A stretch of 55,545 nt of DNA, from NCBI GenBank assembly GCA_038065295.1, contig JBBTRG010000005.1:1-55545 (forward strand), read 5' to 3'. A model generated the notes under the pieces. The model was not told the DNA's origin, did not search any database, and worked only from the letters and a program-made list of their open reading frames with translations. The position numbers and the translations under genes were made by a program. Source of the stretch: Patescibacteria group bacterium (GTDB lineage Bacteria; Patescibacteriota; Minisyncoccia; JACROR01). This document shows positions 1 through 55,545 of the stretch, piece after piece; the first letter of the stretch is position 1; the number at the start of each line of letters is the position of its first letter.

Positions 1-388
1 CGCCGCCACCTCCGCCGCTATCCATAACGCAAGCTGTGGATTTAGGAGATATAGTGGGGGTTACCTGTACGCCGTCTGACGGATTACTGATAGTAGTAAC
101 CGCATTTGAAGAAGTGCAAGTTGAAGTAATTTGCAAGGATCCCAACTGATCAACGGTCAACAACCTTCTATCCGAAGAGGTTATTTCAACGGTCTGCCCT
201 CCAGACAAGGTAACGGTAAAATCGCTGGTATTGACCGTTATGGAATCAATGTTAGCCGTGGTTCCTGACACGCTCAAATTAATGCCTCCCACGTTGATTA
301 AGACACCCGCCAACAAACTAAGCTCTGCGGCTAATACCGAAACAGGCAAAAGCAAGCTCAAGAAAATTGTTAAATAAATTTTCATCAT
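1..388 (-). CDS. secreted Thr/Ser/Gly-rich protein, N-terminal fragment (gene continues beyond window start)
   Basis: Absent from the ORF track because no stop lies in the window. My hand translation of the minus strand from ATG 388..386 gives MMKIYLTIFLSLLLPVSVLAAELSLLAGVLINVGGINLSVSGTTANIDSITVNTSDFTVTLSGGQTVEITSS... and stays open in frame to position 2. This is a signal peptide plus a T/S/G-rich mature part ending in a Gly run. Confidence 0.55.
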   Translation of the reverse strand, partial: MMKIYLTIFLSLLLPVSVLAAELSLLAGVLINVGGINLSVSGTTANIDSITVNTSDFTVTLSGGQTVEITSSDRRLLTVDQLGSLQITSTCTSSNAVTTISNPSDGVQVTPTISPKSTACVMDSGGGGG

Positions 389-416
389 ATTGTTTGTTAA
401 ATTTTCAAAAGCTAAA

Positions 417-1118
417 TTATCTTACTGCCCAGAAATTAAGGGTGCCGGCCGGAGTATTGTTGGCGCCAGTAAGATTTGATATTTCAACTCCAATTGTGTT
501 AACGGCCGTTGAAGATGCCGCGGTAATCGTAAATCCTCCCCAACCACCTGTAAGATGAGTTGCGAGAGAACTGGTGGCACTAACAAAAACCTTTTCACTG
601 CCTCTTATTCCGGTAGCTGATACACAAGAAGTGCCCGCGGTGCTGGAAGCATTAATAGATTTTTGAGTCAAATTACAAGTTCCAAAAATCATACCGGCAA
701 TTGTTCCATTGGTAGAATCCCCGCCGACAATCAATGCACCAGTGGTGCTGGCAATGCCAGTAACATAAAGATTATTACCCACAGTAAACGAATTCGTTGT
801 AGATGCATTTCCAGTAAGCGTAATTGCATCCGCGGCCCCATCACCCAGGGTAACATTGCCAAAGGCCGTAAATACTCCGGTCACCTGCAAAGTACTGGAG
901 GCTTGTAATCCGCTGGTAAACACGGCATTAAGTATAATAATGTCAGTTGCTGTGGCATTGCCAAGCGTCGTGTTGCCATTGATGGTCAACGTGCCATCGG
1001 TGCTAATATTCGTACTAATCGTAGTGGCCGCGTGCGTAAATAAAGCCACTAAAAGAAAAGACATCAAGCTCGCCATTACAATGCCCGACATTCTTTTCGT
1101 ATCTAAAAATCTTTGCAT
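417..1118 (-). CDS. secreted Thr/Asn/Gly/Ser-rich repeat protein (beta-solenoid-like surface protein), function unknown
   Basis: 233-aa ORF with an N-terminal signal peptide (SGIVMASLMSFLLVALFTHA then ATT). The mature part consists of degenerate repeats such as GTLTINGNTTLGNA, LQVTGVFTAFGNVTLGDG and ITLTGNASTTNSFTVGNNLYVTG. It has one Cys pair (CNLTQ...GTSC) and 10 N-x-S/T tripeptides counted by hand. Confidence 0.6.
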   Translation of the reverse strand: MQRFLDTKRMSGIVMASLMSFLLVALFTHAATTISTNISTDGTLTINGNTTLGNATATDIIILNAVFTSGLQASSTLQVTGVFTAFGNVTLGDGAADAITLTGNASTTNSFTVGNNLYVTGIASTTGALIVGGDSTNGTIAGMIFGTCNLTQKSINASSTAGTSCVSATGIRGSEKVFVSATSSLATHLTGGWGGFTITAASSTAVNTIGVEISNLTGANNTPAGTLNFWAVR

Positions 1119-1193
1119 AACTATTATATTTTACTAATTAATAATTTTTCTAAATAAATAATTAACATTATAAATCGACATTTATAATGCATT

Positions 1194-1221
1194 ATCATAA
1201 TTATAAAATACAATGTATCAA
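1194..1221 (-). promoter_or_regulatory. candidate sigma70-type promoter for the secreted-protein gene
   Basis: On the minus strand: TTGATA (1221..1216), a 16-nt spacer, then TATGAT (1199..1194). It lies downstream of the terminator of the preceding gene and about 75 nt upstream of ATG 1118. The region is AT-rich, so a chance match is possible. Confidence 0.25.
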
Positions 1222-1255
1222 TATGCCAAAAAGAGCTGTGGATAAGTAAGTGCGT

Positions 1256-1289
1256 GGAAATAAAAAGCATTGTCTTATTGGACAATGCT
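1256..1289 (-). terminator. Rho-independent terminator after the Wzy_C-TPR gene
   Basis: Perfect 9-bp stem (agcattgtc 1266..1274 / gacaatgct 1281..1289) with a 6-nt loop. On the minus strand it is followed by TTTTTATTT, and it starts 26 nt after the stop at 1315. Confidence 0.6.
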
Positions 1290-1314
1290 AAAGAATATCG
1301 CTAATTAAAACAAT

Positions 1315-3534
1315 CTATTGAATTTTGCCTGACTTAATATCATTTATAAGCCGTTCGCCCTCCTGCTTAAATTGTGGATCTATATCAACGGCCCTGGCAA
1401 GCGCCTCAATTGCCTTGGCGTAATCCTTTAATTGGACATAAGTTGCCGCCAAACTGACACGGTATTGGACATTGGACGGCTCGCTCTCAATCAACATGAG
1501 CCATGTATCCCTAACCCTGTCATACCTGCCTGCCAACGCATAAGCGGTGACCATTTGGGCATTCGGCAAGAGAATGGAGCCAAAAGTCCGCATTAAAATG
1601 GCGTCCGCTTCATCTTGTTTGCCATTCACTATGTTAAACATTGCAAACACCATAGCCGCCTGCTCAAAATTAGTATCCAAATCATAGGCGGTTTTCGCTG
1701 CCTCAAGAGCTTTTTCCGCATCCCCGGAAGATCGATAGATATCCGCGAGCAAAAAATAAATTTGCTGTTTACGGGGAGCGACCTCAAGCGCCTTATTTAA
1801 AAACGCTATCGCTTCCGCGGTCTTACCTCCACTACCGTAAAGAGATGCTAAAACAATGTAGGCCCTGGCATCATACGGGTTATCATTCACCTGATCACTA
1901 ACCTCCTCTATCGCCTTATTCAGAACACGCAATTTATTTTCGTTAGATAAACTGGACTTAACCACGTTGTTGGCATAACCGCTTAACTGCTCTCGAGCCT
2001 CACCATTGCCGAAAGTGCTATATGCAAAAACTTTATCAAAATCTTTCAAAATTAAATCCACATTGGATCCCTGCTGGTTTAAATCCCTCAAGGCATTCAA
2101 AAGCGCACGAGATGCCTGTATGGGCTTTGCATTGGCAAAATACATCACAACCGGCATACTAAATAAAACTAGGGTTGCCGCCATTACTTGCCAGAAAGCA
2201 ATTTTGCCTGCCTGTAATCTGCCATCAGCTTCCTCATGGTCAGTTGTCGCGTTATAAAAATGAATGAACCCCAAAAAAGTAAAAAATAAATAATAAGAAA
2301 CAAGATTGTCAAACACGAAAAGATTATGGAAAAAATAAGCAGCAAACATAGAAGTGAAAACCGCAGGAGCAAATACGCTGCCGACAACCGCTCTTTCTCG
2401 CGCATAACGCGCCCATAACATAGATAAGGCGGAGCCAAAAATGCTTAAATATGCAAGCAAGCCCAATACCCCTCCGGTAATCAGCCAGTCAAAAATTACA
2501 TTGTGCGAGCGATCAAACCACGGCTCCTGCCGCCACAACTTCGGATCATAATATTTATTGAAAACAATATTGTAATTCTCCGGACCCCAGCCAAGCAACG
2601 GACGCTCCTTAAATCCCTCCCACGACATCCCCCAAATAGTAAATCGCGACTCTACCGTGCGCTCATGAAGCGAGAGCCCGCTAAAACGCGACAGCACATA
2701 ATTACTTTTCACAAAATCGGTATCGCGCATGAGCCAAAAAGCTCCTCCCAAAAATGCTATGCCGGCAATAACGCCCATAGCCCCAAACTTCGCGCGCCTA
2801 TTTTGCGAAAAAATGCTTAATAAAAAAACTAACAAAATAATTCCACCGGCAAATCCCAAAATTGCCCCGCGCGTTGCTGTCAAAAAAATTACCGGCGCCT
2901 CAATGGCAAAAAGCGCGGCCCATAAAATTTTCCAGTAACGATTTTCCGCGCGCAAAAAAAGATAAATGGCCAAAAATGCCTGGAACATCATAAAAATCGC
3001 CATATAAGTAGCGTTGCCAAATGTGCCATCAACCCTCGGACCGCTTTGCTGGGAAATGGCAATCAGTCCCGCAAACTGGGCATAACCATATACCGCCATA
3101 GCGGCACCAGTTGCCGCCAAGCTATAAAACATTTTTTTCCAATCATCGATGCTTTTAAAAACGCTGATTAATACCAAAAAATAGGCAAACAAATGCAGAT
3201 GCCCCACCACGCCTTCCATCCTCTCGTAATTGGACCAAAAACTGCGATAAGGATTTTCACCGAACATGGCCGCCGCAGATAATATTAACACCGTAATGGC
3301 AACGGCATACAAAATGGGAGAAGTGGCAGGACGGTATTCGCGCTTAAAGATGGCTAAAATTATCCATAAGCCCAACAATATTTCCACAATGACTCGAAAT
3401 GCAAAATTCTTTCCCGTAATATACGGAAAAAACATAGTAGCGGAAACTATAAAAGCGATGAGCGGCAAAAACAAAAGCCCAACCTTGACTACATAACTTA
3501 AAATTTTTAAATAGGGTGCTGGCATTTTAATCAA
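1315..3534 (-). CDS. polytopic Wzy_C / O-antigen-ligase-like membrane protein fused to C-terminal TPR repeats
   Basis: 739 aa. The N-terminal ~460 aa contain many hydrophobic helices and a 'LTATRGAILGFAGG' segment typical of the O-antigen ligase/polymerase (Wzy_C) loop. The C-terminal ~250 aa are TPR-like (AYIVLASLYGSGGKTAEAIAFLNKALEVAP, YFLLADIYRSSGDAEKALEAAKTAYDLD, YRVSLAATYVQLKDYAKAIEALARAVDIDP). Confidence 0.75.
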   Translation of the reverse strand: MIKMPAPYLKILSYVVKVGLLFLPLIAFIVSATMFFPYITGKNFAFRVIVEILLGLWIILAIFKREYRPATSPILYAVAITVLILSAAAMFGENPYRSFWSNYERMEGVVGHLHLFAYFLVLISVFKSIDDWKKMFYSLAATGAAMAVYGYAQFAGLIAISQQSGPRVDGTFGNATYMAIFMMFQAFLAIYLFLRAENRYWKILWAALFAIEAPVIFLTATRGAILGFAGGIILLVFLLSIFSQNRRAKFGAMGVIAGIAFLGGAFWLMRDTDFVKSNYVLSRFSGLSLHERTVESRFTIWGMSWEGFKERPLLGWGPENYNIVFNKYYDPKLWRQEPWFDRSHNVIFDWLITGGVLGLLAYLSIFGSALSMLWARYARERAVVGSVFAPAVFTSMFAAYFFHNLFVFDNLVSYYLFFTFLGFIHFYNATTDHEEADGRLQAGKIAFWQVMAATLVLFSMPVVMYFANAKPIQASRALLNALRDLNQQGSNVDLILKDFDKVFAYSTFGNGEAREQLSGYANNVVKSSLSNENKLRVLNKAIEEVSDQVNDNPYDARAYIVLASLYGSGGKTAEAIAFLNKALEVAPRKQQIYFLLADIYRSSGDAEKALEAAKTAYDLDTNFEQAAMVFAMFNIVNGKQDEADAILMRTFGSILLPNAQMVTAYALAGRYDRVRDTWLMLIESEPSNVQYRVSLAATYVQLKDYAKAIEALARAVDIDPQFKQEGERLINDIKSGKIQ

Positions 3535-3561
3535 TACTCTTAAAAATTGATAATTTCTCTT

Positions 3562-4422
3562 TCATCGTGCGATATTAATGTTCCGTAACCAAAATTTATT
3601 TAAAGTTTTTTCTAATTTTTGTTTCTTCAATAATTCGCTATTTATTTTATCCACCGCCTTAAACAACTCTGGTTTTATTTTTTTATATTGAAAAACTTTA
3701 ATGAGGGTTTTTAAATCCTTTGGCAAACATTTACCGCCAAAGCCGCGATATTTTTTATGAATCACATGCAAATGATTACTACCTATCCAGGGCTCAGCCG
3801 CTAATGCTTCTTGAATGATTTTATAATCCACATTATAAGCTTGGCATAAATCATAAATTTGATTGGCAAAAATAACTTTAGTGGCAAAAAAAGCGTTGCG
3901 ACTGTATTTAAAAATTTCAGCGGCAGTGGCCGACATAATTTTTGCATATTTCGCGGAAGGTAAAATTTTTAAAACATGACTTACTAACGGTCTGCTTTTT
4001 TGAGTGCAACCGATCAATTGTAAGGCAGGTTTAGAAAAATCTTGCCAAGCCGTGGTTTCCGTCAACAATTCCGGATTATGCATAAAATAATGACGCGGGA
4101 AAAGCGTCTGCAGTTTTTCTGTTGTCCCAACCGGCACAGTTGATTTCACCACAAAAAGCTTCGGCTGTTTAAAAAACCTTATCATCTCTTTAAAAACCGA
4201 TAAATCCACGCCGCTTTTTTCTTTGTTAGAATAAGGCGTTGGCAAACACAAAAAAATAATCCGTGCCCTGTCTACATCTTCCCGAAAATCGCTTGCCTTA
4301 AATTTATCATAAGTAAAAATTTTATGGTTTTTTAATTTAAACCATCTTTGCACCTGCATGCCCACCATGCCAAGTCCGACTATGCCGATATTTTTATTAT
4401 CATTAGCAACAAATTTTGGCAT
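3562..4422 (-). CDS. short UDP-glucose/GDP-mannose dehydrogenase family protein (NAD-binding plus central domain only)
   Basis: 286 aa with a Rossmann motif NIGIVGLGMVGMQV and the family hallmark catalytic-Cys motif GFGGKCLPKDL near the C-terminus. No room remains for the usual C-terminal nucleotide-sugar-binding domain. Confidence 0.6.
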   Translation of the reverse strand: MPKFVANDNKNIGIVGLGMVGMQVQRWFKLKNHKIFTYDKFKASDFREDVDRARIIFLCLPTPYSNKEKSGVDLSVFKEMIRFFKQPKLFVVKSTVPVGTTEKLQTLFPRHYFMHNPELLTETTAWQDFSKPALQLIGCTQKSRPLVSHVLKILPSAKYAKIMSATAAEIFKYSRNAFFATKVIFANQIYDLCQAYNVDYKIIQEALAAEPWIGSNHLHVIHKKYRGFGGKCLPKDLKTLIKVFQYKKIKPELFKAVDKINSELLKKQKLEKTLNKFWLRNINIAR

Positions 4423-4433
4423 ATAATCTATTA

Positions 4434-5687
4434 TTATACCACCTTAACGTCTGGCACCGGAATAATAAATTTTCCTCCTCGCCCGCTAAACTCTTTTTCG
4501 TTGGCCATGATGGCATCGGCATAATTCCAAGCGAGCAATAAAAGATAATCCGGGCGCGTTTCTTTTAATTTGCAGGGTGGATATATTTTAATGCGCGATC
4601 CAGGAGTATAGAGTCCCTGCTTGAGAGGTGTGGTATCTATAATAAAGCTTGTTAAACTCGCATCTATTTTATAATAATTCAATAAAGTATTGCCCTTAGC
4701 TGGCGCGCCATAACCCACTACCATCTTGCCTTCACTCTTTAGAAGGACTAGCAAATCGTGCAGTTTTTTGCTGTTATTTTCTACTCTAGCAGCAAATTTC
4801 AAAAATGTATCTACATTTAATAATCCGAGTTTTTTCTCTTCTTCCAAGAATCTATCAACGGCTTCCAATTTATTTTTCTCTTTACCGACATAAACCCTCA
4901 TAGATTGTCCGTGGATGGGGACAAGCTCCACATCAAATATCTCGAGACCGAACTGTTTAGTTAGATATGAAAGTGAGCTTAAGGAAAAATAACATAAATG
5001 TTCGTGATAGATCTGATCAAACCCTCCCTCGCCTATCAAATTGCCAACCCAGTGAGCTTCAAAAACAAAAGCTCCGTCATCTGCCAGTAAATTTTTTACG
5101 CCCGCAAAAACATTTTTTATATCATCAATATGCGCAATAACGTTATTGGCCACGACGAGACGCGCGCTACCATACTTTCGCACAATCTGACCGGCAAGAT
5201 CATCGCTAAAAAAATCATTTATTGTTTCAATGCCTTTTTGTCTAGAAATATCCGCGATATTACGTGCCGGCTCTATATTCAATGCGCGACATTTGTCTTT
5301 GATGGCGGCAAGTAATACTCCGTCATTGCCGCCTATTTCAACAACTAGATCTCCTGGCGATTTAACAAATCTTGCGGCAAGTTGTTCTCCTGACTGCCTG
5401 AAATGATCGGCTAACGGTTTGCTCGCAGAAGTGCAATAATCATAGTGTCTGAAAAGAATTTCCGGATTAACCACATCCAAAAGCTGCAAAAGGGCGCAAT
5501 TCTTGCAAAAATATACCACCAAGGGAAATTTCTCCTCTGTTTTAGATAAAGCCCCTTCCTCTAAAAAGGCATTGGCCAAAGGCATTTTGCCAAGATCCAA
5601 AACTTTGATTAAATCGGATCCAGCACAGATACGGCACTGTGTTTTGTGAATAATATTTTCTTTCATGGTTGTAAGAATGGTCTCCAT
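4434..5687 (-). CDS. NDP-hexose C-methyltransferase-like SAM-dependent methyltransferase (Zn-ribbon N-terminus)
   Basis: 417 aa. N-terminal CRICAGSDL...LGKMPLANAF...FCKNCALLQL is the zinc-ribbon seen in TylCIII-type sugar C-methyltransferases. It is followed by a class I SAM fold (VVEIGGNDG). An alternative start, Met8 (ATG 5666), would give an ATGA overlap with the upstream stop. Confidence 0.7.
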   Translation of the reverse strand: METILTTMKENIIHKTQCRICAGSDLIKVLDLGKMPLANAFLEEGALSKTEEKFPLVVYFCKNCALLQLLDVVNPEILFRHYDYCTSASKPLADHFRQSGEQLAARFVKSPGDLVVEIGGNDGVLLAAIKDKCRALNIEPARNIADISRQKGIETINDFFSDDLAGQIVRKYGSARLVVANNVIAHIDDIKNVFAGVKNLLADDGAFVFEAHWVGNLIGEGGFDQIYHEHLCYFSLSSLSYLTKQFGLEIFDVELVPIHGQSMRVYVGKEKNKLEAVDRFLEEEKKLGLLNVDTFLKFAARVENNSKKLHDLLVLLKSEGKMVVGYGAPAKGNTLLNYYKIDASLTSFIIDTTPLKQGLYTPGSRIKIYPPCKLKETRPDYLLLLAWNYADAIMANEKEFSGRGGKFIIPVPDVKVV

Positions 5688-6502
5688 TCGGTATCCAAAT
5701 ACTCATACAGGGCCTCTCGCCATGGCCTCATCAAATTAACTTTGGAAACCAACCCCTCATTAAAAGTGCGCGGAGCGTCAAGATTAAAAAAACTTGTTTT
5801 TACCGGAGTTAAAACAATATCCGGTTTTAAAATCCTTATAATTTCTTGAGCAAACTCATAACGAGAGCAAACGCCGCTATTGGCAAGATTGAAAATTCCC
5901 ACGGCATCATCCTCAAGCAATTTCTTAATAGCCCCCATTAAATCCTTGCCGAAAGTGGGAGAACCGATCTGATCATCTACTGCTTTAAGTTCCGGCTTAT
6001 CAAATTGCTTGATAATTTTTGCCACGAATTTATGATCCTTGTCAGGTCCGCCACCAAACATCCAACAAACTCTGGCAATAATATAATCATGCAACATTCC
6101 CTGAACAGCCAATTCACCCACATGTTTTGACCGTCCATAATAATTTTGCGGATTTGGCCTATCTTCTTCGCTATAAGGACCTTTCTTGGTGCCATCAAAA
6201 GCTCCGGCCGTAGAAATATAAATCATTTTAATCCCCAACTCTCTAGCCATCAAAGCCATATGATAAGTTCCAACGCCGTTTACCAAATAAGCGTACGCGG
6301 GATCACGCTCACATCTATCCACGTCGGTTTCCGCGGCAAGATGAATGATTGCTTGAGGTTGATGACTATGGCAAAAATTTGTTACTTCCTTTAAATCTGT
6401 TACATCCAAAGAACGCCGGTTAGTTTTAATGCCAAAATCAACATAGCTCCCGACCATTCCGCCAGTGCCGGTTATTAAAACTTTTGAAAAATCCAATTTC
6501 AT
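5663..6502 (-). CDS. RmlD-family NDP-4-keto-6-deoxyhexose reductase
   Basis: 279 aa. Motifs VLITGTGGMVGS, AIIHLAAETDVDRCE and YGRSKHVGE (SDR Y-x3-K), with RmlD-like overall length and layout. Confidence 0.75.
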   Translation of the reverse strand: MKLDFSKVLITGTGGMVGSYVDFGIKTNRRSLDVTDLKEVTNFCHSHQPQAIIHLAAETDVDRCERDPAYAYLVNGVGTYHMALMARELGIKMIYISTAGAFDGTKKGPYSEEDRPNPQNYYGRSKHVGELAVQGMLHDYIIARVCWMFGGGPDKDHKFVAKIIKQFDKPELKAVDDQIGSPTFGKDLMGAIKKLLEDDAVGIFNLANSGVCSRYEFAQEIIRILKPDIVLTPVKTSFFNLDAPRTFNEGLVSKVNLMRPWREALYEYLDTEWRPFLQP

Positions 6503-6504
6503 AT

Positions 6505-7218
6505 TTATTTATTCTGATCAGCCATCCATGCGGCAGTTTTGAACAAAGACTCAAAAGTGCCAGCATCAGACCAATAGCCATTAACCATGCCGTATGATAA
6601 CTTATTTTCTGCAATATACATATTATGGATATCGGTGATCTCAAACTCGCCTCTCGCGGACGGTTTTAACGTTTTAATCTTTTCAAAAATGTCATTGTTG
6701 TAAAGATAAAAACCAACCGTGGCATAGTTAGATTTTGGATTGCGAGGCTTCTCTTCAATGCTGATGATTTTATCGTCCTGTATTTCCGCCACTCCAAATC
6801 TATGCGGGTCATCGACCTGCTTAAGAAACACCTTGGCTCCGTCACGATTGCTGAACGCGCCTACCTCCTTGGAAAAATTATCTTCAAATATATTGTCGCC
6901 CAAAATGACGGCTACAGAATCATCCTTCGCAAAATCTTCAGCCAAACTTAAGGCCGTGGCAATACCAGAAGCATTGTGTTCCAGTGAATAAGATAATTTT
7001 ACACCATGATCCGCTCCGGATCCCAAGAAATTCATAAAATGACCCGCGTGTTCCTTGCCGCAGACTATCATGATTTCCTGCACACCAGCCGTTTTCAGAG
7101 TATTTATGGGATATAAAATCATCGGCTTATTGTAAACCGGCAATAAATGTTTATTAGTAATAGCCGTCAAGGGGTGCAGTCTAGTGCCTCTGCCGCCCGC
7201 TAAAATTACTCCTTTCAT
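6505..7218 (-). CDS. rmlA: glucose-1-phosphate thymidylyltransferase (short form)
   Basis: The N-terminus MKGVILAGGRGTRLHPLTAITNKHLLPVYNKPMILYPI is the canonical RmlA signature. The protein is 237 aa. Confidence 0.8.
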   Translation of the reverse strand: MKGVILAGGRGTRLHPLTAITNKHLLPVYNKPMILYPINTLKTAGVQEIMIVCGKEHAGHFMNFLGSGADHGVKLSYSLEHNASGIATALSLAEDFAKDDSVAVILGDNIFEDNFSKEVGAFSNRDGAKVFLKQVDDPHRFGVAEIQDDKIISIEEKPRNPKSNYATVGFYLYNNDIFEKIKTLKPSARGEFEITDIHNMYIAENKLSYGMVNGYWSDAGTFESLFKTAAWMADQNK

Positions 7219-7240
7219 AATCTATTGATATATGCCATTG

Positions 7241-8299
7241 TTAAGCCTTTTTAAGCTTATGCGCCCTCCACAGATCTATGTGGGGATTAAAAACACCTGT
7301 TTTCTTGCGTATGTTATCTATCCACTTGGGATTTGTGATATACCAATCGGCGGTTTCTTGGAATGCTTTTTTGAAGTGATATTTTGGCCGCCAACCTAAA
7401 TCTTTTGTAATTTTTGAAGCGTCAACGGCATATCTGCGATCATGACCCGGACGATCGGCCACAAACTCCATCCAGGAACGATCTCGTCCGAATATTTTTA
7501 ATATCAAATCCGCAATTTCTAAATTATTCATTTCATTATCAGCGCCGATATTATACACCTCTCCCGGCACGCCCCTAAACAAGCATAGCCGCAGAGCCTC
7601 ACAATGATCCAAAACATAAATCCAGTCTCGTACATTTTCGCCGTCGCCATAAATAGGTAATTTTTTCCCTTCCAGCATTCTCAAAATAAAAAAGGGTATT
7701 AATTTTTCAGGATATTGATAGGGTCCGTAATTATTAGAACAATGCGTTACCACAACTGGCACGCCGAAAGTTTTGAAATAAGCTCGGCAAAGCAAATCAC
7801 CACCTGCCTTAGTGGCCGCATATGGCACATTAGGGGCAAACGGCGTGGACTCTCTAAAAAGCGCTTGGGACTTTAATGACAAACTGCCATAAACTTCATC
7901 AGTGGAAACCTGGACAAATTTTTTAATATTCGCGCATGTCTTTACTCCCTCCAAAATATTAAAGACGCCGTTGATATTAGTGTTGATAAATTCACGCGAT
8001 CCAACGTGAATACTCCTGTCCACATGCGTCTCCGCGGCAAAGTTGATCACATAGTCCGGCTTAAAACTATTGAGAATGCTGGATATTTTCTTGGCATTGG
8101 CGATATCGCCGCGCACAAATCGATAGCGCTTATTACTTTTTATGTCCTTCAAATTATCTAAATTGCCGGAATAGGTCAGAAAGTCATAATTGAGAATGCG
8201 TAAATTTTTCTCCTTATTTAAGATAAATCTAATAAAGTTGGAGCCGATAAATCCGGCTCCTCCGCAAACCAATAGCTTTGTTGGTCTTGCTGCTGCCAT
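7241..8299 (-). CDS. rmlB: dTDP-glucose 4,6-dehydratase
   Basis: Motifs GGAGFIGSNF, VSTDEVYGS, YAATKAGGDLL and RPGHDRRYAVD; 352 aa. Confidence 0.9.
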   Translation of the reverse strand: MAAARPTKLLVCGGAGFIGSNFIRFILNKEKNLRILNYDFLTYSGNLDNLKDIKSNKRYRFVRGDIANAKKISSILNSFKPDYVINFAAETHVDRSIHVGSREFINTNINGVFNILEGVKTCANIKKFVQVSTDEVYGSLSLKSQALFRESTPFAPNVPYAATKAGGDLLCRAYFKTFGVPVVVTHCSNNYGPYQYPEKLIPFFILRMLEGKKLPIYGDGENVRDWIYVLDHCEALRLCLFRGVPGEVYNIGADNEMNNLEIADLILKIFGRDRSWMEFVADRPGHDRRYAVDASKITKDLGWRPKYHFKKAFQETADWYITNPKWIDNIRKKTGVFNPHIDLWRAHKLKKA

Positions 8300-8365
8300 A
8301 CACGAAAGAATATAACGCTATTTCATTAGTGTCAATTTGCCTCATTGGCTGTAGCCAACCCCCAA

Positions 8366-9118
8366 CTACCCGTTACGGCCGACGACAACTAAATGACGCC
8401 GGATTAACCGAGTCATCCAACTCAGCCAAAAAACAATAATAAAGAAAAGTATGTGAAGCCCCCACTTGGCCAAAGAATGCCATTTTGCAGTATGCCCCGA
8501 TTCACCGACGCGCGCCCGAAAGGTAATAGGAATTTCAATAAATTTAATTCTCTCGCTGGCCGCCAATAATAAAAGCTCTGTGGCAAAAAGGGCGTTACCG
8601 GTGCGCCAAAGAGGTTTTAGACGCCTCACTACATCGCTTCGGATTAATTTATAAGTACAACCAACGTCTGTGACAGAGTTGGTCGCAAACAATACTTCTA
8701 TGATTTTTGCCTCAAAGACATTGGCCAACTTCCTGAATAGGCCCATGGCCGCACCATCCAAAATACTGCTTTGATTTGTCCTAGTGCCAAAAACCATGGG
8801 AAATTCTTTGGCATAAACCAACAAACGCTCAATATCCGAGCCAACGAATGTGCCATCCGGCTCGGCTAAAACAATATAATCACCAGTGGCTTCCTCTATG
8901 CCTCTCCGAAAAGAATAGCCGTAACCTTGGCGGCCTTCATGAATCAACCGCGCGGACGTCTTTTTAACTTCCTCATCAGTGCCCAATTCCGCATTATTAT
9001 TAACCACAATCACTTCATCCACATATCCAGTGGCTAAAAAATCCTCAATAGCAACGCGAATAGAGTTTTTCTCTTGATAGGTGCCGAAAACAACTGAAAC
9101 TTTCTTATTATTCCACAT
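8366..9118 (-). CDS. GT2 glycosyltransferase, polyprenol-phosphate-sugar synthase-like (C-terminal TM)
   Basis: VSVVFGTYQEKNSI...VIVVNNNAELGTDE...LAEPDG (DxD-like), with a hydrophobic C-terminus LHILFFIIVFWLSWM. Confidence 0.75.
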   Translation of the reverse strand: MWNNKKVSVVFGTYQEKNSIRVAIEDFLATGYVDEVIVVNNNAELGTDEEVKKTSARLIHEGRQGYGYSFRRGIEEATGDYIVLAEPDGTFVGSDIERLLVYAKEFPMVFGTRTNQSSILDGAAMGLFRKLANVFEAKIIEVLFATNSVTDVGCTYKLIRSDVVRRLKPLWRTGNALFATELLLLAASERIKFIEIPITFRARVGESGHTAKWHSLAKWGLHILFFIIVFWLSWMTRLIRRHLVVVGRNG

Positions 9119-9136
9119 AAAATATGGGTTTATAAT

Positions 9137-10426
9137 TTAAGCTTTGCATCTTAAAAATAAAAATTTTAAAGGCAATAAATGAATACGAAGCATGTTGAAT
9201 AGCGCAACGGCGCCAGAACTTGCCAAAAGTAACATCATAGGCATCACCGGAAGGCTATAGCGCCCTCCTTGGTTTAGGCCATTCGCAACCAATAAAAAAT
9301 TATTCCAAACAACAAAAACCAACAAAAATAATGCCGCTAATCGATATTCCTTTTTGCATAGTCCTACGGCCGCCAACGCGTAAAGAATCCACCAAAATTT
9401 CTGACCAATTTGAACCATCCACAACCCCAGCTTCGCACCGACTAGAGGTATTTTCATTCGCGTTACATCATTAATCAGATAATCATAACCATGGTAATTA
9501 AATGTTTTTACGACATAACCAAGATGAAATTTTAAATATTCCCAAGGATGCTCGGAAATGATTTTTAAAATATTACTCTTATAAAATGGGGTATTGATAA
9601 AGTCGTAACTAAAAACAATTTGGTTCTGTCCCGGATAATCCATTGGCATCGTAGGCCGTGGCAATATTAATTGATGTTGTTCGGTAAATTGCGCAAAAGT
9701 AAAAATGTAAAGATTCAACCAACCGGCACTAGATAATTCCCAAGTATTAAAAAGAATTTTGTTTCTTAAAGCCCAGGGCGAAAGAATTAACAAAAACAGT
9801 AAACAAAAGAGCAGCAACTGCTTCCAAACCACGCCAAAACTGCGATAATGCTGAAAAATAAAAGCCAGTAGAAACAGCGGAAAAAAATAAAGGCCTATCG
9901 GTCGAGTAAGAACGGCCAGTCCTAAAATAACAGCGAAGGAATACAATTTTCCGGCAATAAACAAATAGATGGCAAACAGTAACAAAAAACTGAACAAATT
10001 ATCAGACATCAATAAATTATTCCAATAAATTGAAACGGGCTCAAAAATAAATAAGAAAGCCGCAACAATCCCAACTGATCCGGATTTAAACAATATCTTG
10101 CCGATCCTATATATAAAGACGCCCGATAATCCGGCAAAAACATTCTGGACAATTACAATGCCCAATAAAGGAGTTTTCAGCCAAAGAAAAAAAGCAAGAA
10201 ACAGAGGGTAAAGCGGAGTACGAAGACTGTCCGGCACAAATGGTCCCTCAACCATCTGACTCATTACGCCATGGGTAAGCATATTGCCGGCTACCGTTAA
10301 AAAGGTTTCGGCATCAGAATAGGCAGTAAATGCCTGCGTTCCCAATAAAAATTGAATGATGAGCGCGTAGATAAAACGCACGCCAAAACCCAAACAAAAA
10401 ATCAATATTTCAATTTTATTCAACAT
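9137..10426 (-). CDS. GT-C fold membrane glycosyltransferase (ArnT/PMT-like)
   Basis: 429 aa with about 11 TM helices. The first loop carries an ArnT/PMT-like acidic motif (YSDAETFLTVAGNML). It sits directly downstream of a polyprenol-P GT2. Confidence 0.6.
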   Translation of the reverse strand: MLNKIEILIFCLGFGVRFIYALIIQFLLGTQAFTAYSDAETFLTVAGNMLTHGVMSQMVEGPFVPDSLRTPLYPLFLAFFLWLKTPLLGIVIVQNVFAGLSGVFIYRIGKILFKSGSVGIVAAFLFIFEPVSIYWNNLLMSDNLFSFLLLFAIYLFIAGKLYSFAVILGLAVLTRPIGLYFFPLFLLAFIFQHYRSFGVVWKQLLLFCLLFLLILSPWALRNKILFNTWELSSAGWLNLYIFTFAQFTEQHQLILPRPTMPMDYPGQNQIVFSYDFINTPFYKSNILKIISEHPWEYLKFHLGYVVKTFNYHGYDYLINDVTRMKIPLVGAKLGLWMVQIGQKFWWILYALAAVGLCKKEYRLAALFLLVFVVWNNFLLVANGLNQGGRYSLPVMPMMLLLASSGAVALFNMLRIHLLPLKFLFLRCKA

Positions 10427-10483
10427 ATCGCTATATCATTTAAAGCCGTCATCATGCTTGATCGGCATTTCACAATCAAAAAA

Positions 10484-11530
10484 TTATTTAATCAAATCCC
10501 AGGAAATAGGCGTGCCGCGTTCTATATCAGTGGCAGCCCTTTTACCCATAACTTCATCGTAGTGTTTTGGCGCCAAACCATGCCCAGGGCGGATGGAGCG
10601 CATATTTTTTTCGCTGAAAACTTCTCCTTTTTTAAGGTCTTGAACCACAAAAAGCGATTTTCTAAAAACAATATTTTCTAATTCGGCAAGCCCCGCGCCA
10701 TACTGCGAACACCCCAAAGCTCTTTCCGCCGCTCTCACTGCCTGCACCGTCAATTGAAATCCATGGGGCTCCAGCGAAAAAGCAGCGTCTGGTCCTCCAT
10801 CTTCAACTGACAAAATAATATGTTTTTCTATGATTTTCGCGCCCAAAGCCACGGCCATAACTGACGTGTTAGCGCCCAAAGAATGATCCGACAATCCCAC
10901 CACGGCTTTAAACCTTTCCGCCATATCGGCAATAGTAGCCAAATTCATATCCTCCGCCTTGGCGGGATAAGCGCTCACACAGTGAAGCAGAGCCACATTC
11001 GGACATCCGTTGTCTTTCAAGGTTTTGACGGCAAACTCAATATCTTCCACCGATGCCATACCACGCGACACAATCACCGGCTTTTTAGTCTGCCCTATTT
11101 TTTTCAAAAGCGGATAATCCACTATCTCAAAAGAGGCGATTTTATATACTCCCACTCTCATTTTTTCCAAAAAATCCACTGCCGTATTATCAAATGGCGT
11201 AGAAAAAAACATCAAACCCTTGGATTCCGCGTATTTTTTCAATTTCGGTTGCCAATCCCATGGCGTACAAGCTTTTTTGTAAAGCTCATAGAGCGTCTGC
11301 CCCGCCCACGCGTCATTCACCTTCACCTGAAAATATTTTTTGTCGGAATCAATGGTTATGGTATCCGGCGTGTAAGTTTGAAGCTTTATCGCGTCAGCGC
11401 CGGCATCCGCCGCCGCATCAATGATTTGCAAAGCTTTTTCATAAGAATGATTATGATTGCCGGACATCTCCGCCACGATAAAAACACGATGTCCCTCCCC
11501 TATTTTTCTGCCGCCGATATCAATTTCCAT
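10484..11530 (-). CDS. pseI: pseudaminic acid synthase (NeuB family with C-terminal SAF domain)
   Basis: VFIVAEMSGNHNHSYEKAL..AGADAIKLQTYTPDTITIDSDK, LYELYKKACTPWDW, GLSDHSLG, IIEKH and SIRPGHGLAPKHYDEVMGKRA closely follow the C. jejuni PseI pattern as I remember it. The longest ORF extends to 11629, but the conserved region begins at MEIDIGG (ATG 11530). Confidence 0.85.
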   Translation of the reverse strand: MEIDIGGRKIGEGHRVFIVAEMSGNHNHSYEKALQIIDAAADAGADAIKLQTYTPDTITIDSDKKYFQVKVNDAWAGQTLYELYKKACTPWDWQPKLKKYAESKGLMFFSTPFDNTAVDFLEKMRVGVYKIASFEIVDYPLLKKIGQTKKPVIVSRGMASVEDIEFAVKTLKDNGCPNVALLHCVSAYPAKAEDMNLATIADMAERFKAVVGLSDHSLGANTSVMAVALGAKIIEKHIILSVEDGGPDAAFSLEPHGFQLTVQAVRAAERALGCSQYGAGLAELENIVFRKSLFVVQDLKKGEVFSEKNMRSIRPGHGLAPKHYDEVMGKRAATDIERGTPISWDLIK

Positions 11531-11587
11531 AATAAAATAAATATAATTTATTGAAACATCAATGTCCACTGGGTATTTTGACATGAT

Positions 11588-11626
11588 AAAAAATAAAAAA
11601 AACCCCATCGTTCGTAAACAATGGGG
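11588..11626 (-). terminator. possible intra-operon terminator/attenuator between pseH and pseI
   Basis: On the minus strand: a CCCCAT/ATGGGG 6-bp stem (11626..11621 / 11608..11603) with a 12-nt loop, followed by TTTTTTTTTATTTTTT. It starts 8 nt after the pseH stop. Confidence 0.4.
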
Positions 11627-11633
11627 CAATGCT

Positions 11634-12113
11634 TTAACGCGACAACATCATGTCAGCGCAGGTCTGTCCTTTCTCCGTCTTATAACCAACAGACACATAT
11701 CCCGCGTTCGCAAAACTGCAAAGCGAAGCCATATTATTCGGCTTTATGAGCGCCGTGACACGCAAAACGGCGGGATACTCACTAAATATTTTGGCCGAAG
11801 CCAATCTTATAATTTCCGTGCCGTATCCTTTGCCGCGGAAAAAAGAGGTCAAAGCGATATTTATTTCCACTTCCTTGCTCTCTGTTAAATCATGACCATC
11901 CATGGAATCAAATCTCACTTGCGCCATGGGCCGGCCATCAATCTCAACAATCAAAATCAGACTATCCAACGCCATCAGCTTTTTTTCAAACCATTTTTTA
12001 TGCGTCGAGAAATCTATCGGCTTGGAATTAAATGACACCTTGCGCACCGCATCTTCATTACGAAGGTCAAATAGAAAACAAACATCAGGCCATTTGGCTT
12101 TTCTTATCAGCAA
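11634..12113 (-). CDS. pseH: GNAT N-acetyltransferase, PseH-like
   Basis: 159 aa. 'FLFDLRNEDAVRKVSFNSKPIDFSTHKKWF' matches the PseH-type 'wRN..vr......i....H..Wf' pattern. It has a GNAT core (FFRGKGYGTEII) and a TTG start overlapping the upstream gene by 29 nt. Confidence 0.6.
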   Translation of the reverse strand: MLIRKAKWPDVCFLFDLRNEDAVRKVSFNSKPIDFSTHKKWFEKKLMALDSLILIVEIDGRPMAQVRFDSMDGHDLTESKEVEINIALTSFFRGKGYGTEIIRLASAKIFSEYPAVLRVTALIKPNNMASLCSFANAGYVSVGYKTEKGQTCADMMLSR

Positions 12114-13497
12114 ACTTATACCCGCCTTTCTTTATATCTGCTACGCCTTGTTTTTCAAGCTGCAATCGTTTTTTCATTACCCTGCTTTTATACGCTTTTT
12201 TGATGGCGATCGCCCATTTTTGTCTGTCATGAGACAAGCAGATTTTTTCCGCGGACATTAACTTAAGCCGCCCCGCGAAAAACATTAAAGCAAGATGCGG
12301 CATCTTGTTCGCATAATATTCTATCATAGTTTTTATTCTTGGCAAATGATATTCATTGGAAATTATAATCGCTCTCCGCCACCTTCGCTTGGCGCAAATT
12401 TTATCCGATTCCAATAAATTTTCAAAAGTATTGCGCGAATTCTTTTCCTTAATAATTTTAATTCGCGGAACATGCAATGCCATAAGCTCTTTTTTCATAA
12501 TATCGGATACTGCCGGCGCGTCCGATATTTTACGCAGCGACCCACTGCCTCCTGAAACCAAAACTACCACACGCGGATTTTTTAAAGTAACCTCTTTATA
12601 CGAATGCGCTCCTGCGACTATCCGCAGCCTGTCGCCCAATCCTTTAAAATTTTTACCCTCGTTAAAATTGGTGGTGCGCCAGCCAGTTTTGCCGTCTTTT
12701 TTTAAAAAACCGCTTAAAATAATAATGGCATCTGCCTGGCCTACCGCTTCTTTAGCAAGAGATTTTTTAAGGCCTTCATTGCGTTCCAGATGTTTATTCA
12801 CGGCAAAAAGCCGCGGCAGTTTTTTCTTTAATTTCAAAATGTCTTTCAATGCAAATTGCCGATTTTTCTCATAAAGCGCCTTAAAAATTCCACTGATAAC
12901 GATCAAATCCTCCTTATTATCTAAAGTCAGGCGCATATCGGAAAGATCCCTTTCATTTTTTATATTTCCTACGCGGAAAATTTCCGGATGGTCACCCATA
13001 AATAAAGTTACATGTTCGCGTTCAGACGAAAGTTTAGTATCGCGCCAAGCCGTTTCAAGCGTTTTGAATGAAAACACTTCAATATCCATACCATCAGGAT
13101 AGGTCGGAGGCCGAACATTGCTCACATAATCAAACCTGCTTCTGTTCCTTTTATAAAAATTCACCACCCGGTCAACTATCGCGGGATCCATCAACGGACA
13201 ATCGCCTGTTATCCGCACAATATCATCCGCCCCAAACTTTTTTGCCGCTTGATAATAACGATCCAGCACATCGTTCTCCGATCCGCGAAAATAATCCAAC
13301 CCAAGTTTTTTCGCCATCATAACCAATGGCTCGTCTGCTTGTAGATTAGTAGTGGCAATAATTATTTTATCCAAAAACTTCGCGCGCCGCAGCCGTTCAA
13401 TCAAATATTCAAGCATGGTTTTGCCCATCACTTTTTTCAAAATCTTTCCGGGCAAGCGCGTTGACCCCGTGCGAGCTTGTATAATAGCGGCAATCAT
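12085..13497 (-). CDS. SpsF/PseF-like cytidylyltransferase fused to a DUF218 (YdcF/SanA/ElyC-like) domain
   Basis: The N-terminal ~245 aa, MIAAIIQARTGSTRLPGKILKKVMGKTMLEYLIERL...ITGDCPLMDP, are a CTP_transf_3/SpsF-type domain. The C-terminal ~200 aa show the DUF218 pattern: AIIILSGF..., VVVLVSGGSG, NTFENL, AIIISNEYHLPR. Confidence 0.7.
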   Translation of the reverse strand: MIAAIIQARTGSTRLPGKILKKVMGKTMLEYLIERLRRAKFLDKIIIATTNLQADEPLVMMAKKLGLDYFRGSENDVLDRYYQAAKKFGADDIVRITGDCPLMDPAIVDRVVNFYKRNRSRFDYVSNVRPPTYPDGMDIEVFSFKTLETAWRDTKLSSEREHVTLFMGDHPEIFRVGNIKNERDLSDMRLTLDNKEDLIVISGIFKALYEKNRQFALKDILKLKKKLPRLFAVNKHLERNEGLKKSLAKEAVGQADAIIILSGFLKKDGKTGWRTTNFNEGKNFKGLGDRLRIVAGAHSYKEVTLKNPRVVVLVSGGSGSLRKISDAPAVSDIMKKELMALHVPRIKIIKEKNSRNTFENLLESDKICAKRRWRRAIIISNEYHLPRIKTMIEYYANKMPHLALMFFAGRLKLMSAEKICLSHDRQKWAIAIKKAYKSRVMKKRLQLEKQGVADIKKGGYKFADKKSQMA

Positions 13498-14838
13498 TTA
13501 AGTGAGACGCTTGAAGCCGGCGTGTGCCACCGGACCGCGCAATAATTTGCGGAGCGATTTATCAACAATCGCTTTTTTTATCAAAGCAAAAACTTTGTCC
13601 ACTGCGACAAGGTATTTTTCAACATCAGTTATTTTGTGTGCATAAGAAACATAAACGCTGGGCGATGCCAGATAGCCGCGCGCCAGCATCTCCTGCGTAA
13701 AAAGCGTGCGAATCGCCTGACTGTCTTTACCGTAATCAAAAGAAAAAGTAATCAGAGCTTCCGGACCAACCACGTTAATATTTAGACCATGCTTTTTCGC
13801 CAATTGCCGCCACCCTCTTCCAATTAATCCGCCTATTTTTTTCAAATGCGCCGGCAAATTTATTTTCTGCATTTTCTTGATAGTAGCAAGCGCCGCCACG
13901 GGACCGATGCGCTCCGTCCAATAAGTACTGCTGATAAAAGTATTTTGCGCCGTCTGCATTACGGATTTTTTACCGATAATTGCCGCCATGGGATAGCCGT
14001 TACTCATCGCTTTGCCCAGAACCGCGATATCGGGATAAACGCCGTAGCGCATATGCACGCCACCCACATTCAATCTCCACGCGATAGTTATCTCATCAAA
14101 AACCAAAACCGCCCCGATCCGTTTGGCGATTTTTTGAACCTTGCGCAGAAAATCATTTTCAGGCTCCTGATGTCGAAATGGTTCAACCACAATTACTCCG
14201 ATGTCTTTGTATGCTATGGCTAATTTTTCCAACTCTTCAATTTTATTATAGGCAAAAGCAATGGCAGTGCCCCGCAAACTGCGAGGGACACCAGCCGGAT
14301 CCAAACCTGGCAATAAATGTCCATCCAAACTTTTTTTATCGGCTAAATTTGCCGCCAAGTACCAATCCATCCAACCGTGATAACCGCAAAAAATTACTTT
14401 GTCCTTGCCGCTATAAGCTCGCGCAATACGCACCGCAATCGCCATGGCCTCTCCTCCAGTTCTCGCAAATCTCGCCATATCGGCCCAAGGATGAATACGA
14501 GTCAATAATTCCGCCAACTCCACCTCTTCCGGAGAATTTAAAGTAGACATAGAACCGTTATCAACCGCCGCTTTTACCGCCCTATTCACATCAGAATCAG
14601 CGTAACCCAAAGCGCAACTCCCCACCCCCATTATGGAAAAATCCTTATATTCCTTACCATCTAGATCCCACGCCTTGATTCCTCTTGCCTTTACATAATA
14701 AGAAGGCCATTGCTCGGGCAAAAACATTTCGGAGCGCTTGGATAACAACTGCGAACCGCCGGGAATGAATTGTTTGGCGCGCCTCCACAACATCACCCCT
14801 TTTGATACATTCATTTTTGTTTTCTTTTTCATATTCAT
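13498..14838 (-). CDS. class-III PLP aminotransferase (glutamate-1-semialdehyde aminomutase-like)
   Basis: 446 aa. Motifs ARTGGEAMAIAVRIARAYSGKDKVIFCGYHGW, VFDEITIAWR and LGKAMSNGYP (PLP Lys). Confidence 0.8.
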   Translation of the reverse strand: MNMKKKTKMNVSKGVMLWRRAKQFIPGGSQLLSKRSEMFLPEQWPSYYVKARGIKAWDLDGKEYKDFSIMGVGSCALGYADSDVNRAVKAAVDNGSMSTLNSPEEVELAELLTRIHPWADMARFARTGGEAMAIAVRIARAYSGKDKVIFCGYHGWMDWYLAANLADKKSLDGHLLPGLDPAGVPRSLRGTAIAFAYNKIEELEKLAIAYKDIGVIVVEPFRHQEPENDFLRKVQKIAKRIGAVLVFDEITIAWRLNVGGVHMRYGVYPDIAVLGKAMSNGYPMAAIIGKKSVMQTAQNTFISSTYWTERIGPVAALATIKKMQKINLPAHLKKIGGLIGRGWRQLAKKHGLNINVVGPEALITFSFDYGKDSQAIRTLFTQEMLARGYLASPSVYVSYAHKITDVEKYLVAVDKVFALIKKAIVDKSLRKLLRGPVAHAGFKRLT

Positions 14839-15788
14839 ACTCTTCGTGGCGCAGAAGCCTTAAGCAAAATTTCAATAATCCTCTTTCCGTCATTTAAATC
14901 CTGTAAGGGTTTTTGTCTTTGTTCAACGCATTCAAAAAAATGCTTAATCTCATCAACAAACATTTTATTGGAATCTCCATCGCCCCTATACAAAACTTTG
15001 CTTTTACTTTCATTTTCAAATTTTACCAAATCATCCATAAAATCAATCGTAAGCGTTCCCTTGTCTGTAACAGCATCAATGCTTTGTGCCCGTTTTCTGC
15101 TTACATAATCCAAGGCAACGGTACTTAACACACCACGCTTATGTTCAAACACCATGGCGGCAGATTCTTCGCTCTTAATCCCAAGCGACGATATTTTACT
15201 ACGATATATAAAACCATTTTTAATATCTCCAAATAAGGCAACCAAACAATTCATTATATGCGAACCGGAATCCAGCACTAGCGTTTCGTTTCTATATTTT
15301 TTTTGCGCGGCATATATATATTTACGATGCACCGGAATGGAATATCCCATCACAAAACGGGACAAAAGCGGCTTGCCATATAAATCGCTTTTCAAAATAC
15401 GCAATAATGCTATCAATCCTTTATGAAAAAGATAGTTACATGCGACCATAGCTACAAGCTTATTTTTCTTGCATAATTTTTGCAATTCATTAATGTGCGC
15501 CACACTACAAGAAAGAGGTTTTTCTATAAAAAGATGGCAGCCCGCTTTGGCGCATTGAAGTGCCGTTTTAATGTGCGCGCTGCTTGGGCTACAAATAAAC
15601 GCAACGTCAAATTGCGCAAGATTTTTATGTTTTATATCCGGTACTGTTTTTATATCTTTGCCAACGATTCTTTTTTTATCAATGTCGTAAACATAGACAT
15701 CTTTAAAACCAAGCTGGCATAAATTTTTATAATGCCGTCGGCCAATGGATCCAAAACCTATAATGATTATTTTGTGTTTTTTATTCAT
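14835..15788 (-). CDS. Gfo/Idh/MocA family NAD(P) oxidoreductase
   Basis: KIIIIGFGSIGRRHYKNL Rossmann motif and the FIEKPLS motif. It has 4-nt and 8-nt overlaps with its neighbours. Confidence 0.75.
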   Translation of the reverse strand: MNKKHKIIIIGFGSIGRRHYKNLCQLGFKDVYVYDIDKKRIVGKDIKTVPDIKHKNLAQFDVAFICSPSSAHIKTALQCAKAGCHLFIEKPLSCSVAHINELQKLCKKNKLVAMVACNYLFHKGLIALLRILKSDLYGKPLLSRFVMGYSIPVHRKYIYAAQKKYRNETLVLDSGSHIMNCLVALFGDIKNGFIYRSKISSLGIKSEESAAMVFEHKRGVLSTVALDYVSRKRAQSIDAVTDKGTLTIDFMDDLVKFENESKSKVLYRGDGDSNKMFVDEIKHFFECVEQRQKPLQDLNDGKRIIEILLKASAPRRV

Positions 15789-16866
15789 TTTCTACGCGCT
15801 CCAAATTATCACCGTACTTCTTTATTCTTGAATCATATGTGCCCAAAAAATAATCTTTATCATAATATTTTTCTCCCATAAATAACGGAATGGAGATTCC
15901 GCCAAAACCGCGTTTAAATTGAGAAATGTACTTTTCTTTGTCACTCGGAAAATTCTGTAGCGTGTCAGAATAATATTGCCAGCCTATCTCATAGAATTTA
16001 ATGCCTTGCTTACACATCCATTGAATAGCCTCCCACTGGATAAAATGAGCAATAGGAAGATTCCCCGCCTTTGAATCATTACACGCGGAACCATAATACA
16101 CATTATTCTTAAATATAAAAAAATAGGAAAATCCGATAAATTTATTTTCTTTTTGAGCCCCGATCAAAAAAGCGTCTCCATCTTTTATCCAGTCGTACAT
16201 CATATCAAATGTGATGCTTTTCCTCTTGGCTCTTCCGGGATCTTTATGGTGTAAATCCGTATATTTATCAAAAACTTCTCTAGTGATATTGGAACAGTCA
16301 AATACTGCCGCTGTTAATATTTTTGATGCCTTATCAATGTCAGAATCATGACCGTGCCTTACGCCTCTCCGCAATTCATCCACAGAACGCCTTAGATCTA
16401 AAATCTGCGTATTTAAAGACGCGTCAATAAAGCCGAATTGCATCAAAAAATTAAATGGCTGTTCGCGCGCCTCCACAAGAGACGGATTTAAAACAGCGCC
16501 TCTTAGCATGACACGCTTTACATTATTCTGCTTTGCAAGACAATCTATATACTTAAATATTTCTTTGAGAACGGCCTTTCGCTCGTTGCGTGTTAAATGA
16601 TTGGCTAATGCCGGAACAGGCCCGTAATAATGATTATACGAAAACTCCATAGCGCCATTGTTGTTTTCTAAAATTAACGGACAAATCGCCGCCATTTTAC
16701 CGTCCTTAAGCAAGAAAAATGATCGTGATTCGGACTGATTATTCACTTGAAAATTAAGCGTGTATTCAAGCCATTTGGAAGTATGCCAAAACCACGCGTC
16801 ATCACTTTCTAGACAAAATGCATCCCATTCTTTATACTTTTCTTGCGTGAGTTTAACGATTTCCAT
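15781..16866 (-). CDS. FemABX-like (GNAT-fold, aminoacyl-transferase-type) protein
   Basis: Starts MEIVKLTQEKYKEWDAFC...WFWHTSKWLEY. The C-terminal 'YISQFKRGFGG' resembles the FemABX hallmark 'FK.GFGG'. The longest ORF runs to 16950 inside pseC, but ATG 16866 sits 2 nt after the pseC stop. Confidence 0.6.
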   Translation of the reverse strand: MEIVKLTQEKYKEWDAFCLESDDAWFWHTSKWLEYTLNFQVNNQSESRSFFLLKDGKMAAICPLILENNNGAMEFSYNHYYGPVPALANHLTRNERKAVLKEIFKYIDCLAKQNNVKRVMLRGAVLNPSLVEAREQPFNFLMQFGFIDASLNTQILDLRRSVDELRRGVRHGHDSDIDKASKILTAAVFDCSNITREVFDKYTDLHHKDPGRAKRKSITFDMMYDWIKDGDAFLIGAQKENKFIGFSYFFIFKNNVYYGSACNDSKAGNLPIAHFIQWEAIQWMCKQGIKFYEIGWQYYSDTLQNFPSDKEKYISQFKRGFGGISIPLFMGEKYYDKDYFLGTYDSRIKKYGDNLERVENE

Positions 16867-16868
16867 AT

Positions 16869-17972
16869 TCAAAAAAAATCCACGATAAGACGCGCGATTT
16901 TCCTTATATCGGATTTTGCCAGCTTCGTATGGCACGGCAACGTGATACAAGAATTATGATATTCGTCCATATTTTTTAATTGAATATTTTTATAACCGTG
17001 CTTTCTATAATAAGGATGCGAATATACTGCGGGATAATGAAAATTAACTCCTATGCCATTTTTTAAAAGATATCTGTAAAGTGGCCATCTCATCTTGGGA
17101 TCTTTCACTCGTATCACATAAATATGCCATCCGTGATAACACTGCGGTAATTCTTTAGGCAACATAATCTCATTCGTCTCGCGCAATAGATTGCCATACC
17201 AGGAAACCACCGCGCGCCTTTTTTCAATAAACCGGTCCAGCTTCTTCAACTGACTTTTGCCCAAAGCCGCCTGCATATCCGTCATTCTGTAATTATAACC
17301 GAGCTCGGTCATAACATTTTGTCCGTTATCATCCTTATGAATCCCGTGGCTTCGCAGAGATATTAACTTTTCGTAAAATCTTTTATCGTTGGTCACGATG
17401 GCTCCACCTTCTCCAGTTGTCATGGACTTTACCGGATGGAAGCTAAACACAGCCGCATTTGAATACCGGCAACTTCCAATCTTGAATTTTTTATAACTCG
17501 CGCCCAGCGCGTGGCACGCGTCTTCAATAACAAACAATTTGCGCTTTTGGGCAACTTTCCATACGACCTCCATTTCGCATGGATGCCCCGCAAAATGAAC
17601 CGGAATAATTGCTCTAGTTTTGCGGGTAACCAATTTTTCTATTTCTGCTTCATCAATATTAAAAGTATCGCTTCTAATATCGCAAAAAACCGGGCGCGCG
17701 CCAACAGCTAACAACATATTGCTTGTCGCAACAAAGGTATTGGGAGTGGTAATCACATCATCTCCTCCCTTTAATCCCGCGGCGAGATAAGCAAGATGCA
17801 GTCCAGCCGTTCCATTGGAAACCGCCACGGCATATTTCACGCCACAGTAACTGGCAAGCGCTTTTTCAAAAGATGCTATCGCCGGCCCTTGAGTCAGCCA
17901 ATCGGAGCGCAAGACATCGACAACCGCCCCAATATCATCTTTGTCGATAGACTGGCGCCCATAAGGAATCAT
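16869..17972 (-). CDS. pseC: UDP-4-amino-4,6-dideoxy-N-acetyl-beta-L-altrosamine transaminase (DegT family)
   Basis: MIPYGRQSIDKDDIGAVVDVLRSDWLTQGPAIASFEKALASYCGVKYAVAVSNGTAGLH is the classical PseC N-terminus. The PLP Lys lies in SFHPVKSMTTGEGG. Confidence 0.85.
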   Translation of the reverse strand: MIPYGRQSIDKDDIGAVVDVLRSDWLTQGPAIASFEKALASYCGVKYAVAVSNGTAGLHLAYLAAGLKGGDDVITTPNTFVATSNMLLAVGARPVFCDIRSDTFNIDEAEIEKLVTRKTRAIIPVHFAGHPCEMEVVWKVAQKRKLFVIEDACHALGASYKKFKIGSCRYSNAAVFSFHPVKSMTTGEGGAIVTNDKRFYEKLISLRSHGIHKDDNGQNVMTELGYNYRMTDMQAALGKSQLKKLDRFIEKRRAVVSWYGNLLRETNEIMLPKELPQCYHGWHIYVIRVKDPKMRWPLYRYLLKNGIGVNFHYPAVYSHPYYRKHGYKNIQLKNMDEYHNSCITLPCHTKLAKSDIRKIARLIVDFF

Positions 17973-19009
17973 ACGAATTTGGATTCTGCAATAATCTTAA
18001 GCAATTCTTTCTTCGTGAGCCATTGATCGTTAGTATGGCTGGCGAAACAAAAACCATGCTTGGTTTTTTTGCCCATTTTCTCGTATTTTTTATACAAACC
18101 CTTTTTAAAATCCGTGAACTCACTTAATATGACATAGTGATTATCAAGCTCCATGGCGTGACGCGACTCGTCTTCCGTTAATAACATCTCATGCAACTTT
18201 TCTCCCGGCCTGATTCCTACAATTTCTTTTTCTATGCCTGGCGTTAAAGCATCAAGCAGATCCAGCACTTTCATGCTGCGTATTTTTGGCACGAAAATCT
18301 CTCCCCCGCTCATATGCGTCAATGCGAACATTACAAGCGCGAAACTTTGTTCCAGGCTGATCCAAAAACGCGTCATATCGGGATGAGTAACCTCTACTTT
18401 TTTAATCTTACTCGCGTCTTTGTTCTTTAACACATCAACCACGCTTCCACGGCTCCCAATCACGTTTCCATATCTTACGGCTGACAATACGGTTACCCGA
18501 TCCTTTGTCCTGTCGGCAAAAAAATTGCCGTTTATAAATAATTTTTCAGCGCATAATTTAGTCGCTCCATAAAGATTCACCGGTTGTGCCGCCTTGTCTG
18601 TTGATATCAACACCACCCTCTCAACGCCCTGATCAATAGCCGCGTCAATAACATTTTGGCTACCTAAAATATTCGTCCGTATGGCTTCAAATGGATTATA
18701 TTCTAAGGTCGGCACTTGTTTTAGCGCGGCGGCATGAATCACGATGTCAACAGTCCGAAACGCCCTTTGAAGCCGCGATAAATCGCGTATATCGCCAAGA
18801 AAAAAATTCAACCGCTCATCGTTAAACTCCGCCGACATTCGCGACTGCTTTAATTCATCTCTGCTGAAAACAATCACCTTGCGCGGTTCTGCATTGTGCA
18901 ATAAGTATTTAACGAATCCACGGCCAAAAGAACCGGTTCCTCCAGTAATCAAAATCGTTTTATTTTTTAAAAATTTAGTAGATATAGCTGACATATTTTG
19001 ATACGACAT
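17969..19009 (-). CDS. pseB: UDP-N-acetylglucosamine 4,6-dehydratase (inverting)
   Basis: Motifs KTILITGGTGSFG, VIVFSRDELKQ, FFLGDIRD, HAAALKQVP, ISTDKAAQPVNLYGATKLCAEKLF. Confidence 0.9.
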   Translation of the reverse strand: MSYQNMSAISTKFLKNKTILITGGTGSFGRGFVKYLLHNAEPRKVIVFSRDELKQSRMSAEFNDERLNFFLGDIRDLSRLQRAFRTVDIVIHAAALKQVPTLEYNPFEAIRTNILGSQNVIDAAIDQGVERVVLISTDKAAQPVNLYGATKLCAEKLFINGNFFADRTKDRVTVLSAVRYGNVIGSRGSVVDVLKNKDASKIKKVEVTHPDMTRFWISLEQSFALVMFALTHMSGGEIFVPKIRSMKVLDLLDALTPGIEKEIVGIRPGEKLHEMLLTEDESRHAMELDNHYVILSEFTDFKKGLYKKYEKMGKKTKHGFCFASHTNDQWLTKKELLKIIAESKFV

Positions 19010-19102
19010 TAAGACTCTTGTATAGAGTACAATATTTACGCATACTTTTCAACCCCCGTCAAAAGTCGGCAATAATATGCGTGTACACATTACCCGCAAA
19101 GC

Positions 19103-19132
19103 TTGACCGCCCTAGAAGAAATATGGTAATCT
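19103..19132 (+). promoter_or_regulatory. candidate extended -10 promoter for the radical SAM gene
   Basis: TTGACC (19103..19108), an 18-nt spacer, then TGgTAATCT (19124..19132). A GGAGG Shine-Dalgarno lies 6 nt before ATG 19173. Confidence 0.3.
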
Positions 19133-19172
19133 CGCTTTAGATATTTTAATTCTTTGACAATTTGGAGGTCGC

Positions 19173-20873
19173 ATGACAAAAGATTCTGATCCTAAGTTTT
19201 ACCAACGATTTGACGCATCAAGTAAAATAAAAGATCCCTTGTTGCCACGCATCACGAACGATGAAACGATTGGGTTATTCCCCGCGCATGAAGACGGCTT
19301 GCGTATATTGCTTATTAACGCGCCTATTCGCGAGTGGTCATATCCCAACATTATGCCAATCGGGCAAGGATATGTCGGGGCTGTTGCCAAAATGGATGGA
19401 CACAATCTGCATGTCCTTGATCTGAACGCAGAGAGAGGCGGCCCGATAAAAGACGCTCCTGAAATATTTATTAAGCGCGTGGAAGAGCGCATTGTTCAAA
19501 AGTTGAAAGAAATAAAGCCTGATGTTATAGGGTTGGGCGGCATTATCACTCAATATGCGTGGATTAAGCGCATCACGACTATCTGTAAACAAGTCTATCA
19601 CGATGTTCCGATTGTGTTGGGCGGCGGAATTTCTTCTTGCGCGCCCGTATTTATGGTGAAATATTTGCCAATCGATGTTGCGATTAGAGAAGAAGGCGAA
19701 ATTACTTTTTCCGAAGTGCTTCATCGTGTAGCGCTTGGTGCGTCGTTAGATGGCGTAAAAGGAATAGTTTGGCGCAAAAATAATTCCAGAGAATCCGATA
19801 TAATTGACAATGGTCTTCGTCCATCCATTATGTCGCTCCGAGACGGTCTGGATTTTCTCCCGTGGCCATTGCGTTTCGCGTGGCCCGAAGAAGAAGTCTA
19901 CAAAAAAAATCCTATTGGGCATTTGAATTGGAAAACAAAATGGATTGACGGCGCATCAACGGAGGCAAACCAATACTCGCTCACTATGATTGCCTCGCGC
20001 GGCTGTCCATACGCGGCTAAAGCTTGCGATTATTGCTATTCCGCGTACCTGGGGAAACATTACCGATTGCGAAGCCCCAAAGAAGTCGTCGATGAAATGC
20101 AATACTTAAAAGAACATTACCAAGCCGCCTATATTCACTTTTTGGATGATCTGTTGTTAACAAACTACCGATGGGCGCTTGAACTTTTCCAAGAGTTAAG
20201 AAACAGGAAAGACAAATCGGGTTTTGAAATTATTTGGGGTGGTACGTGCCGCACAAATATCGTCGCTGACGATGTTTTGCGGGCACAAAAAGAGGGACGC
20301 CCACACATGCTTGAGCAAGCTTACGAAGTTGGCATGCGGCAAGTAGGATACGGCGTTGAATCGGCCAGTCCCCTTATCCTCAAAAACATTGATAAAAGTG
20401 GCCAGACAATAGCTAAAATGGAAATAGCCATCGCGGAAACACGAAGAATTATGGGTTACGCCGATTGTTCTTTTATGATAGCTTCTCCGGGAGAAACTAA
20501 AGAAACCGTTCGAGAAACTGTGGATTTTTGCAAAAAAGTTGGCTTGAAGCCCGAAGTGTTTTTCTTCACTACCGCTTATCCAGGCACCACTTTTTGGAAT
20601 CTTGCATTGGAGAAGGGTCTTATCACTAAAGCGGTTACTGGGAAAAAAGGTTCTGCGGATGAGGATATGATTGAACAGTATTTCCTACGCTTGGGCGAAC
20701 AAGGAGATATGGTCAGGACAAATTTTAGCGATCTGCCGGATGAAGAGATAATTGAATTATCCTGGTGGGCCATCAACGAACTTGGCGCACAAAACATCAT
20801 TCGTCATCCACATACTGGAGAAACGCAGACAAGACAAACTCCCGTAAAGGGAGCAGCAAAAGCCGATTTATAA
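19173..20873 (+). CDS. B12-binding-domain radical SAM protein (class B-like) with non-canonical Cys spacing
   Basis: 566 aa. The N-terminal region is B12-binding-like (LRILLINAP..., DVIGLGGIITQY, PIVLGGG). The radical SAM core is SRGCPYAAKACDYCYS, verified at DNA level (tgt cca tac gcg gct aaa gct tgc gat tat tgc). Confidence 0.8.
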   Translation: MTKDSDPKFYQRFDASSKIKDPLLPRITNDETIGLFPAHEDGLRILLINAPIREWSYPNIMPIGQGYVGAVAKMDGHNLHVLDLNAERGGPIKDAPEIFIKRVEERIVQKLKEIKPDVIGLGGIITQYAWIKRITTICKQVYHDVPIVLGGGISSCAPVFMVKYLPIDVAIREEGEITFSEVLHRVALGASLDGVKGIVWRKNNSRESDIIDNGLRPSIMSLRDGLDFLPWPLRFAWPEEEVYKKNPIGHLNWKTKWIDGASTEANQYSLTMIASRGCPYAAKACDYCYSAYLGKHYRLRSPKEVVDEMQYLKEHYQAAYIHFLDDLLLTNYRWALELFQELRNRKDKSGFEIIWGGTCRTNIVADDVLRAQKEGRPHMLEQAYEVGMRQVGYGVESASPLILKNIDKSGQTIAKMEIAIAETRRIMGYADCSFMIASPGETKETVRETVDFCKKVGLKPEVFFFTTAYPGTTFWNLALEKGLITKAVTGKKGSADEDMIEQYFLRLGEQGDMVRTNFSDLPDEEIIELSWWAINELGAQNIIRHPHTGETQTRQTPVKGAAKADL

Positions 20874-20878
20874 TTACA

Positions 20879-20909
20879 CCGTCGCAAGTTAAACTTGCGA
20901 CGGTTTTTT
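20879..20909 (+). terminator. Rho-independent terminator
   Basis: Perfect 11-bp stem ccgtcgcaagt / acttgcgacgg with a 3-nt loop, followed by TTTTTT. It begins 6 nt after the stop codon. Confidence 0.85.
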
Positions 20910-20984
20910 ATAACACTGTTTCAAATATAACTGTTTTGTAACTCAACCTAACAACCTATGCAACAAACGCTCGTTATCTTTGGA

Positions 20985-22436
20985 TTATTCAAGCTCTGGC
21001 AAAATGGCTTGAATAATATTATTCATACCCTCTCGCCCACTTTTTTTCAGCCTCCTCCCCATCGGTTCACTTATGCCCGCAAACCCATGAATGGAGGCAT
21101 CGTCAAAGGCCTTTAAATAATTAATTATTTTTTGCTGATCCACGCGAAAACCGTTCGCGATCTTTTGCAAAACCTCTTGGCACGACTCAACGCCCGTTAT
21201 CCGGAAAACTGCGTGGCAATATTGATACCACGGATAACCGAAAATCATCACTGGCTTTGACCGCAACACCGCTTCAAAACCGGCACTGCCAATAATCGTA
21301 GCAACCGCCTGAGCATTGCCAATCAAATCGTAATTATTGGTATCAACCGGCACTAATTTGACGTTGGATAATTTTGACATTCTTTTATAATAACCCCGAT
21401 ATCGGGCGCTGAAAAAATTTAAACCACGAAAAAGCCATTGCACCGGATGCTCTTTTACATAAATAATCCACTCATCAGGCACAGAGGCGGATAAAATCTC
21501 AATCATTAAAATTTGGTCAACAAACACCCCTCCCTGAGGGCTGGTGGAGCATTCCGGCTGGTAGTGAAGCGGCACATAAATAAATTTTTTTGTAAAATCG
21601 GGCATTGATTGAACACTCTCGTATTCTTCTTTAATATTTTGCCGAAAAAGTTTTTGTATATACCCCAACACTCTTGGGAAAAAAGTGGCATCCTTGATGC
21701 TCCACAATATCATTTTGATTTTTAATGCCGCTAATCTAAAACCGGAGTATAAATTTTTGTCTTCCTGGATGCATAATGGAGTCGGATCGCCGCGCGCGGC
21801 AGTATGCATCTCATAATACTCCCGCAGATCTTTACTCAAGTCCTTCAAAGAAAAATTCTTTCCTTCGTTTCTCTCAAGCGCGTCAAGAAGCGGCTGGCTT
21901 GATTTCCATGAATCTATGCTCATCAGCATCCTATCACTGTCCGGTATCCCCACCCTGGAAATGGTATCAAATAAAATAATTTTAATATTCAACAACTGCG
22001 CCAATCCATAAATAATGTAACTAAACGGCGCGTGTGGAACTACAGAAAATATCACAACGTCCGGACGATATTTATTCAGCACACCATTCCAATATTGGAG
22101 CGTGTTGTAATAAACATGCCTTCTCTCATCAACGCACATCCAGTCAAAACGCTTGTTCATCATGGATAAAACCAAAGATTCGGTTTCATGCAATTGCTCA
22201 ATAAGGGTCGCTCCAGGAGGATAAAACTTTGTCACATCAATGCCTGAAGCCGAAATGCCGTTTCGAGCGGCGCTATGAGTATGAACCACCGTCCCGAGAA
22301 TTTCTATTTTTCTATCACTTCCCGCCCCAACCCAATAGACTACTTCGTGTCCGGCATCCTTTAATGAGGAGATTAAATATTCTGTTTCCGGGCTCTGACT
22401 GAACCAGGCTAATAAGATTTTCATAGTATGTAGCAA
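20985..22436 (-). CDS. KpsS/KpsC-like (Capsule_synth-like) putative ulosonic-acid glycosyltransferase, paralogue A
   Basis: The core FIYVPLHYQPECST...IIYVKEHPVQW...SNVKLVP...IIGSAGFEAVLRSKPVMIFG resembles capsule-synthesis (beta-Kdo transferase type) proteins with an HP dipeptide. The track start is TTG; ATG 22424 (MKILLAWF) is the likely start. Confidence 0.45.
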   Translation of the reverse strand: MLHTMKILLAWFSQSPETEYLISSLKDAGHEVVYWVGAGSDRKIEILGTVVHTHSAARNGISASGIDVTKFYPPGATLIEQLHETESLVLSMMNKRFDWMCVDERRHVYYNTLQYWNGVLNKYRPDVVIFSVVPHAPFSYIIYGLAQLLNIKIILFDTISRVGIPDSDRMLMSIDSWKSSQPLLDALERNEGKNFSLKDLSKDLREYYEMHTAARGDPTPLCIQEDKNLYSGFRLAALKIKMILWSIKDATFFPRVLGYIQKLFRQNIKEEYESVQSMPDFTKKFIYVPLHYQPECSTSPQGGVFVDQILMIEILSASVPDEWIIYVKEHPVQWLFRGLNFFSARYRGYYKRMSKLSNVKLVPVDTNNYDLIGNAQAVATIIGSAGFEAVLRSKPVMIFGYPWYQYCHAVFRITGVESCQEVLQKIANGFRVDQQKIINYLKAFDDASIHGFAGISEPMGRRLKKSGREGMNNIIQAILPELE

Positions 22437-22516
22437 CTATCAAACTAACACAAAACTTACACAAAAACAATAATAAATTCAATAAAAAATATTGCTAACG
22501 AAAAACCAGGACAATC

Positions 22517-24304
22517 TCACTTTTTAATATTCTGAGTCTTAAAAAAATATGACTCTTTGTCCTGCATAAGTTCACCGGGTGCGCCCTCCTCAATAATCTT
22601 ACCGCCATCCAATACATACAACTTGTCGGATGCCATTATCGTAGAAAGGCGATGGGCAATGACTATCACGGTCGTCTTACTTTTAAGCTCTTTGATGGAT
22701 TTTTGTATCAAAACTTCGGATTCATTATCTAAAGCCGAAGTGGCTTCGTCAAGAATAAGAATTTGCGGCTTTCTTGCCAGCGCCCTTGCCAAAACAATAC
22801 GCTGTCGCTGTCCGCCGGAAAGCCGCACGCCGCGCTCTCCGACTACCGTATTAAAGCCATTTGGCTGTTTTGCAATAAAATCATAAATATTGGCTAATCT
22901 AGCGGCCGCCTCAATGTCTTCATCGCTTAACGAGTCATCATAAAACCTGATATTGCTAGAAATAGTGTCATTAATCAAAAATATATCCTGCGACACATAA
23001 CCGACATTACGCCTCCACTCACCCAAGCTAAAATCCGTGACATTGGTTCCGTCTACTAATATGGAGCCGGCCTGCGGCCGTAACAAACGCAAAATAAGAT
23101 CAACTATCGTGGTTTTGCCAGCACCAGAAGGCCCAATCAATCCTATCATCGCGCCCTTCTTTATAGAAAAGGACACGTCCGACAACACCCGAGCGTCATC
23201 TTGGTAAGCAAAACTTATATTCTTTAACTCAAGAATATGATTGAAATTAAATTTTTTAATACCGGAATCTTTTTCCTGGTGCCTGATGATTTCTTTTTCA
23301 TAATCCAGCACGCTTATCAGGTGCGGGACCTGCGTAATCATTTTATGTACCTGCGTTTGTGATAATTGTATATTTACAAATACCCGATTAATCATGTACA
23401 CAATCACCGCAAACGAAGCGAAACTAAACGCGTTTGTTTTATAAAAAAAGGCGAATATACCGATTATAAAAAAAAGTCCGACAGGCTGCAGAACCGCGTT
23501 GGTAAAATTCTCCAACATGGCCACCTTAATGTTTAGATTTCTCATATTATCAAAATACAAAAGACCCTTTTGCAGAGCTTGATGCTCAACAAACATGGAT
23601 TTAATGGTTTTTATTCCGATAATATTTTCATTGACATAGTGCGCCAAAAGCTTATATTTCTGTACAAATTCCCTTGAAATAATTCTGTTTTTATAAAACA
23701 AAGGCTTAAAAAGCAAAAGGAGGAGTCCGCCCAAGACAAGCGCCAGCACGGCAATGATAAATGATATATTAATGGCTATTAAGCTATAAACAATGAGATT
23801 CACCACTATCAAAATAGCGCCTCCAATATAAAAAAGAAGGGCGGAACTATTATTGACATGCGTGGTCAAGATTTGATCAAGGTGGCCGATTTTTTGTCTA
23901 GATAAATACGGCCAATCTGCCGCGAATGTTGATTGCAACAATCTTCTCCTGGTGTTTCTTTCATAATCGGCCTTGATTCTGACGGAAAGATATTGAGTAA
24001 TAAATAATGCGATGGCCTTAAAAATGAACAGCAAGACCATAAAAATAAGCAAGAACTTGACTGTGTAACTCAAATGAAAATAAGAAAAAAAATGCTGTAT
24101 GGTCTTAGAAATCGCATCGTCGGCGTCACTGCCGGCAATAAGGGAAAACATCGGAATAACGGCATTAATGCCAATGCCCTCTAAAACGCCGCTCACAAAA
24201 CTTAAAACGGCCATTCCAATAATCTGCCCTTTATATTGTCCGAAGGCTTGCCGGAATAATTTTAAAACGGTCAATATTTTATTGTCCTTGAGGTTGAAAA
24301 TCAC
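22517..24304 (-). CDS. fused TMD-NBD ABC exporter (MsbA/PglK-like lipid-linked glycan flippase type)
   Basis: 595 aa with a six-helix N-terminal domain, Walker A GPSGAGKTT, signature LSGGQRQR and Walker B ILILDEATSALD. Confidence 0.9.
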   Translation of the reverse strand: MIFNLKDNKILTVLKLFRQAFGQYKGQIIGMAVLSFVSGVLEGIGINAVIPMFSLIAGSDADDAISKTIQHFFSYFHLSYTVKFLLIFMVLLFIFKAIALFITQYLSVRIKADYERNTRRRLLQSTFAADWPYLSRQKIGHLDQILTTHVNNSSALLFYIGGAILIVVNLIVYSLIAINISFIIAVLALVLGGLLLLLFKPLFYKNRIISREFVQKYKLLAHYVNENIIGIKTIKSMFVEHQALQKGLLYFDNMRNLNIKVAMLENFTNAVLQPVGLFFIIGIFAFFYKTNAFSFASFAVIVYMINRVFVNIQLSQTQVHKMITQVPHLISVLDYEKEIIRHQEKDSGIKKFNFNHILELKNISFAYQDDARVLSDVSFSIKKGAMIGLIGPSGAGKTTIVDLILRLLRPQAGSILVDGTNVTDFSLGEWRRNVGYVSQDIFLINDTISSNIRFYDDSLSDEDIEAAARLANIYDFIAKQPNGFNTVVGERGVRLSGGQRQRIVLARALARKPQILILDEATSALDNESEVLIQKSIKELKSKTTVIVIAHRLSTIMASDKLYVLDGGKIIEEGAPGELMQDKESYFFKTQNIKK

Positions 24305-24307
24305 ATA

Positions 24308-25135
24308 TTAAATCTGCAAATCCAATCTGTCTTCATAGGACGGCTGTTTCGTTTGCCTAACGACGGCGCCCTTCAAATCATCAAGTGATTTTTTACTTTG
24401 CTTGAATTGCGCTATTTTTTCCTTAAACCACCCGCTGGATGGAAATATAGGACATTGCCGCGTGAATGCGACCACCTTCATATTAAAATATTTAGCCAGC
24501 ATTCTATTTAGCGGATTTTTGGGATAGGGCAAAGGAAATGCTTTTGCTTGAGGATCTTGACCGCTCTTTTCCGCTTCTATGATCAGAAACTCATGCTTAC
24601 GAATCTCTGCCTTCAAAAGTTGCGGGCCAGCAACGGTCACTTTTGTTTCTCCGGGTTCGCATTCTCTAATCCCCACAAAACCGGTTTTCCGCAAAGCCCT
24701 GCTTAACGTATCCAAATTGTGCAGATAAAAATGATCGTGGTATAAAACATTAGCTACAAATGTATCAACATAATTTTCATTGGGCAGATCGGGATTAGGC
24801 TCTCTGTCGGAACGATAAATTTTATCCTCAAACTCTTTGATCCACATCTCAAAATTCGGGACTACCATTCTTATATGGCCGCCTGTTTTCAAAATACGCT
24901 GACTTTCCAACAAGTGATTGATAAATTCCCGATACTTTAAATGCTCCATGGTGTTGCGGGAATAAACCAAATCAACGGAATTGTCCGTCAAAGGAATCTT
25001 CACGGAAATATCGGCCAAAATATCCGGTAAACCGGCCTTGCCCTTATAAATATTTTTTTCCACGTGCAAAAATCCGTCCATGCGATGATGGCCGCATCCT
25101 ACATAAACCAATTTTGGCTCCATTGAATTAGACAT
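24308..25135 (-). CDS. class I SAM-dependent methyltransferase
   Basis: LVYVGCGHHRMDGFLHVE..., SVDLVYSRNTMEHL, ILKTGGHIRMVVP. The likely start is MSNSMEPK (ATG 25135), 4 nt after the TPR gene stop. The longest ORF extends to 25186. Confidence 0.7.
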   Translation of the reverse strand: MSNSMEPKLVYVGCGHHRMDGFLHVEKNIYKGKAGLPDILADISVKIPLTDNSVDLVYSRNTMEHLKYREFINHLLESQRILKTGGHIRMVVPNFEMWIKEFEDKIYRSDREPNPDLPNENYVDTFVANVLYHDHFYLHNLDTLSRALRKTGFVGIRECEPGETKVTVAGPQLLKAEIRKHEFLIIEAEKSGQDPQAKAFPLPYPKNPLNRMLAKYFNMKVVAFTRQCPIFPSSGWFKEKIAQFKQSKKSLDDLKGAVVRQTKQPSYEDRLDLQI

Positions 25136-25139
25136 AGTT

Positions 25140-25520
25140 TTATATTTCTGCCAACATGGTGCTCGCCAAATTGTAGTCTCCATCAAGAGTTAAAGATTTT
25201 TGAAAACATTCTCTGGCTTCCGCCTTCTTACCTACGTCCAGCAAAATTAATCCTAAATTGTAATGATAATGCGAAAATGAGCCGTCCAAAGCTATCGCGC
25301 GCCTCAATGATTTTTCCGCCGCGGCAAAATCGCCAAAATGATACTGAATCAAGCCGCTTAAATGTGGTGCCATAGAACAGCGCGGATTATTTACATAAAT
25401 TTTACGATAAATTATCTCTGCCGATTGAAAATTACCTGCCTTATGATATTCCAAAGCCCGCGACAATGCCTCGCTCTCGCTCAACAATTCTTGTCCGATT
25501 TTAATATGATTATCCGTCAT
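25140..25520 (-). CDS. small TPR-repeat protein
   Basis: 126 aa with three TPR-like units (ALEYHKAGNFQSAEIIYRKI, GLIQYHFGDFAAAEKSLRRAIALD, YNLGLILLDVGKKAEARECFQKSLTLD). It has an ATGA overlap with neuA. Confidence 0.75.
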   Translation of the reverse strand: MTDNHIKIGQELLSESEALSRALEYHKAGNFQSAEIIYRKIYVNNPRCSMAPHLSGLIQYHFGDFAAAEKSLRRAIALDGSFSHYHYNLGLILLDVGKKAEARECFQKSLTLDGDYNLASTMLAEI

Positions 25521-26233
25521 GTCTTCTTAAATTTCTGCAAATAAAACTCAACTAATTCTAAATCGGCCGGCTCGTTGATGTCAACGGATCTCTCCGTGGG
25601 CATCATATACGGTCTGGAAATCTGACCAAATAAATCACCCCGCGTAATTAAATCTGTCTTTGTGATAAATACGGCGCCATTCCGTCTGTATGCTTTGTCC
25701 AAAAATTGCCTCGGGGTTGATTGTCTACCCTCTCTATCGCCATCGTCAAACGGCACAATCACGTCATTTTCTATTCTTTTTATTTTCTCCAACGCAAAAT
25801 TCTCCAACAAAACCATGCTCATAACCGAATCGGCATCGGTATCAATAATTTTTTGTATACACGCGTCAATATCTTGTGCCGTTCGCAATGGTGATGTCGG
25901 CTGTAAAATCATTAAATAATCGTACTCTTCTCCTTGATTTTCCTTCAGCCAATTAAGCGCGTGCTGAACAACAGCCATAGACGCGCTTCTGTCTTGAGCC
26001 AGCTCCGCTGGCCTTAAAAACGGCACGTCCGCGCCATATTTTTTGGAAATCTCTACGATCTCTTGATCATCGGTTGAAACAATACATCTAGTCAAAAAAC
26101 GGCTGGCCAATGCCGCCTCTATCGTATAGGCAATCAAGGGCTTGCCTTCCAAAAGTTTTATATTCTTGCCCGGAATGCCTTTTGATCCGCCTCGTGCCGT
26201 AATAACCCCCAAGATTTTCTTATTTATATACAT
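25517..26233 (-). CDS. neuA: acylneuraminate (nonulosonate) cytidylyltransferase
   Basis: GVITARGGSKGIPGKNIKLLEGKPLIAYTIEAA and ILQPTSPLR are the CMP-NulO synthetase signature. The protein is 238 aa. Confidence 0.85.
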   Translation of the reverse strand: MYINKKILGVITARGGSKGIPGKNIKLLEGKPLIAYTIEAALASRFLTRCIVSTDDQEIVEISKKYGADVPFLRPAELAQDRSASMAVVQHALNWLKENQGEEYDYLMILQPTSPLRTAQDIDACIQKIIDTDADSVMSMVLLENFALEKIKRIENDVIVPFDDGDREGRQSTPRQFLDKAYRRNGAVFITKTDLITRGDLFGQISRPYMMPTERSVDINEPADLELVEFYLQKFKKT

Positions 26234-26255
26234 AATAATCTATGCGCTATTTCAT

Positions 26256-27089
26256 TTATCTCCCCAAGCAAAAACGCAATTGTGCTGCGTTAATTTTGCC
26301 AAGCGGCTCCTCGATTAACTCAAAAGTATGAATATCCTCCTTCGCAAAGTAGTGGTACCGCCACGTTCTTTGCAGGTTATTTTTTAAGAAACGCGCGTTG
26401 GCTGCGCGGCCATCCACTACTATCAAAGTTCCGGGTAGTAAAAACGGCTCAAAAAGTAAAATATCCGCGGACATTGGCAAACGATCCGGCGATCTGGTGG
26501 AAATGCCACGCACATCATTCTTAACGGCAAATTGATCCGGACCGTCTAAATATATTAAATCGGGGCAAATGTTTGGCAATTTTTTATACATAGTGCACGC
26601 TCTTCCGTTAAATGTTGTCATCTCTACTTCCGACTGATGAAAATAAACGAAATCCAATAATGCGGGCGGGAACCCCTGTTTGCACCTGTCAATCCATTTT
26701 TTACCGCTATCAATGGAATGCACTTCAAAAGGATTAGCCCTCCTTAAGTTATTTGCGATACCCCCCCCAAACTCTTCTTTATTTTTCTTCAAGGCGTCAG
26801 CAAAAACTACGGTGCTTTTCCCCACACCAAATTCCAAAATAGTAGTAACCCTTCTAGTTCTTGCCAAAAAATGCAACCTAATTAAGTCATCCAGCTCTGC
26901 CGGAAAAGAAACGCTATTCTCCGGATTAACGCTTCCATAGAGACTCTTTTTTATCTTTTTCTCAACATTGCCATAAATCCCCATATCTATGCCAAATAGA
27001 TCATTGATCTTGTTGTCCGTGCACCATTCGCGGTAATTTAGATTCTTTTTAGTGTGCCGATCCTTAAACATTATTATATTTAATGCCAC
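26256..27089 (-). CDS. class I methyltransferase-fold protein (O-methyltransferase-like)
   Basis: ILEFGVGKST (motif I), DLIYLDGPD and GTLIVVDG resemble Methyltransf_24/CCoAOMT-type layouts. The gene sits between neuC and neuA and contains the G8 tract. Confidence 0.5.
   Translation of the reverse strand: MALNIIMFKDRHTKKNLNYREWCTDNKINDLFGIDMGIYGNVEKKIKKSLYGSVNPENSVSFPAELDDLIRLHFLARTRRVTTILEFGVGKSTVVFADALKKNKEEFGGGIANNLRRANPFEVHSIDSGKKWIDRCKQGFPPALLDFVYFHQSEVEMTTFNGRACTMYKKLPNICPDLIYLDGPDQFAVKNDVRGISTRSPDRLPMSADILLFEPFLLPGTLIVVDGRAANARFLKNNLQRTWRYHYFAKEDIHTFELIEEPLGKINAAQLRFCLGR
26761..26768 (-). repeat. G8 homopolymer (C8 on plus strand) inside the methyltransferase-like gene
   Basis: Read directly: ...gcgata CCCCCCCC aaactc... 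It encodes the GGG of EEFGGGIANN at about codon 107. Confidence 0.95.
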
Positions 27090-28233
27090 GATAATCCTGA
27101 AACCTTTTCTGCGTATAAAGTTTAGTTTTTGCCAAAACTTGCGCTATTTTTCTGCCCGTGCCCGGCTGAAAATACATATTGCTTAGCTGGTATTTCCCAT
27201 GCTTCAGCTGGCGCTCTATCGCCCGCTTGATGCTATTTTTAGCATAATTCGTATCCACTACATTTTCCGCGTGCATCCGGCCATTTTGCCGTGATCCGAT
27301 ATTAACCACGGGGACACCAAAATAGGAACACTCCTTGATGCCAGCCGATGAATTGCCAATAAGGCAAAGGGATTTTTTTAATAATCCTAAAAACTCTTCC
27401 GGCGGTAAATGCTTAATAAAATATATATTTTTGGGATTATTTTTCTCTCTGAAAATCCTTATTCCTTTGGAAATCTCGTCCGTTCCAGCATCAATATTCG
27501 GCCACAACCAAATAGTCGGAATCTGCAGTTCGTGAACCGCTTGCAAAGTTTTTGTTACATTCTCGCGGTTTTTGTCTATCTCGGAAGTAACGGGATGCTG
27601 CATTGCCATCAAATACGGCTTATTGATATCTATTACGCTGCCAACGCCTCTGATGGATGCTCCGGAAACTCCGTATCTTCCTTTGGCGATAAGTTCAAGC
27701 CCGGGACATCCGAAATTAAAAACATAGTTCGGCTTCTCCCCCATTCTTATTATTCTATCCTTGGATTGTTTATTGGTTGCAAAGTGGATATGCGCCAGTT
27801 TGGTAACGGCATGGCGCACGCTCTCGTCAATATTGCCGGTTACATCACCGCCCTCCAAATGCGCTATGGGAATATTTAAATAAGCGGCGGCAACGGCGGC
27901 AGATAAAATTTCATAGCGATCGCCTCGCACCACCACAACATCCGGCTCCAAGTTGGAAAAAGCGGTGGCAAATTCCGTCACTCCTATTCCGGTCGTCTTG
28001 GCCATGGCCAAAGGATCGCCCCCCTCAAAAGCCGTTGCAATCTTAAAGTTATAATTAAAGCCGTCATTTTTTAATGACGACACCACATCGCCATATTTTG
28101 GCAACAATGCGGAAGCGCCGATTATGATCTGCAACTCGACGTCTTTGCGTCGCTTAAGCTCACCCAGTATAAGTTTACTGCGCGCGTAGTGATTTCTAGA
28201 TGTGATTATAAAACAAATTTTTCTCTTGTTCAT
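27064..28233 (-). CDS. neuC: UDP-N-acetylglucosamine 2-epimerase (hydrolysing), NeuC type
   Basis: KICFIITSRNHYARSKLILGELKRR, VVVRGDRYE, AHLEGGDVTG, HFATN; 389 aa. Confidence 0.85.
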   Translation of the reverse strand: MNKRKICFIITSRNHYARSKLILGELKRRKDVELQIIIGASALLPKYGDVVSSLKNDGFNYNFKIATAFEGGDPLAMAKTTGIGVTEFATAFSNLEPDVVVVRGDRYEILSAAVAAAYLNIPIAHLEGGDVTGNIDESVRHAVTKLAHIHFATNKQSKDRIIRMGEKPNYVFNFGCPGLELIAKGRYGVSGASIRGVGSVIDINKPYLMAMQHPVTSEIDKNRENVTKTLQAVHELQIPTIWLWPNIDAGTDEISKGIRIFREKNNPKNIYFIKHLPPEEFLGLLKKSLCLIGNSSAGIKECSYFGVPVVNIGSRQNGRMHAENVVDTNYAKNSIKRAIERQLKHGKYQLSNMYFQPGTGRKIAQVLAKTKLYTQKRFQDYRGIKYNNV

Positions 28234-28246
28234 TCCGCCCTAAATA

Positions 28247-29338
28247 TCACGATAATATGCTGCCAACAATAGGATCATACCTATCCAAATCCTTAATAAC
28301 TCTCTTGCCGATCACATTTTCGTACTCTTCAGACGACAATCCGCCGGCATAGGCCTGCGGCCTCACGGCATATATCATGTCTTTTTGCAAAACTGTGCCG
28401 GCCTTTATTTTTCGTCCGGCCACTAATGATTTTCTAAAGATCGGCCTAAAAACCGCCTCGTCATCGGATAACAACTTAATTCCCACCGCTGCGCCTTGTT
28501 CTGTATAACGGTCTGTATTAATATTACCCATCTTCCGGATATTATCAACCATATCCTTAAACTCTTCCGGCATCATAGAAACCTTGTGATCGGAACCCCA
28601 CAAATCACGCGAAAAAGAAAAGTGTTTTTCAATCATTCCGGCGCCCATCTTAACGGCATCCGAAGCAGCGTCGCCGCCGATGGAATGGTCGGAAAAACCA
28701 ATCGTCACGCCATATCTATCTTTGAAAAAACCTATATTCTCAAGATGAAATGCCTCTGGCGGGCACGGATATTGGGAAACGCAGTATAATAAAATTATTG
28801 CCTGATTCCGTTTTTTTAGAAAACTCATTGACCTGTCAATCTCCTCCAGCGTGCTCATTCCGGAAGAAATGATAATCGGCTTGCCGGTCGCGGCTATATA
28901 GTCTAGCATTACAAAGTCCAAAATATCACCCGAGCCAACTTTCCATACCGGCGTCCCAATGCCCTCCAAAACTTGAGCCGCTCCTCTACTCATCGGCGTA
29001 GAGAAAAACATTATGCCAAGCTCATCACAATAGTCCTTCAATGCCCGCCAGAATGCCGCATCGGCTATTTCTGTATTTCTCTTAACCCAGTCGTATCTCT
29101 CGCCGCCCACAAAATGCGGAGAAACCACGCTGACTTTAAGCTGCTCATCATCCACATTGTGAGTTTGGAACTTAACGGCATCCGCCCCGGCAATCTTGGC
29201 TGCATATATCAATGCCTTGGCATTGTCCAAGTATTCTGTCGTCGGTCTCTCCTCTTTGGTCTGAATAAAATTCTTGACAATTTCCGCTATAAAAAAAACG
29301 GGTGTATTCAATTTTTTCCATATTGCCTTATTGTCCAT
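28247..29338 (-). CDS. neuB: NeuB-family nonulosonate synthase, divergent N-terminal motif
   Basis: AGADAVKFQTH, FSTPMS, FSDHSIG, IEKHFS and a C-terminal SAF-like region (RKSLVAGRKIKAGTVLQKDMIYAVRP). The usual IAE.G.NHNGS motif is replaced by IAEIVKNFIQTKEERPTTEY. Confidence 0.75.
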   Translation of the reverse strand: MDNKAIWKKLNTPVFFIAEIVKNFIQTKEERPTTEYLDNAKALIYAAKIAGADAVKFQTHNVDDEQLKVSVVSPHFVGGERYDWVKRNTEIADAAFWRALKDYCDELGIMFFSTPMSRGAAQVLEGIGTPVWKVGSGDILDFVMLDYIAATGKPIIISSGMSTLEEIDRSMSFLKKRNQAIILLYCVSQYPCPPEAFHLENIGFFKDRYGVTIGFSDHSIGGDAASDAVKMGAGMIEKHFSFSRDLWGSDHKVSMMPEEFKDMVDNIRKMGNINTDRYTEQGAAVGIKLLSDDEAVFRPIFRKSLVAGRKIKAGTVLQKDMIYAVRPQAYAGGLSSEEYENVIGKRVIKDLDRYDPIVGSILS

Positions 29339-29344
29339 TTTTGA

Positions 29345-29372
29345 TTGACGTCAAGCGCTTATGTGCTAATTT
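29345..29372 (+). promoter_or_regulatory. candidate extended -10 promoter for paralogue B, overlapping a 10-bp palindrome
   Basis: TTGACG (29345..29350), a 16-nt spacer, then TGcTAATTT (29364..29372). The -35 element is part of the perfect palindrome TTGACGTCAA. Confidence 0.3.
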
Positions 29373-29435
29373 TATTGCTGCATACAGCTTAAAATGTTTT
29401 TGCCATTTAATCAATAATGCGGTAATCTAATTAAA

Positions 29436-30992
29436 ATGGATACTGCATCATCAGTCCAAAAGACCACTACCTCCGACCAAAAGATCTGCTTTTTTTTGCA
29501 AAGAAGATTTGCCTATGTTGGCCATACAATGGCCATAACATTCAAGAAAAAATATGGCCTAAATCAATTTTGCGGCTATGTTCAGCTCCGCGATAGCTTT
29601 GAATTTTTAAAATCCCAAAAAGATATCGCCTACACCAAGTTATTACTGGAGGAAGACATCCAAAAACAATACGAAAGTGAGCCGTTGGACTTGAATTACA
29701 TAAAATATCTAGAACGGGAATATGGCATCCCTAATCTTTGGCCGTTCATAGACACAGATCGCATCATCAGATACAACTTACTGGTTCGCGAATACCCCTA
29801 CGACACTCCAACCTATACGCACGAGGAGATGATGAGAATCCTGCAAGTGCAGGCCAAGGCAATAATCAAATTTCTCAAAGAAGAGCGGCCGAATCTCATA
29901 ATTTTCTCGGTCGTTGGCGCTTTGAGCAGTTTGCTCCTCTATTACATAGCAAAAAAAGAAGGCATACGCACTTTAGTCATACAAAGATCCCGCATTGGCA
30001 ATAAATTTTCACTAACCGAAAATTATGATGACGCGGGTTATCTGGGAAAATCTTTTGATGAAATTCAAAAAGACAATGCGCCCGATCAAACATATATTAA
30101 ACAAGCGGAAGAATTTCTAAACAACTTCCGCGACAAACCCTCTCCCTACTCTATCGCGGTTACCCCCAAAGGCAGGCCGACGAGTAGAAAAAAACAATTC
30201 GCTTTCTTAGCGCCAGGCCACTTATTAAAATCCATTGGCTGGTTTCTGGAAGTATTACGCCATTATCTGTCTGATAAAAACCGTGATGATTACTCCACCA
30301 TAAAGCCGTGGTACTTTTTGTGGGATAGAATAAAAAGAAAAACGAGAGTCCTTAGAGGTTTTGACGATCTTTATGACGCGATTAATTTGGACGAAGATTT
30401 TGCTTTTTTTCCTTTGCAGGCCGTGCCGGAAATATCCACCATGCTTCATTCGCCGTTTTATATGGACCAATTGTGGCTCATCAAACAAATTGCCCGCTCA
30501 CTGCCATTACACTATAAACTTTACGTTAAAGAAGCCCCCGCCATGTTCGGCTACCGCCCTAGACGCTACTACAAAGAGCTCAAAAAAATACCCAATGTTA
30601 AATTGATTAATCCTACAATCATAAGTTTTGACCTAATCAAAAACAGCAAAATAGTGCTGACCAATACGGCAACTTCGGGGCTGGAGGCGTTATTTTTCAA
30701 AAAACCGGTGATAACTTTTGGCCACGCGTTTTATAATATTCTGCCCATGGTCAAAAGGTGCAGAGCCATTGAAGATCTGCCCGTGATGATAAGGGAACAG
30801 CTTGAAAATTTCCAACACGATGAAAAAGCTTTGATTTATTTTATAGCCGCCCTTTACAAGGAAAGCGTTGATGTAGATCTGATACAACTTTGGAATGTTG
30901 AAGGAAACGCGGAGATGGAGAAAAAAGAACGAGAGCTTATTCCTTTAGTGGACTTAATCGCCGAAAAAATAAAACTTAAGCCAGTCACTTAA
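29436..30992 (+). CDS. KpsS/KpsC-like (Capsule_synth-like) putative ulosonic-acid glycosyltransferase, paralogue B
   Basis: FAFFPLQAVPEIST...KLYVKEAPAMF...PNVKLINP...TNTATSGLEALFFKKPVITFG aligns by eye with the protein at 20985..22436. Confidence 0.45.
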   Translation: MDTASSVQKTTTSDQKICFFLQRRFAYVGHTMAITFKKKYGLNQFCGYVQLRDSFEFLKSQKDIAYTKLLLEEDIQKQYESEPLDLNYIKYLEREYGIPNLWPFIDTDRIIRYNLLVREYPYDTPTYTHEEMMRILQVQAKAIIKFLKEERPNLIIFSVVGALSSLLLYYIAKKEGIRTLVIQRSRIGNKFSLTENYDDAGYLGKSFDEIQKDNAPDQTYIKQAEEFLNNFRDKPSPYSIAVTPKGRPTSRKKQFAFLAPGHLLKSIGWFLEVLRHYLSDKNRDDYSTIKPWYFLWDRIKRKTRVLRGFDDLYDAINLDEDFAFFPLQAVPEISTMLHSPFYMDQLWLIKQIARSLPLHYKLYVKEAPAMFGYRPRRYYKELKKIPNVKLINPTIISFDLIKNSKIVLTNTATSGLEALFFKKPVITFGHAFYNILPMVKRCRAIEDLPVMIREQLENFQHDEKALIYFIAALYKESVDVDLIQLWNVEGNAEMEKKERELIPLVDLIAEKIKLKPVT

Positions 30993-31310
30993 TAGATCCC
31001 GCTACACTTCGAGAGTTATTTCACAAAAACCATTACGTGGATTAACGACAGAAAATCAAAAATCGGCAGAGGAATATTAACTTTGCTTTTCAATGGAAGT
31101 CTGACAATCCGTCTCATCTTTTTTGGAGTAAACCAATTTACGTGATCTTCTATCTTAAGCGCTCTTTTTAATTCTTTAACGTCATCCAAACTCTGGACAA
31201 AAATATAAATACATGCTATAGTGGAACAAAATATCATGCTCAAAACACTTATGGCATGATGCGTTATAGAGATATTATAACGAACTGTATCTTGACAATG
31301 GAGGTGTGCT

Positions 31311-32408
31311 TTGCCAAAAAAGATAGTTTTAGTTACGAGAGATGCCGCTCCTTCACGCTGTTTTAAGCGGCTGGAGCCAGTTTTAAGAGAGCGCGGATTT
31401 GATGTGGTGCTTTTCATAGGCGACGGCAAACCGCTTGCGGAGACTATGGATGAGATAGGGTTTGCCGCATCTCATGCGAGCGTAGTTGTATTGGGCATGT
31501 CTTCCTCTGCGGAGCTTGCGCGACCGGAGATTGCGGCTGGGGAAGCGGCCAAGCGTGCCGGTGTGCCATATGGATTTTACGGAGATGTTAGTCGTTGTTG
31601 GGGACGGGCCAGAAGCGGTGCGTGGTTTGAGGGGCTTGCTTCCGGTGCCGCTTTTTATTTTGGAGTGACACAGGAAGATACCGATACGGCTCGTGAAGTT
31701 TTTCCCAGCGCGAAACTTATCGGTACCGGTAATCCACTTCGCGAGGAGATGGCTTTTCCGCATTTTACGCGGGAAGAAGTTCGTGCCAAGCTCAACATAG
31801 CACCCGAAGAGAAGCTGGTTCTAGTGCCCGGCGGAAAATTTGCCGCTGGTAATCTATCCATGTGGGCAATGATAATGGACTCGCTTGCGTCTCTTACGAA
31901 TTATGATTTGCGTTTCCAGCTTGTGCTGGCAATTCACCCAGGCGACAGAACTCCGTATGCATTGGACGCGGCATCTAAAAAAGAGATGGTGCTCTATGAC
32001 GAACTACTTTCGTGCAGTCCAATTCCTGCAAGAATAATAAATAAAGATATTCTTACCGCTTCCGATATAGTCTCTGGCGCTGATATTGTCGTTGAGTGGG
32101 GAAGCTCTATCGGCATTGAAGGCGCATACCAAAATGTTCCTGTGATAAGTTTGGGTTTAGAGATACTGCGCCGTCGTTTAGAGCGTGCCAGCGATGTAAG
32201 AATACCTGAAGCTGTGAACGCAGGACTATCAGAATTAGTATCCGCCGACACCAATAAACTGGCCGATACTATTCAACGCCTTCTCACGCCAGATGGTTTT
32301 GCTCCAATGCGTGAACGACAGCAGAAGCTTTGCCCGAAACCAGCAGAGCGCGGTGCCGCGCTTCGTAAGATCGCGGACGCCATAGAAGACTTAACTAAAG
32401 AAGCTTGA
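31311..32408 (+). CDS. GT-B-fold glycosyltransferase/hydrolase-like protein (family unassigned), compositionally foreign
   Basis: 365 aa with a TTG start 6 nt after GGAGG. It is visibly GC-richer than all neighbours. The C-terminal half has a GT-B-like pattern (LVLVPGGKFAAGN..., ILTASDIVSGADIVVEWGSSIGIEGAYQNVPVISLG). Confidence 0.45.
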   Translation: MPKKIVLVTRDAAPSRCFKRLEPVLRERGFDVVLFIGDGKPLAETMDEIGFAASHASVVVLGMSSSAELARPEIAAGEAAKRAGVPYGFYGDVSRCWGRARSGAWFEGLASGAAFYFGVTQEDTDTAREVFPSAKLIGTGNPLREEMAFPHFTREEVRAKLNIAPEEKLVLVPGGKFAAGNLSMWAMIMDSLASLTNYDLRFQLVLAIHPGDRTPYALDAASKKEMVLYDELLSCSPIPARIINKDILTASDIVSGADIVVEWGSSIGIEGAYQNVPVISLGLEILRRRLERASDVRIPEAVNAGLSELVSADTNKLADTIQRLLTPDGFAPMRERQQKLCPKPAERGAALRKIADAIEDLTKEA

Positions 32409-32433
32409 TCGCTCAAGCTTCTTTTTATTTTTA
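32400..32433 (+). terminator. Rho-independent terminator
   Basis: Stem gaagcttga / tcaagcttc (9 bp, includes the TGA stop) with a 4-nt loop, followed by TTTTTATTTTT. Confidence 0.8.
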
Positions 32434-32772
32434 TGACTATCGGCGGATAGAAATTTTTCTTAAAATACGTATATTGCGAATAACAATAAAAAGATCTAAA
32501 TACCCGATTATCAATATCGCTATGTAATTGGTAATATGTTCAATCACTTCCGTGCAGATAACAACTTCACAACCCTGCCACGAATAAACGCATTATAATT
32601 TTTTTATCCATAAATTTTTTGGTTAAATTGATAACAAAAACATCATTCTTAATAACAAATGCCGTATTTTAAAATATACCCGACCTTGTTTATTATAAAA
32701 AGCAATCCTATATATCACAATATAACAGCTATTTGCTTACAAAAATAGTGTGCGGCTTGGTTAGCGGCACAT

Positions 32773-33567
32773 TTAGAGCCCACATGCAATATTCTTAAGC
32801 AGATATACGTTCTGATGTGTCGGAGGCTGGACTATATCAAAATGTTTTTTCTTGAGAAAAGTCAGTAGTGCATCAGCGGAATGCTTACCGTGTTCGTGAA
32901 TTTCAAAAGCGATATACTGGATATTGTTATAAATTTTTTCTGGTAGTTGATATAAAACTTCGAATTCCGAGCCTTCAATGTCCAATTTTAGAAGATCAAT
33001 AAATTTGATATTATTTTTTTGCATAATATCCTCGATGGTAGTGCAAAGCACTTCTTGGTCGCCAGAAATACACCGAACGCGTCCTTGCTCGAGGCTATGC
33101 GCATATTCGGAAGTTGATAAAAAAAATGTGCGCTTGCCGCTTTCTGCGCCCACAGCAAGCTGGTAGGGAAAGGCCTTATCTGTCGCCTTATTGAGTTTTA
33201 TATTATCAACCAAAACACGATAATTGGATTCTTCCGGCTCATAGGCAAAAATTTTGGCATTTTTGAATAAATTTATAGCAAATATAGAAAAAGTGCCTAT
33301 GTTTGCGCCTATATCCAAGATTACTGGGTTGGCGCTATTAAATGATACGGATGCCAGTCCATAATCATCTCTGGAAAACATTTCGTGCGCGACAACAAAA
33401 TCCGGGCCAAAAATGTTTCTAACATAGATTCGCCCCCCCCCCTCCCTTATTTTCAGCACCCTATCTTTTTTCAATATGCGCGTCATTGGCCACACAATAG
33501 TATACCAATTTTTATATGCCCTCATTCTTGTAAAAATATGCCTGATTTTGTCTAAATACTTGTTCAT
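32773..33567 (-). CDS. FkbM-family methyltransferase
   Basis: ILDIGANIGTFSIFA, FAYEPEESNYRVLVDNIKLN and IDLLKLDIEGSEFEVL are classical FkbM (Methyltransf_21) motifs. The gene contains the G10 tract at about codon 42. Confidence 0.85.
   Translation of the reverse strand: MNKYLDKIRHIFTRMRAYKNWYTIVWPMTRILKKDRVLKIREGGGRIYVRNIFGPDFVVAHEMFSRDDYGLASVSFNSANPVILDIGANIGTFSIFAINLFKNAKIFAYEPEESNYRVLVDNIKLNKATDKAFPYQLAVGAESGKRTFFLSTSEYAHSLEQGRVRCISGDQEVLCTTIEDIMQKNNIKFIDLLKLDIEGSEFEVLYQLPEKIYNNIQYIAFEIHEHGKHSADALLTFLKKKHFDIVQPPTHQNVYLLKNIACGL
33433..33442 (-). repeat. G10 homopolymer (C10 on plus strand) near the 5' end of the FkbM methyltransferase gene
   Basis: Read directly: gattcg CCCCCCCCCC tccctt. 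On the coding strand it reads agg gag ggg ggg ggg cga = REGGGR. Confidence 0.95.
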
Positions 33568-33596
33568 TTTATAATTTATGATTAGTTAACAATACT

Positions 33597-34607
33597 TTAA
33601 TGCTGATTTAAATTACCTAAAAATATCCTAAAAATCATCCCGTGCGTCAAGAGAGCCATTAAAAACCGGACATTATACGGATAGCAGTTATAATGCTTCC
33701 TGATGGCGTCAATGATATATTTATTTACATTAACTTTATTTTTCTTTGCCGACAAGATGGTGGCAAGGACAAAAGCGGCAAAGAGTTTTTGATACTCTCT
33801 ATGCTCTTGGGGCATATAATCCTTAATTATATCCAATATTTCACTGCTATCGTATAAATTAACTCCAAGTATTTTGTGGGGAGATCCGGTCCAATGATTT
33901 TCGTTTTTCCGGTGAAGAATTAAGGGTTCGGCGATAATATTGAATCCTCCTAACTTCGCAATCCCCATAATAATAGGCGCCTGATAAAGATATACATTGT
34001 CCGCGCGCGCATATTTCCTGGCCTCATCCATCCAATCTAAAAACAATTTCTTCTTACAGGCGACCGTGCTGATGAGGCCTGTCAAGTAGAGCCAGTTTTT
34101 AATTTTTGACAGTTTCTTTGCTTCTGTTTCAAAATTTCCAATCAGTACATCCTCCTCAATATCCAGGCGCTTGTCTCCGATTATTTCATAGTCTAAATTT
34201 CTATCATCATGAGATAAAATATTTTGGGTATTCAAAAGCATATAATTCGGACTGTGGGCATGAATAGATTGCAAAACTTTATTGATGGCTCCTTCGGTAA
34301 TCAAGTCATCTTCCCCAAACATCCATATATATTCTCCACGAGCCGCGGCAACCACGCTTAGAACATTTCCGGAAACTCCAAGATTTTTGGAGTGGTTTAT
34401 GGCTTTTACAAACTGATATTTGGATTGCAGTTGGTTAAGATATTTATCCGTGCCGTCAGACGACGCATCGTTACCAATGATAATTTCAACTTTATCGGAC
34501 AACCCGTCATTTATAATCTGTGAGATAAAAAGAGAGGCGGTTGTCTCCAAAAATTTAACTCTGTTATAAGTGACAATTAAAACGCTGAGAATTGGTTTGT
34601 GATTCAT
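33597..34607 (-). CDS. GT2 glycosyltransferase (soluble type)
   Basis: MNHKPILSVLIVTYNRVKFLE..., IIIGNDASSDGT, MFGEDD. The longest ORF runs to 34703 inside the upstream gene, but the conserved start is at ATG 34607. Confidence 0.8.
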   Translation of the reverse strand: MNHKPILSVLIVTYNRVKFLETTASLFISQIINDGLSDKVEIIIGNDASSDGTDKYLNQLQSKYQFVKAINHSKNLGVSGNVLSVVAAARGEYIWMFGEDDLITEGAINKVLQSIHAHSPNYMLLNTQNILSHDDRNLDYEIIGDKRLDIEEDVLIGNFETEAKKLSKIKNWLYLTGLISTVACKKKLFLDWMDEARKYARADNVYLYQAPIIMGIAKLGGFNIIAEPLILHRKNENHWTGSPHKILGVNLYDSSEILDIIKDYMPQEHREYQKLFAAFVLATILSAKKNKVNVNKYIIDAIRKHYNCYPYNVRFLMALLTHGMIFRIFLGNLNQH

Positions 34608-34620
34608 GGCAATACCATAG

Positions 34621-35655
34621 CTAACTCTTGACCGCCACCATAAAAAGTATATCGGACAAACTTTGCTCATCAACCGTCTTTTGCATATCATCCGCCAAAG
34701 CAATCATCCGCTCAATCAAATCACTTTCTTTTAATCCCGCATTATTGGCGGCGGCAAGAATCAAATCCACGGCATCCTGCCCGAATTCCCAAACACCTAC
34801 CGCCTTTAACCCCGCGCCGTTCAACATGAGCTCAACGGATTTTTCCGTAAAAATATGCAGATGATCCGGCGGACAAATGTGACGATACGGCAAGTGAGGA
34901 AAAGCCAAATTAACGAACGAAGACAACGAAGGATGGCGCGGAACTTCAAATACGACAAAAGCTCCTTTTTGTAAACCGCCCGCAATCGCGCCTAAAAACT
35001 CGGCCGGATTATTGATGTGCTCCAAAACATTGATGAGAGAAACGGCTTTCGCGTCTTTAAGCTGCGGAGCATTTGCCGCCGTAATATATTCTTGGACAAC
35101 CTCTATGCCGCGCCGTCTGGCAAAATCCGCTTCCACCGCGTCGGCCTCAAACCCTTTTATCTCCCAGCCGGTTTTCCGCGCCGCGACCAAAAACTCGCCC
35201 GCCCCACAACCAATATCTATCCAGAGTCCCTTTTCTCCAATGACGCTGTTGCAATATTCTATTTTTGGCAAAGCAATCTGTTCCATCCTCTTTGAAAAAA
35301 TCTCTTCGTCAAGGTAGACCAATTTTTGCATTGAGCCGCCTTCACCGCCACTATAAAGTTTTTTGACAACATTCAAGTCAAGCGGCGGCTGCATAAAGAG
35401 ATGGCCGCAAGATTCACATTCGGAATATTTGCATGCGTAAACTTCTATAAAGTCATGGAACTTCCCGCTTTTGCAAATGGGGCACACGGAAAGCTTCGCT
35501 TGGAAAACAGCAATATTTGCCACATTATTCTTATTCGCGCCGGCCATATTTTTTCTCCATGCCGCGCCGCGTTTTAATTTTTTCCAATCTATCAATTTGC
35601 CTTTTCGCCGGGGAACATCGGGAAATGATGAATATTTTTCTTTATTTGTTTCCAT
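34621..35655 (-). CDS. class I SAM methyltransferase with N-terminal Cys4 zinc ribbon
   Basis: CPICKSGKF...CESCGHLF, then WIDIGCGAGEF, AVSLINVLEHI, LQKGAFVVFEVP. Confidence 0.75.
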   Translation of the reverse strand: METNKEKYSSFPDVPRRKGKLIDWKKLKRGAAWRKNMAGANKNNVANIAVFQAKLSVCPICKSGKFHDFIEVYACKYSECESCGHLFMQPPLDLNVVKKLYSGGEGGSMQKLVYLDEEIFSKRMEQIALPKIEYCNSVIGEKGLWIDIGCGAGEFLVAARKTGWEIKGFEADAVEADFARRRGIEVVQEYITAANAPQLKDAKAVSLINVLEHINNPAEFLGAIAGGLQKGAFVVFEVPRHPSLSSFVNLAFPHLPYRHICPPDHLHIFTEKSVELMLNGAGLKAVGVWEFGQDAVDLILAAANNAGLKESDLIERMIALADDMQKTVDEQSLSDILFMVAVKS

Positions 35656-35666
35656 TTTTAGATAGA

Positions 35667-37490
35667 CTATTTACTAAAAGTATATAAAAACAAGTTATTT
35701 GAATCAAAAATTAATTGAACGCCGTCCAACTGGCCAACAATATTTTTAGGCAACGAGCCTACCGATAAAATATAATCCAAGCGATACTTGTTCAATTCCG
35801 CCTTAAAATCTCGCGCCATAAATTGGCGATAGTTTTCTGGAAATTCTTTTAATCTTTGTTCTAATACGCGGTCTGAAAAGTCCGGAAAATCATTTGCCGG
35901 ATGGCCATAAACTCCCAGCCAATTGGAATAAAGATGGCCTCTCGCCTCTCTCTTATTTGCTTGCAAATATTCGTCTATCGCGTCCGCTTCAACGCCATTA
36001 AACCGAAGAGCAACGAGATAGCCATGAGAAGATCTTTCATTGGGCATGAGCGATGGCGCTTCAGTGGAAGAATAACGATTACAATGAGTAAAAGCGGGGA
36101 TCATAACATTCAACATCTTGCTCTCCGGCCCGTCTTCTCGAACCAACACCACACAATCTTTTTCTTTTTTATTCAGCTCATCAAACAATGGAGCGTATGA
36201 TTGCAAATTGCGATAATACCCATAAGACCCGCTGTTATAAACGCTCGCCTGCGTATAAATACCAAACGACAAAGACGCCAATATCACTGCAAAGACTCCC
36301 GCGCGCCACAACCACGCAGACTCTTTTCTGACAATATTGTAAAGCAAAACCATAAAAACTATCATCGCCAAAGGAATAGAATACTGCACAAAATGATACG
36401 GCCAAACGGTTCTGCCGGTAATAATCTGCTGGCTATATGTCCACAACGACCCCAAAATGAGAGCCAAACAAAACCAGTGCCAATCTTTGAATGAACCAAA
36501 AATCCTGTCCTTCATAGCCGCGGCCTTATCCGAATGTTTTAATACGGAAAATAAAACTACAACGATATACAGGGCTAAAATCGCAAGCGTCAACTTATTC
36601 AAAAGCGGATAATGCGTATAAAACAAGCCGCTTCGCAAAAGCGAATCTTCATACCATGGACTTTGGCTTACTTGCCATGAGATATACCAATAAGGCGAAG
36701 CTAAAAGCAGTCCAAACCACACAACGGCAATTAAATTTTTTATTATTCGGTAATCTTTTTTTAAGAGATAAATTAAAACAAGCATAGCAACAACGGAAAC
36801 GGCCATGCCCCAGCTGAAAAAATAACTGCCAATCATTAAAGCTAAAAATGTGGCCGCGCCGACTATGGTTTTTTTATCGCTTTTCCCCCGAATGATAAAC
36901 CAGATAAAAATCAAAAATGACATTAAAAACATCGCTCCCAAAATGGGATTAACCGGACGCGCCCAAATTAAAAAATTACCCGCCAAGTTTTGCTCTCCCG
37001 ATAAAAAAGATAAAATGCTGCGGTAATCAACCAAATCGTAACCGAGCGTCACCAGTAACGCGCCCGCGACAGCGTTGATTTTTTTAGAAAATAATTGATT
37101 GTCGCCAGAATCAGAAAGGTGGTAAATCAGAAAATAAACCAGCAAGAATAAAATAAACGGGAAGAAAAATCTGCTCGCAATAATGACATTGATCGGCGAG
37201 ACATTTAACACCATGCTCGGAACGGCATAAAACATCTCTCCTATCGGAGGCGCAATCGGCCACTCGTCTTTATATTCAAACATAAACGGCGAACCAAGCA
37301 TCGGATGGCCATCTAAAATCTCGCGAATTCTCGCCAAATAACTTATCTCATTGGCCGTCTGCATCATCGGTATGCCCTTATAGTGATCCCCGAGTGACCA
37401 TAAAAAAAATATGCCCGGAATGATATAAATCAAACCCACGAACACCGCGAAAAAAACCGCCAAATAGTGTTTCTTGAAAAAATCCGTCAT
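35667..37490 (-). CDS. large polytopic membrane protein, possibly GT-C-like glycosyltransferase
   Basis: 607 aa with about 12 hydrophobic helices and then a ~190-aa soluble C-terminal domain. The first loop 'TANEISYLARIREIL' resembles the ArnT/PMT loop-1 motif, but with NE instead of DE. Confidence 0.4.
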   Translation of the reverse strand: MTDFFKKHYLAVFFAVFVGLIYIIPGIFFLWSLGDHYKGIPMMQTANEISYLARIREILDGHPMLGSPFMFEYKDEWPIAPPIGEMFYAVPSMVLNVSPINVIIASRFFFPFILFLLVYFLIYHLSDSGDNQLFSKKINAVAGALLVTLGYDLVDYRSILSFLSGEQNLAGNFLIWARPVNPILGAMFLMSFLIFIWFIIRGKSDKKTIVGAATFLALMIGSYFFSWGMAVSVVAMLVLIYLLKKDYRIIKNLIAVVWFGLLLASPYWYISWQVSQSPWYEDSLLRSGLFYTHYPLLNKLTLAILALYIVVVLFSVLKHSDKAAAMKDRIFGSFKDWHWFCLALILGSLWTYSQQIITGRTVWPYHFVQYSIPLAMIVFMVLLYNIVRKESAWLWRAGVFAVILASLSFGIYTQASVYNSGSYGYYRNLQSYAPLFDELNKKEKDCVVLVREDGPESKMLNVMIPAFTHCNRYSSTEAPSLMPNERSSHGYLVALRFNGVEADAIDEYLQANKREARGHLYSNWLGVYGHPANDFPDFSDRVLEQRLKEFPENYRQFMARDFKAELNKYRLDYILSVGSLPKNIVGQLDGVQLIFDSNNLFLYTFSK

Positions 37491-38209
37491 TTTTTTATTC
37501 CAATAAAATAAAAAATGTGGGCTATTTTTTTCGCGGATTCATAGCGAACGAAAATAAAATCCAAAAGATTTAACGGAGCAAAAATAACCATAAAAAACAG
37601 AGTTAAAATTTGCTGGAGAAGATCCGAATTAAACGATAACGCCATGGCCAGCCACTCTCTTAAAATATAAGTCATGGCATTGGTGGGTCCCACCGCGATG
37701 CCCAACTCTTCTTCTTTGAAATCTTTCAATAACTCCCTCAAACCAGAGGTTGTCCATCTCTGATAGTCTCCCGGAGAAGAATGAAAACCGACTATAAACG
37801 GAGTGGAGATATAAACCATGCCATCAGGCTTCAAAACTCTATACATCTCTCTTACTGCCGCTATTGGATCTTTCACGTGCTCCAACAGGCATTCGGCGAT
37901 TACGGCATCCGCGTAATTATCTTCGAAAGGAAGTTGGCATACATCGGCCACAACATCCACTCCCGCATAAGGAGAGATATCCACATTGACAACGTCTTCC
38001 CTCACCTTTTTAACGCCAGCGCCCAAATTAATAATTACAGAACCAACGGGAAGATGCGCGATGCTTTTTTTGGCGGACTTGCCGACAAATATCCCCATTG
38101 TATAGTAAAGAAAAAGGAAAAAACTGGGATACTTTTTTAGAAAATTTTTCAACTTTAATATGAAACCGTCCGGCGTTTTGTCTTCCATTCTATGGTTATT
38201 TTTTTCCAT
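37487..38209 (-). CDS. class I SAM methyltransferase (Methyltransf_11-like) with hydrophobic C-terminus
   Basis: VINLGAGVKKV, ADAVIAECLLEHVKDP, YRVLKPDGMVYISTP, and a C-terminal LTLFFMVIFAPLNLLDFIF. Confidence 0.8.
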   Translation of the reverse strand: MEKNNHRMEDKTPDGFILKLKNFLKKYPSFFLFLYYTMGIFVGKSAKKSIAHLPVGSVIINLGAGVKKVREDVVNVDISPYAGVDVVADVCQLPFEDNYADAVIAECLLEHVKDPIAAVREMYRVLKPDGMVYISTPFIVGFHSSPGDYQRWTTSGLRELLKDFKEEELGIAVGPTNAMTYILREWLAMALSFNSDLLQQILTLFFMVIFAPLNLLDFIFVRYESAKKIAHIFYFIGIKK

Positions 38210-38247
38210 AAAGAATAGTATATGTTATATTATTCTGATAATCAATT

Positions 38248-39138
38248 ATGAAAACGGACGATAATTTAGATAAAAAAATAAACAATTGGTGGGACGCCCA
38301 CCCTTTTACATGGGGCATTTCTCAAGAAAGCTCCGATTTGGTCGGCCGAATAGACCGGTCAAAAATGGACCTGAATTATTTTGAAGAAATAGAAAGAAAA
38401 TTCAGAAAACACTGCAAAGATGGGGCACAAAAAGACGGCGCCCCCCTGCTTTCCAATTTAATTGATTACGGCTGGCTTCGGGGAAAAAAAGTTCTGGATA
38501 TAGCGACCGGTTCCGGATTTGCCATGATAGCGTTTATCAAGGGCGGAGCCGATGTAACAGGAATAGACCTGACTGATTTTGCCGTAGAACAAGCGAAAAA
38601 AAATCTGGCTTGTAGAAATCTTCAAGGTGAGGTCATAAAAATGGACGCCCAGCAAATGAATTTTAGCGACAAATCATTTGATTTCGTAAATGCCTGGGGA
38701 TGCCTTATGCATATGCCCGACACCCAAAAAGCAATCAATGAAATATATCGCGTGCTTAAGCCAAATGGCAAAGCGCTTGCTTATATGTACAACAAAAATT
38801 CCTGGCCATTTTGGTTTAACCTGATCTTTTTACGAGGCGTTCTCTTGGGTCAATTAATTCGTTACAGATTTGACATTGATCGCCTGACAAGCAGATTCAG
38901 CGATGGTTTTTCCGTGGGTGGCAACCCGCTTGCCAAATTTTATACTCCGAAACAGGCCGCCGCGTTTTTTAAAAATGCCGGATTTGAAAAAATAGAAGCA
39001 GTCCCATGGCAACTTCCGCATGAACCAGATGGTTGGCCTATGAAAAAATTTCCGATATTTCGTTATCTCCCCGCGCAAATAAAACAATTCTTGTCTAAAA
39101 GATGGGGCTACGGATTAATTGTGAGGGCTGAAAAATAA
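38248..39138 (+). CDS. class I SAM methyltransferase (Methyltransf_11-like)
   Basis: VLDIATGSGFAMIAF, GIDLTDFAVEQAKKN, FDFVNAWGCLMHMPD, YRVLKPNGKA. Confidence 0.8.
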   Translation: MKTDDNLDKKINNWWDAHPFTWGISQESSDLVGRIDRSKMDLNYFEEIERKFRKHCKDGAQKDGAPLLSNLIDYGWLRGKKVLDIATGSGFAMIAFIKGGADVTGIDLTDFAVEQAKKNLACRNLQGEVIKMDAQQMNFSDKSFDFVNAWGCLMHMPDTQKAINEIYRVLKPNGKALAYMYNKNSWPFWFNLIFLRGVLLGQLIRYRFDIDRLTSRFSDGFSVGGNPLAKFYTPKQAAAFFKNAGFEKIEAVPWQLPHEPDGWPMKKFPIFRYLPAQIKQFLSKRWGYGLIVRAEK

Positions 39139-39150
39139 TATTTCTTAATT

Positions 39151-39188
39151 AAAAAAATCCGCGGTTCGTAAACCGCGGATTTAAAATT
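39151..39188. terminator. bidirectional Rho-independent terminator between convergent genes
   Basis: Perfect 12-bp stem aaatccgcggtt / aaccgcggattt with a 4-nt loop, flanked by an A-run upstream and T/A-rich sequence downstream. Read on the minus strand it is followed by TTTTAATT. Confidence 0.8.
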
Positions 39189-39191
39189 AAC

Positions 39192-39926
39192 TTACTCAAG
39201 CCATTTCTCAAAATCTTTCAAAAATTGACCGACAACTTCATCGGTTTTAAAGTGCGAGATCATGTTGGGGAAAAACTTCGGAGGAACGGTAACAATGTGC
39301 GCGCCAGCCATGCCAGCTTCTATCACATCAGTACCATGTCGGATACTGCCGACAATAATCTGCGCGTCAGGATATGAATCATCAAGCATGGAACGAACGG
39401 TACGCACCACATGCGGAGGATCAAAGTCCCCCTCTTTCATGGCGCCCTTTTTGATAAGAGCCGACTTTGCTTCGGTCCAGTTCGGATGCATTCCGCCATC
39501 GCCTATGCGTCCCCAAAAAAGACTCACATAACTCGCGCCTGCCGCCGCGGCCATCAATGCCTGCGACACGCTCATATTGCAGGTACAATTAACCGAGAAA
39601 CCATTCTGGCTCAATTCTCGTATCACCTCCAGCTCGTCCCAGCCGACAGGTATTTTGATGCTCAATTGAGGATGTTTGAAAGTTTCTTTAAAATTCCGCG
39701 CTTGTTTCAAAATCTCTTGAGGATCCTTGGAAAATACCTCCACGCTCAAATGAGCACTTGGCTGATATTTATTAATAAGATCCAGGATTTTGCCCACATG
39801 CGCATTAAAGTTGCCTTTTGGCTCTTTAGCTAAAAGCGAAGGATTGGTGGTAACGCCCCTAACAAATCCGCGCTTAAGCGCCGCCTCAATATCCGGTAAG
39901 CGTGCCGTATCCACAAACAATTTCAT
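39192..39926 (-). CDS. tal: transaldolase / fructose-6-phosphate aldolase family (TalC/FSA type)
   Basis: MKLFVDTARLPDIEAALKRGFVRGVTTNPSLLAKE, a Schiff-base Lys context LSIKIP, and VSLFWGRIGD. Confidence 0.85.
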   Translation of the reverse strand: MKLFVDTARLPDIEAALKRGFVRGVTTNPSLLAKEPKGNFNAHVGKILDLINKYQPSAHLSVEVFSKDPQEILKQARNFKETFKHPQLSIKIPVGWDELEVIRELSQNGFSVNCTCNMSVSQALMAAAAGASYVSLFWGRIGDGGMHPNWTEAKSALIKKGAMKEGDFDPPHVVRTVRSMLDDSYPDAQIIVGSIRHGTDVIEAGMAGAHIVTVPPKFFPNMISHFKTDEVVGQFLKDFEKWLE

Positions 39927-40474
39927 CGTACACCTCCTTTTTCCATACTTAAAATCATCTTCGCTGCGGACAATAGATCATTAGAAGCATAATCACGAAC
40001 AATACCGATATTATAATTTGTCCTTACTAATACGGTTTTGCATCCTGCCGCCTGTCCCGCCAGCATATCGTTTTGAGTATCGCCGACCATATACGACCGG
40101 CTAAGATCAATGTTCCACATTTCTGCCGCCAAAAACAGCATGCCGGGCTTCGGTTTTTTGCAGGGACAATTAACCTCCCTGGTGTGGCGGCACATAAATA
40201 TGTCGTCAAAAGCTAAAGTGCGGACTTGTCTGTGAATTTTTTGCCATTCTTCCTCCAGTATATGGCCGTAAGCCACATCCGGCTGATTGGTAATCAAAAT
40301 ACAGAGAAATCCATTTTTCTTTAAACGAGACAACGCTTCAAGCGTGCCGCTTAAATCCAAAAAGGCAAATTCTTGAAAATGGAAAGGTGCGGTGGGGAGG
40401 GTAAATCCTTCATGATAAACCGGCTTCACCACCACACCATCGCGATCAATAAAAACCGCGCGCTTTTTACTCAT
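39923..40474 (-). CDS. gmhB: D-glycero-D-manno-heptose 1,7-bisphosphate phosphatase (HAD-IIIA)
   Basis: AVFIDRDGVV, ITNQPDVA, and a Zn motif CRHTREVNCPCKKPKPGM. Confidence 0.8.
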   Translation of the reverse strand: MSKKRAVFIDRDGVVVKPVYHEGFTLPTAPFHFQEFAFLDLSGTLEALSRLKKNGFLCILITNQPDVAYGHILEEEWQKIHRQVRTLAFDDIFMCRHTREVNCPCKKPKPGMLFLAAEMWNIDLSRSYMVGDTQNDMLAGQAAGCKTVLVRTNYNIGIVRDYASNDLLSAAKMILSMEKGGVR

Positions 40475-41096
40475 ACTGATTAATCAGCTCTTTCAAGCGA
40501 AAAGTAATCAGGTGCGCAAGCAACACGTGCATGGATTCAACCAACGGAGTTGATTCCGCCGGAACCACCACGCAATGATGGCACATGGTTTTCATGACTC
40601 CGCCGTCAAACCCGGAGAAACCGATAGTAATGCCGCCATTGTCTTTAACATACTGAATCGCTTGCAATAAGTTCTGCGACCAAGCGCCATCTTTGTCTGA
40701 TCCTGAACCGCCATGAACGCTGAAGGCAATTAAAATATCACCGGGCGCATAAAAGGTGCGCAATTGCTCAACAAAAAGACTTCCCTTGCCCCAGTCGTTC
40801 ACCAAAGCGCTAGCAAGAGGGATATTGTCCGCCAGAGAAATGGCTGCAATCCCCGGGCACCCCATATTGGAAACAACCGTCTTGACCAAATCCGCCGCAA
40901 AATGAGTAGCAGTGGAAGCAGAACCGCCGTTGCCAATTAAAAACACCTGCTGGCGGCCGATCCAGGCATTAAATAACGCCTTTGTGATGGCTTCCAACTG
41001 CGACTGGGCCGATTTGAGACATTCTGTAGTCCGTGCAGTATCGGCAAAAAACTTTTGGTAATAAGCGTCTGTGGTTTCATCAAAAGTCATATCCAT
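40467..41096 (-). CDS. gmhA: phosphoheptose isomerase (SIS domain)
   Basis: FLIGNGGSASTATHFAADL. GGAGG lies immediately upstream of ATG 41096. Confidence 0.85.
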   Translation of the reverse strand: MDMTFDETTDAYYQKFFADTARTTECLKSAQSQLEAITKALFNAWIGRQQVFLIGNGGSASTATHFAADLVKTVVSNMGCPGIAAISLADNIPLASALVNDWGKGSLFVEQLRTFYAPGDILIAFSVHGGSGSDKDGAWSQNLLQAIQYVKDNGGITIGFSGFDGGVMKTMCHHCVVVPAESTPLVESMHVLLAHLITFRLKELINQYE

Positions 41097-41173
41097 CCTC
41101 CTTTATGTATTTAGTTGTAAAATAGCTTTCTTAACTTATCACCATAAAAGCACAAAAGCTAAATTTTATCAAT

Positions 41174-41201
41174 ACAAAAAGCGGGCAGTAACTGCCCGCT
41201 T
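41174..41201 (-). terminator. Rho-independent terminator after the heptose kinase gene
   Basis: On the minus strand: stem GCGGGCAG/CTGCCCGC (8 bp; extends to AAGCGGGCAG/CTGCCCGCTT if the flanking residues, which overlap the T-run, are counted), 3-nt loop, followed by TTTTTGTATT. It starts 7 nt after the stop at 41208. Confidence 0.7.
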
Positions 41202-41207
41202 GAATGC

Positions 41208-42194
41208 TTAAAGATTTATCACCGTGGTTCGCGCGCCTTGGTCGTCAATACGCAGGTTCATCTCGCGCATTCCAAAGTCCGCCAACGCGCGCCGCACGGA
41301 TTGCTTATCGTCCTCCGAACGACAATAAAACATAAAATATCCGCCTCCGCCGGCGCCCATTATCTTGCCGCCAAGTGCTCCGGCTGTTTTGGCTGCCGCA
41401 TATACCACATCCAGCCATTCATTGGTCATATTGACAGATATTTCTTTTTTAATGTTCCAATGCTCATCCAAAAGCCGTCCGAAATCGTCTAGAGCTCCGC
41501 GCTCAAATGCCATAAGAATATCCTGACCAATGTGCTTCGTGCGATGTTTCAATTCAAGCACCCGCTTGTGGCTTTGCGCATCCAAGAGCGATTTGCTGTT
41601 ACGCCGTATGCCAGTGTAATAAAACAGAGTGTTTTGCCAAAATGCTTCTGCGGTTTCCGGCTTGATAGCCGGTCTGCGCACAGTCACTTGACCATCCTGC
41701 CCTATATCCAGCACCATAAATCCGCCCAAAGCGCATGCGTACGGATCTTGCTTGCCATCCGGCAGTCCAAGATTTTGTGTAAGCACAAACGACTGCTCCG
41801 CCGCCACTAAATTACTAATCTCTCTGCCTTTATATAAAGACAGGCCTTTTAGCAATCCGACAGAACACGCGCCGGACGAGCCAAGTCCAGTTCCGGCAGG
41901 AGTGTCCGCCGTAAAAGAAACAAGCACTTTATTTTCTATACCCATCATCCTTAGGGCCTCTCTGCCAATAGTATGCTTGATCCTGTCAGCAGACGGCTCA
42001 TACTCATACTGCATATACTGCATATGGACATGATCATCACTTAGAGGTTTCTTAATCACAATATCCATATACATATTGATAGCTGCCGCGAATATAAATC
42101 CGCCGTACTTTTCATAATACGAAGGCAGATCGGTAGAACCGCCGCCGAGCGGCAACCTAAAAGGCGTTCTGCTTAATATAATAGATGGTGGCAT
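41208..42194 (-). CDS. hddA: GHMP sugar kinase, D-glycero-alpha-D-manno-heptose 7-phosphate kinase-like
   Basis: ILSRTPFRLPLGGGSTDLPSYY, GHMP motif PAGTGLGSSGACSVGLL, and GAGGGGYFMF. It lies in the heptose gene context. Confidence 0.7.
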   Translation of the reverse strand: MPPSIILSRTPFRLPLGGGSTDLPSYYEKYGGFIFAAAINMYMDIVIKKPLSDDHVHMQYMQYEYEPSADRIKHTIGREALRMMGIENKVLVSFTADTPAGTGLGSSGACSVGLLKGLSLYKGREISNLVAAEQSFVLTQNLGLPDGKQDPYACALGGFMVLDIGQDGQVTVRRPAIKPETAEAFWQNTLFYYTGIRRNSKSLLDAQSHKRVLELKHRTKHIGQDILMAFERGALDDFGRLLDEHWNIKKEISVNMTNEWLDVVYAAAKTAGALGGKIMGAGGGGYFMFYCRSEDDKQSVRRALADFGMREMNLRIDDQGARTTVINL

Positions 42195-42301
42195 TTTATT
42201 GCTCCCTTATTAAAGTTTAAAAGTGCCGCTTTTTATACTGTAACTTATTTTGACATTAGCCCGTTTTCATTCTTTACGCAAGCGTTAATCCGGCGAGCTC
42301 T

Positions 42302-43231
42302 TTATGCCTTAGCGGTATTTTTCTTGGCGTATCTGTCAACTTGATTAGCAATATTTACAATACGCGCGCCTATATTTCCATCGGCATACCGGACATTTTT
42401 TTTCTTGACGGCTTTTAGAAATGTTTCTAATTCCATTTCGAGCGGTGTTGTTTTCAATTCATAAAATTGCTTACCGCCGCCTCTTATTTCAATAAAATTT
42501 CTCCCAAAGTCGCAATGGATTATTTTATCGCGAAGATAGAAATCAAGTATTCTCTCTTTCTCTTCTCCTCGCCATCCAAGCTCAAACACAGCATACATTC
42601 CATTCGGGTAATATAATTCGGCCGCAGTCACGCGACTCCTGACTCTGCCCGAAATAATAATCGGCATCTTTTCAAAAATGTCATCTAAGATATCAAAAAG
42701 ATGCAAATTATCCAGCGCAGCGGTTTTACCTTTTTTCCAAGTGTTAAACGGACTGATAAATTCTCCCCTTATATAATAAGGTTGGTTGCTTTTTGAGCTA
42801 AACATTAATTTGAGAGCTTTTATAATTGGATGAAACCTAAAAATATGCCCCACCATCAGCACTCTTCCGTAGACATCGGATAGTCGTTTGAGCTCGCGCG
42901 CCTGCCGAACAGTTTCAGCCAATGGCTTTTCCACGAAAACATTGGCATAACGCAAACATTTTTTTGCCAGCTCAAAATGGGTATTGGTAGTGGTCACGAT
43001 ATCAACCGCATCAACATGTTTAAGCGTATTCACGTCAATATTGTCAAAAACGGGAATTCTGTATTCTTTTTTTATTTTTTCTCTTAATGCTTTGCTTTTT
43101 TCCACCACGCCAACCAAATTGATCTTTTTCAGCTTTTCCAATGCGAGCCAAACGCGCAAATGATTTTTCCCAAACCAGCCAGCGCCAATAAGCAATATAT
43201 TTATAGGATGCATATCATTTGTTATCAACAA
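42302..43231 (-). CDS. Gfo/Idh/MocA family oxidoreductase
   Basis: INILLIGAGWFGKNHL and VFVEKPLA. Confidence 0.7.
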   Translation of the reverse strand: MLITNDMHPINILLIGAGWFGKNHLRVWLALEKLKKINLVGVVEKSKALREKIKKEYRIPVFDNIDVNTLKHVDAVDIVTTTNTHFELAKKCLRYANVFVEKPLAETVRQARELKRLSDVYGRVLMVGHIFRFHPIIKALKLMFSSKSNQPYYIRGEFISPFNTWKKGKTAALDNLHLFDILDDIFEKMPIIISGRVRSRVTAAELYYPNGMYAVFELGWRGEEKERILDFYLRDKIIHCDFGRNFIEIRGGGKQFYELKTTPLEMELETFLKAVKKKNVRYADGNIGARIVNIANQVDRYAKKNTAKA

Positions 43232-44156
43232 TATCGCGAATTATATATGGCGAACTGCCAATGGAGGCGTAATGCATACGCAATAACATTTCGGCAAGCA
43301 ATCCCATCATAAAAAGCATGATGCCAAGAGTGATAAAAAGCGCGCCAAGCTCCGGAAGAGGCGATTCCGTAAAATTTACTATGCCCATGACACGCAAAAT
43401 AATTGAGGTGCCCACGGATATTGCCGATAATATCATGAAGAAAACTCCCCATCCGCCAAAAAATCTAAGTGGTTTTGAAAAATACTTAATCAAAAAAGCG
43501 AAGCTTACCAAATCAAAACCTGCTTTTAACATATTAGTAATTTTAATTTTTGCCTGACCGGACTTCCTAAAATAATTGGAAACCGGAACCTCGCATACCC
43601 TCGCGCCTCGCTCTTTGGCCACAACCGGAAGAAAAACCTGAACATTCCCCCACAATCTAAAATCTTTAATAAATTTGCTACGATACGCTTTTAAGCCGCA
43701 TCCGTAATCATGAAGTTTCAACCCCAACAACAATCTGACCACCATATTGGCAAATTGCGAAAACACAATGCGAGTCCAATGATCATTTCGTTTTTGCCGC
43801 CAGCCCACTGAGACATCGTATCCTTCTTCTATTTTTTGAAGCAATAATGGAATTTCCGCCGGATCGTCCTGCAAATCCGCATCTATGAAAATAATGATAT
43901 TGCCACTTGCGCGTTCAATGCCCGTATCAAACGCGGGGGTTTCTCCATAATTTCTTTGGTGAGTAATAAGCGTTAACGGCTTGAGTTGCCTGGCAATTTC
44001 ATAGGTATCATCGCTTGATCCGTCATTAACAAAAATAATTTCATAAGGAGATTTTTGTTTTTCCAGAACCGCTACAAGACGCTCATGAAGCTCTCGCACT
44101 GTTCCTGCTTCATTAAAAATTGGCACTACAACTGAAATTGTGTTTTTTTCGCTCAT
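43215..44156 (-). CDS. GT2 polyprenol-phosphate glycosyltransferase (DPM1/ArnC/GtrB-like, two C-terminal TMs)
   Basis: ISVVVPIFNEAGTV, IIFVNDGSSDDT, IIFIDADLQDDP, and a C-terminal pair of helices. Confidence 0.8.
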   Translation of the reverse strand: MSEKNTISVVVPIFNEAGTVRELHERLVAVLEKQKSPYEIIFVNDGSSDDTYEIARQLKPLTLITHQRNYGETPAFDTGIERASGNIIIFIDADLQDDPAEIPLLLQKIEEGYDVSVGWRQKRNDHWTRIVFSQFANMVVRLLLGLKLHDYGCGLKAYRSKFIKDFRLWGNVQVFLPVVAKERGARVCEVPVSNYFRKSGQAKIKITNMLKAGFDLVSFAFLIKYFSKPLRFFGGWGVFFMILSAISVGTSIILRVMGIVNFTESPLPELGALFITLGIMLFMMGLLAEMLLRMHYASIGSSPYIIRDIVDNK

Positions 44157-44203
44157 TGATGCAAATCTTGTTATTGCAAACTAAATTCCTACATAGCTAA
44201 ATA

Positions 44204-44234
44204 TACAAAAAAAGCGGGGTCTATTCAACCCCGC
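44204..44234 (-). terminator. Rho-independent terminator after the radical SAM gene
   Basis: On the minus strand: stem GCGGGGT/ACCCCGC (7 bp) with a 7-nt loop, followed by TTTTTTT. It starts 11 nt after the stop at 44245. Confidence 0.7.
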
Positions 44235-44244
44235 ATCAATAAAA

Positions 44245-45771
44245 TTAATCCTCGTTGCCGCGCCATCGATTACCGATACTCGCCTTGAGCCGCATGGCAA
44301 CATGTTCTTCGGTATTTACGGATCGCCACGCCCAGTCACGCAACTCCAAAATTCGCTCCGGTGCCACCACGGTATTTTGCATAACAGCATTCTTCCAATT
44401 CATAGCGTCCGGATCAAAATCTCTATCTAGATGTCCGCCCTGAATTGCCATTTCAAATAGCTTACTGCCGGGAAAAGGGATAGGAATAAAGAATGTGCAA
44501 TAAGCGGCACCGGCTTCCACCAAGCGCCTACCCAGTTCCACGCTTTGCATCATCTCCGCTTCGGTCTCATCCGGAAAACCGATCATCATATTAACCGGAC
44601 AGGTTATGCCAATACTAGAAGCGGTGCGCATAAGATCAACCACATCAAAAGTCTGCAAATTAAGCTTCGCGGTAGCGTATTTGTCCAAGATCCTCTGCGA
44701 TCCCGATTCCACCGGAAAAACTATCTGATTAAATCCTGATGACTTGAGTAACTCTAGATATTCTATGTCCGGCTCCATCTTGCCGTCCGCTCCTCGCTTT
44801 TGGAAATGGGCCAAATTGACACCGTTCACATCGGCGATCTCAAGACCCATGCCGGTCAACTGGCCGAATATGGTTTTTACTCTCGCCTTTTTCGCCAATA
44901 AGCTGTCATCTTCAAAATATAGCTTTTTCACCCCCAGAGAACGCAAAATTGCGATCTCCTCCATCACTCTTCCCACCGACTTAAGTCTAAGCGCTCCCGT
45001 GCCATTTTCGTCGTCATCTTTTTCCATGGAAATATGACAATAAGTACAACGGAAAGGACAACCGCGCGAAGTCATTATAGGAGCATAACGCGTTCCAATT
45101 GAAGGTATAACGCTATGCGGAGAAGCGATGCGATCATAATGAACAAAGGGTAATTTGTGCCACGCCGGCATGGGCAGTCCATCCAACTTGGAATAATAGT
45201 CGTCTTGTCCGTACGCATTTTTGACATACTGGCCATCTTTTTTGTGCGTAATACCAGGTACCCCGCTAAAATCATGGCCAAGCGCTAGATTTGACAATAG
45301 ACGCACGATGATCTTTTCACTCTCCGTCATACAAATTACGTCTACATTGCCGCTGTCTAGAAAACGCCTCGGCATATTACGGGCGTTCACTCCTCCGGCT
45401 ATCACCAAAATGGAAGGATTAATCTGCTTAACGGCAGAAGCAACCTCCAAAGCCATTCTTGTCTGAGGAGTAAAGTTGGAACTTATGCCAACAACATCAT
45501 AGTCGCCATTTGCGACCACTTCCTTGATACGCCCTATAGACATGCCTATGCGCACCAAACCGTTTGGCTGCATAATACTTTTATAAAAAGTGTCTTCCAG
45601 CCTGTCTTCCATCGTACCGACGGAAGCATCTAGAATATCGGTTTCAAAACCGGCCAGCTCCAGGGCTCCAGCTAAATAAAGCGGACCCAAAGAACCATCT
45701 GGCCTTGGCGTTTCAATCGACATCAGTTGATTGGGCGGATAAACAAGCAAAACTTTGAGATGCTTGATCAC
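44245..45771 (-). CDS. B12-binding-domain radical SAM protein (class B, methyltransferase-like)
   Basis: N-terminal B12-like domain (LKVLLVYPP..., DVVGISSNF, ILVIAGGV) and a canonical SRGCPFRCTYCH cluster motif. The protein is 508 aa. Confidence 0.85.
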   Translation of the reverse strand: MIKHLKVLLVYPPNQLMSIETPRPDGSLGPLYLAGALELAGFETDILDASVGTMEDRLEDTFYKSIMQPNGLVRIGMSIGRIKEVVANGDYDVVGISSNFTPQTRMALEVASAVKQINPSILVIAGGVNARNMPRRFLDSGNVDVICMTESEKIIVRLLSNLALGHDFSGVPGITHKKDGQYVKNAYGQDDYYSKLDGLPMPAWHKLPFVHYDRIASPHSVIPSIGTRYAPIMTSRGCPFRCTYCHISMEKDDDENGTGALRLKSVGRVMEEIAILRSLGVKKLYFEDDSLLAKKARVKTIFGQLTGMGLEIADVNGVNLAHFQKRGADGKMEPDIEYLELLKSSGFNQIVFPVESGSQRILDKYATAKLNLQTFDVVDLMRTASSIGITCPVNMMIGFPDETEAEMMQSVELGRRLVEAGAAYCTFFIPIPFPGSKLFEMAIQGGHLDRDFDPDAMNWKNAVMQNTVVAPERILELRDWAWRSVNTEEHVAMRLKASIGNRWRGNED

Positions 45772-45825
45772 GATAGACCTCCTTGTTAAAGAACCTGACT
45801 ATGTATAAGTATCTTTAAAAAAAGA

Positions 45826-46497
45826 TTACTTACTTTTATTGAATTTGTCAACCTCTGCTTTGGTAGAAAAAGACAGATTATCTCTACCTTGCACTGCCAC
45901 CACCTTATGATTTTTTATAAATTTTTTCATCATGGAAGACACAGGATACTCTCCGCTACGATGCCGAACCGGCTTGTATCGGAAAATATCCGCATTGATC
46001 ACCATCAGACCGCCCACCACAAAATTGGACGCTGGATGTTTTGGTTTTTCCACAACATCAATCAGTCTTCCGCGCCTAAGAGTGGCCACCCCCGACTCTT
46101 CCGGCTTATCATAATATCTGGAAAGCCAGCTAAATTCATGTGCCAAACAATCGCGAATTTCTTTTTTAGTCACCAGCTCATCCGCGTAAATAAGCAAAAA
46201 ACGCTCCTTATTTTTAAAATACGGCCTGGCAAGCAAAGTGGCCGGACCGGTTCCATTATTTTTTTTCTGAACTACATAATAAACTTTTTTGCCCGCATAC
46301 TTGTTTCCCAAAAACTCTTTAATTTGAGCCCTCTTATGCCCAATCACAACAAGAACCTCATCTACTTCGCTCGGTAGGGCGTGAAAAATATGTTCTAAGA
46401 AAGTTTTACCGCCAACTTTTAACAAAGATTTCGGTTTGGTTAAAGTGAGCGGGCGCATTCTTTTTCCCTTACCCGCCGCTAAAACAACCGCCTTCAT
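45826..46497 (-). CDS. hddC: sugar-1-phosphate nucleotidyltransferase, heptose-1-phosphate guanylyltransferase-like
   Basis: [28 protein letters not shown]; 223 aa. Size and context fit HddC, but nucleotide specificity is not readable from sequence. Confidence 0.6.
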
Positions 46498-47606
46498 GTG
46501 TTTTTATTTTTATATTCCTGAATACTGCTCACCACATACTCGATCTCTTTTTCTTCCAGCTCTGGAAAAACCGGGAGCGACAAAATTTCTTCAGCCGCGG
46601 TTTCAGTAACTGGAAAATCTCCTTTTTTGTAGCCAAGTTCTTTATAGGCCGGCTGGAGATGGATTGGAATGGGATAGTGCGCAAGAACGAAAATCTGTTT
46701 ATTCCGGAGATGCTCCATCAACCCATCCCTCTTTTTGTCCCTAATAACATACAAATGAAAGACCGGCTCAACATAATCCAGAGTTGTCGGCGTTACAACA
46801 TCCGACCCCCTCAGTAGTTTATTGTACAGTTTGGCGTTCTTACTGCGCGCGGCATTCCACCCGTCAAGATACTTCAATTTTACCCGCAGTATCGCTGCCT
46901 GTATGGCATCCAGCCGCGAATTAACCCCACCCTTAATCAGATAGTGGTCTCTTTCTTTTCCTCCGTACATCCTATACATTAACGCCAGATCAGCGAGCCC
47001 TTGGTCGTTCGTAACTATGGCGCCGCCATCTCCGTATGCTCCCAAATTTTTCCCAGGAAAAAAACTAAACGCGGCAATATCCCCCAACCCGCCCACTTTC
47101 TTTCCCCTGTATTTAGCTCCATGCGCCTGACACGCGTCTTCTAAAATTCTAAGATTGTGCTTCGCGGCAATTTTTTTTATCGGATCCATATCCGCCGGCT
47201 GACCATACAGATGAACCGGAATAATTGCTTTGGTCCTGGGAGTAATTTTTTCTTCTATTTTCAAAACGTCAATATTATACGTTTCGGAATCTATATCCAC
47301 AAAAACGGGCTTCGCGCCTAATGTAGAAATGCATAATGCCGTAGCCACAAAAGAGTTAGGAACGGTAATAACTTCGTCTCCGGGCTGAATGCCGAGCGCC
47401 TTTAAAGATAAAATTAAGGCATCTGTTCCTGACGCCACGCCCACGCAATATTTCACATCACAAAATTCCGCAAACTCTCGTTCAAAACTCTTAAGCTCTT
47501 CGCCCAAGATATAATCTCCATTATCGAGCATCTTCTGAATAGCGGCATCAAGCTCTTTTTTATAGCATCGATACTGCCTTCGCAGATCAACAAAATCAAT
47601 CTTCAT
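46494..47606 (-). CDS. DegT/DnrJ/EryC1 family sugar aminotransferase
   Basis: [33 protein letters not shown], with the PLP Lys in [15 protein letters not shown]. Confidence 0.9.
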
Positions 47607-47616
47607 ATAATCTTAA

Positions 47617-48303
47617 TTACGTTTTAAAAACAAAAATTTTATAACCGAAAAAATTGCCAAAAAATGCTACCGGTATCAACATGACAAAAGCCATGTTTGC
47701 CCATATTTTTGAATCAATTCCCTGTGGCGCCCCTATGGTGTTAATTATTATATGCAATAAAAAGATGTTTAGTAAAGAAGTTGCGGTTGTTACGGTAAAA
47801 AACTTAACATATTCTATCTTTGTCTGATTAATATGATGGGCCCCGAAAGTCCAAAATTTCTGCCAAAAAAAACTTTGAGTTATCGTAATGGCAAAGGCAA
47901 TGGCAAAAAAAATATCCGCAAGCCATCCTTCGGCAATACCAGTAATTAAAATAAGAACATTAAAAATCCCCGCACTCAAAAAAGTATTCAACCAACCAAT
48001 AATGCCATACTTACCTATCTTAAAAAGAATGGGCCACTTATAAACAGCAAGGCGATAACTTAAATAAAGGCTCGCAACGGAAATAGCTGGCATAAAAATC
48101 ATCCATAATGCCAAAACTAAATAGGCCGGCCATTGATCTCGCAAAACAGCCAGCTCAAAAAAGCCTAAATTTTTCCATACTGGCAGACTTAAAAGCGCTA
48201 TAAGTTCTCCGGCGATAATGGCGCTCCAAAAATCTGTTTTTGAAAATTTTATCCCCTTAGAAATTTCGTTTGTAACGAAATTGGCCTCATCAAAACTTTG
48301 CAT
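47617..48303 (-). CDS. GtrA-like membrane protein with N-terminal two-helix extension
   Basis: The C-terminal ~130 aa (FKIGKYGIIGWLNTFLSAGIFNVLI...FFGYKIFVF) fit the 4-TM GtrA pattern. The preceding ~90 aa add extra helices. Confidence 0.65.
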   Translation of the reverse strand: MQSFDEANFVTNEISKGIKFSKTDFWSAIIAGELIALLSLPVWKNLGFFELAVLRDQWPAYLVLALWMIFMPAISVASLYLSYRLAVYKWPILFKIGKYGIIGWLNTFLSAGIFNVLILITGIAEGWLADIFFAIAFAITITQSFFWQKFWTFGAHHINQTKIEYVKFFTVTTATSLLNIFLLHIIINTIGAPQGIDSKIWANMAFVMLIPVAFFGNFFGYKIFVFKT

Positions 48304-48313
48304 AAGCGCTTTT

Positions 48314-50077
48314 TTAATCTAATCTGTAAATAGCCACCACCGGCCCCGCATGATTCATTTTCCTCAAATTGTAAAAAGGATGCCTCCAGATTTCTAAATC
48401 CATACTAAATGTACTTGGACCAGCGTTAGCAGGAAAAATCTTAATTAAATTTTCTTCTTTTACATGAAACTGGCGGGCTTCTTCTATTGCTTTCATGTAC
48501 TTTGCCTGATCGCCCCAACTGATTACGGCATAATCAAAATGCTTGTTTAAAACCTCGGCGGAGACGCCTTCTCTGTAATTAGACATCATTAAAACATAGT
48601 AATTCGGCTTAGGATATTTATCATCGCCGACTGACAATAAATAATCCTGCCCTCTTAAGAAAAAACCTGGCGTATAAATCTTGACATCCTGTATTGACTC
48701 TCTGTTTTCATTTATGGGCACCGGGCTGAAATTAACTATTCTGACTCCCTGCGGAAGATTATTGTGGATCCATTCTTTAGCCAAAACTATGGAGCCTGGT
48801 TGTATTAACCAATAATCCCATAAAGCCACTAAGTATACTGGATATAAAAAAACAATGGTTAGTAAAAAAATTTTTATCCCATAAAAAATAACGCTTACGG
48901 TAAAATTTATTTTTTTACTAATAAAATTATTCTTATAAAAATAATAAATGCCGTAAGCAGATATTATAGCCATAAAAGGTATAATCGGTACAATATAATG
49001 TTCTTTTATGCTGTTGCTCCCAACCACCGGACCTATGACAAAATAATAACCCAATATAAAAGAACTGAATATATAAAATAAATTTCTTTTATATAAGAAA
49101 AAGGGGATTAAACTTAAAATAAATATTATCGTGAGTGTCGGTCCGGTTTCGAATAATACTTTTCCGTAATCGGTCATGCTTGTCCAAAAATCAATGCTGC
49201 CTGTCATGCCCGACACGTCGCCGACTACCGCCGTCCCCGCTTTTATTGATTGACCAACATAATTTATAAACCCGTAAGGATTGAGATAATAAACGAATAA
49301 AATCATCATGATAACGACTAAATTGAAAAGCCAGAAATTTTTGTTTTTTATAAAAATATCCCCGAATGGTTTTTCTTTATTTTTCAAATAATGAGCCGTT
49401 AAAAATGGCAAATAAATTAATATGCCGATAAAATGTGTACCAAAAGAAATGCCGGTTAAAAGCGCTATTTTGAGATAATCTCTGAATCTAGTGTATTCTT
49501 TTTCGTAAAAATCCAAAATAAAATGGAAGGTGACTAAAATCACAAATATCTGAGGAAGCCACACTCGACCGAAATGAGACAATTCTACAAATATAAGATT
49601 GGTGGCAAGCAAAAACGAAGCAGCCAAAGAAATGAACCTGTTGTTAAACAGCCTTTCACAAATTCTGTAAACCAAATACACCGAAACCGCCCCCAAGCAT
49701 ACCGAAATAAATCTCGCCATTGGCAACAATTTTCCATAATGCAGTATGCCAAACTCCTTCAACGCTTCTAAGCTGGTAAACAGGCCGGAAAACCTCAAAA
49801 AGGCGAGTAAAGCAATAAAAAACGGCAAATAGATATAGGCACCTAAAGGCATGTGATACATGGTCGGGTAATCCGGCCTCAAGGAGGGTTCGGCTATCAT
49901 TTTCAAAGTAGCCGCCATAAGCACCGTTTCATCGGCGACCGTATTCGGCAATGGGTAATTATAAAAAATGCCCACGACATTCAACACGACAAATAATACT
50001 AAAATAAAAACTATGCCATATTTTTCTAATACAGCGGAGCCGAATATGCTGATTATTCTTGATAGATTCATAAACAT
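48314..50077 (-). CDS. GT-C fold glycosyltransferase (ArnT/PMT-like, GT39/GT83 type)
   Basis: 587 aa with a loop-1 motif VADETVLMAATLKM (DE...A..M), more than 10 TM helices and a soluble C-terminal domain. Confidence 0.7.
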   Translation of the reverse strand: MFMNLSRIISIFGSAVLEKYGIVFILVLFVVLNVVGIFYNYPLPNTVADETVLMAATLKMIAEPSLRPDYPTMYHMPLGAYIYLPFFIALLAFLRFSGLFTSLEALKEFGILHYGKLLPMARFISVCLGAVSVYLVYRICERLFNNRFISLAASFLLATNLIFVELSHFGRVWLPQIFVILVTFHFILDFYEKEYTRFRDYLKIALLTGISFGTHFIGILIYLPFLTAHYLKNKEKPFGDIFIKNKNFWLFNLVVIMMILFVYYLNPYGFINYVGQSIKAGTAVVGDVSGMTGSIDFWTSMTDYGKVLFETGPTLTIIFILSLIPFFLYKRNLFYIFSSFILGYYFVIGPVVGSNSIKEHYIVPIIPFMAIISAYGIYYFYKNNFISKKINFTVSVIFYGIKIFLLTIVFLYPVYLVALWDYWLIQPGSIVLAKEWIHNNLPQGVRIVNFSPVPINENRESIQDVKIYTPGFFLRGQDYLLSVGDDKYPKPNYYVLMMSNYREGVSAEVLNKHFDYAVISWGDQAKYMKAIEEARQFHVKEENLIKIFPANAGPSTFSMDLEIWRHPFYNLRKMNHAGPVVAIYRLD

Positions 50078-50379
50078 TAAACGACTCCGGGCTTATCCAA
50101 AGTATTTTTTTTATGATTTCTGCGAATTAAAACTAAATTTCTGATGTAAATCGTTAAAGCAAGGCCCTGCCCCAAAATAAACACCGGATCTTTGATGTGC
50201 AGGGCGTAAATCAAAATTATCAAACCGCCCACAATACTAAAATACCAAAATGTTATCGGCACTACGCTGTTGCCAGCCCTCTCCGAGGCGATCCATTGCA
50301 CGATAAACCGCATAAAAAATGCGAATTGTCCAACTAATCCCAAAATGAGCCAAAAATTTATATCAAAACCAAACAACAT
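50077..50379 (-). CDS. LAB_N (lipid-A-disaccharide synthase N-terminal-like) small membrane protein
   Basis: 100 aa with 3 TM helices. GLVGQFAFFMRFIVQWIASE...PITFWYFSIVGG is the LAB_N pattern commonly paired with ArnC-like GT2. Confidence 0.65.
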   Translation of the reverse strand: MLFGFDINFWLILGLVGQFAFFMRFIVQWIASERAGNSVVPITFWYFSIVGGLIILIYALHIKDPVFILGQGLALTIYIRNLVLIRRNHKKNTLDKPGVV

Positions 50380-50382
50380 AAA

Positions 50383-51333
50383 TTAGTTATTTTGAATTCT
50401 ATCCTGAATATCATAGACCTTGTCTTTGGTTACAGCAAAATAGTTTTTAGCAAGCATGTCAGCCAAAAGTCCAAACACTAAAAACTGCGTGCCAATTAAA
50501 AATGCGAACAAGGTGAGTTGCGTTAAAACTGTATCGGATAAATCTAAACCGTAAAATAGTTTTTGATATGTGACCCAAATGCCTGCAAAAATGGAAATTA
50601 TGATTAAAAATAGACCAAAGCCTCCAAATAAATGTAGCGGCCTACTGGCATATTTTTTCCAAAACCACACAGACAACATATCCAATATCCCTCTTATGCC
50701 TCTACGCCAATTATATTTAGTTTGGCCGGTCTTTCTTGGTCGATGATTAACGACAATTTCCCCTATTTTAAATCCTTTAATATTGAGGATGGCGGGAATA
50801 AAACGATGCATTTCGCCAACCAAATCCACGCTCTTAAAGCACTCGCTTTTATAAATTTTAAGCGTGCAACCGCTATCATGTATGCCATCATTGAGAAGAA
50901 TCCTCCTAATAATCGCTGCGCACCTTGAGGCGAAACGCTTTGAAAATGTATCTTTACGATTTTTTCTCCATCCAGACACTATATCCAATTTTTCTCCCTC
51001 CAACGCCTCAATTAACTTTGGTATATCAGATGGATCATTTTGTCCATCCCCATCCATAGTAACAATATATTCTCCGATAGATGCTTTAATGCCGGCGTCT
51101 ATCGCGGCAGTCTGCCCAAAATTTCTACGAAAACGAATAATTTTTATAGGTGATAATTTTCTAAGATTCTCAAATGTTTTATCCGTTGAACCGTCGTCAA
51201 TGAAAATAATCTCGTAGCCACATCCAAGCCCTTGCAAAACCTGTATAACTTCTTTATGTAATTCGGTTACCGAATTCTGCTCATTATAAACCGGAATTAC
51301 TAAGGATATTTTCATTTGGAGCGGCGGTACCAT
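50383..51333 (-). CDS. GT2 polyprenol-phosphate glycosyltransferase (ArnC/GtrB-like)
   Basis: ISLVIPVYNEQNSV, IIFIDDGSTDKT, IVTMDGDGQNDP, and two C-terminal TMs. An alternative start is ATG 51315 (MKISLV). Confidence 0.85.
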   Translation of the reverse strand: MVPPLQMKISLVIPVYNEQNSVTELHKEVIQVLQGLGCGYEIIFIDDGSTDKTFENLRKLSPIKIIRFRRNFGQTAAIDAGIKASIGEYIVTMDGDGQNDPSDIPKLIEALEGEKLDIVSGWRKNRKDTFSKRFASRCAAIIRRILLNDGIHDSGCTLKIYKSECFKSVDLVGEMHRFIPAILNIKGFKIGEIVVNHRPRKTGQTKYNWRRGIRGILDMLSVWFWKKYASRPLHLFGGFGLFLIIISIFAGIWVTYQKLFYGLDLSDTVLTQLTLFAFLIGTQFLVFGLLADMLAKNYFAVTKDKVYDIQDRIQNN

Positions 51334-51456
51334 TTGACTTAATATTTACATTATAAATCTGACTAATGTAACTAGAGTAAATCTCCTTTTGTTTTTCATC
51401 AGAATCAATCGCCAACTTATAAAGTTTATCACGATTATCAGATCATGCCAATAATT

Positions 51457-52647
51457 TTATGCCTCTGGCATATCACCGTAATCACGAATTTTCAACACCG
51501 AAAGGTAAAGCAGGCTGAAAACGGCCGCTACTAGAAAAGTTGCCCGGAAAGGGTGGTAATCCGCCACAAAAATCAGCATTAAAAACGGCGTCATCGCAAC
51601 ACGACTCAAATTATACACAACTTCCCTCTGCACGATGAATTTGAAATAATCGCGCCGAGACGCCAAATCGTAAGAGTACGCCGCCAAGGGAATCTGCAAA
51701 GCCCTGCCGGTTAATCGTTTATAGGTGTCAATAAAGGCAACGGAAATAAAATCCTGCACGAACATCTTGCCGATCCAGCCCCAAAAATACAGTATGGTAC
51801 TCCATTTCAAGAACGGACGCCAATGCTGACGATCCGTAGCGTGTCCGACAAAATAAAAAATCAAAAGAGTGGCGGCAGTAGACAGCGTAGTCACTGCCCC
51901 CACCCCTTCTGTGCCCGCCAAAAGCAAAAATATAAAAACCGGCCAAATAACAGAACCGATCCATGATTCAATGGCATAACCGGCAAAACTGGAAAATAAC
52001 GAAAAATTCTCATAGTGAAAAATTTCTCCGAATAAACTTTTAGAATCAAACGAAAGCGGCTCGTGGCGATCGGGACTCAAAAAAAGCGGCACCGTTGATG
52101 CGACAAGCAACGCCGTCCCAATACCGAACAAAATCTGAAAATCAAAAAATTTGATAATCAGACCGCCGAACAGTGGCGCCAAAGCGCCGGTTAACAACGC
52201 AGAACTCTGCAAGAGAGAAATCTGTTTGCCACGATTGCCGACATCGGAATGTTCAACAAAATTCAAATGAAAGCTGAAATTGTAAAGCACGGTTTTCATC
52301 GCAATAATCGTTGGGAGAATATAGAATAAAATTGGATACGACGGTAAAAATTGCAGACCGATGAAATAACCTATTAAAATTGGCATAGAAGCCAATTCCG
52401 TATGCTTGACCCCCAGGTGAGACACTATCTGCGCCCCCAAAAAAGAAAACAAAACAAATGCCAGGGAAAACAGAAAAAAATACAGTAAAATATGGGGCAT
52501 GGAATATCCGAGCTGGTACAGATAAATAGGAACGAAAACCGAAATCAGCCCCAAAGCAAAATTCAAAATGCCGTAAGAAATGTAGATCTCGTTCATTTCC
52601 TTGTTGCGGAAAAAATTGTGAAGATAATGGGGCGACAGCAAAGACAT
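51457..52647 (-). CDS. MFS-like 12-TM transporter
   Basis: 396 aa of two six-helix halves separated by a loop (FVEHSDVGNRGKQIS). Confidence 0.55.
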   Translation of the reverse strand: MSLLSPHYLHNFFRNKEMNEIYISYGILNFALGLISVFVPIYLYQLGYSMPHILLYFFLFSLAFVLFSFLGAQIVSHLGVKHTELASMPILIGYFIGLQFLPSYPILFYILPTIIAMKTVLYNFSFHLNFVEHSDVGNRGKQISLLQSSALLTGALAPLFGGLIIKFFDFQILFGIGTALLVASTVPLFLSPDRHEPLSFDSKSLFGEIFHYENFSLFSSFAGYAIESWIGSVIWPVFIFLLLAGTEGVGAVTTLSTAATLLIFYFVGHATDRQHWRPFLKWSTILYFWGWIGKMFVQDFISVAFIDTYKRLTGRALQIPLAAYSYDLASRRDYFKFIVQREVVYNLSRVAMTPFLMLIFVADYHPFRATFLVAAVFSLLYLSVLKIRDYGDMPEA

Positions 52648-52653
52648 AATGAT

Positions 52654-53316
52654 CTACGCGGAAAAACTGAAAAATAATCCCAAAGCGAATTTTTCACGAG
52701 ACATATGTGGCTTCAGCATAAAAATAATTTTATCTAGAAAGAACACGCAGGGCAACATCATAATTTTAACAATTCTTGGCAGCATAAATTCTATCTGAGC
52801 ATAGGCCGCGCACATCGGCCCGCGCCCCAAAACTTTTATTTCAATATCGTGAAATCCCTGCTCGTCAAACATCTTACTCAACGCCTCGCTGGTATAACGC
52901 CGGTAATCGCGGGGGTCGGGGTGATATCCCACCAAAAACGGTACCGCGCCAAACACGCGTCCGTTAGTTTTAAGCGTCTTTCGAATTTCTGACAATAAAA
53001 AAGTATGGTTATAAATATGCTCCAAAACATTGAAAATCAATACCATATCCGCGGAATGATCGGCATGCGGCAAGGAATCACGCTCTAAGTCTATCGGAGA
53101 GCCGCCGTGAGCGGAGCCGAAACCCAAATCCAGCGCCACCACCTCCGCATCATCGGCTTTTCTGAAAAAACGGTGATAACTTGCCTTATTCAGTCCGCTG
53201 CCGACATCAAGCACACGGCCTTTTAGCGTACGGCTCCTACACTCTAGATTCATGAAAATCCTGTACAAATCCTTGCCGCGCCATATTTCTTTTATAAAAA
53301 TAACCGCATCCGTCAT
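52654..53316 (-). CDS. class I SAM methyltransferase
   Basis: VLDVGSGLNK, ADMVLIFNVLEHI, LKTNGRVFGAVPF. Confidence 0.75.
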   Translation of the reverse strand: MTDAVIFIKEIWRGKDLYRIFMNLECRSRTLKGRVLDVGSGLNKASYHRFFRKADDAEVVALDLGFGSAHGGSPIDLERDSLPHADHSADMVLIFNVLEHIYNHTFLLSEIRKTLKTNGRVFGAVPFLVGYHPDPRDYRRYTSEALSKMFDEQGFHDIEIKVLGRGPMCAAYAQIEFMLPRIVKIMMLPCVFFLDKIIFMLKPHMSREKFALGLFFSFSA

Positions 53317-55145
53317 AGTTGAATCTTATATTGCTTGGCCCATATTTGAAAGGTTAAAATCGCCCATAAAATATTAACATTGTATGCTTTGGAATTTTTA
53401 TGATCTTCCAGAATGCGCGCAATTTCATCCCATTTAAAAATAGAGCGCGTGGCCTCGCAATAATCCGGTGAAAGCGCGAAGCGCGCCATTTCATAAATGC
53501 GCGGACGCCGCAGCCATTTGGCGCCCGGAGAAAACCATCCGCGCTTGGGCTCATGAAAAAGAAAATCCGGAATCCTGCCGCGGAATGCTTCTTTCAAAAT
53601 AATCTTAGTTCCGAACAGGCTAACTTTGTATTTTAACGGCAATCGCGCGGCAAACTCCACCAAATCCTTGTCCAAGATCGGCACTCTCGCTTCCAGTCCC
53701 GCGGACATGGACGCCTTATCAGTCATCATCAAAGAAAAATCGGGAAGCCAACTTCTCCTATCCGTATCCATAAACAACTCCTCAAAATTTCCCAAACGCT
53801 TGCCCGCAAAATATTTATTTTCAAAAAAATTCGCTGAAATATTCGTGTTTAAAAACTCATCCCTTACAACTCTTTTCAAAATCCCGTCTTTTTGGAACAT
53901 GAAAAGCGCGAATCTTTCAACGCCTGCGGGAGTGTCCAATTTTCTCAATTTATCGCTGGAATCCAGTAGTTTTCTCAAAAATTTAGGCAACTTTTGATAA
54001 TAATCCGCCGCAAGCGACATACGATACCTGTCATAACCGCCAAAAAGCTCGTCTCCTCCATCCCCTCCCAAAACCACCGTGGCGGTTCTTTTGGAGAACG
54101 CGGCTAATTTCATCATTGCCAGAATAGTTGGATTGGAGATCGGCTCATCCAAATGCCACACGGCGTTCTCCAAATTGTCTAGAACATCCTGTTCCGACAA
54201 CGTAACCTCATGATGGTTGGTGCGGTAATGCGCAGCGGTTTTGCGCGCCAAATAAAAATCCTGGTTGAATTTCTCCCGCCCCTCCGCCTCCTCCAACTCA
54301 AAGCCAGCGGAAAAAGTATCTATATTGCCACGATCTTCCGCCACGCAATCCAAAACGACGCTTGAGTCTATGCCCCCGGAAAGATAAATGCCCAAAGGCC
54401 GGTCCGAAACCAACTGATTTTTTACGGAACGCGTCACTCTGCCACGAAGCTCTTCAGCAAGCTCACTTTTGCTTTCGGCGAGCATCGTGCCGGCATCCAG
54501 CTCCCAATATTTATGTATGCTTAAATTACCGTTTTTCAAAACAGCAGAATGCGCTGGCGGTAATTTATAAATCCCCTCAAACATGGTCAGCGGCTCCGGC
54601 ACATAAAGTACCCGCAAATAATGGTTGAACGCTTCTTTGTTTAAAACACGCGGCACGCCATGCTCCAAAATGGCCTTAATTTCGGAAGAAAAAATAAACT
54701 TTTTGCCGTCCCAAAAATAATAAAACGGCTTAACGCCAATCTGATCGCGCGCCATAAAAAGCTCCCGCCGCTTTGTATCCCAGATCGCAAACGCGAATAT
54801 GCCGCTTAATTTTTTTACGCAATCATGACCCCACTTTAAGTAAGCCGCAAGAATTACCTCCGTATCACTGGAAGTGTTGAAGCAATAAAAATCGCCGAGC
54901 TCTTTTTTAATATCCTGAAAATTATAAATCTCCCCGTTAAAAACCACGATTAAATTGCCGTCCGCACTTTGCATGGGTTGGCCAGCGGACATGCTCAAAT
55001 CAATGATACTCAAGCGGTTGTGCCCCAACGAAACACCCTCTTTGCAAAACACGCCAGTGCCGTCAGGTCCGCGATGACGCGTAGCGGTATTCATTCTGGA
55101 TATTAAATTTTCATCCCGGAAATTAAATCCGTTGATCGCGCACAT
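53313..55145 (-). CDS. asnB: asparagine synthase (glutamine-hydrolysing) family amidotransferase
   Basis: An N-terminal MCAINGF (Ntn Cys2) and a PP-loop YLSGGIDSS; 610 aa. Confidence 0.9.
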   Translation of the reverse strand: MCAINGFNFRDENLISRMNTATRHRGPDGTGVFCKEGVSLGHNRLSIIDLSMSAGQPMQSADGNLIVVFNGEIYNFQDIKKELGDFYCFNTSSDTEVILAAYLKWGHDCVKKLSGIFAFAIWDTKRRELFMARDQIGVKPFYYFWDGKKFIFSSEIKAILEHGVPRVLNKEAFNHYLRVLYVPEPLTMFEGIYKLPPAHSAVLKNGNLSIHKYWELDAGTMLAESKSELAEELRGRVTRSVKNQLVSDRPLGIYLSGGIDSSVVLDCVAEDRGNIDTFSAGFELEEAEGREKFNQDFYLARKTAAHYRTNHHEVTLSEQDVLDNLENAVWHLDEPISNPTILAMMKLAAFSKRTATVVLGGDGGDELFGGYDRYRMSLAADYYQKLPKFLRKLLDSSDKLRKLDTPAGVERFALFMFQKDGILKRVVRDEFLNTNISANFFENKYFAGKRLGNFEELFMDTDRRSWLPDFSLMMTDKASMSAGLEARVPILDKDLVEFAARLPLKYKVSLFGTKIILKEAFRGRIPDFLFHEPKRGWFSPGAKWLRRPRIYEMARFALSPDYCEATRSIFKWDEIARILEDHKNSKAYNVNILWAILTFQIWAKQYKIQL

Positions 55146-55224
55146 ATAAATTTGCTGTGGATTCTAAAATTACCGCGTCCAAAACCTCACGCGCAAATAA
55201 TTCATATATTGCTCCACAAAATTT

Positions 55225-55545
55225 TTATGAAAATAAATTAAACCTCACAATATGCCAGATGGCAGCTAAGCCATCCTTCCAATTTATTTTTTTGCCCTCA
55301 TTGTAGGTGCGGCCGTAATATGAAATGCCGACTTCGTACACTCGCCATTTGCCTTTAGCGACGCGTGCCGTCAATTCCGGCTCTATGCCGAATTTTTTGG
55401 ATTGTAATTTGTCCTTGAAACTGTCCGTCACTTCACGGCTAAAAACCTTATAGCAAGTCTCCATATCGGTTAAGTTTAGACCTGTGAACAAGTTGGACAA
55501 CAACGTCAAAAAACGATTCGCTAAATAATGTACGGCATAAAGCAC
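55225..55545 (-). CDS. C-terminal part of a GT2 glycosyltransferase (5' end outside window)
   Basis: The reading frame is open to the window edge. LTDMETCYKVFSREV and FGIEPELT are typical of the GT2 C-terminal half. Confidence 0.55.
   Translation of the reverse strand: MLYAVHYLANRFLTLLSNLFTGLNLTDMETCYKVFSREVTDSFKDKLQSKKFGIEPELTARVAKGKWRVYEVGISYYGRTYNEGKKINWKDGLAAIWHIVRFNLFS

Follow-up and report, generated by a model that had tools for sequence, protein, structure and literature searches.

The locus at the start of this contig raises the question of what a membrane protein that joins a Wzy_C-like domain to TPR repeats might do in a patescibacterium, and in particular to what kind of acceptor it would transfer a glycan. 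The window examined was the whole stretch of 55,545 nucleotides, and the original prediction was that the fusion serves protein O-glycosylation, with neighboring secreted proteins as its targets. All of the features reported at the locus (the fusion, a hairpin, a promoter-like site, gene A, and gene B) lie on the minus strand, as do the parts of the fusion discussed below. The fusion gene spans either 1315..3534 (739 aa, with a TTG start at 3534, as in the ORF list) or 1315..3525 (736 aa, with an ATG at 3525); the ATG, which is the start in the public gene call, is the more likely of the two, and the stop codon lies at 1315..1317.

The presence of a Wzy_C domain and of TPR repeats in this 739-aa frame, postulated at the outset, was borne out by the ORF list, Pfam, and AlphaFold2. 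Pfam Wzy_C matches aa 210-363 (739-aa numbering) with 78.1 bits, against a curated cut-off of 31.7, and E=7.8e-22; when the membrane part is searched alone, the match lies at aa 207-360 (736-aa numbering; 2446..2907; E=4.8e-22). Thus, the protein belongs to the Wzy_C superfamily (PF04932), which includes WaaL, PglL, TacL, and some Wzy proteins. In addition, it carries the motif TATRGAILGFAGG, as had been noted, many Pfam TPR models match at aa ~540-725, and it is publicly annotated as an "O-antigen ligase family protein". PglL_A (PF15864, named in PMC3643930), on the other hand, gives no Pfam match on the membrane part even at E<=10, and in this respect the fusion departs from the PglL family of Schulz et al. 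2013, in which PglL_A flanks Wzy_C.

The structure checks that had been called for agree with these assignments. The AlphaFold2 model (pLDDT 89.9, pTM 0.84) has 13 long membrane helices, after which come 14 helices of the TPR type at aa 489-732. Its first 433 residues (2227..3525) form a WaaL-type membrane domain of 12 helices, with a large, predicted extracytoplasmic loop at aa 267-342 that bears the catalytic residues. By Foldseek, the membrane part superposes on WaaL 7TPG_B (TM 0.70 over 446 columns), the sole membrane-domain fold match among the matches listed. A sequence search of the PDB with the full-length protein gave only TPR proteins, so the membrane part was searched separately; the profile then matched only WaaL 7TPG/7TPJ, with E=3.7e-9. 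R219 (2869..2871), R294 (2644..2646), and H341 (2503..2505) were aligned by hhalign to E. coli WaaL R215, R288, and H338, respectively, which, with R224, R298, and H349 of PglL, are the essential residues common to the two enzymes (PMC3643930). All three are invariant in 50 homologues, and the same alignment shows very strong conservation of the outer loops.

The fold, the catalytic residues, and the public annotation would all suit a true WaaL, which ligates O-antigen to lipid A-core. However, WaaL has neither the extra helix nor the TPR domain, every named homologue and listed genome record is patescibacterial, inspection of the 55-kb window showed no lpx/waa (lipid A) genes, and a curated Parcubacteria genome is reported to be without lipid A genes, with lpxC and kdsA missing (PMC5220378). 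Patescibacteria in general are reported to have no LPS. That the fusion is a true WaaL is highly improbable.

The segment that joins the two domains bears on where the TPR repeats would lie. A thirteenth membrane helix at aa 444-466 (2128..2196) is indicated by the AlphaFold2 helix at 444-485, which follows a low-confidence loop at 434-443, by a hydrophobic segment at 445-463 (739-aa numbering), and by the loop charges. Both ends of WaaL are cytoplasmic. Because the thirteenth helix is added after a 12-helix WaaL-like core, it is predicted to carry the C-terminal TPR domain across the membrane to the outside, the same side as the active site. The TPR domain itself occupies aa 467-736 (1318..2127), so that the domain originally estimated at about 250 aa comes to about 265 aa; it has 14 helices and resembles consensus TPR proteins and the TPR domain of OGT in the Foldseek and PDB matches.

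Downstream of the fusion, the expected terminator and possible promoter were both found. An intrinsic-terminator-like hairpin of nine pairs, followed by the T-run TTTTTATTT, lies at 1266..1289; it folds at -14.9 kcal/mol (z=-4.9), and 0 of 200 shuffles fold as well. The promoter-like site upstream of gene A (1200..1229; TTGGCA-18 nt-TATAAT) agrees with the consensus at 11/12 positions and is a consensus match only. Gene A (417..1118) encodes 233 aa. Its signal peptide (aa ~1-31) is followed by ATTISTNISTDGTL, the conserved N-terminus of the mature protein, and then by a variable middle rich in Thr, Ser, Gly, and Asn; the C-terminal part is a beta-sandwich that contains two invariant Cys residues. 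A search of RNA runs found none that contains the region. Gene B is represented by its first 129 codons (1..388), since the end of the contig cuts inside a poly-Gly run; the fragment, like A, starts with a signal-peptide-like segment, and full-length B orthologues are built from a signal peptide, a two-Cys N-domain, poly-Gly, PG_binding_1 domains (one or two), and a tail rich in Pro and Ala. Thr, Ser, Asn, and Gly together account for 48% of the residues in A and 43% in the B fragment, compared with a mean of 21% (sd 2%, maximum 27%) over the 46 remaining proteins of the window. This enrichment is far beyond chance and upholds the original description of the two genes.

Protein A has no sequence relative in Pfam, NCBIfam, or the PDB. 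Its best Foldseek matches are to the C-terminal domains of phage tailspikes at E 0.25, which is not a significant fold match, and Peptidase_M73 (PF12389) gives no Pfam match at E<=10. Because these sequence and fold searches were empty, a homologous relationship between A and either TasA/AbpA or pilins was rejected. The pilin assignment was also at odds with the N-terminal helix, which is an ordinary signal peptide rather than a prepilin leader; among the homologues of A, the Gly of such a leader is missing in some and the Glu at +5 is present in none. The 10 N-x-S/T sites in the 233 aa of A are largely an effect of composition, and no PglB/STT3 was seen.

The distribution of these genes bears on the type of acceptor. 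The host is of the CPR type, as had been supposed: it is a patescibacterium, and the nearest homologues of the fusion, at 65% identity, come from Ca. Niyogibacteria. The fusion is not rare, being present in at least 592 species genomes, every listed one of which is patescibacterial; the lineages among the matches listed are Niyogi-, Giovannoni-, Kaiser-, and Lloydbacteria and relatives. Genes A and B always occur together, and they adjoin the fusion in four orders (fusion-A-B, A-B-fusion, A-B-GT-PGT-fusion, and A-B-x-fusion). This linkage spans many deep branches and includes a paralogue that is only 23% identical. The conserved synteny that was anticipated holds in part: the trio recurs in several orders, but in a large clade the fusion precedes murB and secA, with A and B absent within 6 kb, and for many A-B pairs no fusion lies within 7-8 kb. 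A 732-aa neighbor of A-B in locus L093 was considered as a Wzy_C protein and proved not to be one. Small TPR-only genes occur in the related loci L093 and L094 and at 25140..25520 of the window.

It had been argued that a Wzy_C enzyme in a cell lacking lipid A should be a protein transferase. This argument fails because TacL is a monoderm Wzy_C enzyme with a glycolipid acceptor, required for the attachment of teichoic acid to glycolipid (PMC5727136). Thus, the fusion might instead move a lipid-carrier-linked glycan to a membrane glycolipid and so yield a lipoglycan or a lipoteichoic-acid-like polymer, with the TPR arm as a docking site for other machinery of the envelope or for proteins bound to peptidoglycan, B among them. 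The same R/R/H residues work in lipid-acceptor ligases, a large clade has the fusion beside murB and secA and lacks A and B there, and invariant outer loops across at least 592 species genomes fit a conserved, small acceptor. Nevertheless, TacL-type enzymes are Wzy_C proteins of about 400 aa without extra domains (TacL has 397 aa and E. coli WaaL 419 aa), too short for a 265-aa TPR domain, whereas the fusion has 736 aa, a thirteenth helix, and TPR repeats. Furthermore, the one cited enzyme with Wzy_C and a C-terminal TPR domain is a predicted protein transferase (PMC2943079), and the repeated linkage to a secreted A-B pair in shuffled orders would need a separate explanation. A glycolipid acceptor is accordingly a possibility to be taken seriously, yet a rather doubtful one.

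The neighborhood of murB and of PG_binding_1 proteins would also suit an enzyme that ligates a secondary cell-wall glycopolymer either to peptidoglycan itself or to a layer of proteins bound to it. Known attachment of wall polymers, however, proceeds by way of LCP phosphotransferases rather than WaaL-type enzymes. The LCP route is discussed in PMC5727136; a precedent for the WaaL-type alternative was not found, and this possibility is quite improbable.

Across genomes, the fusion is situated within or alongside large glycan islands, and initiating transferases and flippases are encoded close by. Of 80 species loci, 15 have a Bac_transf-type initiating enzyme in the flanks, and in seven its gene and the fusion are immediate, divergent neighbors; in the window itself, there is no initiating transferase. 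Pfam Wzy_C also covers O-antigen polymerases, and the depositors of the best PDB match titled it "putative cell surface polysaccharide polymerase/ligase". Together with the position of the gene in such islands, this would allow a Wzy-type polymerase or polymerase/ligase for a surface polysaccharide, which joins repeat units on the lipid carrier and uses the TPR domain as a scaffold or chain-length partner. Such an enzyme, specific for its repeat unit, would be expected to vary along with the neighboring glycan genes, but the fusion is kept while these change completely between genomes, and the full WaaL/PglL set of R, R, and H is invariant in it. Moreover, the polymerase could instead be a polytopic protein at 9137..10426, which is without a family and has a weak "glycopolymer formation" match. 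A polymerase is therefore unlikely. Two polytopic proteins without a family and a PMT_2-type GT-C are further possible terminal transferases of the island.

Taken together, these results have led to a model, based on sequence comparison and gene context, in which the fusion is a protein O-oligosaccharyltransferase of WaaL fold that uses an undecaprenyl-diphosphate-linked glycan. It is the best single explanation, though it is put forward tentatively and at somewhat less than even confidence. In this model, for which topology, donor, acceptor, and mechanism are all proposed, a phosphoglycosyltransferase would start the glycan on the lipid carrier, sugars made by the island would extend it, and the product would be flipped, a step for which the MsbA/PglK-like ABC exporter encoded at 22517..24304 is one candidate. 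The fusion, with its active site and TPR arm both on the outer side of the cytoplasmic membrane, would then transfer the glycan en bloc, with Ser/Thr hydroxyls on secreted surface proteins as the receiving groups. Binding of the diphosphate would fall to the conserved arginines and activation of the acceptor to the conserved histidine, and the protein acceptor would be gripped by the TPR arm. Protein A is the prime candidate acceptor, possibly at its conserved, membrane-proximal N-terminus, and B may tie the assembly to peptidoglycan.

This protein transferase reading is favored because of the Wzy_C and TPR matches, the WaaL fold, and the invariant residues, and because of the outside position predicted for the TPR domain, the linkage to A-B in several orders, and the initiating enzymes nearby. 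The strong promoter-like site of A and its extreme Thr/Ser content, and the lack of lipid A genes both in the window and in the reported Parcubacteria genome, point in the same direction, as do the precedents of WsfB, of WsaB with its TPR-only neighbor, and of pglL genes, 21/31 of which adjoin their pilin targets (PMC3643930). However, the murB/secA clade without A-B and the many A-B pairs without a fusion nearby count against it, and the strongly conserved outer loops would fit a conserved acceptor other than a protein as well. Scaffolds for polysaccharide export likewise make use of TPR domains, according to a reference cited in PMC2943079. Finally, the window has no initiating transferase and does hold other candidate terminal transferases. 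The original proposal of protein O-glycosylation is partly supported: it gains from the fold, the residues, and the WsfB precedent, and loses from the missing PglL_A match and the competing enzymes of the island.

The locus matters for the envelope of candidate-phyla-radiation bacteria, the presumed interface for attachment of these very small cells to their hosts. This envelope has been described as still unclear (PMC5220378). If the fusion is a protein O-oligosaccharyltransferase, it would provide a handle on surface decoration in these organisms, A-B would be a concrete candidate substrate pair that is testable in E. coli without culturing, and the enzyme might be a new one for glycoengineering. 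If it is a glycolipid ligase instead, it would suggest that lipoglycans exist in organisms reported to be without genes for fatty acid and isoprenoid synthesis (PMC5220378). A bolder and more speculative extension of the protein transferase model is that the fusion, A, and B are a core surface-glycoprotein module of Niyogi-, Giovannoni-, Kaiser-, and Lloydbacteria and relatives. The TPR arm would seize the N-terminal strand of A (ATTISTN..GGTL) at the Sec exit, lineage-specific glycans would be loaded, and B would pin the assembly to peptidoglycan, with A representing a new fiber- or S-layer-like family. If so, a protein O-glycosylation system would be defined for the first time in these uncultured episymbionts, and a major envelope protein of theirs identified for the first time.

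Several known systems can be compared with this locus. By analogy only, A-B recalls the TasA/TapA and archaeal AbpA/AbpB fibers, in which the secreted major subunit likewise has a beta-sandwich body and, directly behind its signal peptide, a conserved strand, and its gene is followed by that of an anchoring partner; the donor strand of AbpA is itself glycosylated. No homology to A was seen, either with the Peptidase_M73 profile (E<=10) or in PDB sequence and fold searches. TacL (RafX), the lipoteichoic acid ligase of Streptococcus pneumoniae, is, by description, also a Wzy_C enzyme of a monoderm envelope that handles a lipid-carrier-linked polymer, but it is a 397-aa protein without TPR repeats, and its acceptor is a glycolipid. 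WaaL (Cupriavidus metallidurans 7TPG/7TPJ, the only solved structure related in sequence to the membrane part, and E. coli K-12) shares the 12-helix core, the large outer loop, and the aligned R, R, and H; it differs in its identity of about 17-20%, its lack of TPR repeats, and its lipid A-core acceptor, which is not expected in this host.

PglL of Neisseria and PilO/TfpO of Pseudomonas and Acinetobacter have Wzy_C and R/R/H in common with the fusion, and their genes often adjoin the target gene; they transfer a lipid-linked glycan en bloc on the membrane's outer face, as is proposed for the fusion. In contrast, the fusion has neither a PglL_A match nor pilin neighbors and carries a thirteenth helix and 265 aa of TPR in addition; the hosts of PglL and PilO/TfpO are diderm. 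In WsfB of Paenibacillus alvei, a predicted S-layer protein O-oligosaccharyltransferase, Wzy_C is followed by a C-terminal TPR domain, and in the WsaB/WsaA pair of Geobacillus stearothermophilus, WsaB has a TPR-only neighbor (PMC2943079). As judged from the domain description, the fusion resembles these systems in its Wzy_C membrane domain, its C-terminal TPR domain, its monoderm host, and its location within or adjoining a surface-glycan locus, close to a gene for a secreted surface protein, and small TPR-only genes occur in its related loci. It differs in its patescibacterial host and in A and B, which are not known S-layer proteins. Thus, the kind of fusion found here is already known from WsfB, and it is the candidate acceptors, A and B, that are new protein families.

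The enzyme in question, which joins a Wzy_C membrane domain to C-terminal TPR repeats, is encoded on the minus strand, as are all the genes of this finding. Its reading frame extends from a TTG at 3534 (739 aa) or, more likely, from an ATG at 3525 (736 aa, as called in the public annotation) to a stop at 1315; residue numbers given for the enzyme refer to the 736-aa protein, and 3 is added to obtain those of the 739-aa ORF. Within the latter, Pfam places Wzy_C at aa 210-363 (E=7.8e-22) and a set of TPR models at about aa 540-725. Downstream, a hairpin of 9 pairs followed by a T-run (1289..1266, -) has a much more stable fold than shuffled sequences (z=-4.9), and a TTGGCA-18-TATAAT site (1229..1200, -) lies between this hairpin and gene A (417..1118, -; 233 aa). 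Gene B (-), of which 129 codons are present, follows A after a gap of 28 bases. Thr, Ser, Asn, and Gly together make up 48% of A and 43% of the B fragment, while the other 46 proteins of the window have a mean of 21% (sd 2%). Thus, the arrangement described in the original prediction (a Wzy_C-TPR fusion, a terminator, a possible promoter, and signal-peptide neighbours rich in these residues) has been fully confirmed by ORF, Pfam, folding, and composition analyses. Window position 1 is the contig end, and the break falls inside a GGC/GGA/GGT run that codes for a poly-Gly linker of B (window 1-20); this low-complexity repeat probably caused the break in the assembly.

An AlphaFold2 model of the fusion built with 50 homologues is confident (pLDDT 89.9, pTM 0.84). 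It contains 12 membrane helices with a large loop at aa 267-342 and, after a short low-confidence loop, a long 13th helix (444-485) followed by 14 TPR-type helices up to aa 732. Among solved structures, the membrane part resembles WaaL (7TPG_B, TM 0.70, 446 columns), and a profile of this part searched against the whole PDB retrieves only WaaL (7TPG/7TPJ, E=3.7e-9); the tail resembles consensus TPR proteins and the TPR domain of O-GlcNAc transferase. HMM search and structure prediction therefore agree on Wzy_C plus TPR and on a WaaL-like fold. In a profile alignment, R219, R294, and H341 of the fusion align with R215, R288, and H338 of E. coli K-12 WaaL (reference sequence from NC_000913.3). 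These three residues are invariant in the 50-sequence alignment, in which several outer loops such as FFPxITGKNF, NPYRSFWSNYERMEG, and EPWFDRSHN are near-invariant. In addition, H341-N-x9-G352-xx-G355 fits a motif described for WaaL ligases.

The hydrophobic segments and loop charges of the fusion agree with the topology of WaaL, both ends of which are cytoplasmic. Because the fusion has a 13th helix, its TPR domain would, by homology, be extracytoplasmic and on the same side as the active site. The aligned WaaL residues are important for that enzyme and have counterparts in PglL (R224, R298, H349) [PMC3643930]. Even at E<=10, the membrane part of the fusion has no match to PglL_A, a Pfam model specific for PglL. 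As implied by the conserved residues, the fusion would, at the outer face of the membrane, move an undecaprenyl-diphosphate-linked glycan onto a hydroxyl group. A 2022 paper on the WaaL structure reportedly supports such a transfer. The reaction is established for WaaL and PglL [PMC3643930].

The family is widespread, and it is annotated already yet uncharacterised. A protein search gives at least 4,000 matches at E<=1e-5; the best 120 of these are all about 690-825 aa long (one fragment has 635 aa), with an identical domain set. The named matches among those listed are all Patescibacteria, with identities of 65% in Ca. Niyogibacteria, about 50% in Giovannonibacteria, and 46% in Pacebacteria, and in public records they are called "O-antigen ligase family protein" or something close to it. 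When one genome per species was scanned, at least 592 fusion loci were confirmed; the 80 species loci that were listed all belong to Patescibacteria (Kaiser-, Lloyd-, Taylor-, Yonath-, Vogel-, Campbell-, Yanofskybacteria, and others). A full-text literature search with incomplete journal coverage found no paper on this family in Patescibacteria, and its near-ubiquity in one patescibacterial group is new.

Protein A has no relative in Pfam, NCBIfam, or the PDB; its family comprises 249 members by word-index search and 1,534 representatives at E<=1e-3 by exhaustive profile search. In the alignment, an ordinary signal peptide precedes a near-invariant mature N-terminus, ATTISTNIxTGGTLxVTG (ATTISTNISTDGTL... 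in the A of the window), then a middle of highly variable length, and a conserved C-terminal domain that contains two invariant cysteines. A of Giovannonibacteria retains the N-terminal motif and has a different C-terminal domain. The middle part ranges from almost nothing to >300 aa among homologues. A model of A (pLDDT 82) shows the C-terminal domain as a beta-sandwich and aa 33-140 without regular structure; nothing significantly similar was found among solved structures. The 233 aa of A (417-1118, -) include 10 N-x-S/T sites; charged residues number only 11 in the mature part. Full-length B orthologues start with a signal peptide and an N-domain containing two cysteines, continue through a poly-Gly run and one or two PG_binding_1 domains, and end in a tail rich in Pro and Ala. 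B lies directly after A in nearly every locus with enough downstream sequence, the few exceptions being short or divergent.

The order fusion-A-B recurs in L004 (the nearest relative), L006 and L007 (other Patescibacteria), L008 (a complete 651-kb Giovannonibacteria genome), and L010/L011. Loci found from distant A homologues include one with this order and a 36%-identical fusion (L095) and one with A-B-x-fusion, where the fusion paralogue is only 23% identical (L094). Further orders are A-B-fusion (L027), A-B-GT-PGT-fusion (L030), and A-B, GT2, GT-C, fusion (L112). When the fusion proteins are placed on a neighbour-joining tree, loci linked to A or B turn up in many deep branches, and one large clade has none. 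There, murB and/or secA follow the fusion; secA lay within 3 kb of it in 14 of 23 loci read by eye. Since A/B and secA are both present at three loci (L027, L030, L056), the ancestral order was possibly A-B-fusion-(murB)-secA. For many A-B pairs, the surrounding 7-8 kb contains no fusion; such pairs come after a large protein with PG_binding_1, in some cases accompanied by a small TPR-only protein, and precede rplJ-rplL. In Kaiserbacteria the genes are unlinked, with A-B near rplJL (L126-L128) and the fusion near secA (L062, L088). The conserved synteny in relatives that the original prediction raised is seen in many deep branches and several gene orders, but not in the murB/secA clade or at the A-B pairs with no fusion nearby.

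In many lineages (L093, L094, L103, L106, L112), a very large secreted protein of about 1,150-1,250 aa is encoded just upstream of A-B (2283-5822 in L093, 3350-6787 in L094), with a PG_binding_1 domain in L093, L094, L103, and L106. In L093 and L094, the large protein and A-B form a block flanked by ftsK on one side and rplJ-rplL on the other, an arrangement suggestive of a conserved locus for surface proteins.

A Bac_transf-type initiating phosphoglycosyltransferase is found in the flanks of 15 of the 80 listed species loci, directly divergent from the fusion in 7 of the 80, and also at L004, L008, L010, and L095. At L022, which has no A or B, the fusion is directly followed by an epimerase, the initiating enzyme, a glycosyltransferase, and another epimerase. 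No such transferase was found among the scanned ORFs of the window; in relatives it lies beyond B, and because the contig ends within B, these genes are missing here. In sum, the fusion is linked to the assembly of glycans on a lipid carrier, and its linkage to the A-B pair is facultative.

Upstream of the fusion is a single long, mostly co-directional glycan-synthesis stretch. Two separate nonulosonic-acid routes (10484-14838 and 25517-29338, -) include two NeuB (10484..11629, 28247..29338, -), two CMP-transferases (12085..13497, 25517..26233, -), a UDP-GlcNAc 2-epimerase (27064..28233, -), aminotransferases, and an acetyltransferase; among these genes, a FemAB-family protein (15781-16950, -; NCBIfam E=2e-24) may add an amino acid to a sugar. 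Also encoded in the island are a dTDP-sugar route that includes a C-methyltransferase, several GT2 enzymes and methyltransferases, and an MsbA/PglK-like ABC exporter that could be the flippase. Among the sugar-synthesis genes are those of two B12-binding radical SAM enzymes (19173-20873, +; 44245-45771, -), which may be sugar C-methyltransferases. A heptose nucleotide-sugar route (SIS isomerase, HAD phosphatase, GHMP kinase, nucleotidyltransferase; 39923-42194, 45826-46497, -) is laid out like the GDP-heptose type known from S-layer glycans of Gram-positive bacteria, not like the ADP-heptose type of LPS. The fusion is one of several candidate last-step enzymes for the sugars of the island. Two polytopic membrane proteins with no Pfam family, at 9137-10426 (-; 429 aa, about 9-11 hydrophobic segments; weak NCBIfam match to "cell surface glycopolymer formation protein") and 35667-37490 (-; 607 aa, about 9), are candidate polymerases, flippases, or GT-C enzymes. 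A candidate second surface-glycosylation set (47617-51333, -) consists of a GT2 (50383..51333), a GtrA-like membrane protein (47617..48303), and a PMT_2-type GT-C of 587 aa (48314..50077). These three are the usual trio for moving a sugar from its polyprenyl-phosphate carrier to an extracellular protein or polymer.

It was originally reasoned that a host without lipid A could use the fusion as a protein transferase. This step overlooked TacL, a Wzy_C ligase with a glycolipid acceptor [PMC5727136]. A TacL-type role, loading a glycolipid, would suit the very wide conservation of the fusion, its invariant outer loops, and its murB-secA context; it is the main rival, albeit an unlikely one. Roles as a polymerase, a wall-polymer ligase, or a true WaaL are less likely. 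A protein acceptor is tentatively preferred as the most likely option, at somewhat under even chances, since A-B stays near the fusion through several rearrangements and since genes for Wzy_C/PglL-class enzymes are often found beside those of their targets [PMC3643930]. The family-less surface proteins A and B are new candidate partners. The protein reading is also favoured because the only cited enzyme that, like the fusion, has Wzy_C with a C-terminal TPR domain is WsfB, a predicted S-layer protein transferase [PMC2943079]. Its relative WsaB lacks the TPR and has a TPR-only neighbour [PMC2943079]. A TPR-only ORF of 126 aa (25140-25520, -) lies inside the island, and small TPR-only genes also flank A-B in L093 and L094; these genes recall the TPR-only WsaA that adjoins WsaB in Geobacillus. 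The fusion is an uncharacterised addition to the Wzy_C ligases and O-oligosaccharyltransferases, a class that already includes a TPR-bearing form.

Follow-up and report, generated by a model that had tools for sequence, protein, structure and literature searches.

A DUF218 domain as candidate stand-in for PseG in a pseudaminic acid-type operon

On the evidence of its sequence, the locus described here is an operon of the type that makes pseudaminic acid (Pse), a sialic-acid-like sugar, but it lacks the UDP-sugar hydrolase PseG, and the best candidate to replace that enzyme is a DUF218 subfamily whose representative is fused to the operon's cytidylyltransferase. What sets this lineage apart is the apparent swap of DUF218 for PseG, together with a FemAB-like gene.

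ORF calls and profile searches place eight genes, all read from the minus strand, between positions 19009 and 10484 of the window, the whole stretch of 55,545 nucleotides that was analysed (Table 1). The host, an uncultured groundwater bacterium, probably belongs to the Patescibacteria (CPR). Among the canonical Pse-pathway models tested (NCBIfam), only PseB, PseC and PseI exceeded their curated cut-offs, in line with an earlier reading made from the sequence alone, which had recognised these three enzymes and their common direction. That sequence-only reading had also described the genes as translationally coupled. From PseB through GNAT the coupling is real: the junctions measure, in gene order, -4, +2, -8, -4, 0 and -29 nt, the first being a 4-nt overlap between the PseB stop and the PseC start. 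The description does not extend to PseI, which is not coupled; it is preceded by a gap of 49-103 nt that holds a strong terminator-like hairpin with a run of eight T. A promoter-like site follows the hairpin at 11568-11540, and the likely start codon of PseI is the ATG at 11530, with a second candidate, also an ATG, at 11584. The GNAT had been called PseH-like, which holds for its position; against the PseH model TIGR03585 it scores 19.8 bits (E 6e-4), with a cut-off of 93. When this protein serves as the seed, the resulting profile also picks up the GNAT domain of PseG::GNAT fusions from canonical cassettes.

Table 1. Operon genes, domains and neighbouring features in the window
Feature	Position	Strand	Profile evidence
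PseB, inverting UDP-GlcNAc 4,6-dehydratase	17969-19009	-	TIGR03589 444 bits, cut-off 408; PF02719 E 1e-94
PseC, DegT-type aminotransferase	16869-17972	-	TIGR03588 451 bits, cut-off 424; PF01041 E 1e-120
FemAB-like protein, 361 aa	15781-16866	-	TIGR04421 86 bits, under cut-off 250; weak PF13480
Gfo/Idh/MocA oxidoreductase (GFO), 317 aa	14835-15788	-	PF01408 E 1e-16; PF22725
Class-III (GSA-aminomutase-like) PLP aminotransferase (AT3), 446 aa	13498-14838	-	PF00202 E 5e-37
Cytidylyltransferase::DUF218 fusion, 470 aa	12085-13497	-	PF02348 + PF02698
SpsF-type CTP_transf_3 domain, residues 1-~250	12748-13497	-	PF02348 E 4.5e-31
DUF218 (YdcF/SanA/ElyC) domain, residues 251-470 + stop codon	12085-12747	-	PF02698 E 4e-18
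GNAT N-acetyltransferase, 159 aa, PseH-equivalent position	11634-12113	-	PF13302 E 2e-9
Terminator-like hairpin between GNAT and PseI, 11 pairs, then eight T	11602-11627	-	
PseI, pseudaminic acid synthase	10484-11530/11584	-	TIGR03586 466 bits, cut-off 340; PF03102 + SAF
Capsule_synth/BFO_1060-like putative nonulosonate transferase	20985-22436	-	Pfam + NCBIfam
ABC exporter	22517-24304	-	Pfam + NCBIfam
PseF-like cytidylyltransferase	25517-26233		TIGR03584 168 bits, under cut-off 206

The canonical CMP-Pse pathway of Campylobacter jejuni and Helicobacter pylori runs PseB-PseC-PseH-PseG-PseI-PseF. By the curated models PseB, PseC and PseI of the operon are orthologous to its enzymes, a GNAT stands at the PseH position and the operon logic is alike; however, the GT-B hydrolase PseG is absent, an SpsF-type::DUF218 protein replaces the PseF-type enzyme, and three further enzymes are present. 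Nearly all ORFs of 120 aa or more in the 55.5-kb window were scanned with PF04101 and TIGR03590 and yielded no match, and a local PseG HMM run against all six-frame stop-to-stop segments of the window gave a best E value of 0.74, as expected from the sequence-only reading, which had seen no PseG in the operon. The protein encoded at 31311-32408 was rejected as a PseG, with an hhalign probability of just 8.6%. On the content of the 55.5-kb window, a non-orthologous enzyme has likely taken over the hydrolase step, as that reading had proposed; the DUF218 candidate had been overlooked, since the cytidylyltransferase had been noted as such and its fusion missed.

In the 470-aa protein, CTP_transf_3 covers residues 3-213 and DUF218 residues 256-396 (PF02698, 66 bits, E 4e-18, cut-off 27.6). 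An AlphaFold model of the latter (pLDDT 88.9) has a YdcF-like alpha/beta fold of nucleotide-binding type, and the sole significant PDB match in Foldseek was E. coli YdcF (3CA8, E 9e-6, probability 1.0, TM ~0.45). To our knowledge, no reaction is known for the E. coli proteins YdcF, SanA, ElyC and YgjQ, and no hydrolase activity has been demonstrated for DUF218. These four share PF02698 with the window domain. In the alignment of fusions, T357, H384 and E337/E351/E417 show little or no variation; a Thr/His/Glu triad has been proposed as catalytic in SanA (PMC12176290), and the likeness to it is one of residue type. Unlike SanA and ElyC, membrane-anchored proteins of the periplasm with links to peptidoglycan and ECA homeostasis, the window DUF218 is cytoplasmic, is fused to or adjoins nonulosonate enzymes and has a helical extension at its C terminus. 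Comparison with PseG profiles revealed no kinship (hhalign 3%). In H. pylori HP0326, PseF and PseG share one reading frame, to which the SpsF::DUF218 fusion would be an architectural analogue.

Indications of function come from gene context. We collected 54 non-redundant members of the DUF218 subfamily, many of them on short contigs (~25 loci are at least 10 kb long). PseG was found in none of these 54 loci, compared with 40 of the 75 SpsF loci without DUF218; the PseG calls that were sampled all matched TIGR03590 (10 of 10; first member 263 bits against a cut-off of 154, best E 1e-90). A naive Fisher test of this anticorrelation returns p ~5e-13 for loci that are not phylogenetically independent. 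PseI accompanies DUF218 in 42 of the 54 loci and lies immediately downstream in 36, mostly overlapping or a few nucleotides apart, while the gene upstream is usually SpsF or AT3, so that the domain sits exactly in the PseG slot. In some minimal loci (L120, L125) the order is PseF-like, GNAT, DUF218, PseI, which leaves only DUF218 for the missing step, and one protein (P0002) is a triple fusion, SpsF::DUF218::GNAT, that mirrors the common PseG::GNAT fusion. These observations argue against a reading that we regard as unlikely, namely that a pseG gene lies elsewhere in the genome or a housekeeping enzyme hydrolyses the UDP-sugar, and that DUF218 plays another part in the pathway, for instance as a phosphatase acting after NUDIX-type cleavage, as an esterase or deacylase, or as a non-catalytic nucleotide-binding partner of the cytidylyltransferase or PseI. 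In favour of that reading, a NUDIX gene occurs together with DUF218 in locus L091, but such a gene is absent from most DUF218 loci. The fold does resemble that of nucleotide alpha-hydrolase/HUP proteins, whose targets are phosphates and not glycosidic bonds, and S-adenosylmethionine (SAM) is a reported ligand of YdcF (PMC12176290). Moreover, PseG and DUF218 are both missing from 12 of 51 fairly complete SpsF loci, implying that the hydrolase need not be cluster-encoded, and many CPR loci lack PseG whether or not DUF218 is present. In locus L090 the PseG slot is taken by a HAD::NUDIX-like protein, which suggests that different hydrolases can occupy it. The DUF218 subfamily nevertheless remains the leading candidate to have replaced PseG as UDP-sugar hydrolase.

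The other half of the fusion is predicted to be a CMP-pseudaminate synthetase. With 33.6 bits against the PseF model TIGR03584 (cut-off 206), the operon cytidylyltransferase is SpsF-type and not PseF-type; it matches the structure of a Leptospira cytidylyltransferase (PDB 6OEW, E 1e-47, TM 0.94), and by the COG1861/SpsF naming of its relatives it belongs to the same subfamily as SpsF of the Bacillus subtilis sps legionaminic acid pathway, whose genetics fit a CMP-nonulosonate synthetase (PMC7439481). The sps cluster differs in having a PseG-like protein, SpsG, and in lacking the oxidoreductase/aminotransferase pair and DUF218. The window also encodes a PseF-like protein, 12 kb from the operon cytidylyltransferase, which could serve the same pathway. 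That this protein activates Pse, leaving the SpsF-type enzyme to act on a different molecule or on the tailored sugar only, seems to us improbable: although two CTP_transf_3 genes occur in the window and in ~14 other loci, and TIGR03584 scores 168 bits for the PseF-like protein versus 34 for the SpsF-type domain, in most canonical cassettes the SpsF-type gene is the sole cytidylyltransferase gene within ~10 kb on either side, the window's PseF-like gene adjoins a separate NeuC/NeuB-like cluster, and B. subtilis SpsF as well as EpaA/ElaB fit nonulosonate activation (PMC7439481, PMC12053666, PMC13656337). Activation by the SpsF-type domain is therefore the reading retained below.

Profile matches bear out two of the three further enzymes reported between pseC and the cytidylyltransferase, a GFO and an AT3, while the third, a FemAB-like protein, scores under the cut-offs; the sequence-only reading had taken all three for non-canonical insertions tied to the loss of PseG. 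Their neighbourhoods lead to a different picture. Of 80 species-level loci or genomes retrieved by their SpsF domain, 67 carry AT3 and 63 an aldo-keto reductase (AKR) or GFO, two enzymes that fill the same position, the typical order being PseB-PseC-(AKR|GFO)-SpsF-AT3-PseG-GNAT-PseI. SpsF::AT3 fusions occur in 20 of the 80 loci, alongside AKR::SpsF, SpsF::AKR and GNAT::GFO fusions. The oxidoreductase, AT3 and SpsF thus form a widespread, uncharacterised tailoring module that recurs across many phyla, often fused, and is no peculiar insertion here; since most clusters with the module carry a bona fide PseG, it is unrelated to the loss of that enzyme. Neighbourhood comparison splits the block into this recurrent module, the DUF218 domain in the PseG slot and the FemAB-like gene, the only rare one of the three extra enzymes.

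Two described systems point to what the module may do. In Acinetobacter baumannii, ElaABC makes 8-epi-legionaminic acid with a CTP-transferase (ElaB), a Gfo/Idh/MocA protein proposed as C8 oxidase on CMP-Leg (ElaA) and an SDR reductase (ElaC); the role of ElaA is itself proposed, on the strength of structures, docking and genetics (PMC13656337). Phage-borne EpaA (CTP_transf_3::Aldo_ket_red) and the SDR EpaB turn Pse into 8-epi-Pse (PMC12053666). As in the window operon and its relatives, a CTP_transf_3 enzyme is linked or fused to a GFO or AKR in both; the architecture of EpaA is that of the SpsF::AKR and AKR::SpsF fusions among the relatives, with adjacent genes in the window, and the alternation of AKR and GFO in the cassettes parallels EpaA versus ElaA. 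AKRs, for their part, more commonly reduce than oxidise, a point against an AKR as C8 oxidase. The window operon differs in its SpsF-subfamily cytidylyltransferase and in having, instead of an SDR of that kind, a class-III PLP aminotransferase, so that amination is the predicted outcome where Ela and Epa give C8 epimerisation.

By this analogy, GFO is predicted to be a C8-OH dehydrogenase of the CMP-nonulosonate and AT3 to transaminate the resulting 8-keto (methyl ketone) intermediate, which would give an 8-amino pseudaminic acid. The best PDB match of GFO, whose translation contains an EKP motif, is 3EZY (E 3e-13), the closest structure published for ElaA too (PMC13656337); its likeness to ElaA is judged through the family and this shared nearest structure. 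AT3 has the PF00202 fold, the motif VLGKAMSNGYP and a PLP-binding lysine assigned by eye; its top NCBIfam match is the GSA-aminomutase-like PRK06209 (256 bits, under cut-off), and among its PDB relatives are GSA aminomutases as well as two aminoglycoside C-6' aminotransferases, 7lld and 7lm0, which work on CH(X)-CH3 termini. There is an appreciable chance, though we would not favour it, that the pair makes no 8-amino sugar and instead acts at C4, epimerises via a keto intermediate, or builds or modifies an N-acyl side chain (amino- or hydroxy-acyl). The site of action is drawn from the Ela/Epa analogy alone, class-III enzymes include racemases and epimerases (9wrf, 2zuk), many cassettes have a single GNAT, so that a new amine would stay free, and a literature search brought up no account of triamino nonulosonic acids being widespread. 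The recurrent fusions to the cytidylyltransferase nevertheless suggest that the substrate is a nonulosonate, either free or as its CMP form, C8 bears the sole CH(OH)-CH3, the type of methyl-ketone precursor preferred by class-III transaminases, and a natural 8-amino Pse-type sugar exists, 8-amino-3,5,7,8,9-pentadeoxy-manno-nonulosonic acid of Tenacibaculum maritimum (PMC3210612). The most plausible product is still the one suggested from the sequence at the outset, a nonulosonic acid modified by an additional amino group, an aminoacyl group or both.

An aminoacyl group would be the contribution of the FemAB-like protein. It matches TIGR04421 (FemAB_IMCC1989) collinearly over its full length and PF13480 with 18 bits (cut-off 22), all below the curated cut-offs; among 30 relatives, PF13480 is found in 25 and PF02388 (FemAB) in 7, and one (P0232) also carries a fused GatB_Yqey tRNA-binding domain. 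Searched against the PDB, the family profile matches FemX structures best (E 0.07). In contrast to FemX/FemABX, the context of the FemAB-like protein is nonulosonic acid synthesis and not peptidoglycan, and an amino sugar is the presumed acceptor. The gene directly follows PseC in the window and in L090, L091, L093, L100, L113 and L133; because this is its usual place, also in L091, which lacks AT3 and GFO, it more likely aminoacylates the PseC-made amine than a new one. The context of the relatives reaches archaea (L016, L075).

Taken together, the genes fit a scheme to which, as a whole, we give an even chance. PseB and PseC, from their sequence matches, would produce UDP-4-amino-4,6-dideoxy-beta-L-AltNAc, whose PseC-made amine would be acylated in one or both of two ways: the FemAB-like enzyme would add an aminoacyl group taken from aminoacyl-tRNA, the GNAT an acetyl group. 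The DUF218 domain, and not PseG, would remove UDP, PseI (again by sequence match) would condense the freed hexose with PEP, and the SpsF-type domain would form the CMP-nonulosonate. GFO would then oxidise the C8-OH of the CMP-sugar to a methyl ketone, as proposed for ElaA, and the class-III aminotransferase would convert it to the 8-amino-8-deoxy derivative. The neighbouring Capsule_synth-like enzyme may transfer the product and the ABC transporter export it. The acylation, UDP removal, activation, C8 and export steps are read from gene context. L003 and L090 keep the order ABC-Capsule_synth-PseB, as does L005, where other genes lie in between.

Eight minus-strand genes, running from 19009 to 10484, form a real operon of the pseudaminic acid (Pse) type in which five genes lie between PseC and PseI. 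Curated NCBIfam models score above their cut-offs for three of the eight (PseB, PseC and PseI), which bears out their recognition in the earlier sequence-only reading; the PseH-like GNAT named in that reading is present as a GNAT, but its resemblance to PseH is weak. Successive genes from PseB to the GNAT lie -4, +2, -8, -4, 0 and -29 nt apart, so these seven are tightly coupled. The co-directional, translationally coupled block proposed earlier therefore holds from PseB through the GNAT, whereas PseI stands apart across a gap of 49-103 nt with a terminator-like hairpin, and may be transcribed or attenuated separately. The same block was also found on two contigs, one of 87 kb in MAG GCA_964364825.1 and one from Hainich groundwater. 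The operon is a variant of the known Pse pathway.

Features of the operon and its surroundings, with one fusion from a related locus
Feature	Position	Strand	Match or remark
PseB	17969-19009	-	TIGR03589, 444 bits, cut-off 408
PseC	16869-17972	-	TIGR03588, 451 bits, cut-off 424
FemAB-like protein	15781-16866	-	TIGR04421, 86 bits, below cut-off
Gfo/Idh/MocA oxidoreductase (GFO)	14835-15788	-	
Class-III aminotransferase (AT3)	13498-14838	-	GSA-aminomutase-like
Cytidylyltransferase	12085-13497	-	470 aa
GNAT	11634-12113	-	
Terminator-like hairpin	11602-11627	-	strong, 11-pair, then eight T; between GNAT and PseI
Promoter-like site	11568-11540	-	after the hairpin, ahead of PseI
PseI	10484-11530/11584	-	TIGR03586, 466 bits, cut-off 340
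Dehydrogenase-like ORF (UDP-glucose/GDP-mannose)	3562-4422	-	only 286 aa
B12-binding radical-SAM protein	19173-20873	+	inside the glycan island
Capsule_synth (PF05159)/BFO_1060-like protein	20985-22436	-	adjoins a nonulosonate cluster
Second nonulosonic-acid cluster	25517-29338	-	
PseF-like cytidylyltransferase	25517-26233	-	
NeuC-type hydrolysing UDP-GlcNAc 2-epimerase	27064-28233	-	TIGR03568, 385 bits, above cut-off
NeuB-like synthase	28247-29338	-	divergent; 256 bits, below cut-off
Capsule_synth (PF05159)/BFO_1060-like protein	29436-30992	+	adjoins the other nonulosonate cluster
365-aa protein	31311-32408	+	weak C-terminal Epimerase_2/GT-B signal only; no family assignment
Further sugar-nucleotide block	39192-47606	-	
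B12-binding radical-SAM protein	44245-45771	-	inside the glycan island
HAD::NUDIX-like fusion, 439 aa	L090 16683-18002		AKR-AT3-SpsF-[HAD::NUDIX]-GNAT-NeuB; NUDIX box recognised by eye

Pfam and NCBIfam searches, which covered almost every ORF of 120 aa or more, returned no PseG-like gene across the 55.5-kb window, and a PseG HMM run against all its six-frame segments found nothing (best E 0.74). As neither the profile nor the six-frame search finds a PseG, the earlier observation that the operon lacks it is confirmed and extends to the entire window. The 365-aa protein was rejected as a PseG candidate, hhalign against a verified PseG profile giving only 8.6%.

What had been read as a plain cytidylyltransferase is a fusion of two domains, CTP_transf_3 at residues 3-213 and DUF218 at residues 256-396 (PF02698, E 4e-18), the second of which the earlier reading overlooked. 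The first part is of the SpsF type (PDB 6OEW, an entry for which we found no paper; E 1e-47, TM 0.94), the PseF model reaching just 34 bits, and the closest relatives of the fusion are from Patescibacteria (CPR), including Giovannonibacteria and Paceibacterota. As all fold matches of the complete 470-aa model were cytidylyltransferases, the DUF218 domain was modelled on its own (pLDDT 88.9). Its single significant match was E. coli YdcF (3CA8, E 9e-6), with weaker likeness to nucleotide-binding HUP-type folds; homology between DUF218 and PseG was ruled out (hhalign, 3%). In the alignment of the fusion proteins, T357, H384 and E337/E351/E417 are invariant or nearly so and, compared by residue type, fit the Thr/His/Glu triad proposed to be of functional importance in SanA (PMC12176290). 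A word-indexed protein search with the domain gave 10 relatives only, none with a protein name, and among the papers listed by a literature search none paired DUF218 with a nonulosonic-acid term.

A metagenome scan with a narrower alignment of the DUF218 domain yielded 64 loci, which together with the earlier loci gave 54 members at <=90% identity. PseG is present in 0 of these 54, a count to be read with the shortness of many of the loci, and PseI in 42. PseI is the next gene downstream in 36 of the 54, mostly overlapping DUF218 or a few bases away, while upstream there is most often SpsF or the aminotransferase. Fusion to SpsF, as in the window, is a minority form found in only four members; one standalone homologue is the 198-aa protein of L091. 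Some loci carry PseF-like, GNAT, DUF218 and PseI genes in that order, which leaves DUF218 as the sole gene for the missing step, and one protein (P0002) is a triple fusion, SpsF::DUF218::GNAT, that mirrors the frequent PseG::GNAT fusion. Among sampled SpsF loci without DUF218, 40 of 75 have PseG; a naive Fisher test on the co-occurrence of the two gives p of about 5e-13, from counts that are not independent because the lineages are related. Counting against replacement, PseG and DUF218 are both absent from 12 of 51 fairly complete SpsF loci. Clustering the unannotated ORFs of loci lacking both revealed no hydrolase in common: the clusters comprise tailoring genes only (formyltransferase, PIG-L deacetylase, WbqC, ATP-grasp and methyltransferases, as well as a xylose-isomerase-like TIM barrel and HisH/HisF/PseA-like genes). 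At one related locus, L090, in a closed CPR genome (CP066691), a HAD::NUDIX-like protein occupies the PseG slot; it would be a second, different replacement candidate, acting via a pyrophosphatase and a phosphatase, and suggests that the slot is open to several unrelated hydrolases. We regard it as very probable that DUF218 is part of the Pse pathway, and give about even chances, or slightly better, to its performing the PseG reaction itself. The general idea of a non-orthologous hydrolase, put forward in the sequence-only reading, is reasonable, although that reading missed the actual candidate.

A scan with the SpsF domain, one genome per species, recovered at least 579 relatives, and the best 80 loci were annotated with HMMs built in this analysis. 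The commonest order in these 80 is PseB-PseC-(AKR or GFO)-SpsF-AT3-PseG-GNAT-PseI, where AKR is an aldo-keto reductase, and the arrangement spans Proteobacteria, Acidobacteria, Nitrospirae, Chloroflexi, Omnitrophota, Planctomycetes, CPR and archaea. AT3 is present in 67 of the 80, AKR or GFO in 63 and an SpsF::AT3 fusion in 20; AKR::SpsF, SpsF::AKR and GNAT::GFO fusions also occur in the sampled loci. Given this recurrent order and these fusions over many phyla, the oxidoreductase, AT3 and the SpsF-type enzyme are one conserved functional module. The trio has been noted, unexplained, in Legionella serogroup 6/12 and one Vibrio cluster. Most clusters bearing the module also contain a true PseG: each of the 10 PseG calls sampled hits TIGR03590, the first scoring 263 bits (cut-off 154). 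Thus, of the three enzymes previously tied to PseG loss as non-canonical extras, two belong to a widespread module independent of that loss: comparison of neighbourhoods shows the unit kept in relatives, but mostly in company with PseG.

The first two parts of the module, including the alternation between AKR and GFO, resemble the Ela and Epa systems, a likeness that is indirect. The Acinetobacter baumannii set consists of the CTP-transferase ElaB, the Gfo/Idh/MocA protein ElaA and the SDR ElaC; its proposed joint action is synthesis of CMP-legionaminic acid, oxidation at C8-OH and reduction to the 8-epimer (PMC13656337). In the Epa system, the CTP_transf_3::aldo-keto-reductase EpaA works with the SDR EpaB to turn Pse into 8-epi-Pse (PMC12053666). 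Among PDB entries, the GFO enzyme in the window best matches 3EZY, also the closest structure to ElaA (PMC13656337). Unlike Ela and Epa, the module has a PLP aminotransferase in place of the SDR. Solved relatives of this aminotransferase include C-6' aminotransferases of aminoglycoside pathways, enzymes whose substrates are CH(X)-CH3 termini. On this analogy, the simplest reading is that the oxidoreductase would convert CMP-Pse to an 8-keto intermediate from which AT3 would produce 8-amino-8-deoxy-Pse, a prediction to which we give an even chance or somewhat less. The broader earlier suggestion of a modified nonulosonic acid is reasonable. An 8-amino sugar, 5-acetamido-7-(3-hydroxybutyramido)-8-amino-3,5,7,8,9-pentadeoxy-manno-nonulosonic acid, is known from the Tenacibaculum maritimum O-antigen (PMC3210612). 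We found no gene assignment for it in the literature, where the description of the O-antigen cluster is too coarse with regard to a class-III aminotransferase; the Aci papers do not give the families of AciA, AciC and AciD.

The FemAB-like protein has at least 166 relatives, most of them from CPR and most without a name. Its membership in the Fem/aminoacyl-tRNA transferase superfamily is of low confidence; among 30 relatives, 25 match PF13480 and seven PF02388, the family profile finds FemX as its best PDB match, and one relative carries a fused GatB_Yqey tRNA-binding domain. In the loci examined the gene always lies in Pse-type clusters, archaeal ones included, usually directly 3' of PseC; related locus L091 has it in the absence of the aminotransferase and oxidoreductase, and about four of ten loci with the gene are without a GNAT. 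The family matches, the PseC-adjacent position, L091 and the GNAT-less loci favour the PseC-made amine (N7 of the final sugar) as the acceptor, which the protein would aminoacylate, replacing or preceding acetylation; acylation of the new 8-amine gains no such backing from them. In L091 and L092 the FemAB-like gene is accompanied by two recently defined Pfam families, PLP_IMCC1989 (PF27889) and LIC12162 (PF27859); neither is in the window.

Pseudaminic acids decorate flagella, capsules and S-layers, and the six-enzyme route to them serves both as a target for drugs and glyco-engineering and as the template for predicting these sugars from genomes. DUF218 is a large family whose members SanA and ElyC influence the balance between peptidoglycan and enterobacterial common antigen (ECA) and resistance to vancomycin or detergent; we know of no reaction assigned to it. 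A comprehensive proposal, unlikely to hold in all its parts at once, is that the DUF218 subfamily would be a cytoplasmic UDP-sugar hydrolase replacing PseG, that the fold would generally cleave sugar-diphosphate carriers, with SanA and ElyC hydrolysing undecaprenyl-diphosphate-linked peptidoglycan or ECA intermediates, and that the module would be a pathway to 8-amino-8-deoxy nonulosonic acids. If true, genome predictions that require PseG miss the Pse pathway in CPR and related uncultured lineages; a soluble DUF218 member in a pathway with exactly one missing, defined step would permit a direct in vitro assay of the fold; and the enigmatic envelope proteins SanA and ElyC would gain a concrete biochemical role. 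The module, without an assigned product, is present in most of the sampled species-level genomes over many phyla (best 80 of at least 579 loci), and its link to an 8-amino sugar, if correct, would give genes to a sugar that is known but has none assigned, and would widen the Ela/Epa principle of modification at the stage of the CMP-sugar. The chief value lies in the specific function proposed for DUF218, together with a candidate pathway leading to 8-amino nonulosonic acids.

Nearly the whole window is one glycan island; it would take up a large share of a small genome if the organism's is of typical CPR size. The second nonulosonic-acid cluster also holds a TPR protein and two methyltransferase-like genes, and the host probably makes two different nonulosonic acids; the two Capsule_synth/BFO_1060-like proteins are possibly nonulosonate transferases. 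L003 and L090 repeat the order ABC exporter, Capsule_synth, PseB, and L005 does so with other genes in between. The further sugar-nucleotide block contains transaldolase/FSA-like, HAD, SIS and GHMP-kinase genes of a heptose-type pathway, together with a second Gfo/Idh/MocA gene, a GT2, an NTP-transferase and a second DegT aminotransferase. The dehydrogenase-like ORF has a partial N-terminal domain and the central domain, lacks the C-terminal one, and may be truncated or a pseudogene. Genes similar to the radical-SAM pair adjoin SpsF-type clusters in L008 and L009, and SpsF::radical-SAM/SPASM fusions occur (P0005, P0008). In L140, L147-L150, L152 and L155, ORFs matching both PseI and SpsF profiles, apparent NeuB-like::cytidylyltransferase fusions, are followed directly by DUF218 and a second PseI; another protein, P0028, is a CTP_transf_3::GNAT::NeuB triple fusion.

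Follow-up and report, generated by a model that had tools for sequence, protein, structure and literature searches.

The poly-G tract and its host gene

The window, by which we mean the whole stretch of 55,545 nucleotides analysed, carried a gene for an FkbM-family SAM-dependent methyltransferase of 264 aa on the minus strand (32773..33567). The family identity, proposed in the preliminary description, was confirmed by matches to PF05050 (5e-19, 69.5 bits; cut-off 22.7) and TIGR01444 (4e-27, 95.5 bits; cut-off 37.7). A run of ten G, the candidate slippage switch, was located in this gene at 33433-33442 on the coding (minus) strand; it appeared as C10 on the plus strand, where direct reading gave ...GATTCG CCCCCCCCCC TCCCTTA... 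around these positions. The coding strand was AGG GAG GGG GGG GGG CGA, encoding R41 E42 G43 G44 G45 R46, and the run consisted of the final base of GAG followed by GGG GGG GGG. It had been placed at about codon 42, which held for its first base; the full span was codons 42-45.

The catalytic domain occupied residues 82-243, and residues 1-81 formed an N-terminal extension carrying the hairpin turn encoded by the tract. This 80-residue extension, a feature that sets the subfamily apart within the FkbM family, was kept mainly among CPR relatives. In about 20 homologs the N-terminus of the open reading frame was conserved from approximately residue 5, including the 40 residues ahead of the tract, showing that the tract is truly intragenic. 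In the AF2 model (pLDDT 90), residues 36-40 and 46-49 were predicted to be strands, with the turn at residues 41-45. The SAM motif DIGANIG (D85-x-G87-A-N89-I90-G91) was invariant or nearly so in the family alignment, and the top Foldseek matches were all class I methyltransferases at probability 1.00, pointing to a class I Rossmann fold. In this predicted fold, in the motif and in scores well above the cut-offs, the protein resembled the FkbM family at large (PF05050/TIGR01444). Sequence and fold searches of the PDB retrieved generic class I methyltransferases only, with no hint of the substrate.

Gain or loss of one G had been predicted to truncate the enzyme after about 45 residues. The in-silico slips confirmed truncation in both directions, with an uninterrupted G10 lying upstream of the catalytic domain. 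The predicted length was close for one G gained (G11, stop after 49 aa) and too short for one G lost (G9, stop after 81 aa); both stops fell before the catalytic domain. The frame was kept when the tract was set to G7 or G13.

The FkbM gene was the last of a co-oriented run, and its downstream neighbour was convergent. Because of this terminal position before a convergent pair, a frameshift in the gene should have no polar effect. A GT2 glycosyltransferase gene (336 aa, 33597..34607, minus strand; PF00535 7e-20) lay ahead of the FkbM gene in the same orientation, separated from it by 29 nt, and is a likely operon partner. A terminator and promoter scan around the FkbM gene was uninformative except for a hairpin at 32397-32424, after the convergent gene.

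Long G/C runs are rare in the window

The window had been described as AT-rich, with no other G/C run longer than 8. The first point applied only moderately, as the GC content was 41.6%; the second stood, the sole other G/C run of at least 7 being C8 at 26761-26768. Runs of G or C numbered 542 at length 3, 130 at length 4, 26 at length 5 and 2 at length 6, dropping steeply to 0 at length 7, after which a single run of 8 and a single run of 10 reappeared. The longest A/T run was 8, so that no homopolymer in the window, whatever the base, exceeded the G10 tract, which was also the sole run of at least 10. Models of order 0 to order 5, with the tract excluded, gave an expectation of 0.003-0.08 runs of at least 10 per window. 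Such a run is unusual for 55 kb, although the laxest model leaves room for about one per genome of approximately 1 Mb.

The tract was also over-represented relative to codon usage. GGG was the rarest Gly codon (14% of Gly codons) and the tract was pure GGG. Seven stretches of three or more Gly were encoded in the window; five were written without any GGG codon, and the two built on GGG-GGG were the two methyltransferase tracts, G10 and G8. None of the nine other conserved Gly codons in the FkbM gene was GGG, either in the window gene or in its 76%-identical ortholog.

These counts bear on the main rival to a switch, in which the tract is an incidental homopolymer under no selection of its own: a Gly-rich turn is written in GGG codons and has grown by in-frame slippage, and frameshifts are defects that are purged, with no adaptive switching. 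A chance expectation that is not negligible over a genome of about 1 Mb, at least under the laxest model, fits this explanation. The avoidance of GGG elsewhere argues against it, as do the A/T runs, which are compositionally far likelier and nevertheless end at 8.

A second tract and the wider survey

The C8 on the plus strand at 26761-26768 was a G8 tract on the coding (minus) strand of another gene (26256..27089), where TTT GGG GGG GGT made up codons 108-110. The gene encoded a class I SAM methyltransferase-like protein of 277 aa with a weak Methyltransf_24 match (PF13578, 2.5e-4, below the cut-off); several of its homologs had precomputed PF13578 matches, and some were named 'class I SAM-dependent methyltransferase'. 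It was located between genes for NeuC (TIGR03568 2e-115) and a CMP-sugar synthetase, with a NeuB-family gene nearby. The ortholog in L176 (83% aa identity) carried the same G8, and that in L175 (86% aa identity) read GAG GGG GGG GTT, a G8 with one extra codon. In more distant orthologs the residues were G-E-F and the tract was absent.

Beyond the window, runs of at least 8 were found in 3 of 184 FkbM-homolog ORFs (the window gene, L003 and L074), a further respect in which these genes differ from most members of the family. The fetched loci with less than 50% GC, about 545 kb in total, contained only two runs of at least 8, the G9 of L003 and the G11 of L074. Across the 184 ORFs plus about 600 kb of low-GC DNA, such runs were confined to four genes: the FkbM gene, its ortholog, the other methyltransferase of the window and one FkbM gene from Bacteroidia. 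The last of these (L074, Bacteroidia bacterium PG1894_201, BNXT01000054.1) had an in-frame G11 at 4193-4203, in codons 39-42 of a 282-aa FkbM-domain gene (PF05050 3e-18), also upstream of the catalytic domain. We considered whether this G11 was at the homologous turn and rejected the idea, as manual and HMM alignment both put it in an upstream hairpin; lying in a different hairpin, it arose independently, in the same enzyme family of another phylum.

The same site in related genes

The closest ortholog of the FkbM protein (P0002, from L003), 76% identical, had a G9 tract in frame at the same site (AGA GGG GGG GGG CGT). Four-fold sites were only 54% identical between the two genes. In the family alignment only G44 was conserved at the turn, where it was nearly invariant, and indels were frequent; the window protein had one residue more there than nearly all homologs, and L085 had an 8-residue insertion. 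Other homologs encoded Gly-Gly-Gly at the turn with mixed codons (GGA GGC GGC in L004, GGA GGG GGA in L174). P0362 (L177), 95% identical to P0002, carried no tract and read R-M-G-S-D, with ATG GGC AGT GAT in its place. A scan of JGI metagenomes with the family alignment, made with generic patterns, gave no close relative among the matches listed, the best of which was 35% identical.

Judged from the alignment and the structural model, the hairpin turn is tolerant of indels and of other residues, as in the M-G-S-D allele, and the protein has no need for Gly-Gly-Gly. Because the G run was kept while the turn residues varied, and because other homologs used mixed codons, the pure G run, which occurs in two lineages and is present or absent among near-identical alleles, is on this comparison a feature of the DNA rather than of the protein. 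The comparison with relatives that the preliminary description had proposed favoured the same view through the G9 ortholog, the G8 in two orthologs of the other methyltransferase and the freedom of the turn. A pattern of presence and absence is typical of contingency loci; judged from the alleles alone, it would be compatible with a mutational hot spot as well. The support from conservation was modest, with p of approximately 0.01-0.16 depending on the assumptions, and amounts to one shared origin plus retention.

The incidental explanation draws on the same alignments. Gly is frequent at the turn across the family, G44 is nearly invariant, and the orthologs differ by one whole codon, all of which fit this explanation. 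If frameshifts were purely costly, however, synonymous changes breaking the run (GGG to GGA, GGC or GGT) would be favoured, and the pure tracts have persisted at two sites despite about 45% change at four-fold positions. Tolerance of non-Gly residues at the turn also counts against it. We regard this explanation, a homopolymer that arose incidentally and without selection where the turn tolerates it, as a serious possibility, with a probability of roughly one in three.

A different explanation keeps variation at the tract and dispenses with an off state: slips of three bases would change the number of Gly residues at the turn and tune the enzyme. The extra residue of the window protein, the one codon by which L175 exceeds the window at the G8 site and the status of the turn as an indel hot spot are consistent with this. 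In both cases, however, the extra codon was GAG at the 5' edge of the tract, which could equally have come from a point change within a run that was once longer, and the turn is not part of the catalytic domain. Moreover, mononucleotide runs slip by one base much more often than by three. Variation restricted to whole codons therefore appears improbable as the explanation of the tract.

Tract length across assemblies

The window was identical to contig CAYINO010000002.1 (87 kb) of NCBI GCA_964364825.1 apart from two SNPs, and the same population was represented in two further assemblies, one from Hainich groundwater (ENA ERZ1292636) and one made by Logan from ERR3858122. The tract was G10 in all four assemblies, namely the window, the NCBI MAG (L001), the ENA Hainich contig (L002) and a Logan ERR3858122 contig (L173), with no length variant among these four. 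All four are consensus sequences, in which minority alleles cannot show, and the samples behind them may not be independent. All tracts seen were in the ON frame, including the G10 and G8 of the window and those of L003, L175, L176 and L074. The uniform G10 and the intact frames are both in accordance with the incidental explanation.

Several searches were made for OFF alleles. No truncated OFF product was present in the protein collection searched, and cluster members of the tract-bearing proteins showed no length variants, the search bringing up the tract-less allele L177 instead. Exact look-ups with neighbour genes recovered only contigs that ended at the tract or read G10. One protein, P0018, seemed N-terminally truncated and was considered as an OFF allele; its DNA frame proved intact, the turn carrying an insertion of 8 residues and the start having been called late, and the candidate was rejected.

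The Logan ERR3858122 assembly was broken exactly at the tract. Contig L171, corresponding to window positions 29304-33432 plus G8, ended in TTCG followed by G8 in place of C10, and contig L173, corresponding to 37107-33429, read G10 and stopped after the next 4 nt, CGAA. The break is probably technical, caused by dark-cycle G calls on a template strand with the G run, and could possibly reflect heterogeneity instead.

The break and the anomalous end of L171, together with a coverage of only 3x for the ENA contig, raise the question of whether the tract or its exact length is a product of Illumina poly-G or homopolymer errors in sequencing or assembly. Four assemblies nevertheless agreed on a G10 that is in frame, and a diverged ortholog from another project had an in-frame G9 at the same codons. 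The tract was also internal to contigs, with conserved coding sequence on both sides. An artefact is very improbable, and the tract itself is confirmed.

Host lineage and the surface-glycan island

The contig carried pyrH (UMP kinase) about 8 kb past the end of the window, and its product was 89% identical to one from Candidatus Niyogibacteria. In a scan of GTDB genomes, the nearest species representative for the FkbM protein was Ca. Taylorbacteria (44% identical), and relatives of the FkbM gene and its neighbours belonged to Taylorbacteria, Paceibacterota or Patescibacteria. Close relatives of the second methyltransferase carried the names Patescibacteria or Paceibacterota. Because the relatives of pyrH, of the FkbM gene and of the second methyltransferase all point there, the host is a member of the CPR (Parcubacteria), in agreement with the lineage assumed in the preliminary description. 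The genomes of CPR bacteria are tiny, and the cells are believed to live attached to those of other organisms, which makes their surface the interface with host and phage.

The tract lay within an island of surface-glycan genes that exceeded 60 kb, taking in the entire window plus a further 8 kb or so (L167, 55546 to approximately 63000), and had nearly all genes on the minus strand. Since the whole window consists of glycan genes, the location of the tract among them gives no measure of enrichment. The island encoded two NeuB-family proteins, NeuC and two CMP-sugar synthetases, as well as PseB- and PseC-like proteins and Rml proteins with a C-methyltransferase. Heptose genes (SIS, GHMP kinase and HAD) were present, along with approximately 10 methyltransferases, B12-radical-SAM enzymes and several GT2 glycosyltransferases. 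KpsC/S-like proteins, a Wzy_C/TPR protein and an ABC exporter were also encoded. For a genome of CPR size, an island this long takes up a very large share.

A candidate contingency locus

The tract had been interpreted as a likely phase-variation switch. Tract anatomy, truncation by a change of one G and the tracts in orthologs support this interpretation in part; the four consensus assemblies, all G10, and the ON frame of every tract weigh against it. On balance we lean towards the view that the G10 locus is a credible candidate contingency locus, of the type known from cj1426 and in a lineage from which none has been reported, and we judge this somewhat more probable than even.

Under this switch model, the G10 would be a slippage-prone simple sequence repeat towards the 5' end of a gene for a glycan O-methyltransferase, in a host resembling Candidatus Niyogibacteria. 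With G10 the frame is open, as its reading frame indicates, and the full enzyme would be made. Slipped-strand mispairing at replication would add or remove one G at a rate far above that of point mutation, to judge from G8-G11 tracts elsewhere, and the shift would leave a fragment of only 49 or 81 aa that lacks the catalytic domain, as in the in-silico translations. A further slip would restore the frame. The population would always include a minority of cells short of one methyl decoration on the surface glycan made by the island, and switching would be expected to touch this single modification only, because the FkbM gene is the last in its transcription unit. By analogy with characterised systems, the likely benefit would be escape from phages or changed recognition of host cells. 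The G8 tract in the other methyltransferase gene could add a second switch and yield combinatorial 'phasotypes'.

In Neisseria, Haemophilus and Helicobacter, slipped-strand mispairing in coding G/C runs toggles glycan-modifying enzymes (for review context, see PMC8437040 and PMC11466379). The FkbM gene resembles such loci (pgl and lgt in Neisseria, fut in Helicobacter) in having a coding G/C run in a gene for a glycan-modifying enzyme. It differs in that those loci are mostly glycosyltransferase genes of host-restricted pathogens with documented phasotype shifts, whereas ours is a candidate from sequence.

The closest parallel is cj1426 of C. jejuni, which encodes the capsule heptose 6-O-methyltransferase, is ON with G10 and OFF with G9, and affects phage sensitivity (PMC3546167). 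Both genes have an intragenic poly-G tract and encode a SAM methyltransferase for the decoration of a surface glycan (putatively so in the window), a likeness that is functional and architectural only. Switching, phenotype and the link to phages are demonstrated for cj1426 and predicted here, and the host here is an uncultured groundwater CPR bacterium as opposed to a host-associated pathogen of the Campylobacterota. The setting is also similar to that of the capsule, LOS and flagellin-glycosylation clusters of C. jejuni, with a genome of fairly low GC and large glycan loci containing heptose and nonulosonic-acid genes (PMC8437040). Measured switching rates are about 2e-2 (PMC8437040). C. jejuni genomes contain 12-29 poly-G/C tracts, the majority of which belong to glycan clusters (PMC8437040), compared with the two tracts of at least 8 known here.

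Full-text literature searches combining phase variation with CPR, Patescibacteria or Saccharibacteria retrieved no relevant paper, consistent with the earlier remark that such tracts are not an established feature of CPR-type bacteria. If the slippage switches are real, CPR surface heterogeneity would be generated in the same way as in Campylobacter or Neisseria. The mechanism is a textbook one, and the value of the finding would be in lineage and ecology, with no new principle involved. In practical terms, a MAG consensus hides population variation at such tracts, and assemblies break there. We also put forward, tentatively and with more doubt than confidence, that ultra-small CPR bacteria run a multi-locus poly-G 'phasotype' system with at least two methyltransferase switches in the island of more than 60 kb, producing stochastic glycan methylation as bet-hedging against phages or for attachment to hosts. 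With such a system, the range of contingency loci would widen beyond host-restricted pathogens and include episymbionts of the free environment.

Local sequence variation around the locus

The two SNPs between the window and both the NCBI record and L002 were at 29277 and 29303 (A/C and T/C). Logan contig L171 begins just past the second, which suggests a population polymorphism. The ENA contig L002 was about 99.9% identical to the window over 26822-34136 and 19% divergent over 34137-34463, where L002 ends. The divergent segment suggests that the 5' half of the GT2 gene, directly upstream of the FkbM gene, may be a mosaic or recombinant allele in a second population.

Between L177 (1638-2417) and L003 (272-1051), 15 of the 43 nucleotide differences were packed into 27 nt around the tract, a clustering suggestive of either a hot spot at this site or conversion over a short patch. 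In L003 the tract-bearing gene was followed at 1424-2185 by a diverged second FkbM paralog (PF05050 3e-10), a position held in the window by the convergent gene. Within an uncalled gap of the window (30993-31310), positions 31016-31153 on the minus strand were 74% aa-similar to the 3' end of the gene preceding FkbM in L003. This segment is probably a gene remnant, left by a rearrangement around two plus-strand genes (29436..32408).

Follow-up and report, generated by a model that had tools for sequence, protein, structure and literature searches.

The window analysed here, a stretch of 55,545 nucleotides, comes from a 0.64-Mb CPR bacterium of the Candidatus Niyogibacteria type. It contains a minus-strand run of genes assigned to sugar activation, sugar tailoring and lipid-carrier or membrane-bound transfer (Table 1). 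Nine of these genes had been proposed by the original prediction, and both their positions (exact matches to minus-strand open reading frames) and their families (named by Pfam and NCBIfam) agreed with it. Upstream of the nine, the gene run goes on with the GtrA-family, PMT_2-type GT-C, LAB_N and second GT2 genes.

Table 1. Genes and terminator-like hairpins of the locus, by position in the window.
Feature	Position	Strand	Evidence or remark
607-aa membrane protein, candidate GT-C-fold transferase	35667..37490	-	without Pfam family
Class I SAM methyltransferase	37487..38209	-	PF08241; between transaldolase and 607-aa protein genes
Terminator-like hairpin	39155..39182	-	12-bp stem and T tail; directly 3' of transaldolase stop codon
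TAL_FSA transaldolase	39192..39926	-	PF00923, 3.9e-38
HAD-IIIA phosphatase, GmhB/LmbK type	39923..40474	-	NF006506, 114.7 bits (cut-off 178)
SIS-domain ketose-phosphate/aldose-phosphate isomerase, GmhA/LmbN-like	40467..41096	-	TIGR00441, 84 bits (cut-off 209)
Terminator-like hairpin	41179..41201	-	10-bp stem, 7 GC pairs; GHMP stop codon to SIS start codon
GHMP anomeric sugar kinase, HddA/LmbP-like, transaldolase-linked lineage	41208..42194	-	NF049969, 127 bits (cut-off 600)
Gfo/Idh/MocA oxidoreductase, candidate sugar 3-dehydrogenase	42302..43231	-	PF01408
ArnC/GtrB-like GT2 (polyprenyl-phosphate sugar synthase)	43215..44156	-	PF00535; NF007986, 157 bits (cut-off 529)
Terminator-like hairpin	44214..44234	-	8-bp stem, 6 GC pairs; radical SAM stop codon to GT2 start codon
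B12-binding-domain radical SAM, class B architecture	44245..45771	-	PF02310 and PF04055
NTP_transferase, sugar-1-phosphate nucleotidyltransferase	45826..46497	-	PF00483
DegT-family aminotransferase, C3-aminotransferase group	46494..47606	-	PF01041, 3.8e-126
GtrA-family membrane protein, candidate flippase or carrier partner	47617..48303	-	PF04138
PMT_2-type GT-C glycosyltransferase	48314..50077	-	PF13231, 1.1e-8
LAB_N small membrane protein	50077..50379	-	PF07578, 5.9e-31
Second ArnC-like GT2	50383..51333	-	PF00535; NF007986, 161 bits

The nine genes had been described as an operon in one strand-run. All nine do lie on the minus strand, but the run is divided by three strong hairpins, the best terminator-like hairpins of the region, located after the stop codons of the radical SAM, kinase and transaldolase genes, and it therefore comprises more than one operon. 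The second GT2 gene is the first of a unit that reaches down to the radical SAM gene. Genes overlap at three places (transaldolase/phosphatase, 4 nt; phosphatase/isomerase, 8 nt; aminotransferase/nucleotidyltransferase, 4 nt). The nine-gene arrangement is beyond chance, and the block of transaldolase, phosphatase, isomerase, kinase and nucleotidyltransferase recurs elsewhere in the class, in ten other genomes as well as on metagenome contigs.

The heptose-enzyme matches of the core proteins in NCBIfam are all far under the curated cut-offs (GmhA 84 against 209, HddA 127 against 600, GmhB 115 against 178 and HddC 54 against 300 bits). The kinase matches PDB entry 3k85 at 134 bits. The phosphatase carries the motif DRDG together with a zinc loop of the form C-x-H...C-x-C, and is 40-56% identical across relatives. 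Alignment of the isomerase to GmhA (5ltz) revealed that its phosphate-binding loop is expanded by 9 residues (FSVHGGSGSDKDGAWS). The nucleotidyltransferase, found at 42-69% identity in the modules of five relatives, scores 149 bits against archaeal GlmU-N (Arch_glmU), 119 against AglF, 103 against RmlA-type and 54 against HddC models; since the first three exceed HddC, GDP is a candidate nucleotide only. The five-enzyme sugar-activation module is genuine, and the transaldolase is a member of it.

The transaldolase is a short, subfamily-5 protein of TalC/LmbR size, with an insert of about 24 residues following GRIGDGG. Comparison with 3s0c identified catalytic Asp, Glu, Lys, Thr and Phe residues of the transaldolase type, not the FSA type. 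It is encoded by the single TAL_FSA gene of the genome (636 kb, 98.7% complete), and the RpiB-Rpe-transketolase operon on contig C1 is without a transaldolase. A sole transaldolase with ordinary catalytic residues might be a housekeeping pentose-phosphate enzyme whose place at the end of a glycan operon is accidental, an explanation that we regard as very improbable, given that 86 of the 101 class genomes manage without a transaldolase (15 have a match, and 18 have the kinase) and that a sample of the phylum gave a match at E <= 1e-20 in just 14 of 401 genomes. Against it stands also the gene neighbourhood. In the 12 other genomes inspected (three weak matches were left out), the transaldolase adjoins sugar-activation genes and never the RpiB-Rpe-transketolase operon, and among 80 metagenome loci chosen by the kinase alone, 32 hold a transaldolase gene within 4.4 kb. 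The transaldolase belongs to the module rather than to central metabolism, because it is the only one in the genome, the transketolase operon lacks one, and its gene and the next are joined by overlaps.

Two types of module were distinguished in the class. Kinases with at least 38% identity to that of the window occur in ten of the 101 class genomes, and all of these, together with G044, have a transaldolase within about 16 kb, mostly within less than 5 kb; the linkage is obligatory. More distant kinases (28-35% identity) occur in seven genomes, all without a transaldolase match, and the module was transaldolase-less at all six of their loci inspected (the G022 locus was left out). In the class kinase tree the transaldolase-less kinases form one clade (support 100/99). 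A larger tree of 60 kinases, which combined the class kinases with 42 further rows from metagenome contigs, has a 13-row transaldolase-less clade (SH-aLRT 95), and its opposite side holds all 42 transaldolase-linked rows along with five kinases that have no transaldolase in the available flanking DNA (four with at least 5 kb on both flanks, and L140 on a 6.6-kb contig). The isomerase loop divides in the same way: an expanded SV(G/H)GG... loop of 8-14 residues is present in 36 of 36 transaldolase-linked proteins, and the canonical S-x-S-G-x-S loop is found in ten proteins, every one at a locus without transaldolase. UGDH-family, Gfo and SDR genes are frequent additions in transaldolase-linked relatives, whereas transaldolase-less loci add SDR genes only and adjoin a Gmd-like dehydratase. 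Judged by the kinase tree and the isomerase loop, the transaldolase-linked modules are a lineage separate from the transaldolase-less, heptose-like ones.

These comparisons bear on the product originally predicted, an amino and/or C-methyl heptose. Under that proposal, NDP- (GDP-) D-glycero-D-manno-heptose would be formed from sedoheptulose-7-P, a precursor whose supply the transaldolase only raises or balances, and Gfo, DegT and the radical SAM enzyme would go on to modify the sugar. Four of the five families are shared with the GDP-D-glycero-alpha-D-manno-heptose pathway of S-layers and capsules (GmhA, HddA, GmhB and HddC) as best named matches, the GmhB-type zinc loop is kept, and sedoheptulose-7-P is within transaldolase chemistry; the scarcity of transaldolases in the class also suggests unusual pentose-phosphate fluxes there. 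We nonetheless consider a heptose product rather unlikely. The known pathway has no transaldolase, and six class genomes with heptose-like modules have none genome-wide. Sedoheptulose-7-P does not depend on the transaldolase, since both this genome and each of the ten relatives examined (5/5 of each module type) have transketolase, and in a transketolase-only background the enzyme would probably drain sedoheptulose-7-P rather than supply it. The claim that the transaldolase serves to supply sedoheptulose-7-P for GDP-heptose is not supported. Moreover, it is the transaldolase-less modules that score closer to the heptose models (HddA 153-155 against 127, HddC 93-115 against 54 and GmhB 150 against 115 bits) and retain the canonical GmhA loop, whereas the window has an expanded loop, a kinase outside their clade and a nucleotidyltransferase nearer the GlmU-N and RmlA types. 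Finally, both module types coexist in one genome (G082).

The best reading of the module, to which we give an even chance, is a transaldolase-primed pathway to a nucleotide-activated, octose-type sugar that would be coupled to a lipid carrier. It is preferred because the enzyme set equals that of LmbR, LmbN, LmbP, LmbK and LmbO in the lincosamide GDP-octose route, which are, respectively, a transaldolase, isomerase, kinase, phosphatase and guanylyltransferase (PMC4351081, PMC12945683). The related transaldolase CcbR has 222 aa (PMC4351081). The routes of Streptomyces lincolnensis and S. caelestis resemble the window in these five families, in the dedicated short transaldolase, and in having a Gfo-type dehydrogenase and a DegT-type aminotransferase downstream. 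To our knowledge, the lincosamide route is the sole characterised pathway with this enzyme set; the transaldolase-primed gene set of this tiny groundwater bacterium is conserved, and the type of sugar route that it most likely encodes is otherwise known only from lincomycin biosynthesis. The octose likeness is one of gene content and logic, with Lmb and Ccb proteins compared by enzyme family rather than orthology, and is unproven. Against it, the best named matches of all five core proteins are heptose enzymes, although an Lmb-type enzyme would presumably match these best too, and transaldolase chemistry can yield sedoheptulose-7-P. In lincosamide biosynthesis LmbM, LmbL, LmbZ and LmbS follow; relatives of the module carry UGDH-family (LmbL-type), SDR (LmbM-type) and Gfo (LmbZ family) genes, but the window is without the first two and has a B12-radical SAM gene. 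In addition, its DegT groups with C3-aminotransferases rather than a known C6-aminotransferase, its product would enter a polyprenol-phosphate/GT-C surface route rather than an antibiotic, and its host is a CPR bacterium. The product is most likely an eight-carbon, less likely a seven-carbon, nucleotide-activated sugar bound for the cell surface.

From gene families and synteny we infer the following steps, including the chain length, nucleotide, modification positions and acceptor. The transaldolase would use fructose-6-P or sedoheptulose-7-P as donor of a C3 unit for ribose-5-P, giving octulose-8-phosphate (LmbR-like). The isomerase, with its expanded phosphate loop, would convert this to the aldose 8-phosphate (LmbN-like), which would be phosphorylated at C1 by the kinase (LmbP-like), relieved of its distal phosphate by the phosphatase (LmbK-like) and activated to an NDP-octose by the nucleotidyltransferase (LmbO-like). 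In this genome, a 3-amino group would probably be installed by Gfo and the C3-type DegT, and the B12-radical SAM enzyme may modify the sugar further, C-methylation being the default guess. The ArnC-like GT2 would then place the sugar on polyprenyl phosphate, the GtrA-family protein may aid flipping, and its transfer to an envelope acceptor would fall to a GT-C enzyme, either or both of the PMT_2 and 607-aa proteins.

The tailoring steps have a competing explanation that fits either chain length. Here two pathways would be interleaved, with Gfo, DegT, the ArnC-like GT2, LAB_N/GtrA and the PMT_2 GT-C forming a separate Arn/Gnn-like route in which a common UDP-hexose or UDP-HexNAc is aminated at C3 and exported on a lipid carrier, independently of the transaldolase module. 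The genes that the window has beyond those of G094, of the same genus, are Gfo, both GT2 genes, DegT, PMT_2 and LAB_N, an Arn-like parts list; in G094 their place is taken by two SDR genes and another GT2. The best NCBIfam match of Gfo, archaeal UDP-GlcNAc 3-dehydrogenase, and the PDB ranking of DegT (QdtB 404, WbpE 303, perosamine synthase 220 and ArnB 171 bits), which places it with the C3-aminotransferases, also agree with such a route, as does the neighbourhood of DegT: it adjoins the module in this genome only, and no DegT was found in G094 at E <= 1e-60 or in 80 metagenome loci. However, the Gfo score is far under the family cut-off (99 against 450 bits), the DegT gene overlaps the module's only nucleotidyltransferase gene, and Gfo orthologues occur in G018 and G058 only, inside their modules, directly between GT2 and kinase and fused to a DAO domain. 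We hold a separate route to be rather unlikely.

The earlier suggestion of WbpB/WbpE-type logic fits the DegT ranking, and a Gfo/Idh/MocA protein accompanied by such a DegT recalls the 3-oxidation/3-transamination pairs WbpB/WbpE, GnnA/GnnB and NtdC/NtdA. NtdC and NtdA act on a sugar phosphate (glucose-6-P). Unlike in these pairs, Gfo is only distantly related (60 bits to PDB 7bvj), a distance of 3 kb separates the two genes, which belong to different terminator-bounded units, and the sugar acted on would be of the C7 or C8 type. The radical SAM protein has the motif CPFRCTYC at residue 238 and a best family match of 160 bits (cut-off 575); its orthologues with at least 63% identity were confined to three genomes (G094, G079 and G076), where they adjoin the kinase gene, and to metagenome loci L081 and L106. 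As predicted, the oxidoreductase and the radical SAM enzyme go with the module, their close orthologues lying only inside such modules. The original interpretation as a whole is partly supported.

The predicted polyprenol-phosphate GT2 was recovered as an ArnC-like protein with two C-terminal transmembrane helices, and its orthologues (56-58%) adjoin the nucleotidyltransferase and Gfo genes in G018 and G058. The transmembrane profile of the GtrA-family protein includes an N-terminal extension of two helices, and G094, G018 and G079 have orthologues (48-53%) close to the module. About 11 transmembrane helices were profiled for the PMT_2-type GT-C, whose relatives reach only 27-29% and, in G018 and G058, are separated from the module by some 8-9 kb. 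The ArnC-like GT2, GtrA and GT-C genes in one run resemble Gtr/Arn glycosylation systems (GtrB/ArnC, GtrA/ArnEF, GtrC/ArnT), although in the window the GT2 genes and the candidate GT-C genes number two each and LAB_N is also present. As a CPR bacterium, the host is not expected to have lipid A. Family searches, including Pfam, found no match for the 607-aa protein, which has about 9-10 transmembrane helices and a soluble C-terminal domain; its structural neighbours in the Atlas include PMT_2 and PTPS_related clusters (TM 0.58-0.66). In G094 and G079 it keeps synteny with the module, but two genomes that lack the module also have it. The SAM methyltransferase has a 64-65% orthologue at the same position in G079.

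All nine open reading frames of the original prediction are present on the minus strand, each with a family assignment by Pfam and NCBIfam. The run continues upstream, and the module is followed downstream by genes for two methyltransferases and a membrane protein of 607 aa. Of the terminator-like hairpins in the region, the three strongest stand immediately 3' of the rSAM, GHMP kinase and TAL stop codons; therefore, the run is probably transcribed as three or more units (GT2b to rSAM; GT2a, Gfo and GHMP kinase; SIS, HAD and TAL). Only these three post-stop hairpins were used; the 23 terminator-like sites in the region show no excess over shuffled sequence (21 +/- 5). Inside each unit the genes overlap or almost touch, with overlaps of 4 nt (TAL/HAD), 8 nt (HAD/SIS), 4 nt (NTP/DegT) and 17 nt (Gfo/GT2a).

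Genes of the module and of its flanks in the window
Gene product	Coordinates	Strand	Assignment	Position
607-aa membrane protein, without family	35667-37490	-		downstream of module
TAL_FSA (TAL)	39192-39926	-	Pfam/NCBIfam	module
HAD-IIIA, GmhB-like	39923-40474	-	Pfam/NCBIfam	module
SIS, GmhA-like	40467-41096	-	Pfam/NCBIfam	module
GHMP kinase, HddA-like	41208-42194	-	Pfam/NCBIfam	module
Gfo/Idh/MocA (Gfo)	42302-43231	-	Pfam/NCBIfam	module
GT2a, ArnC-like GT2	43215-44156	-	Pfam/NCBIfam	module
B12-binding radical SAM (rSAM)	44245-45771	-	PF02310 + PF04055	module
NTP_transferase (NTP)	45826-46497	-	Pfam/NCBIfam	module
DegT	46494-47606	-	Pfam/NCBIfam	module
GtrA	47617-48303			upstream continuation of run
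PMT_2 GT-C	48314-50077			upstream continuation of run
LAB_N	50077-50379			upstream continuation of run
GT2b, second ArnC-like GT2	50383-51333			upstream continuation of run

The window is contig C5 of a 636 kb genome that is 98.7% complete, and its DNA is present in groundwater metagenomes. The module's transaldolase is the only TAL_FSA gene of this genome; RpiB, Rpe and a split transketolase form a separate operon on contig C1, without a transaldolase. The catalytic Asp, Glu, Lys, Thr and Phe residues are of the transaldolase type, not the Gln/Tyr of fructose-6-phosphate aldolase. The closest transaldolase is found in G094, a genome of the same genus (82% identity), and an NCBI protein named Candidatus Niyogibacteria is also 82% identical. 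The window transaldolase carries an insert of ~24 residues after the GRIGDGG strand (residues ~146-172), beside the phosphate-binding Arg. This insert is common to the closer relatives (genomes G094, G334, G018, G058, G079, G082 and G028) and is missing from more distant module-linked transaldolases and from TalC-type enzymes in the PDB. A search of a phage collection was uninformative, returning only cyanophage and Listeria-phage talC-type genes (~34% identity).

Across the class sample (n = 101 genomes), any transaldolase match was found in 15 genomes and a related kinase in 18, and in the phylum sample 14 of 401 genomes had a transaldolase at E <= 1e-20. Ten genomes encode a kinase at least 38% identical to that of the window, all with a transaldolase near the kinase, as does G044; the distance between the two genes is mostly below 5 kb, reaching 15 kb in G076. 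Seven genomes combine a more distant kinase (28-35% identity) with no transaldolase match, and the six loci fetched from these were all modules without a transaldolase. In one genome (G082) the two module types coexist, each on a contig of its own. Transketolase is present in 5/5 checked genomes of each type. Thus, the proposal that the transaldolase supplies sedoheptulose-7-phosphate was not borne out; the enzyme is part of the module and is not required for that metabolite.

The two module types correspond to two lineages of kinase. In a tree of 18 kinases, those from modules without a transaldolase form one clade (support 100/99), with the window kinase on the opposite side. Among 80 metagenome loci selected by kinase alone, 32 have a transaldolase gene within 4.4 kb. 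Seventeen of the 80 extend 5 kb or more to either side of the kinase, and 11 of these 17 have one. A 60-row tree contains a 13-row clade without transaldolase (SH-aLRT 95), and on its other side all 42 transaldolase-linked kinases together with five that have no transaldolase in the available DNA. The transaldolase is thus an obligatory, co-inherited component of the module, present in 11/11 window-type modules of the class sample, in 42/47 rows on the window kinase's side of the 60-row tree and as the sole such gene of the window genome. These trees include no characterised HddA, and the clade without transaldolase is termed HddA-like from model scores, its modules outscoring that of the window on HddA (153-155 bits), HddC (93-115 bits) and GmhB (150 bits).

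The isomerases agree with the kinases in this division. The canonical phosphate loop of GmhA is S-x-S-G-x-S; in the window isomerase it reads SVHGGSGSDKDGAWS and is 9 residues longer than in GmhA 5ltz. An expanded SV(G/H)GG... loop (8-14 residues) was found in 36/36 transaldolase-linked isomerases, and the canonical-loop isomerases (10/10) are in loci without a transaldolase. A further ten isomerases, most from short contigs, have the expanded loop and no transaldolase in the available DNA. In modules without transaldolase (L050 from genome G017, L051, L055, L061 and others), the nucleotidyltransferase and GmhB are fused in one protein of ~400 aa. In L050 a Gmd-like 4,6-dehydratase separates this fusion from the isomerase, suggesting a route to a 6-deoxyheptose.

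Two ketose phosphates may be considered as the product of the transaldolase. A 7.3-kb stretch of the window contains all four families of the GDP-D-glycero-alpha-D-manno-heptose pathway (SIS, GHMP, HAD-IIIA and NTP_transferase), and in family content and clustering the predicted heptose module stands. Its individual enzymes do not bear the names out: all score far below the NCBIfam cut-offs for GmhA (84/209 bits), HddA (127/600), GmhB (115/178) and HddC (54/300), and GlmU-N, AglF and RmlA-type models score above HddC for the nucleotidyltransferase. In addition, the isomerase has the expanded loop instead of the canonical one, and the kinase falls outside the HddA-like clade. Sedoheptulose-7-phosphate as the ketose is possible but less likely. 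We favour octulose-8-phosphate made from ribose-5-phosphate, with about even confidence, by analogy with the lincosamide antibiotics. To our knowledge, the lincosamide route is the sole characterised pathway uniting a dedicated transaldolase with SIS, GHMP, HAD phosphatase and nucleotidyltransferase enzymes. LmbR reportedly forms octulose-8-phosphate by joining ribose-5-phosphate to a donated C3 unit, and the later steps have reportedly been described as well. The window resembles LmbR/N/P/K/O in gene content, with a short dedicated transaldolase and SIS, GHMP, HAD and NTP families. The Lmb gene list and the gene functions come from PMC4351081 and PMC12945683: CcbR (222 aa) is a transaldolase and CcbN (202 aa) an isomerase, CcbL and CcbZ are dehydrogenases, the former of the UGDH family, and CcbS is an aminotransferase of the DegT type.

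Downstream, the Lmb set comprises LmbL (UGDH), LmbM (SDR), LmbZ (dehydrogenase) and LmbS (DegT); the window has Gfo and DegT and no UGDH or SDR. Relatives of the window module carry UGDH, Gfo and SDR genes, and the window DegT ranks with C3-aminotransferases. In the metagenome loci, UGDH-family genes and Gfo genes of the type found in G334 occur only beside transaldolase-side kinases, with none in canonical-loop loci, and SDR genes are present on either side. The transaldolase-linked lineage as a whole mirrors 8/9 Lmb sugar-nucleotide families. Orthology to the Lmb proteins is a prediction, and therefore so is the chain length of the sugar. Against 1.84 billion cluster representatives, the best 150 matches of the window kinase score 179-431 bits, more than PDB HddA 3k85 (134 bits). 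Of ten high-GC proteins examined among these 150, four have a name, and none was LmbP; one of the ten is an Actinomadura 'galactokinase'. The lmbK qPCR primer qK-F (PMC6819324) gave four unrelated matches to genome contigs and no Streptomyces record. In the literature collection searched, no paper mentions transaldolase, GmhA and HddA together.

The tailoring genes are distributed differently from the core. The rSAM protein has an N-terminal B12-binding domain and a radical SAM core with the CxxxCxxC motif (C238-x3-C242-x2-C245). Its best NCBIfam match reaches 160 bits against a cut-off of 575, the second is HpnJ (99 bits), which is not a methylase, and PDB matches score at most 33 bits; membership of a characterised class B methylase family was rejected on these scores. 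Only G094, G079 and G076 have orthologues at 63% identity or more, in each case adjoining the kinase, and every other class B rSAM in the sample is at most 32% identical. In two metagenome loci with an SVHGG-type isomerase, the rSAM scored 618 and 578 bits. In the five loci compared (L081 and L106 from metagenomes, and those of G094, G079 and G076, the last with no isomerase in the DNA fetched), rSAM orthologues accompany the SVHGG isomerase subtype wherever the isomerase was seen, never the commoner SVGGG subtype, and this pairing may mark a pathway sub-variant. A second, distant B12-type rSAM (26% identity) lies at 19515-20624 on the plus strand of the window. In the phage collection, the sole rSAM relative found (24% identity, from Streptomyces phage SF3) is uninformative.

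The best match of Gfo is an archaeal UDP-GlcNAc 3-dehydrogenase (99 bits against a cut-off of 450; PDB 7bvj, 60 bits). Gfo matches at E <= 1e-20 are confined to G018 and G058; in both, the protein continues into a DAO-type FAD domain, and its gene is flanked by those of a soluble GT2 and the kinase. In the G018 locus (L022, contig C1, 6788-9422; likewise L023 from G058), Gfo is the N-terminal part of a 647-aa protein with a DAO-type FAD oxidoreductase as its C-terminal half. This protein is preceded by a 227-aa GT2 without the transmembrane (TM) helices of the window GT2a, and a UbiA-family prenyltransferase follows the transaldolase. The window DegT scores 404 bits with QdtB, 369 with 2oga and 303 with WbpE, all established C3-aminotransferases, versus 220 with perosamine synthase and 171 with ArnB, both C4 enzymes, and 128 with 2fn6; by these scores it is assigned to the C3-aminotransferase group. 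Its closest relatives in the class (48-51% identity) are not module-specific, and none was found in G094 at E <= 1e-60 or in the 80 metagenome loci. A second DegT at 16887-17918 on the minus strand of the window is 38% identical. In G094 and G079, two SDR genes and a different GT2 take the place of GT2a and Gfo. Gfo and rSAM are thus module-specific and DegT is not, and the combination of all three was found in the window genome. Conservation of the gene set, proposed as a check on the original prediction, therefore holds for the core, but not for the tailoring genes, which are swapped between relatives.

The window also resembles three-component, lipid-carrier glycosylation systems of the Gtr/Arn kind. 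It encodes a polyprenol-phosphate GT2 whose C-terminus bears TM helices, together with a protein of the GtrA type and a GT-C transferase, all of which score under the equivalog cut-offs. GT2a and GT2b each have an ArnC-like catalytic domain and two C-terminal TM helices. G094, G018 and G079 also have a GtrA-family protein (48-53% identity) with their modules. Its gene follows that of a GT4 in G094, and in G079 the two are fused (L024, 5507-7342, with GtrA at the C-terminus of the Glycos_transf_1 glycosyltransferase); the window GtrA has a two-helix N-terminal extension instead. Relatives of the PMT_2 protein are only 27-29% identical and lie 8-9 kb from the G018 and G058 modules. The 607-aa protein has 9-10 TM helices and a soluble domain, and no Pfam or NCBIfam match. 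Because its structural neighbours in the Atlas include PMT_2 and PTPS_related clusters, it probably represents an undescribed GT-C family. Its nearest Atlas clusters are unnamed proteins of ~600 aa from Acidobacteriota and Peregrinibacteria. Orthologues adjoin the module in G094 and G079; a strictly module-dedicated transferase was rejected, given orthologues of 52-58% identity in G064 and G010, both without the module.

Starting from the gene families, synteny and lineage split seen directly, the proposed pathway predicts the chemistry, nucleotide and acceptor. The ketose phosphate made by the transaldolase would be isomerised, gain a phosphate at C1, lose the one on its distal carbon and be joined to a nucleotide. 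In the window genome, oxidation and transamination would then install an amino group, probably at C3, and the rSAM would modify the sugar further; alternatively, amination may occur at the sugar-phosphate stage, as in NtdC/NtdA. The modified sugar would be attached to polyprenyl phosphate and, once flipped, passed on by a GT-C enzyme. The full reading, that Niyogibacteria-type CPR bacteria bear in their envelope a 3-amino, rSAM-modified (e.g., C-methyl) octose made by lincosamide-type chemistry on a polyprenol-phosphate carrier, is the most novel one and is of low probability. If true, no earlier case would be known of a straight-chain octose derived by a transaldolase in a primary cell-surface glycan, or of a B12-radical SAM enzyme tailoring such a sugar; the widespread transaldolase-linked 'heptose' cassettes in databases would be mis-named octose pathways. 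Should the transaldolase-linked lineage produce octoses, many 'GDP-heptose' annotations in databases would be wrong, a kind of sugar so far seen only in an antibiotic would be a common surface building block of uncultivated bacteria, and the lincosamide sugar pathway would have an ancestor in primary metabolism. CPR bacteria of this kind live host-attached, and for their biology the module suggests a surface sugar that is both elaborate and variable, its amino, radical-SAM and methyl tailoring being exchanged between close relatives. The expanded isomerase loop and the kinase clade provide simple sequence markers distinguishing the two module types. New here are the contrast with modules of the same class that lack a transaldolase, the isomerase loop as a marker, the division of the kinases in metagenome loci sampled independently, and the module-specificity of Gfo and rSAM but not DegT.

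Where the transaldolase occurs without this kinase (G334 and G028), it is still in a sugar-activation context. The G334 locus (L078, contig C9, 7799-14005) encodes, in order, an HldE-like fusion (cytidylyltransferase-like N-terminus, PfkB C-terminus), a UGDH-family protein, Gfo, SIS, transaldolase and an inositol-monophosphatase-family protein (IMPase), with SIS 54% and transaldolase 66% identical to those of the window; an ADP-heptose-style kinase/adenylyltransferase is thus joined with the transaldolase and SIS in place of GHMP, HAD and NTP. In G028 (L026, contig C1, 11095-15601), which has no GHMP kinase in its genome, the transaldolase (45% identity) neighbours an RpiB::cytidylyltransferase-like fusion, a PfkB kinase, a 363-aa protein and a class II aldolase, a gene set that may activate the same ketose phosphate in another way.
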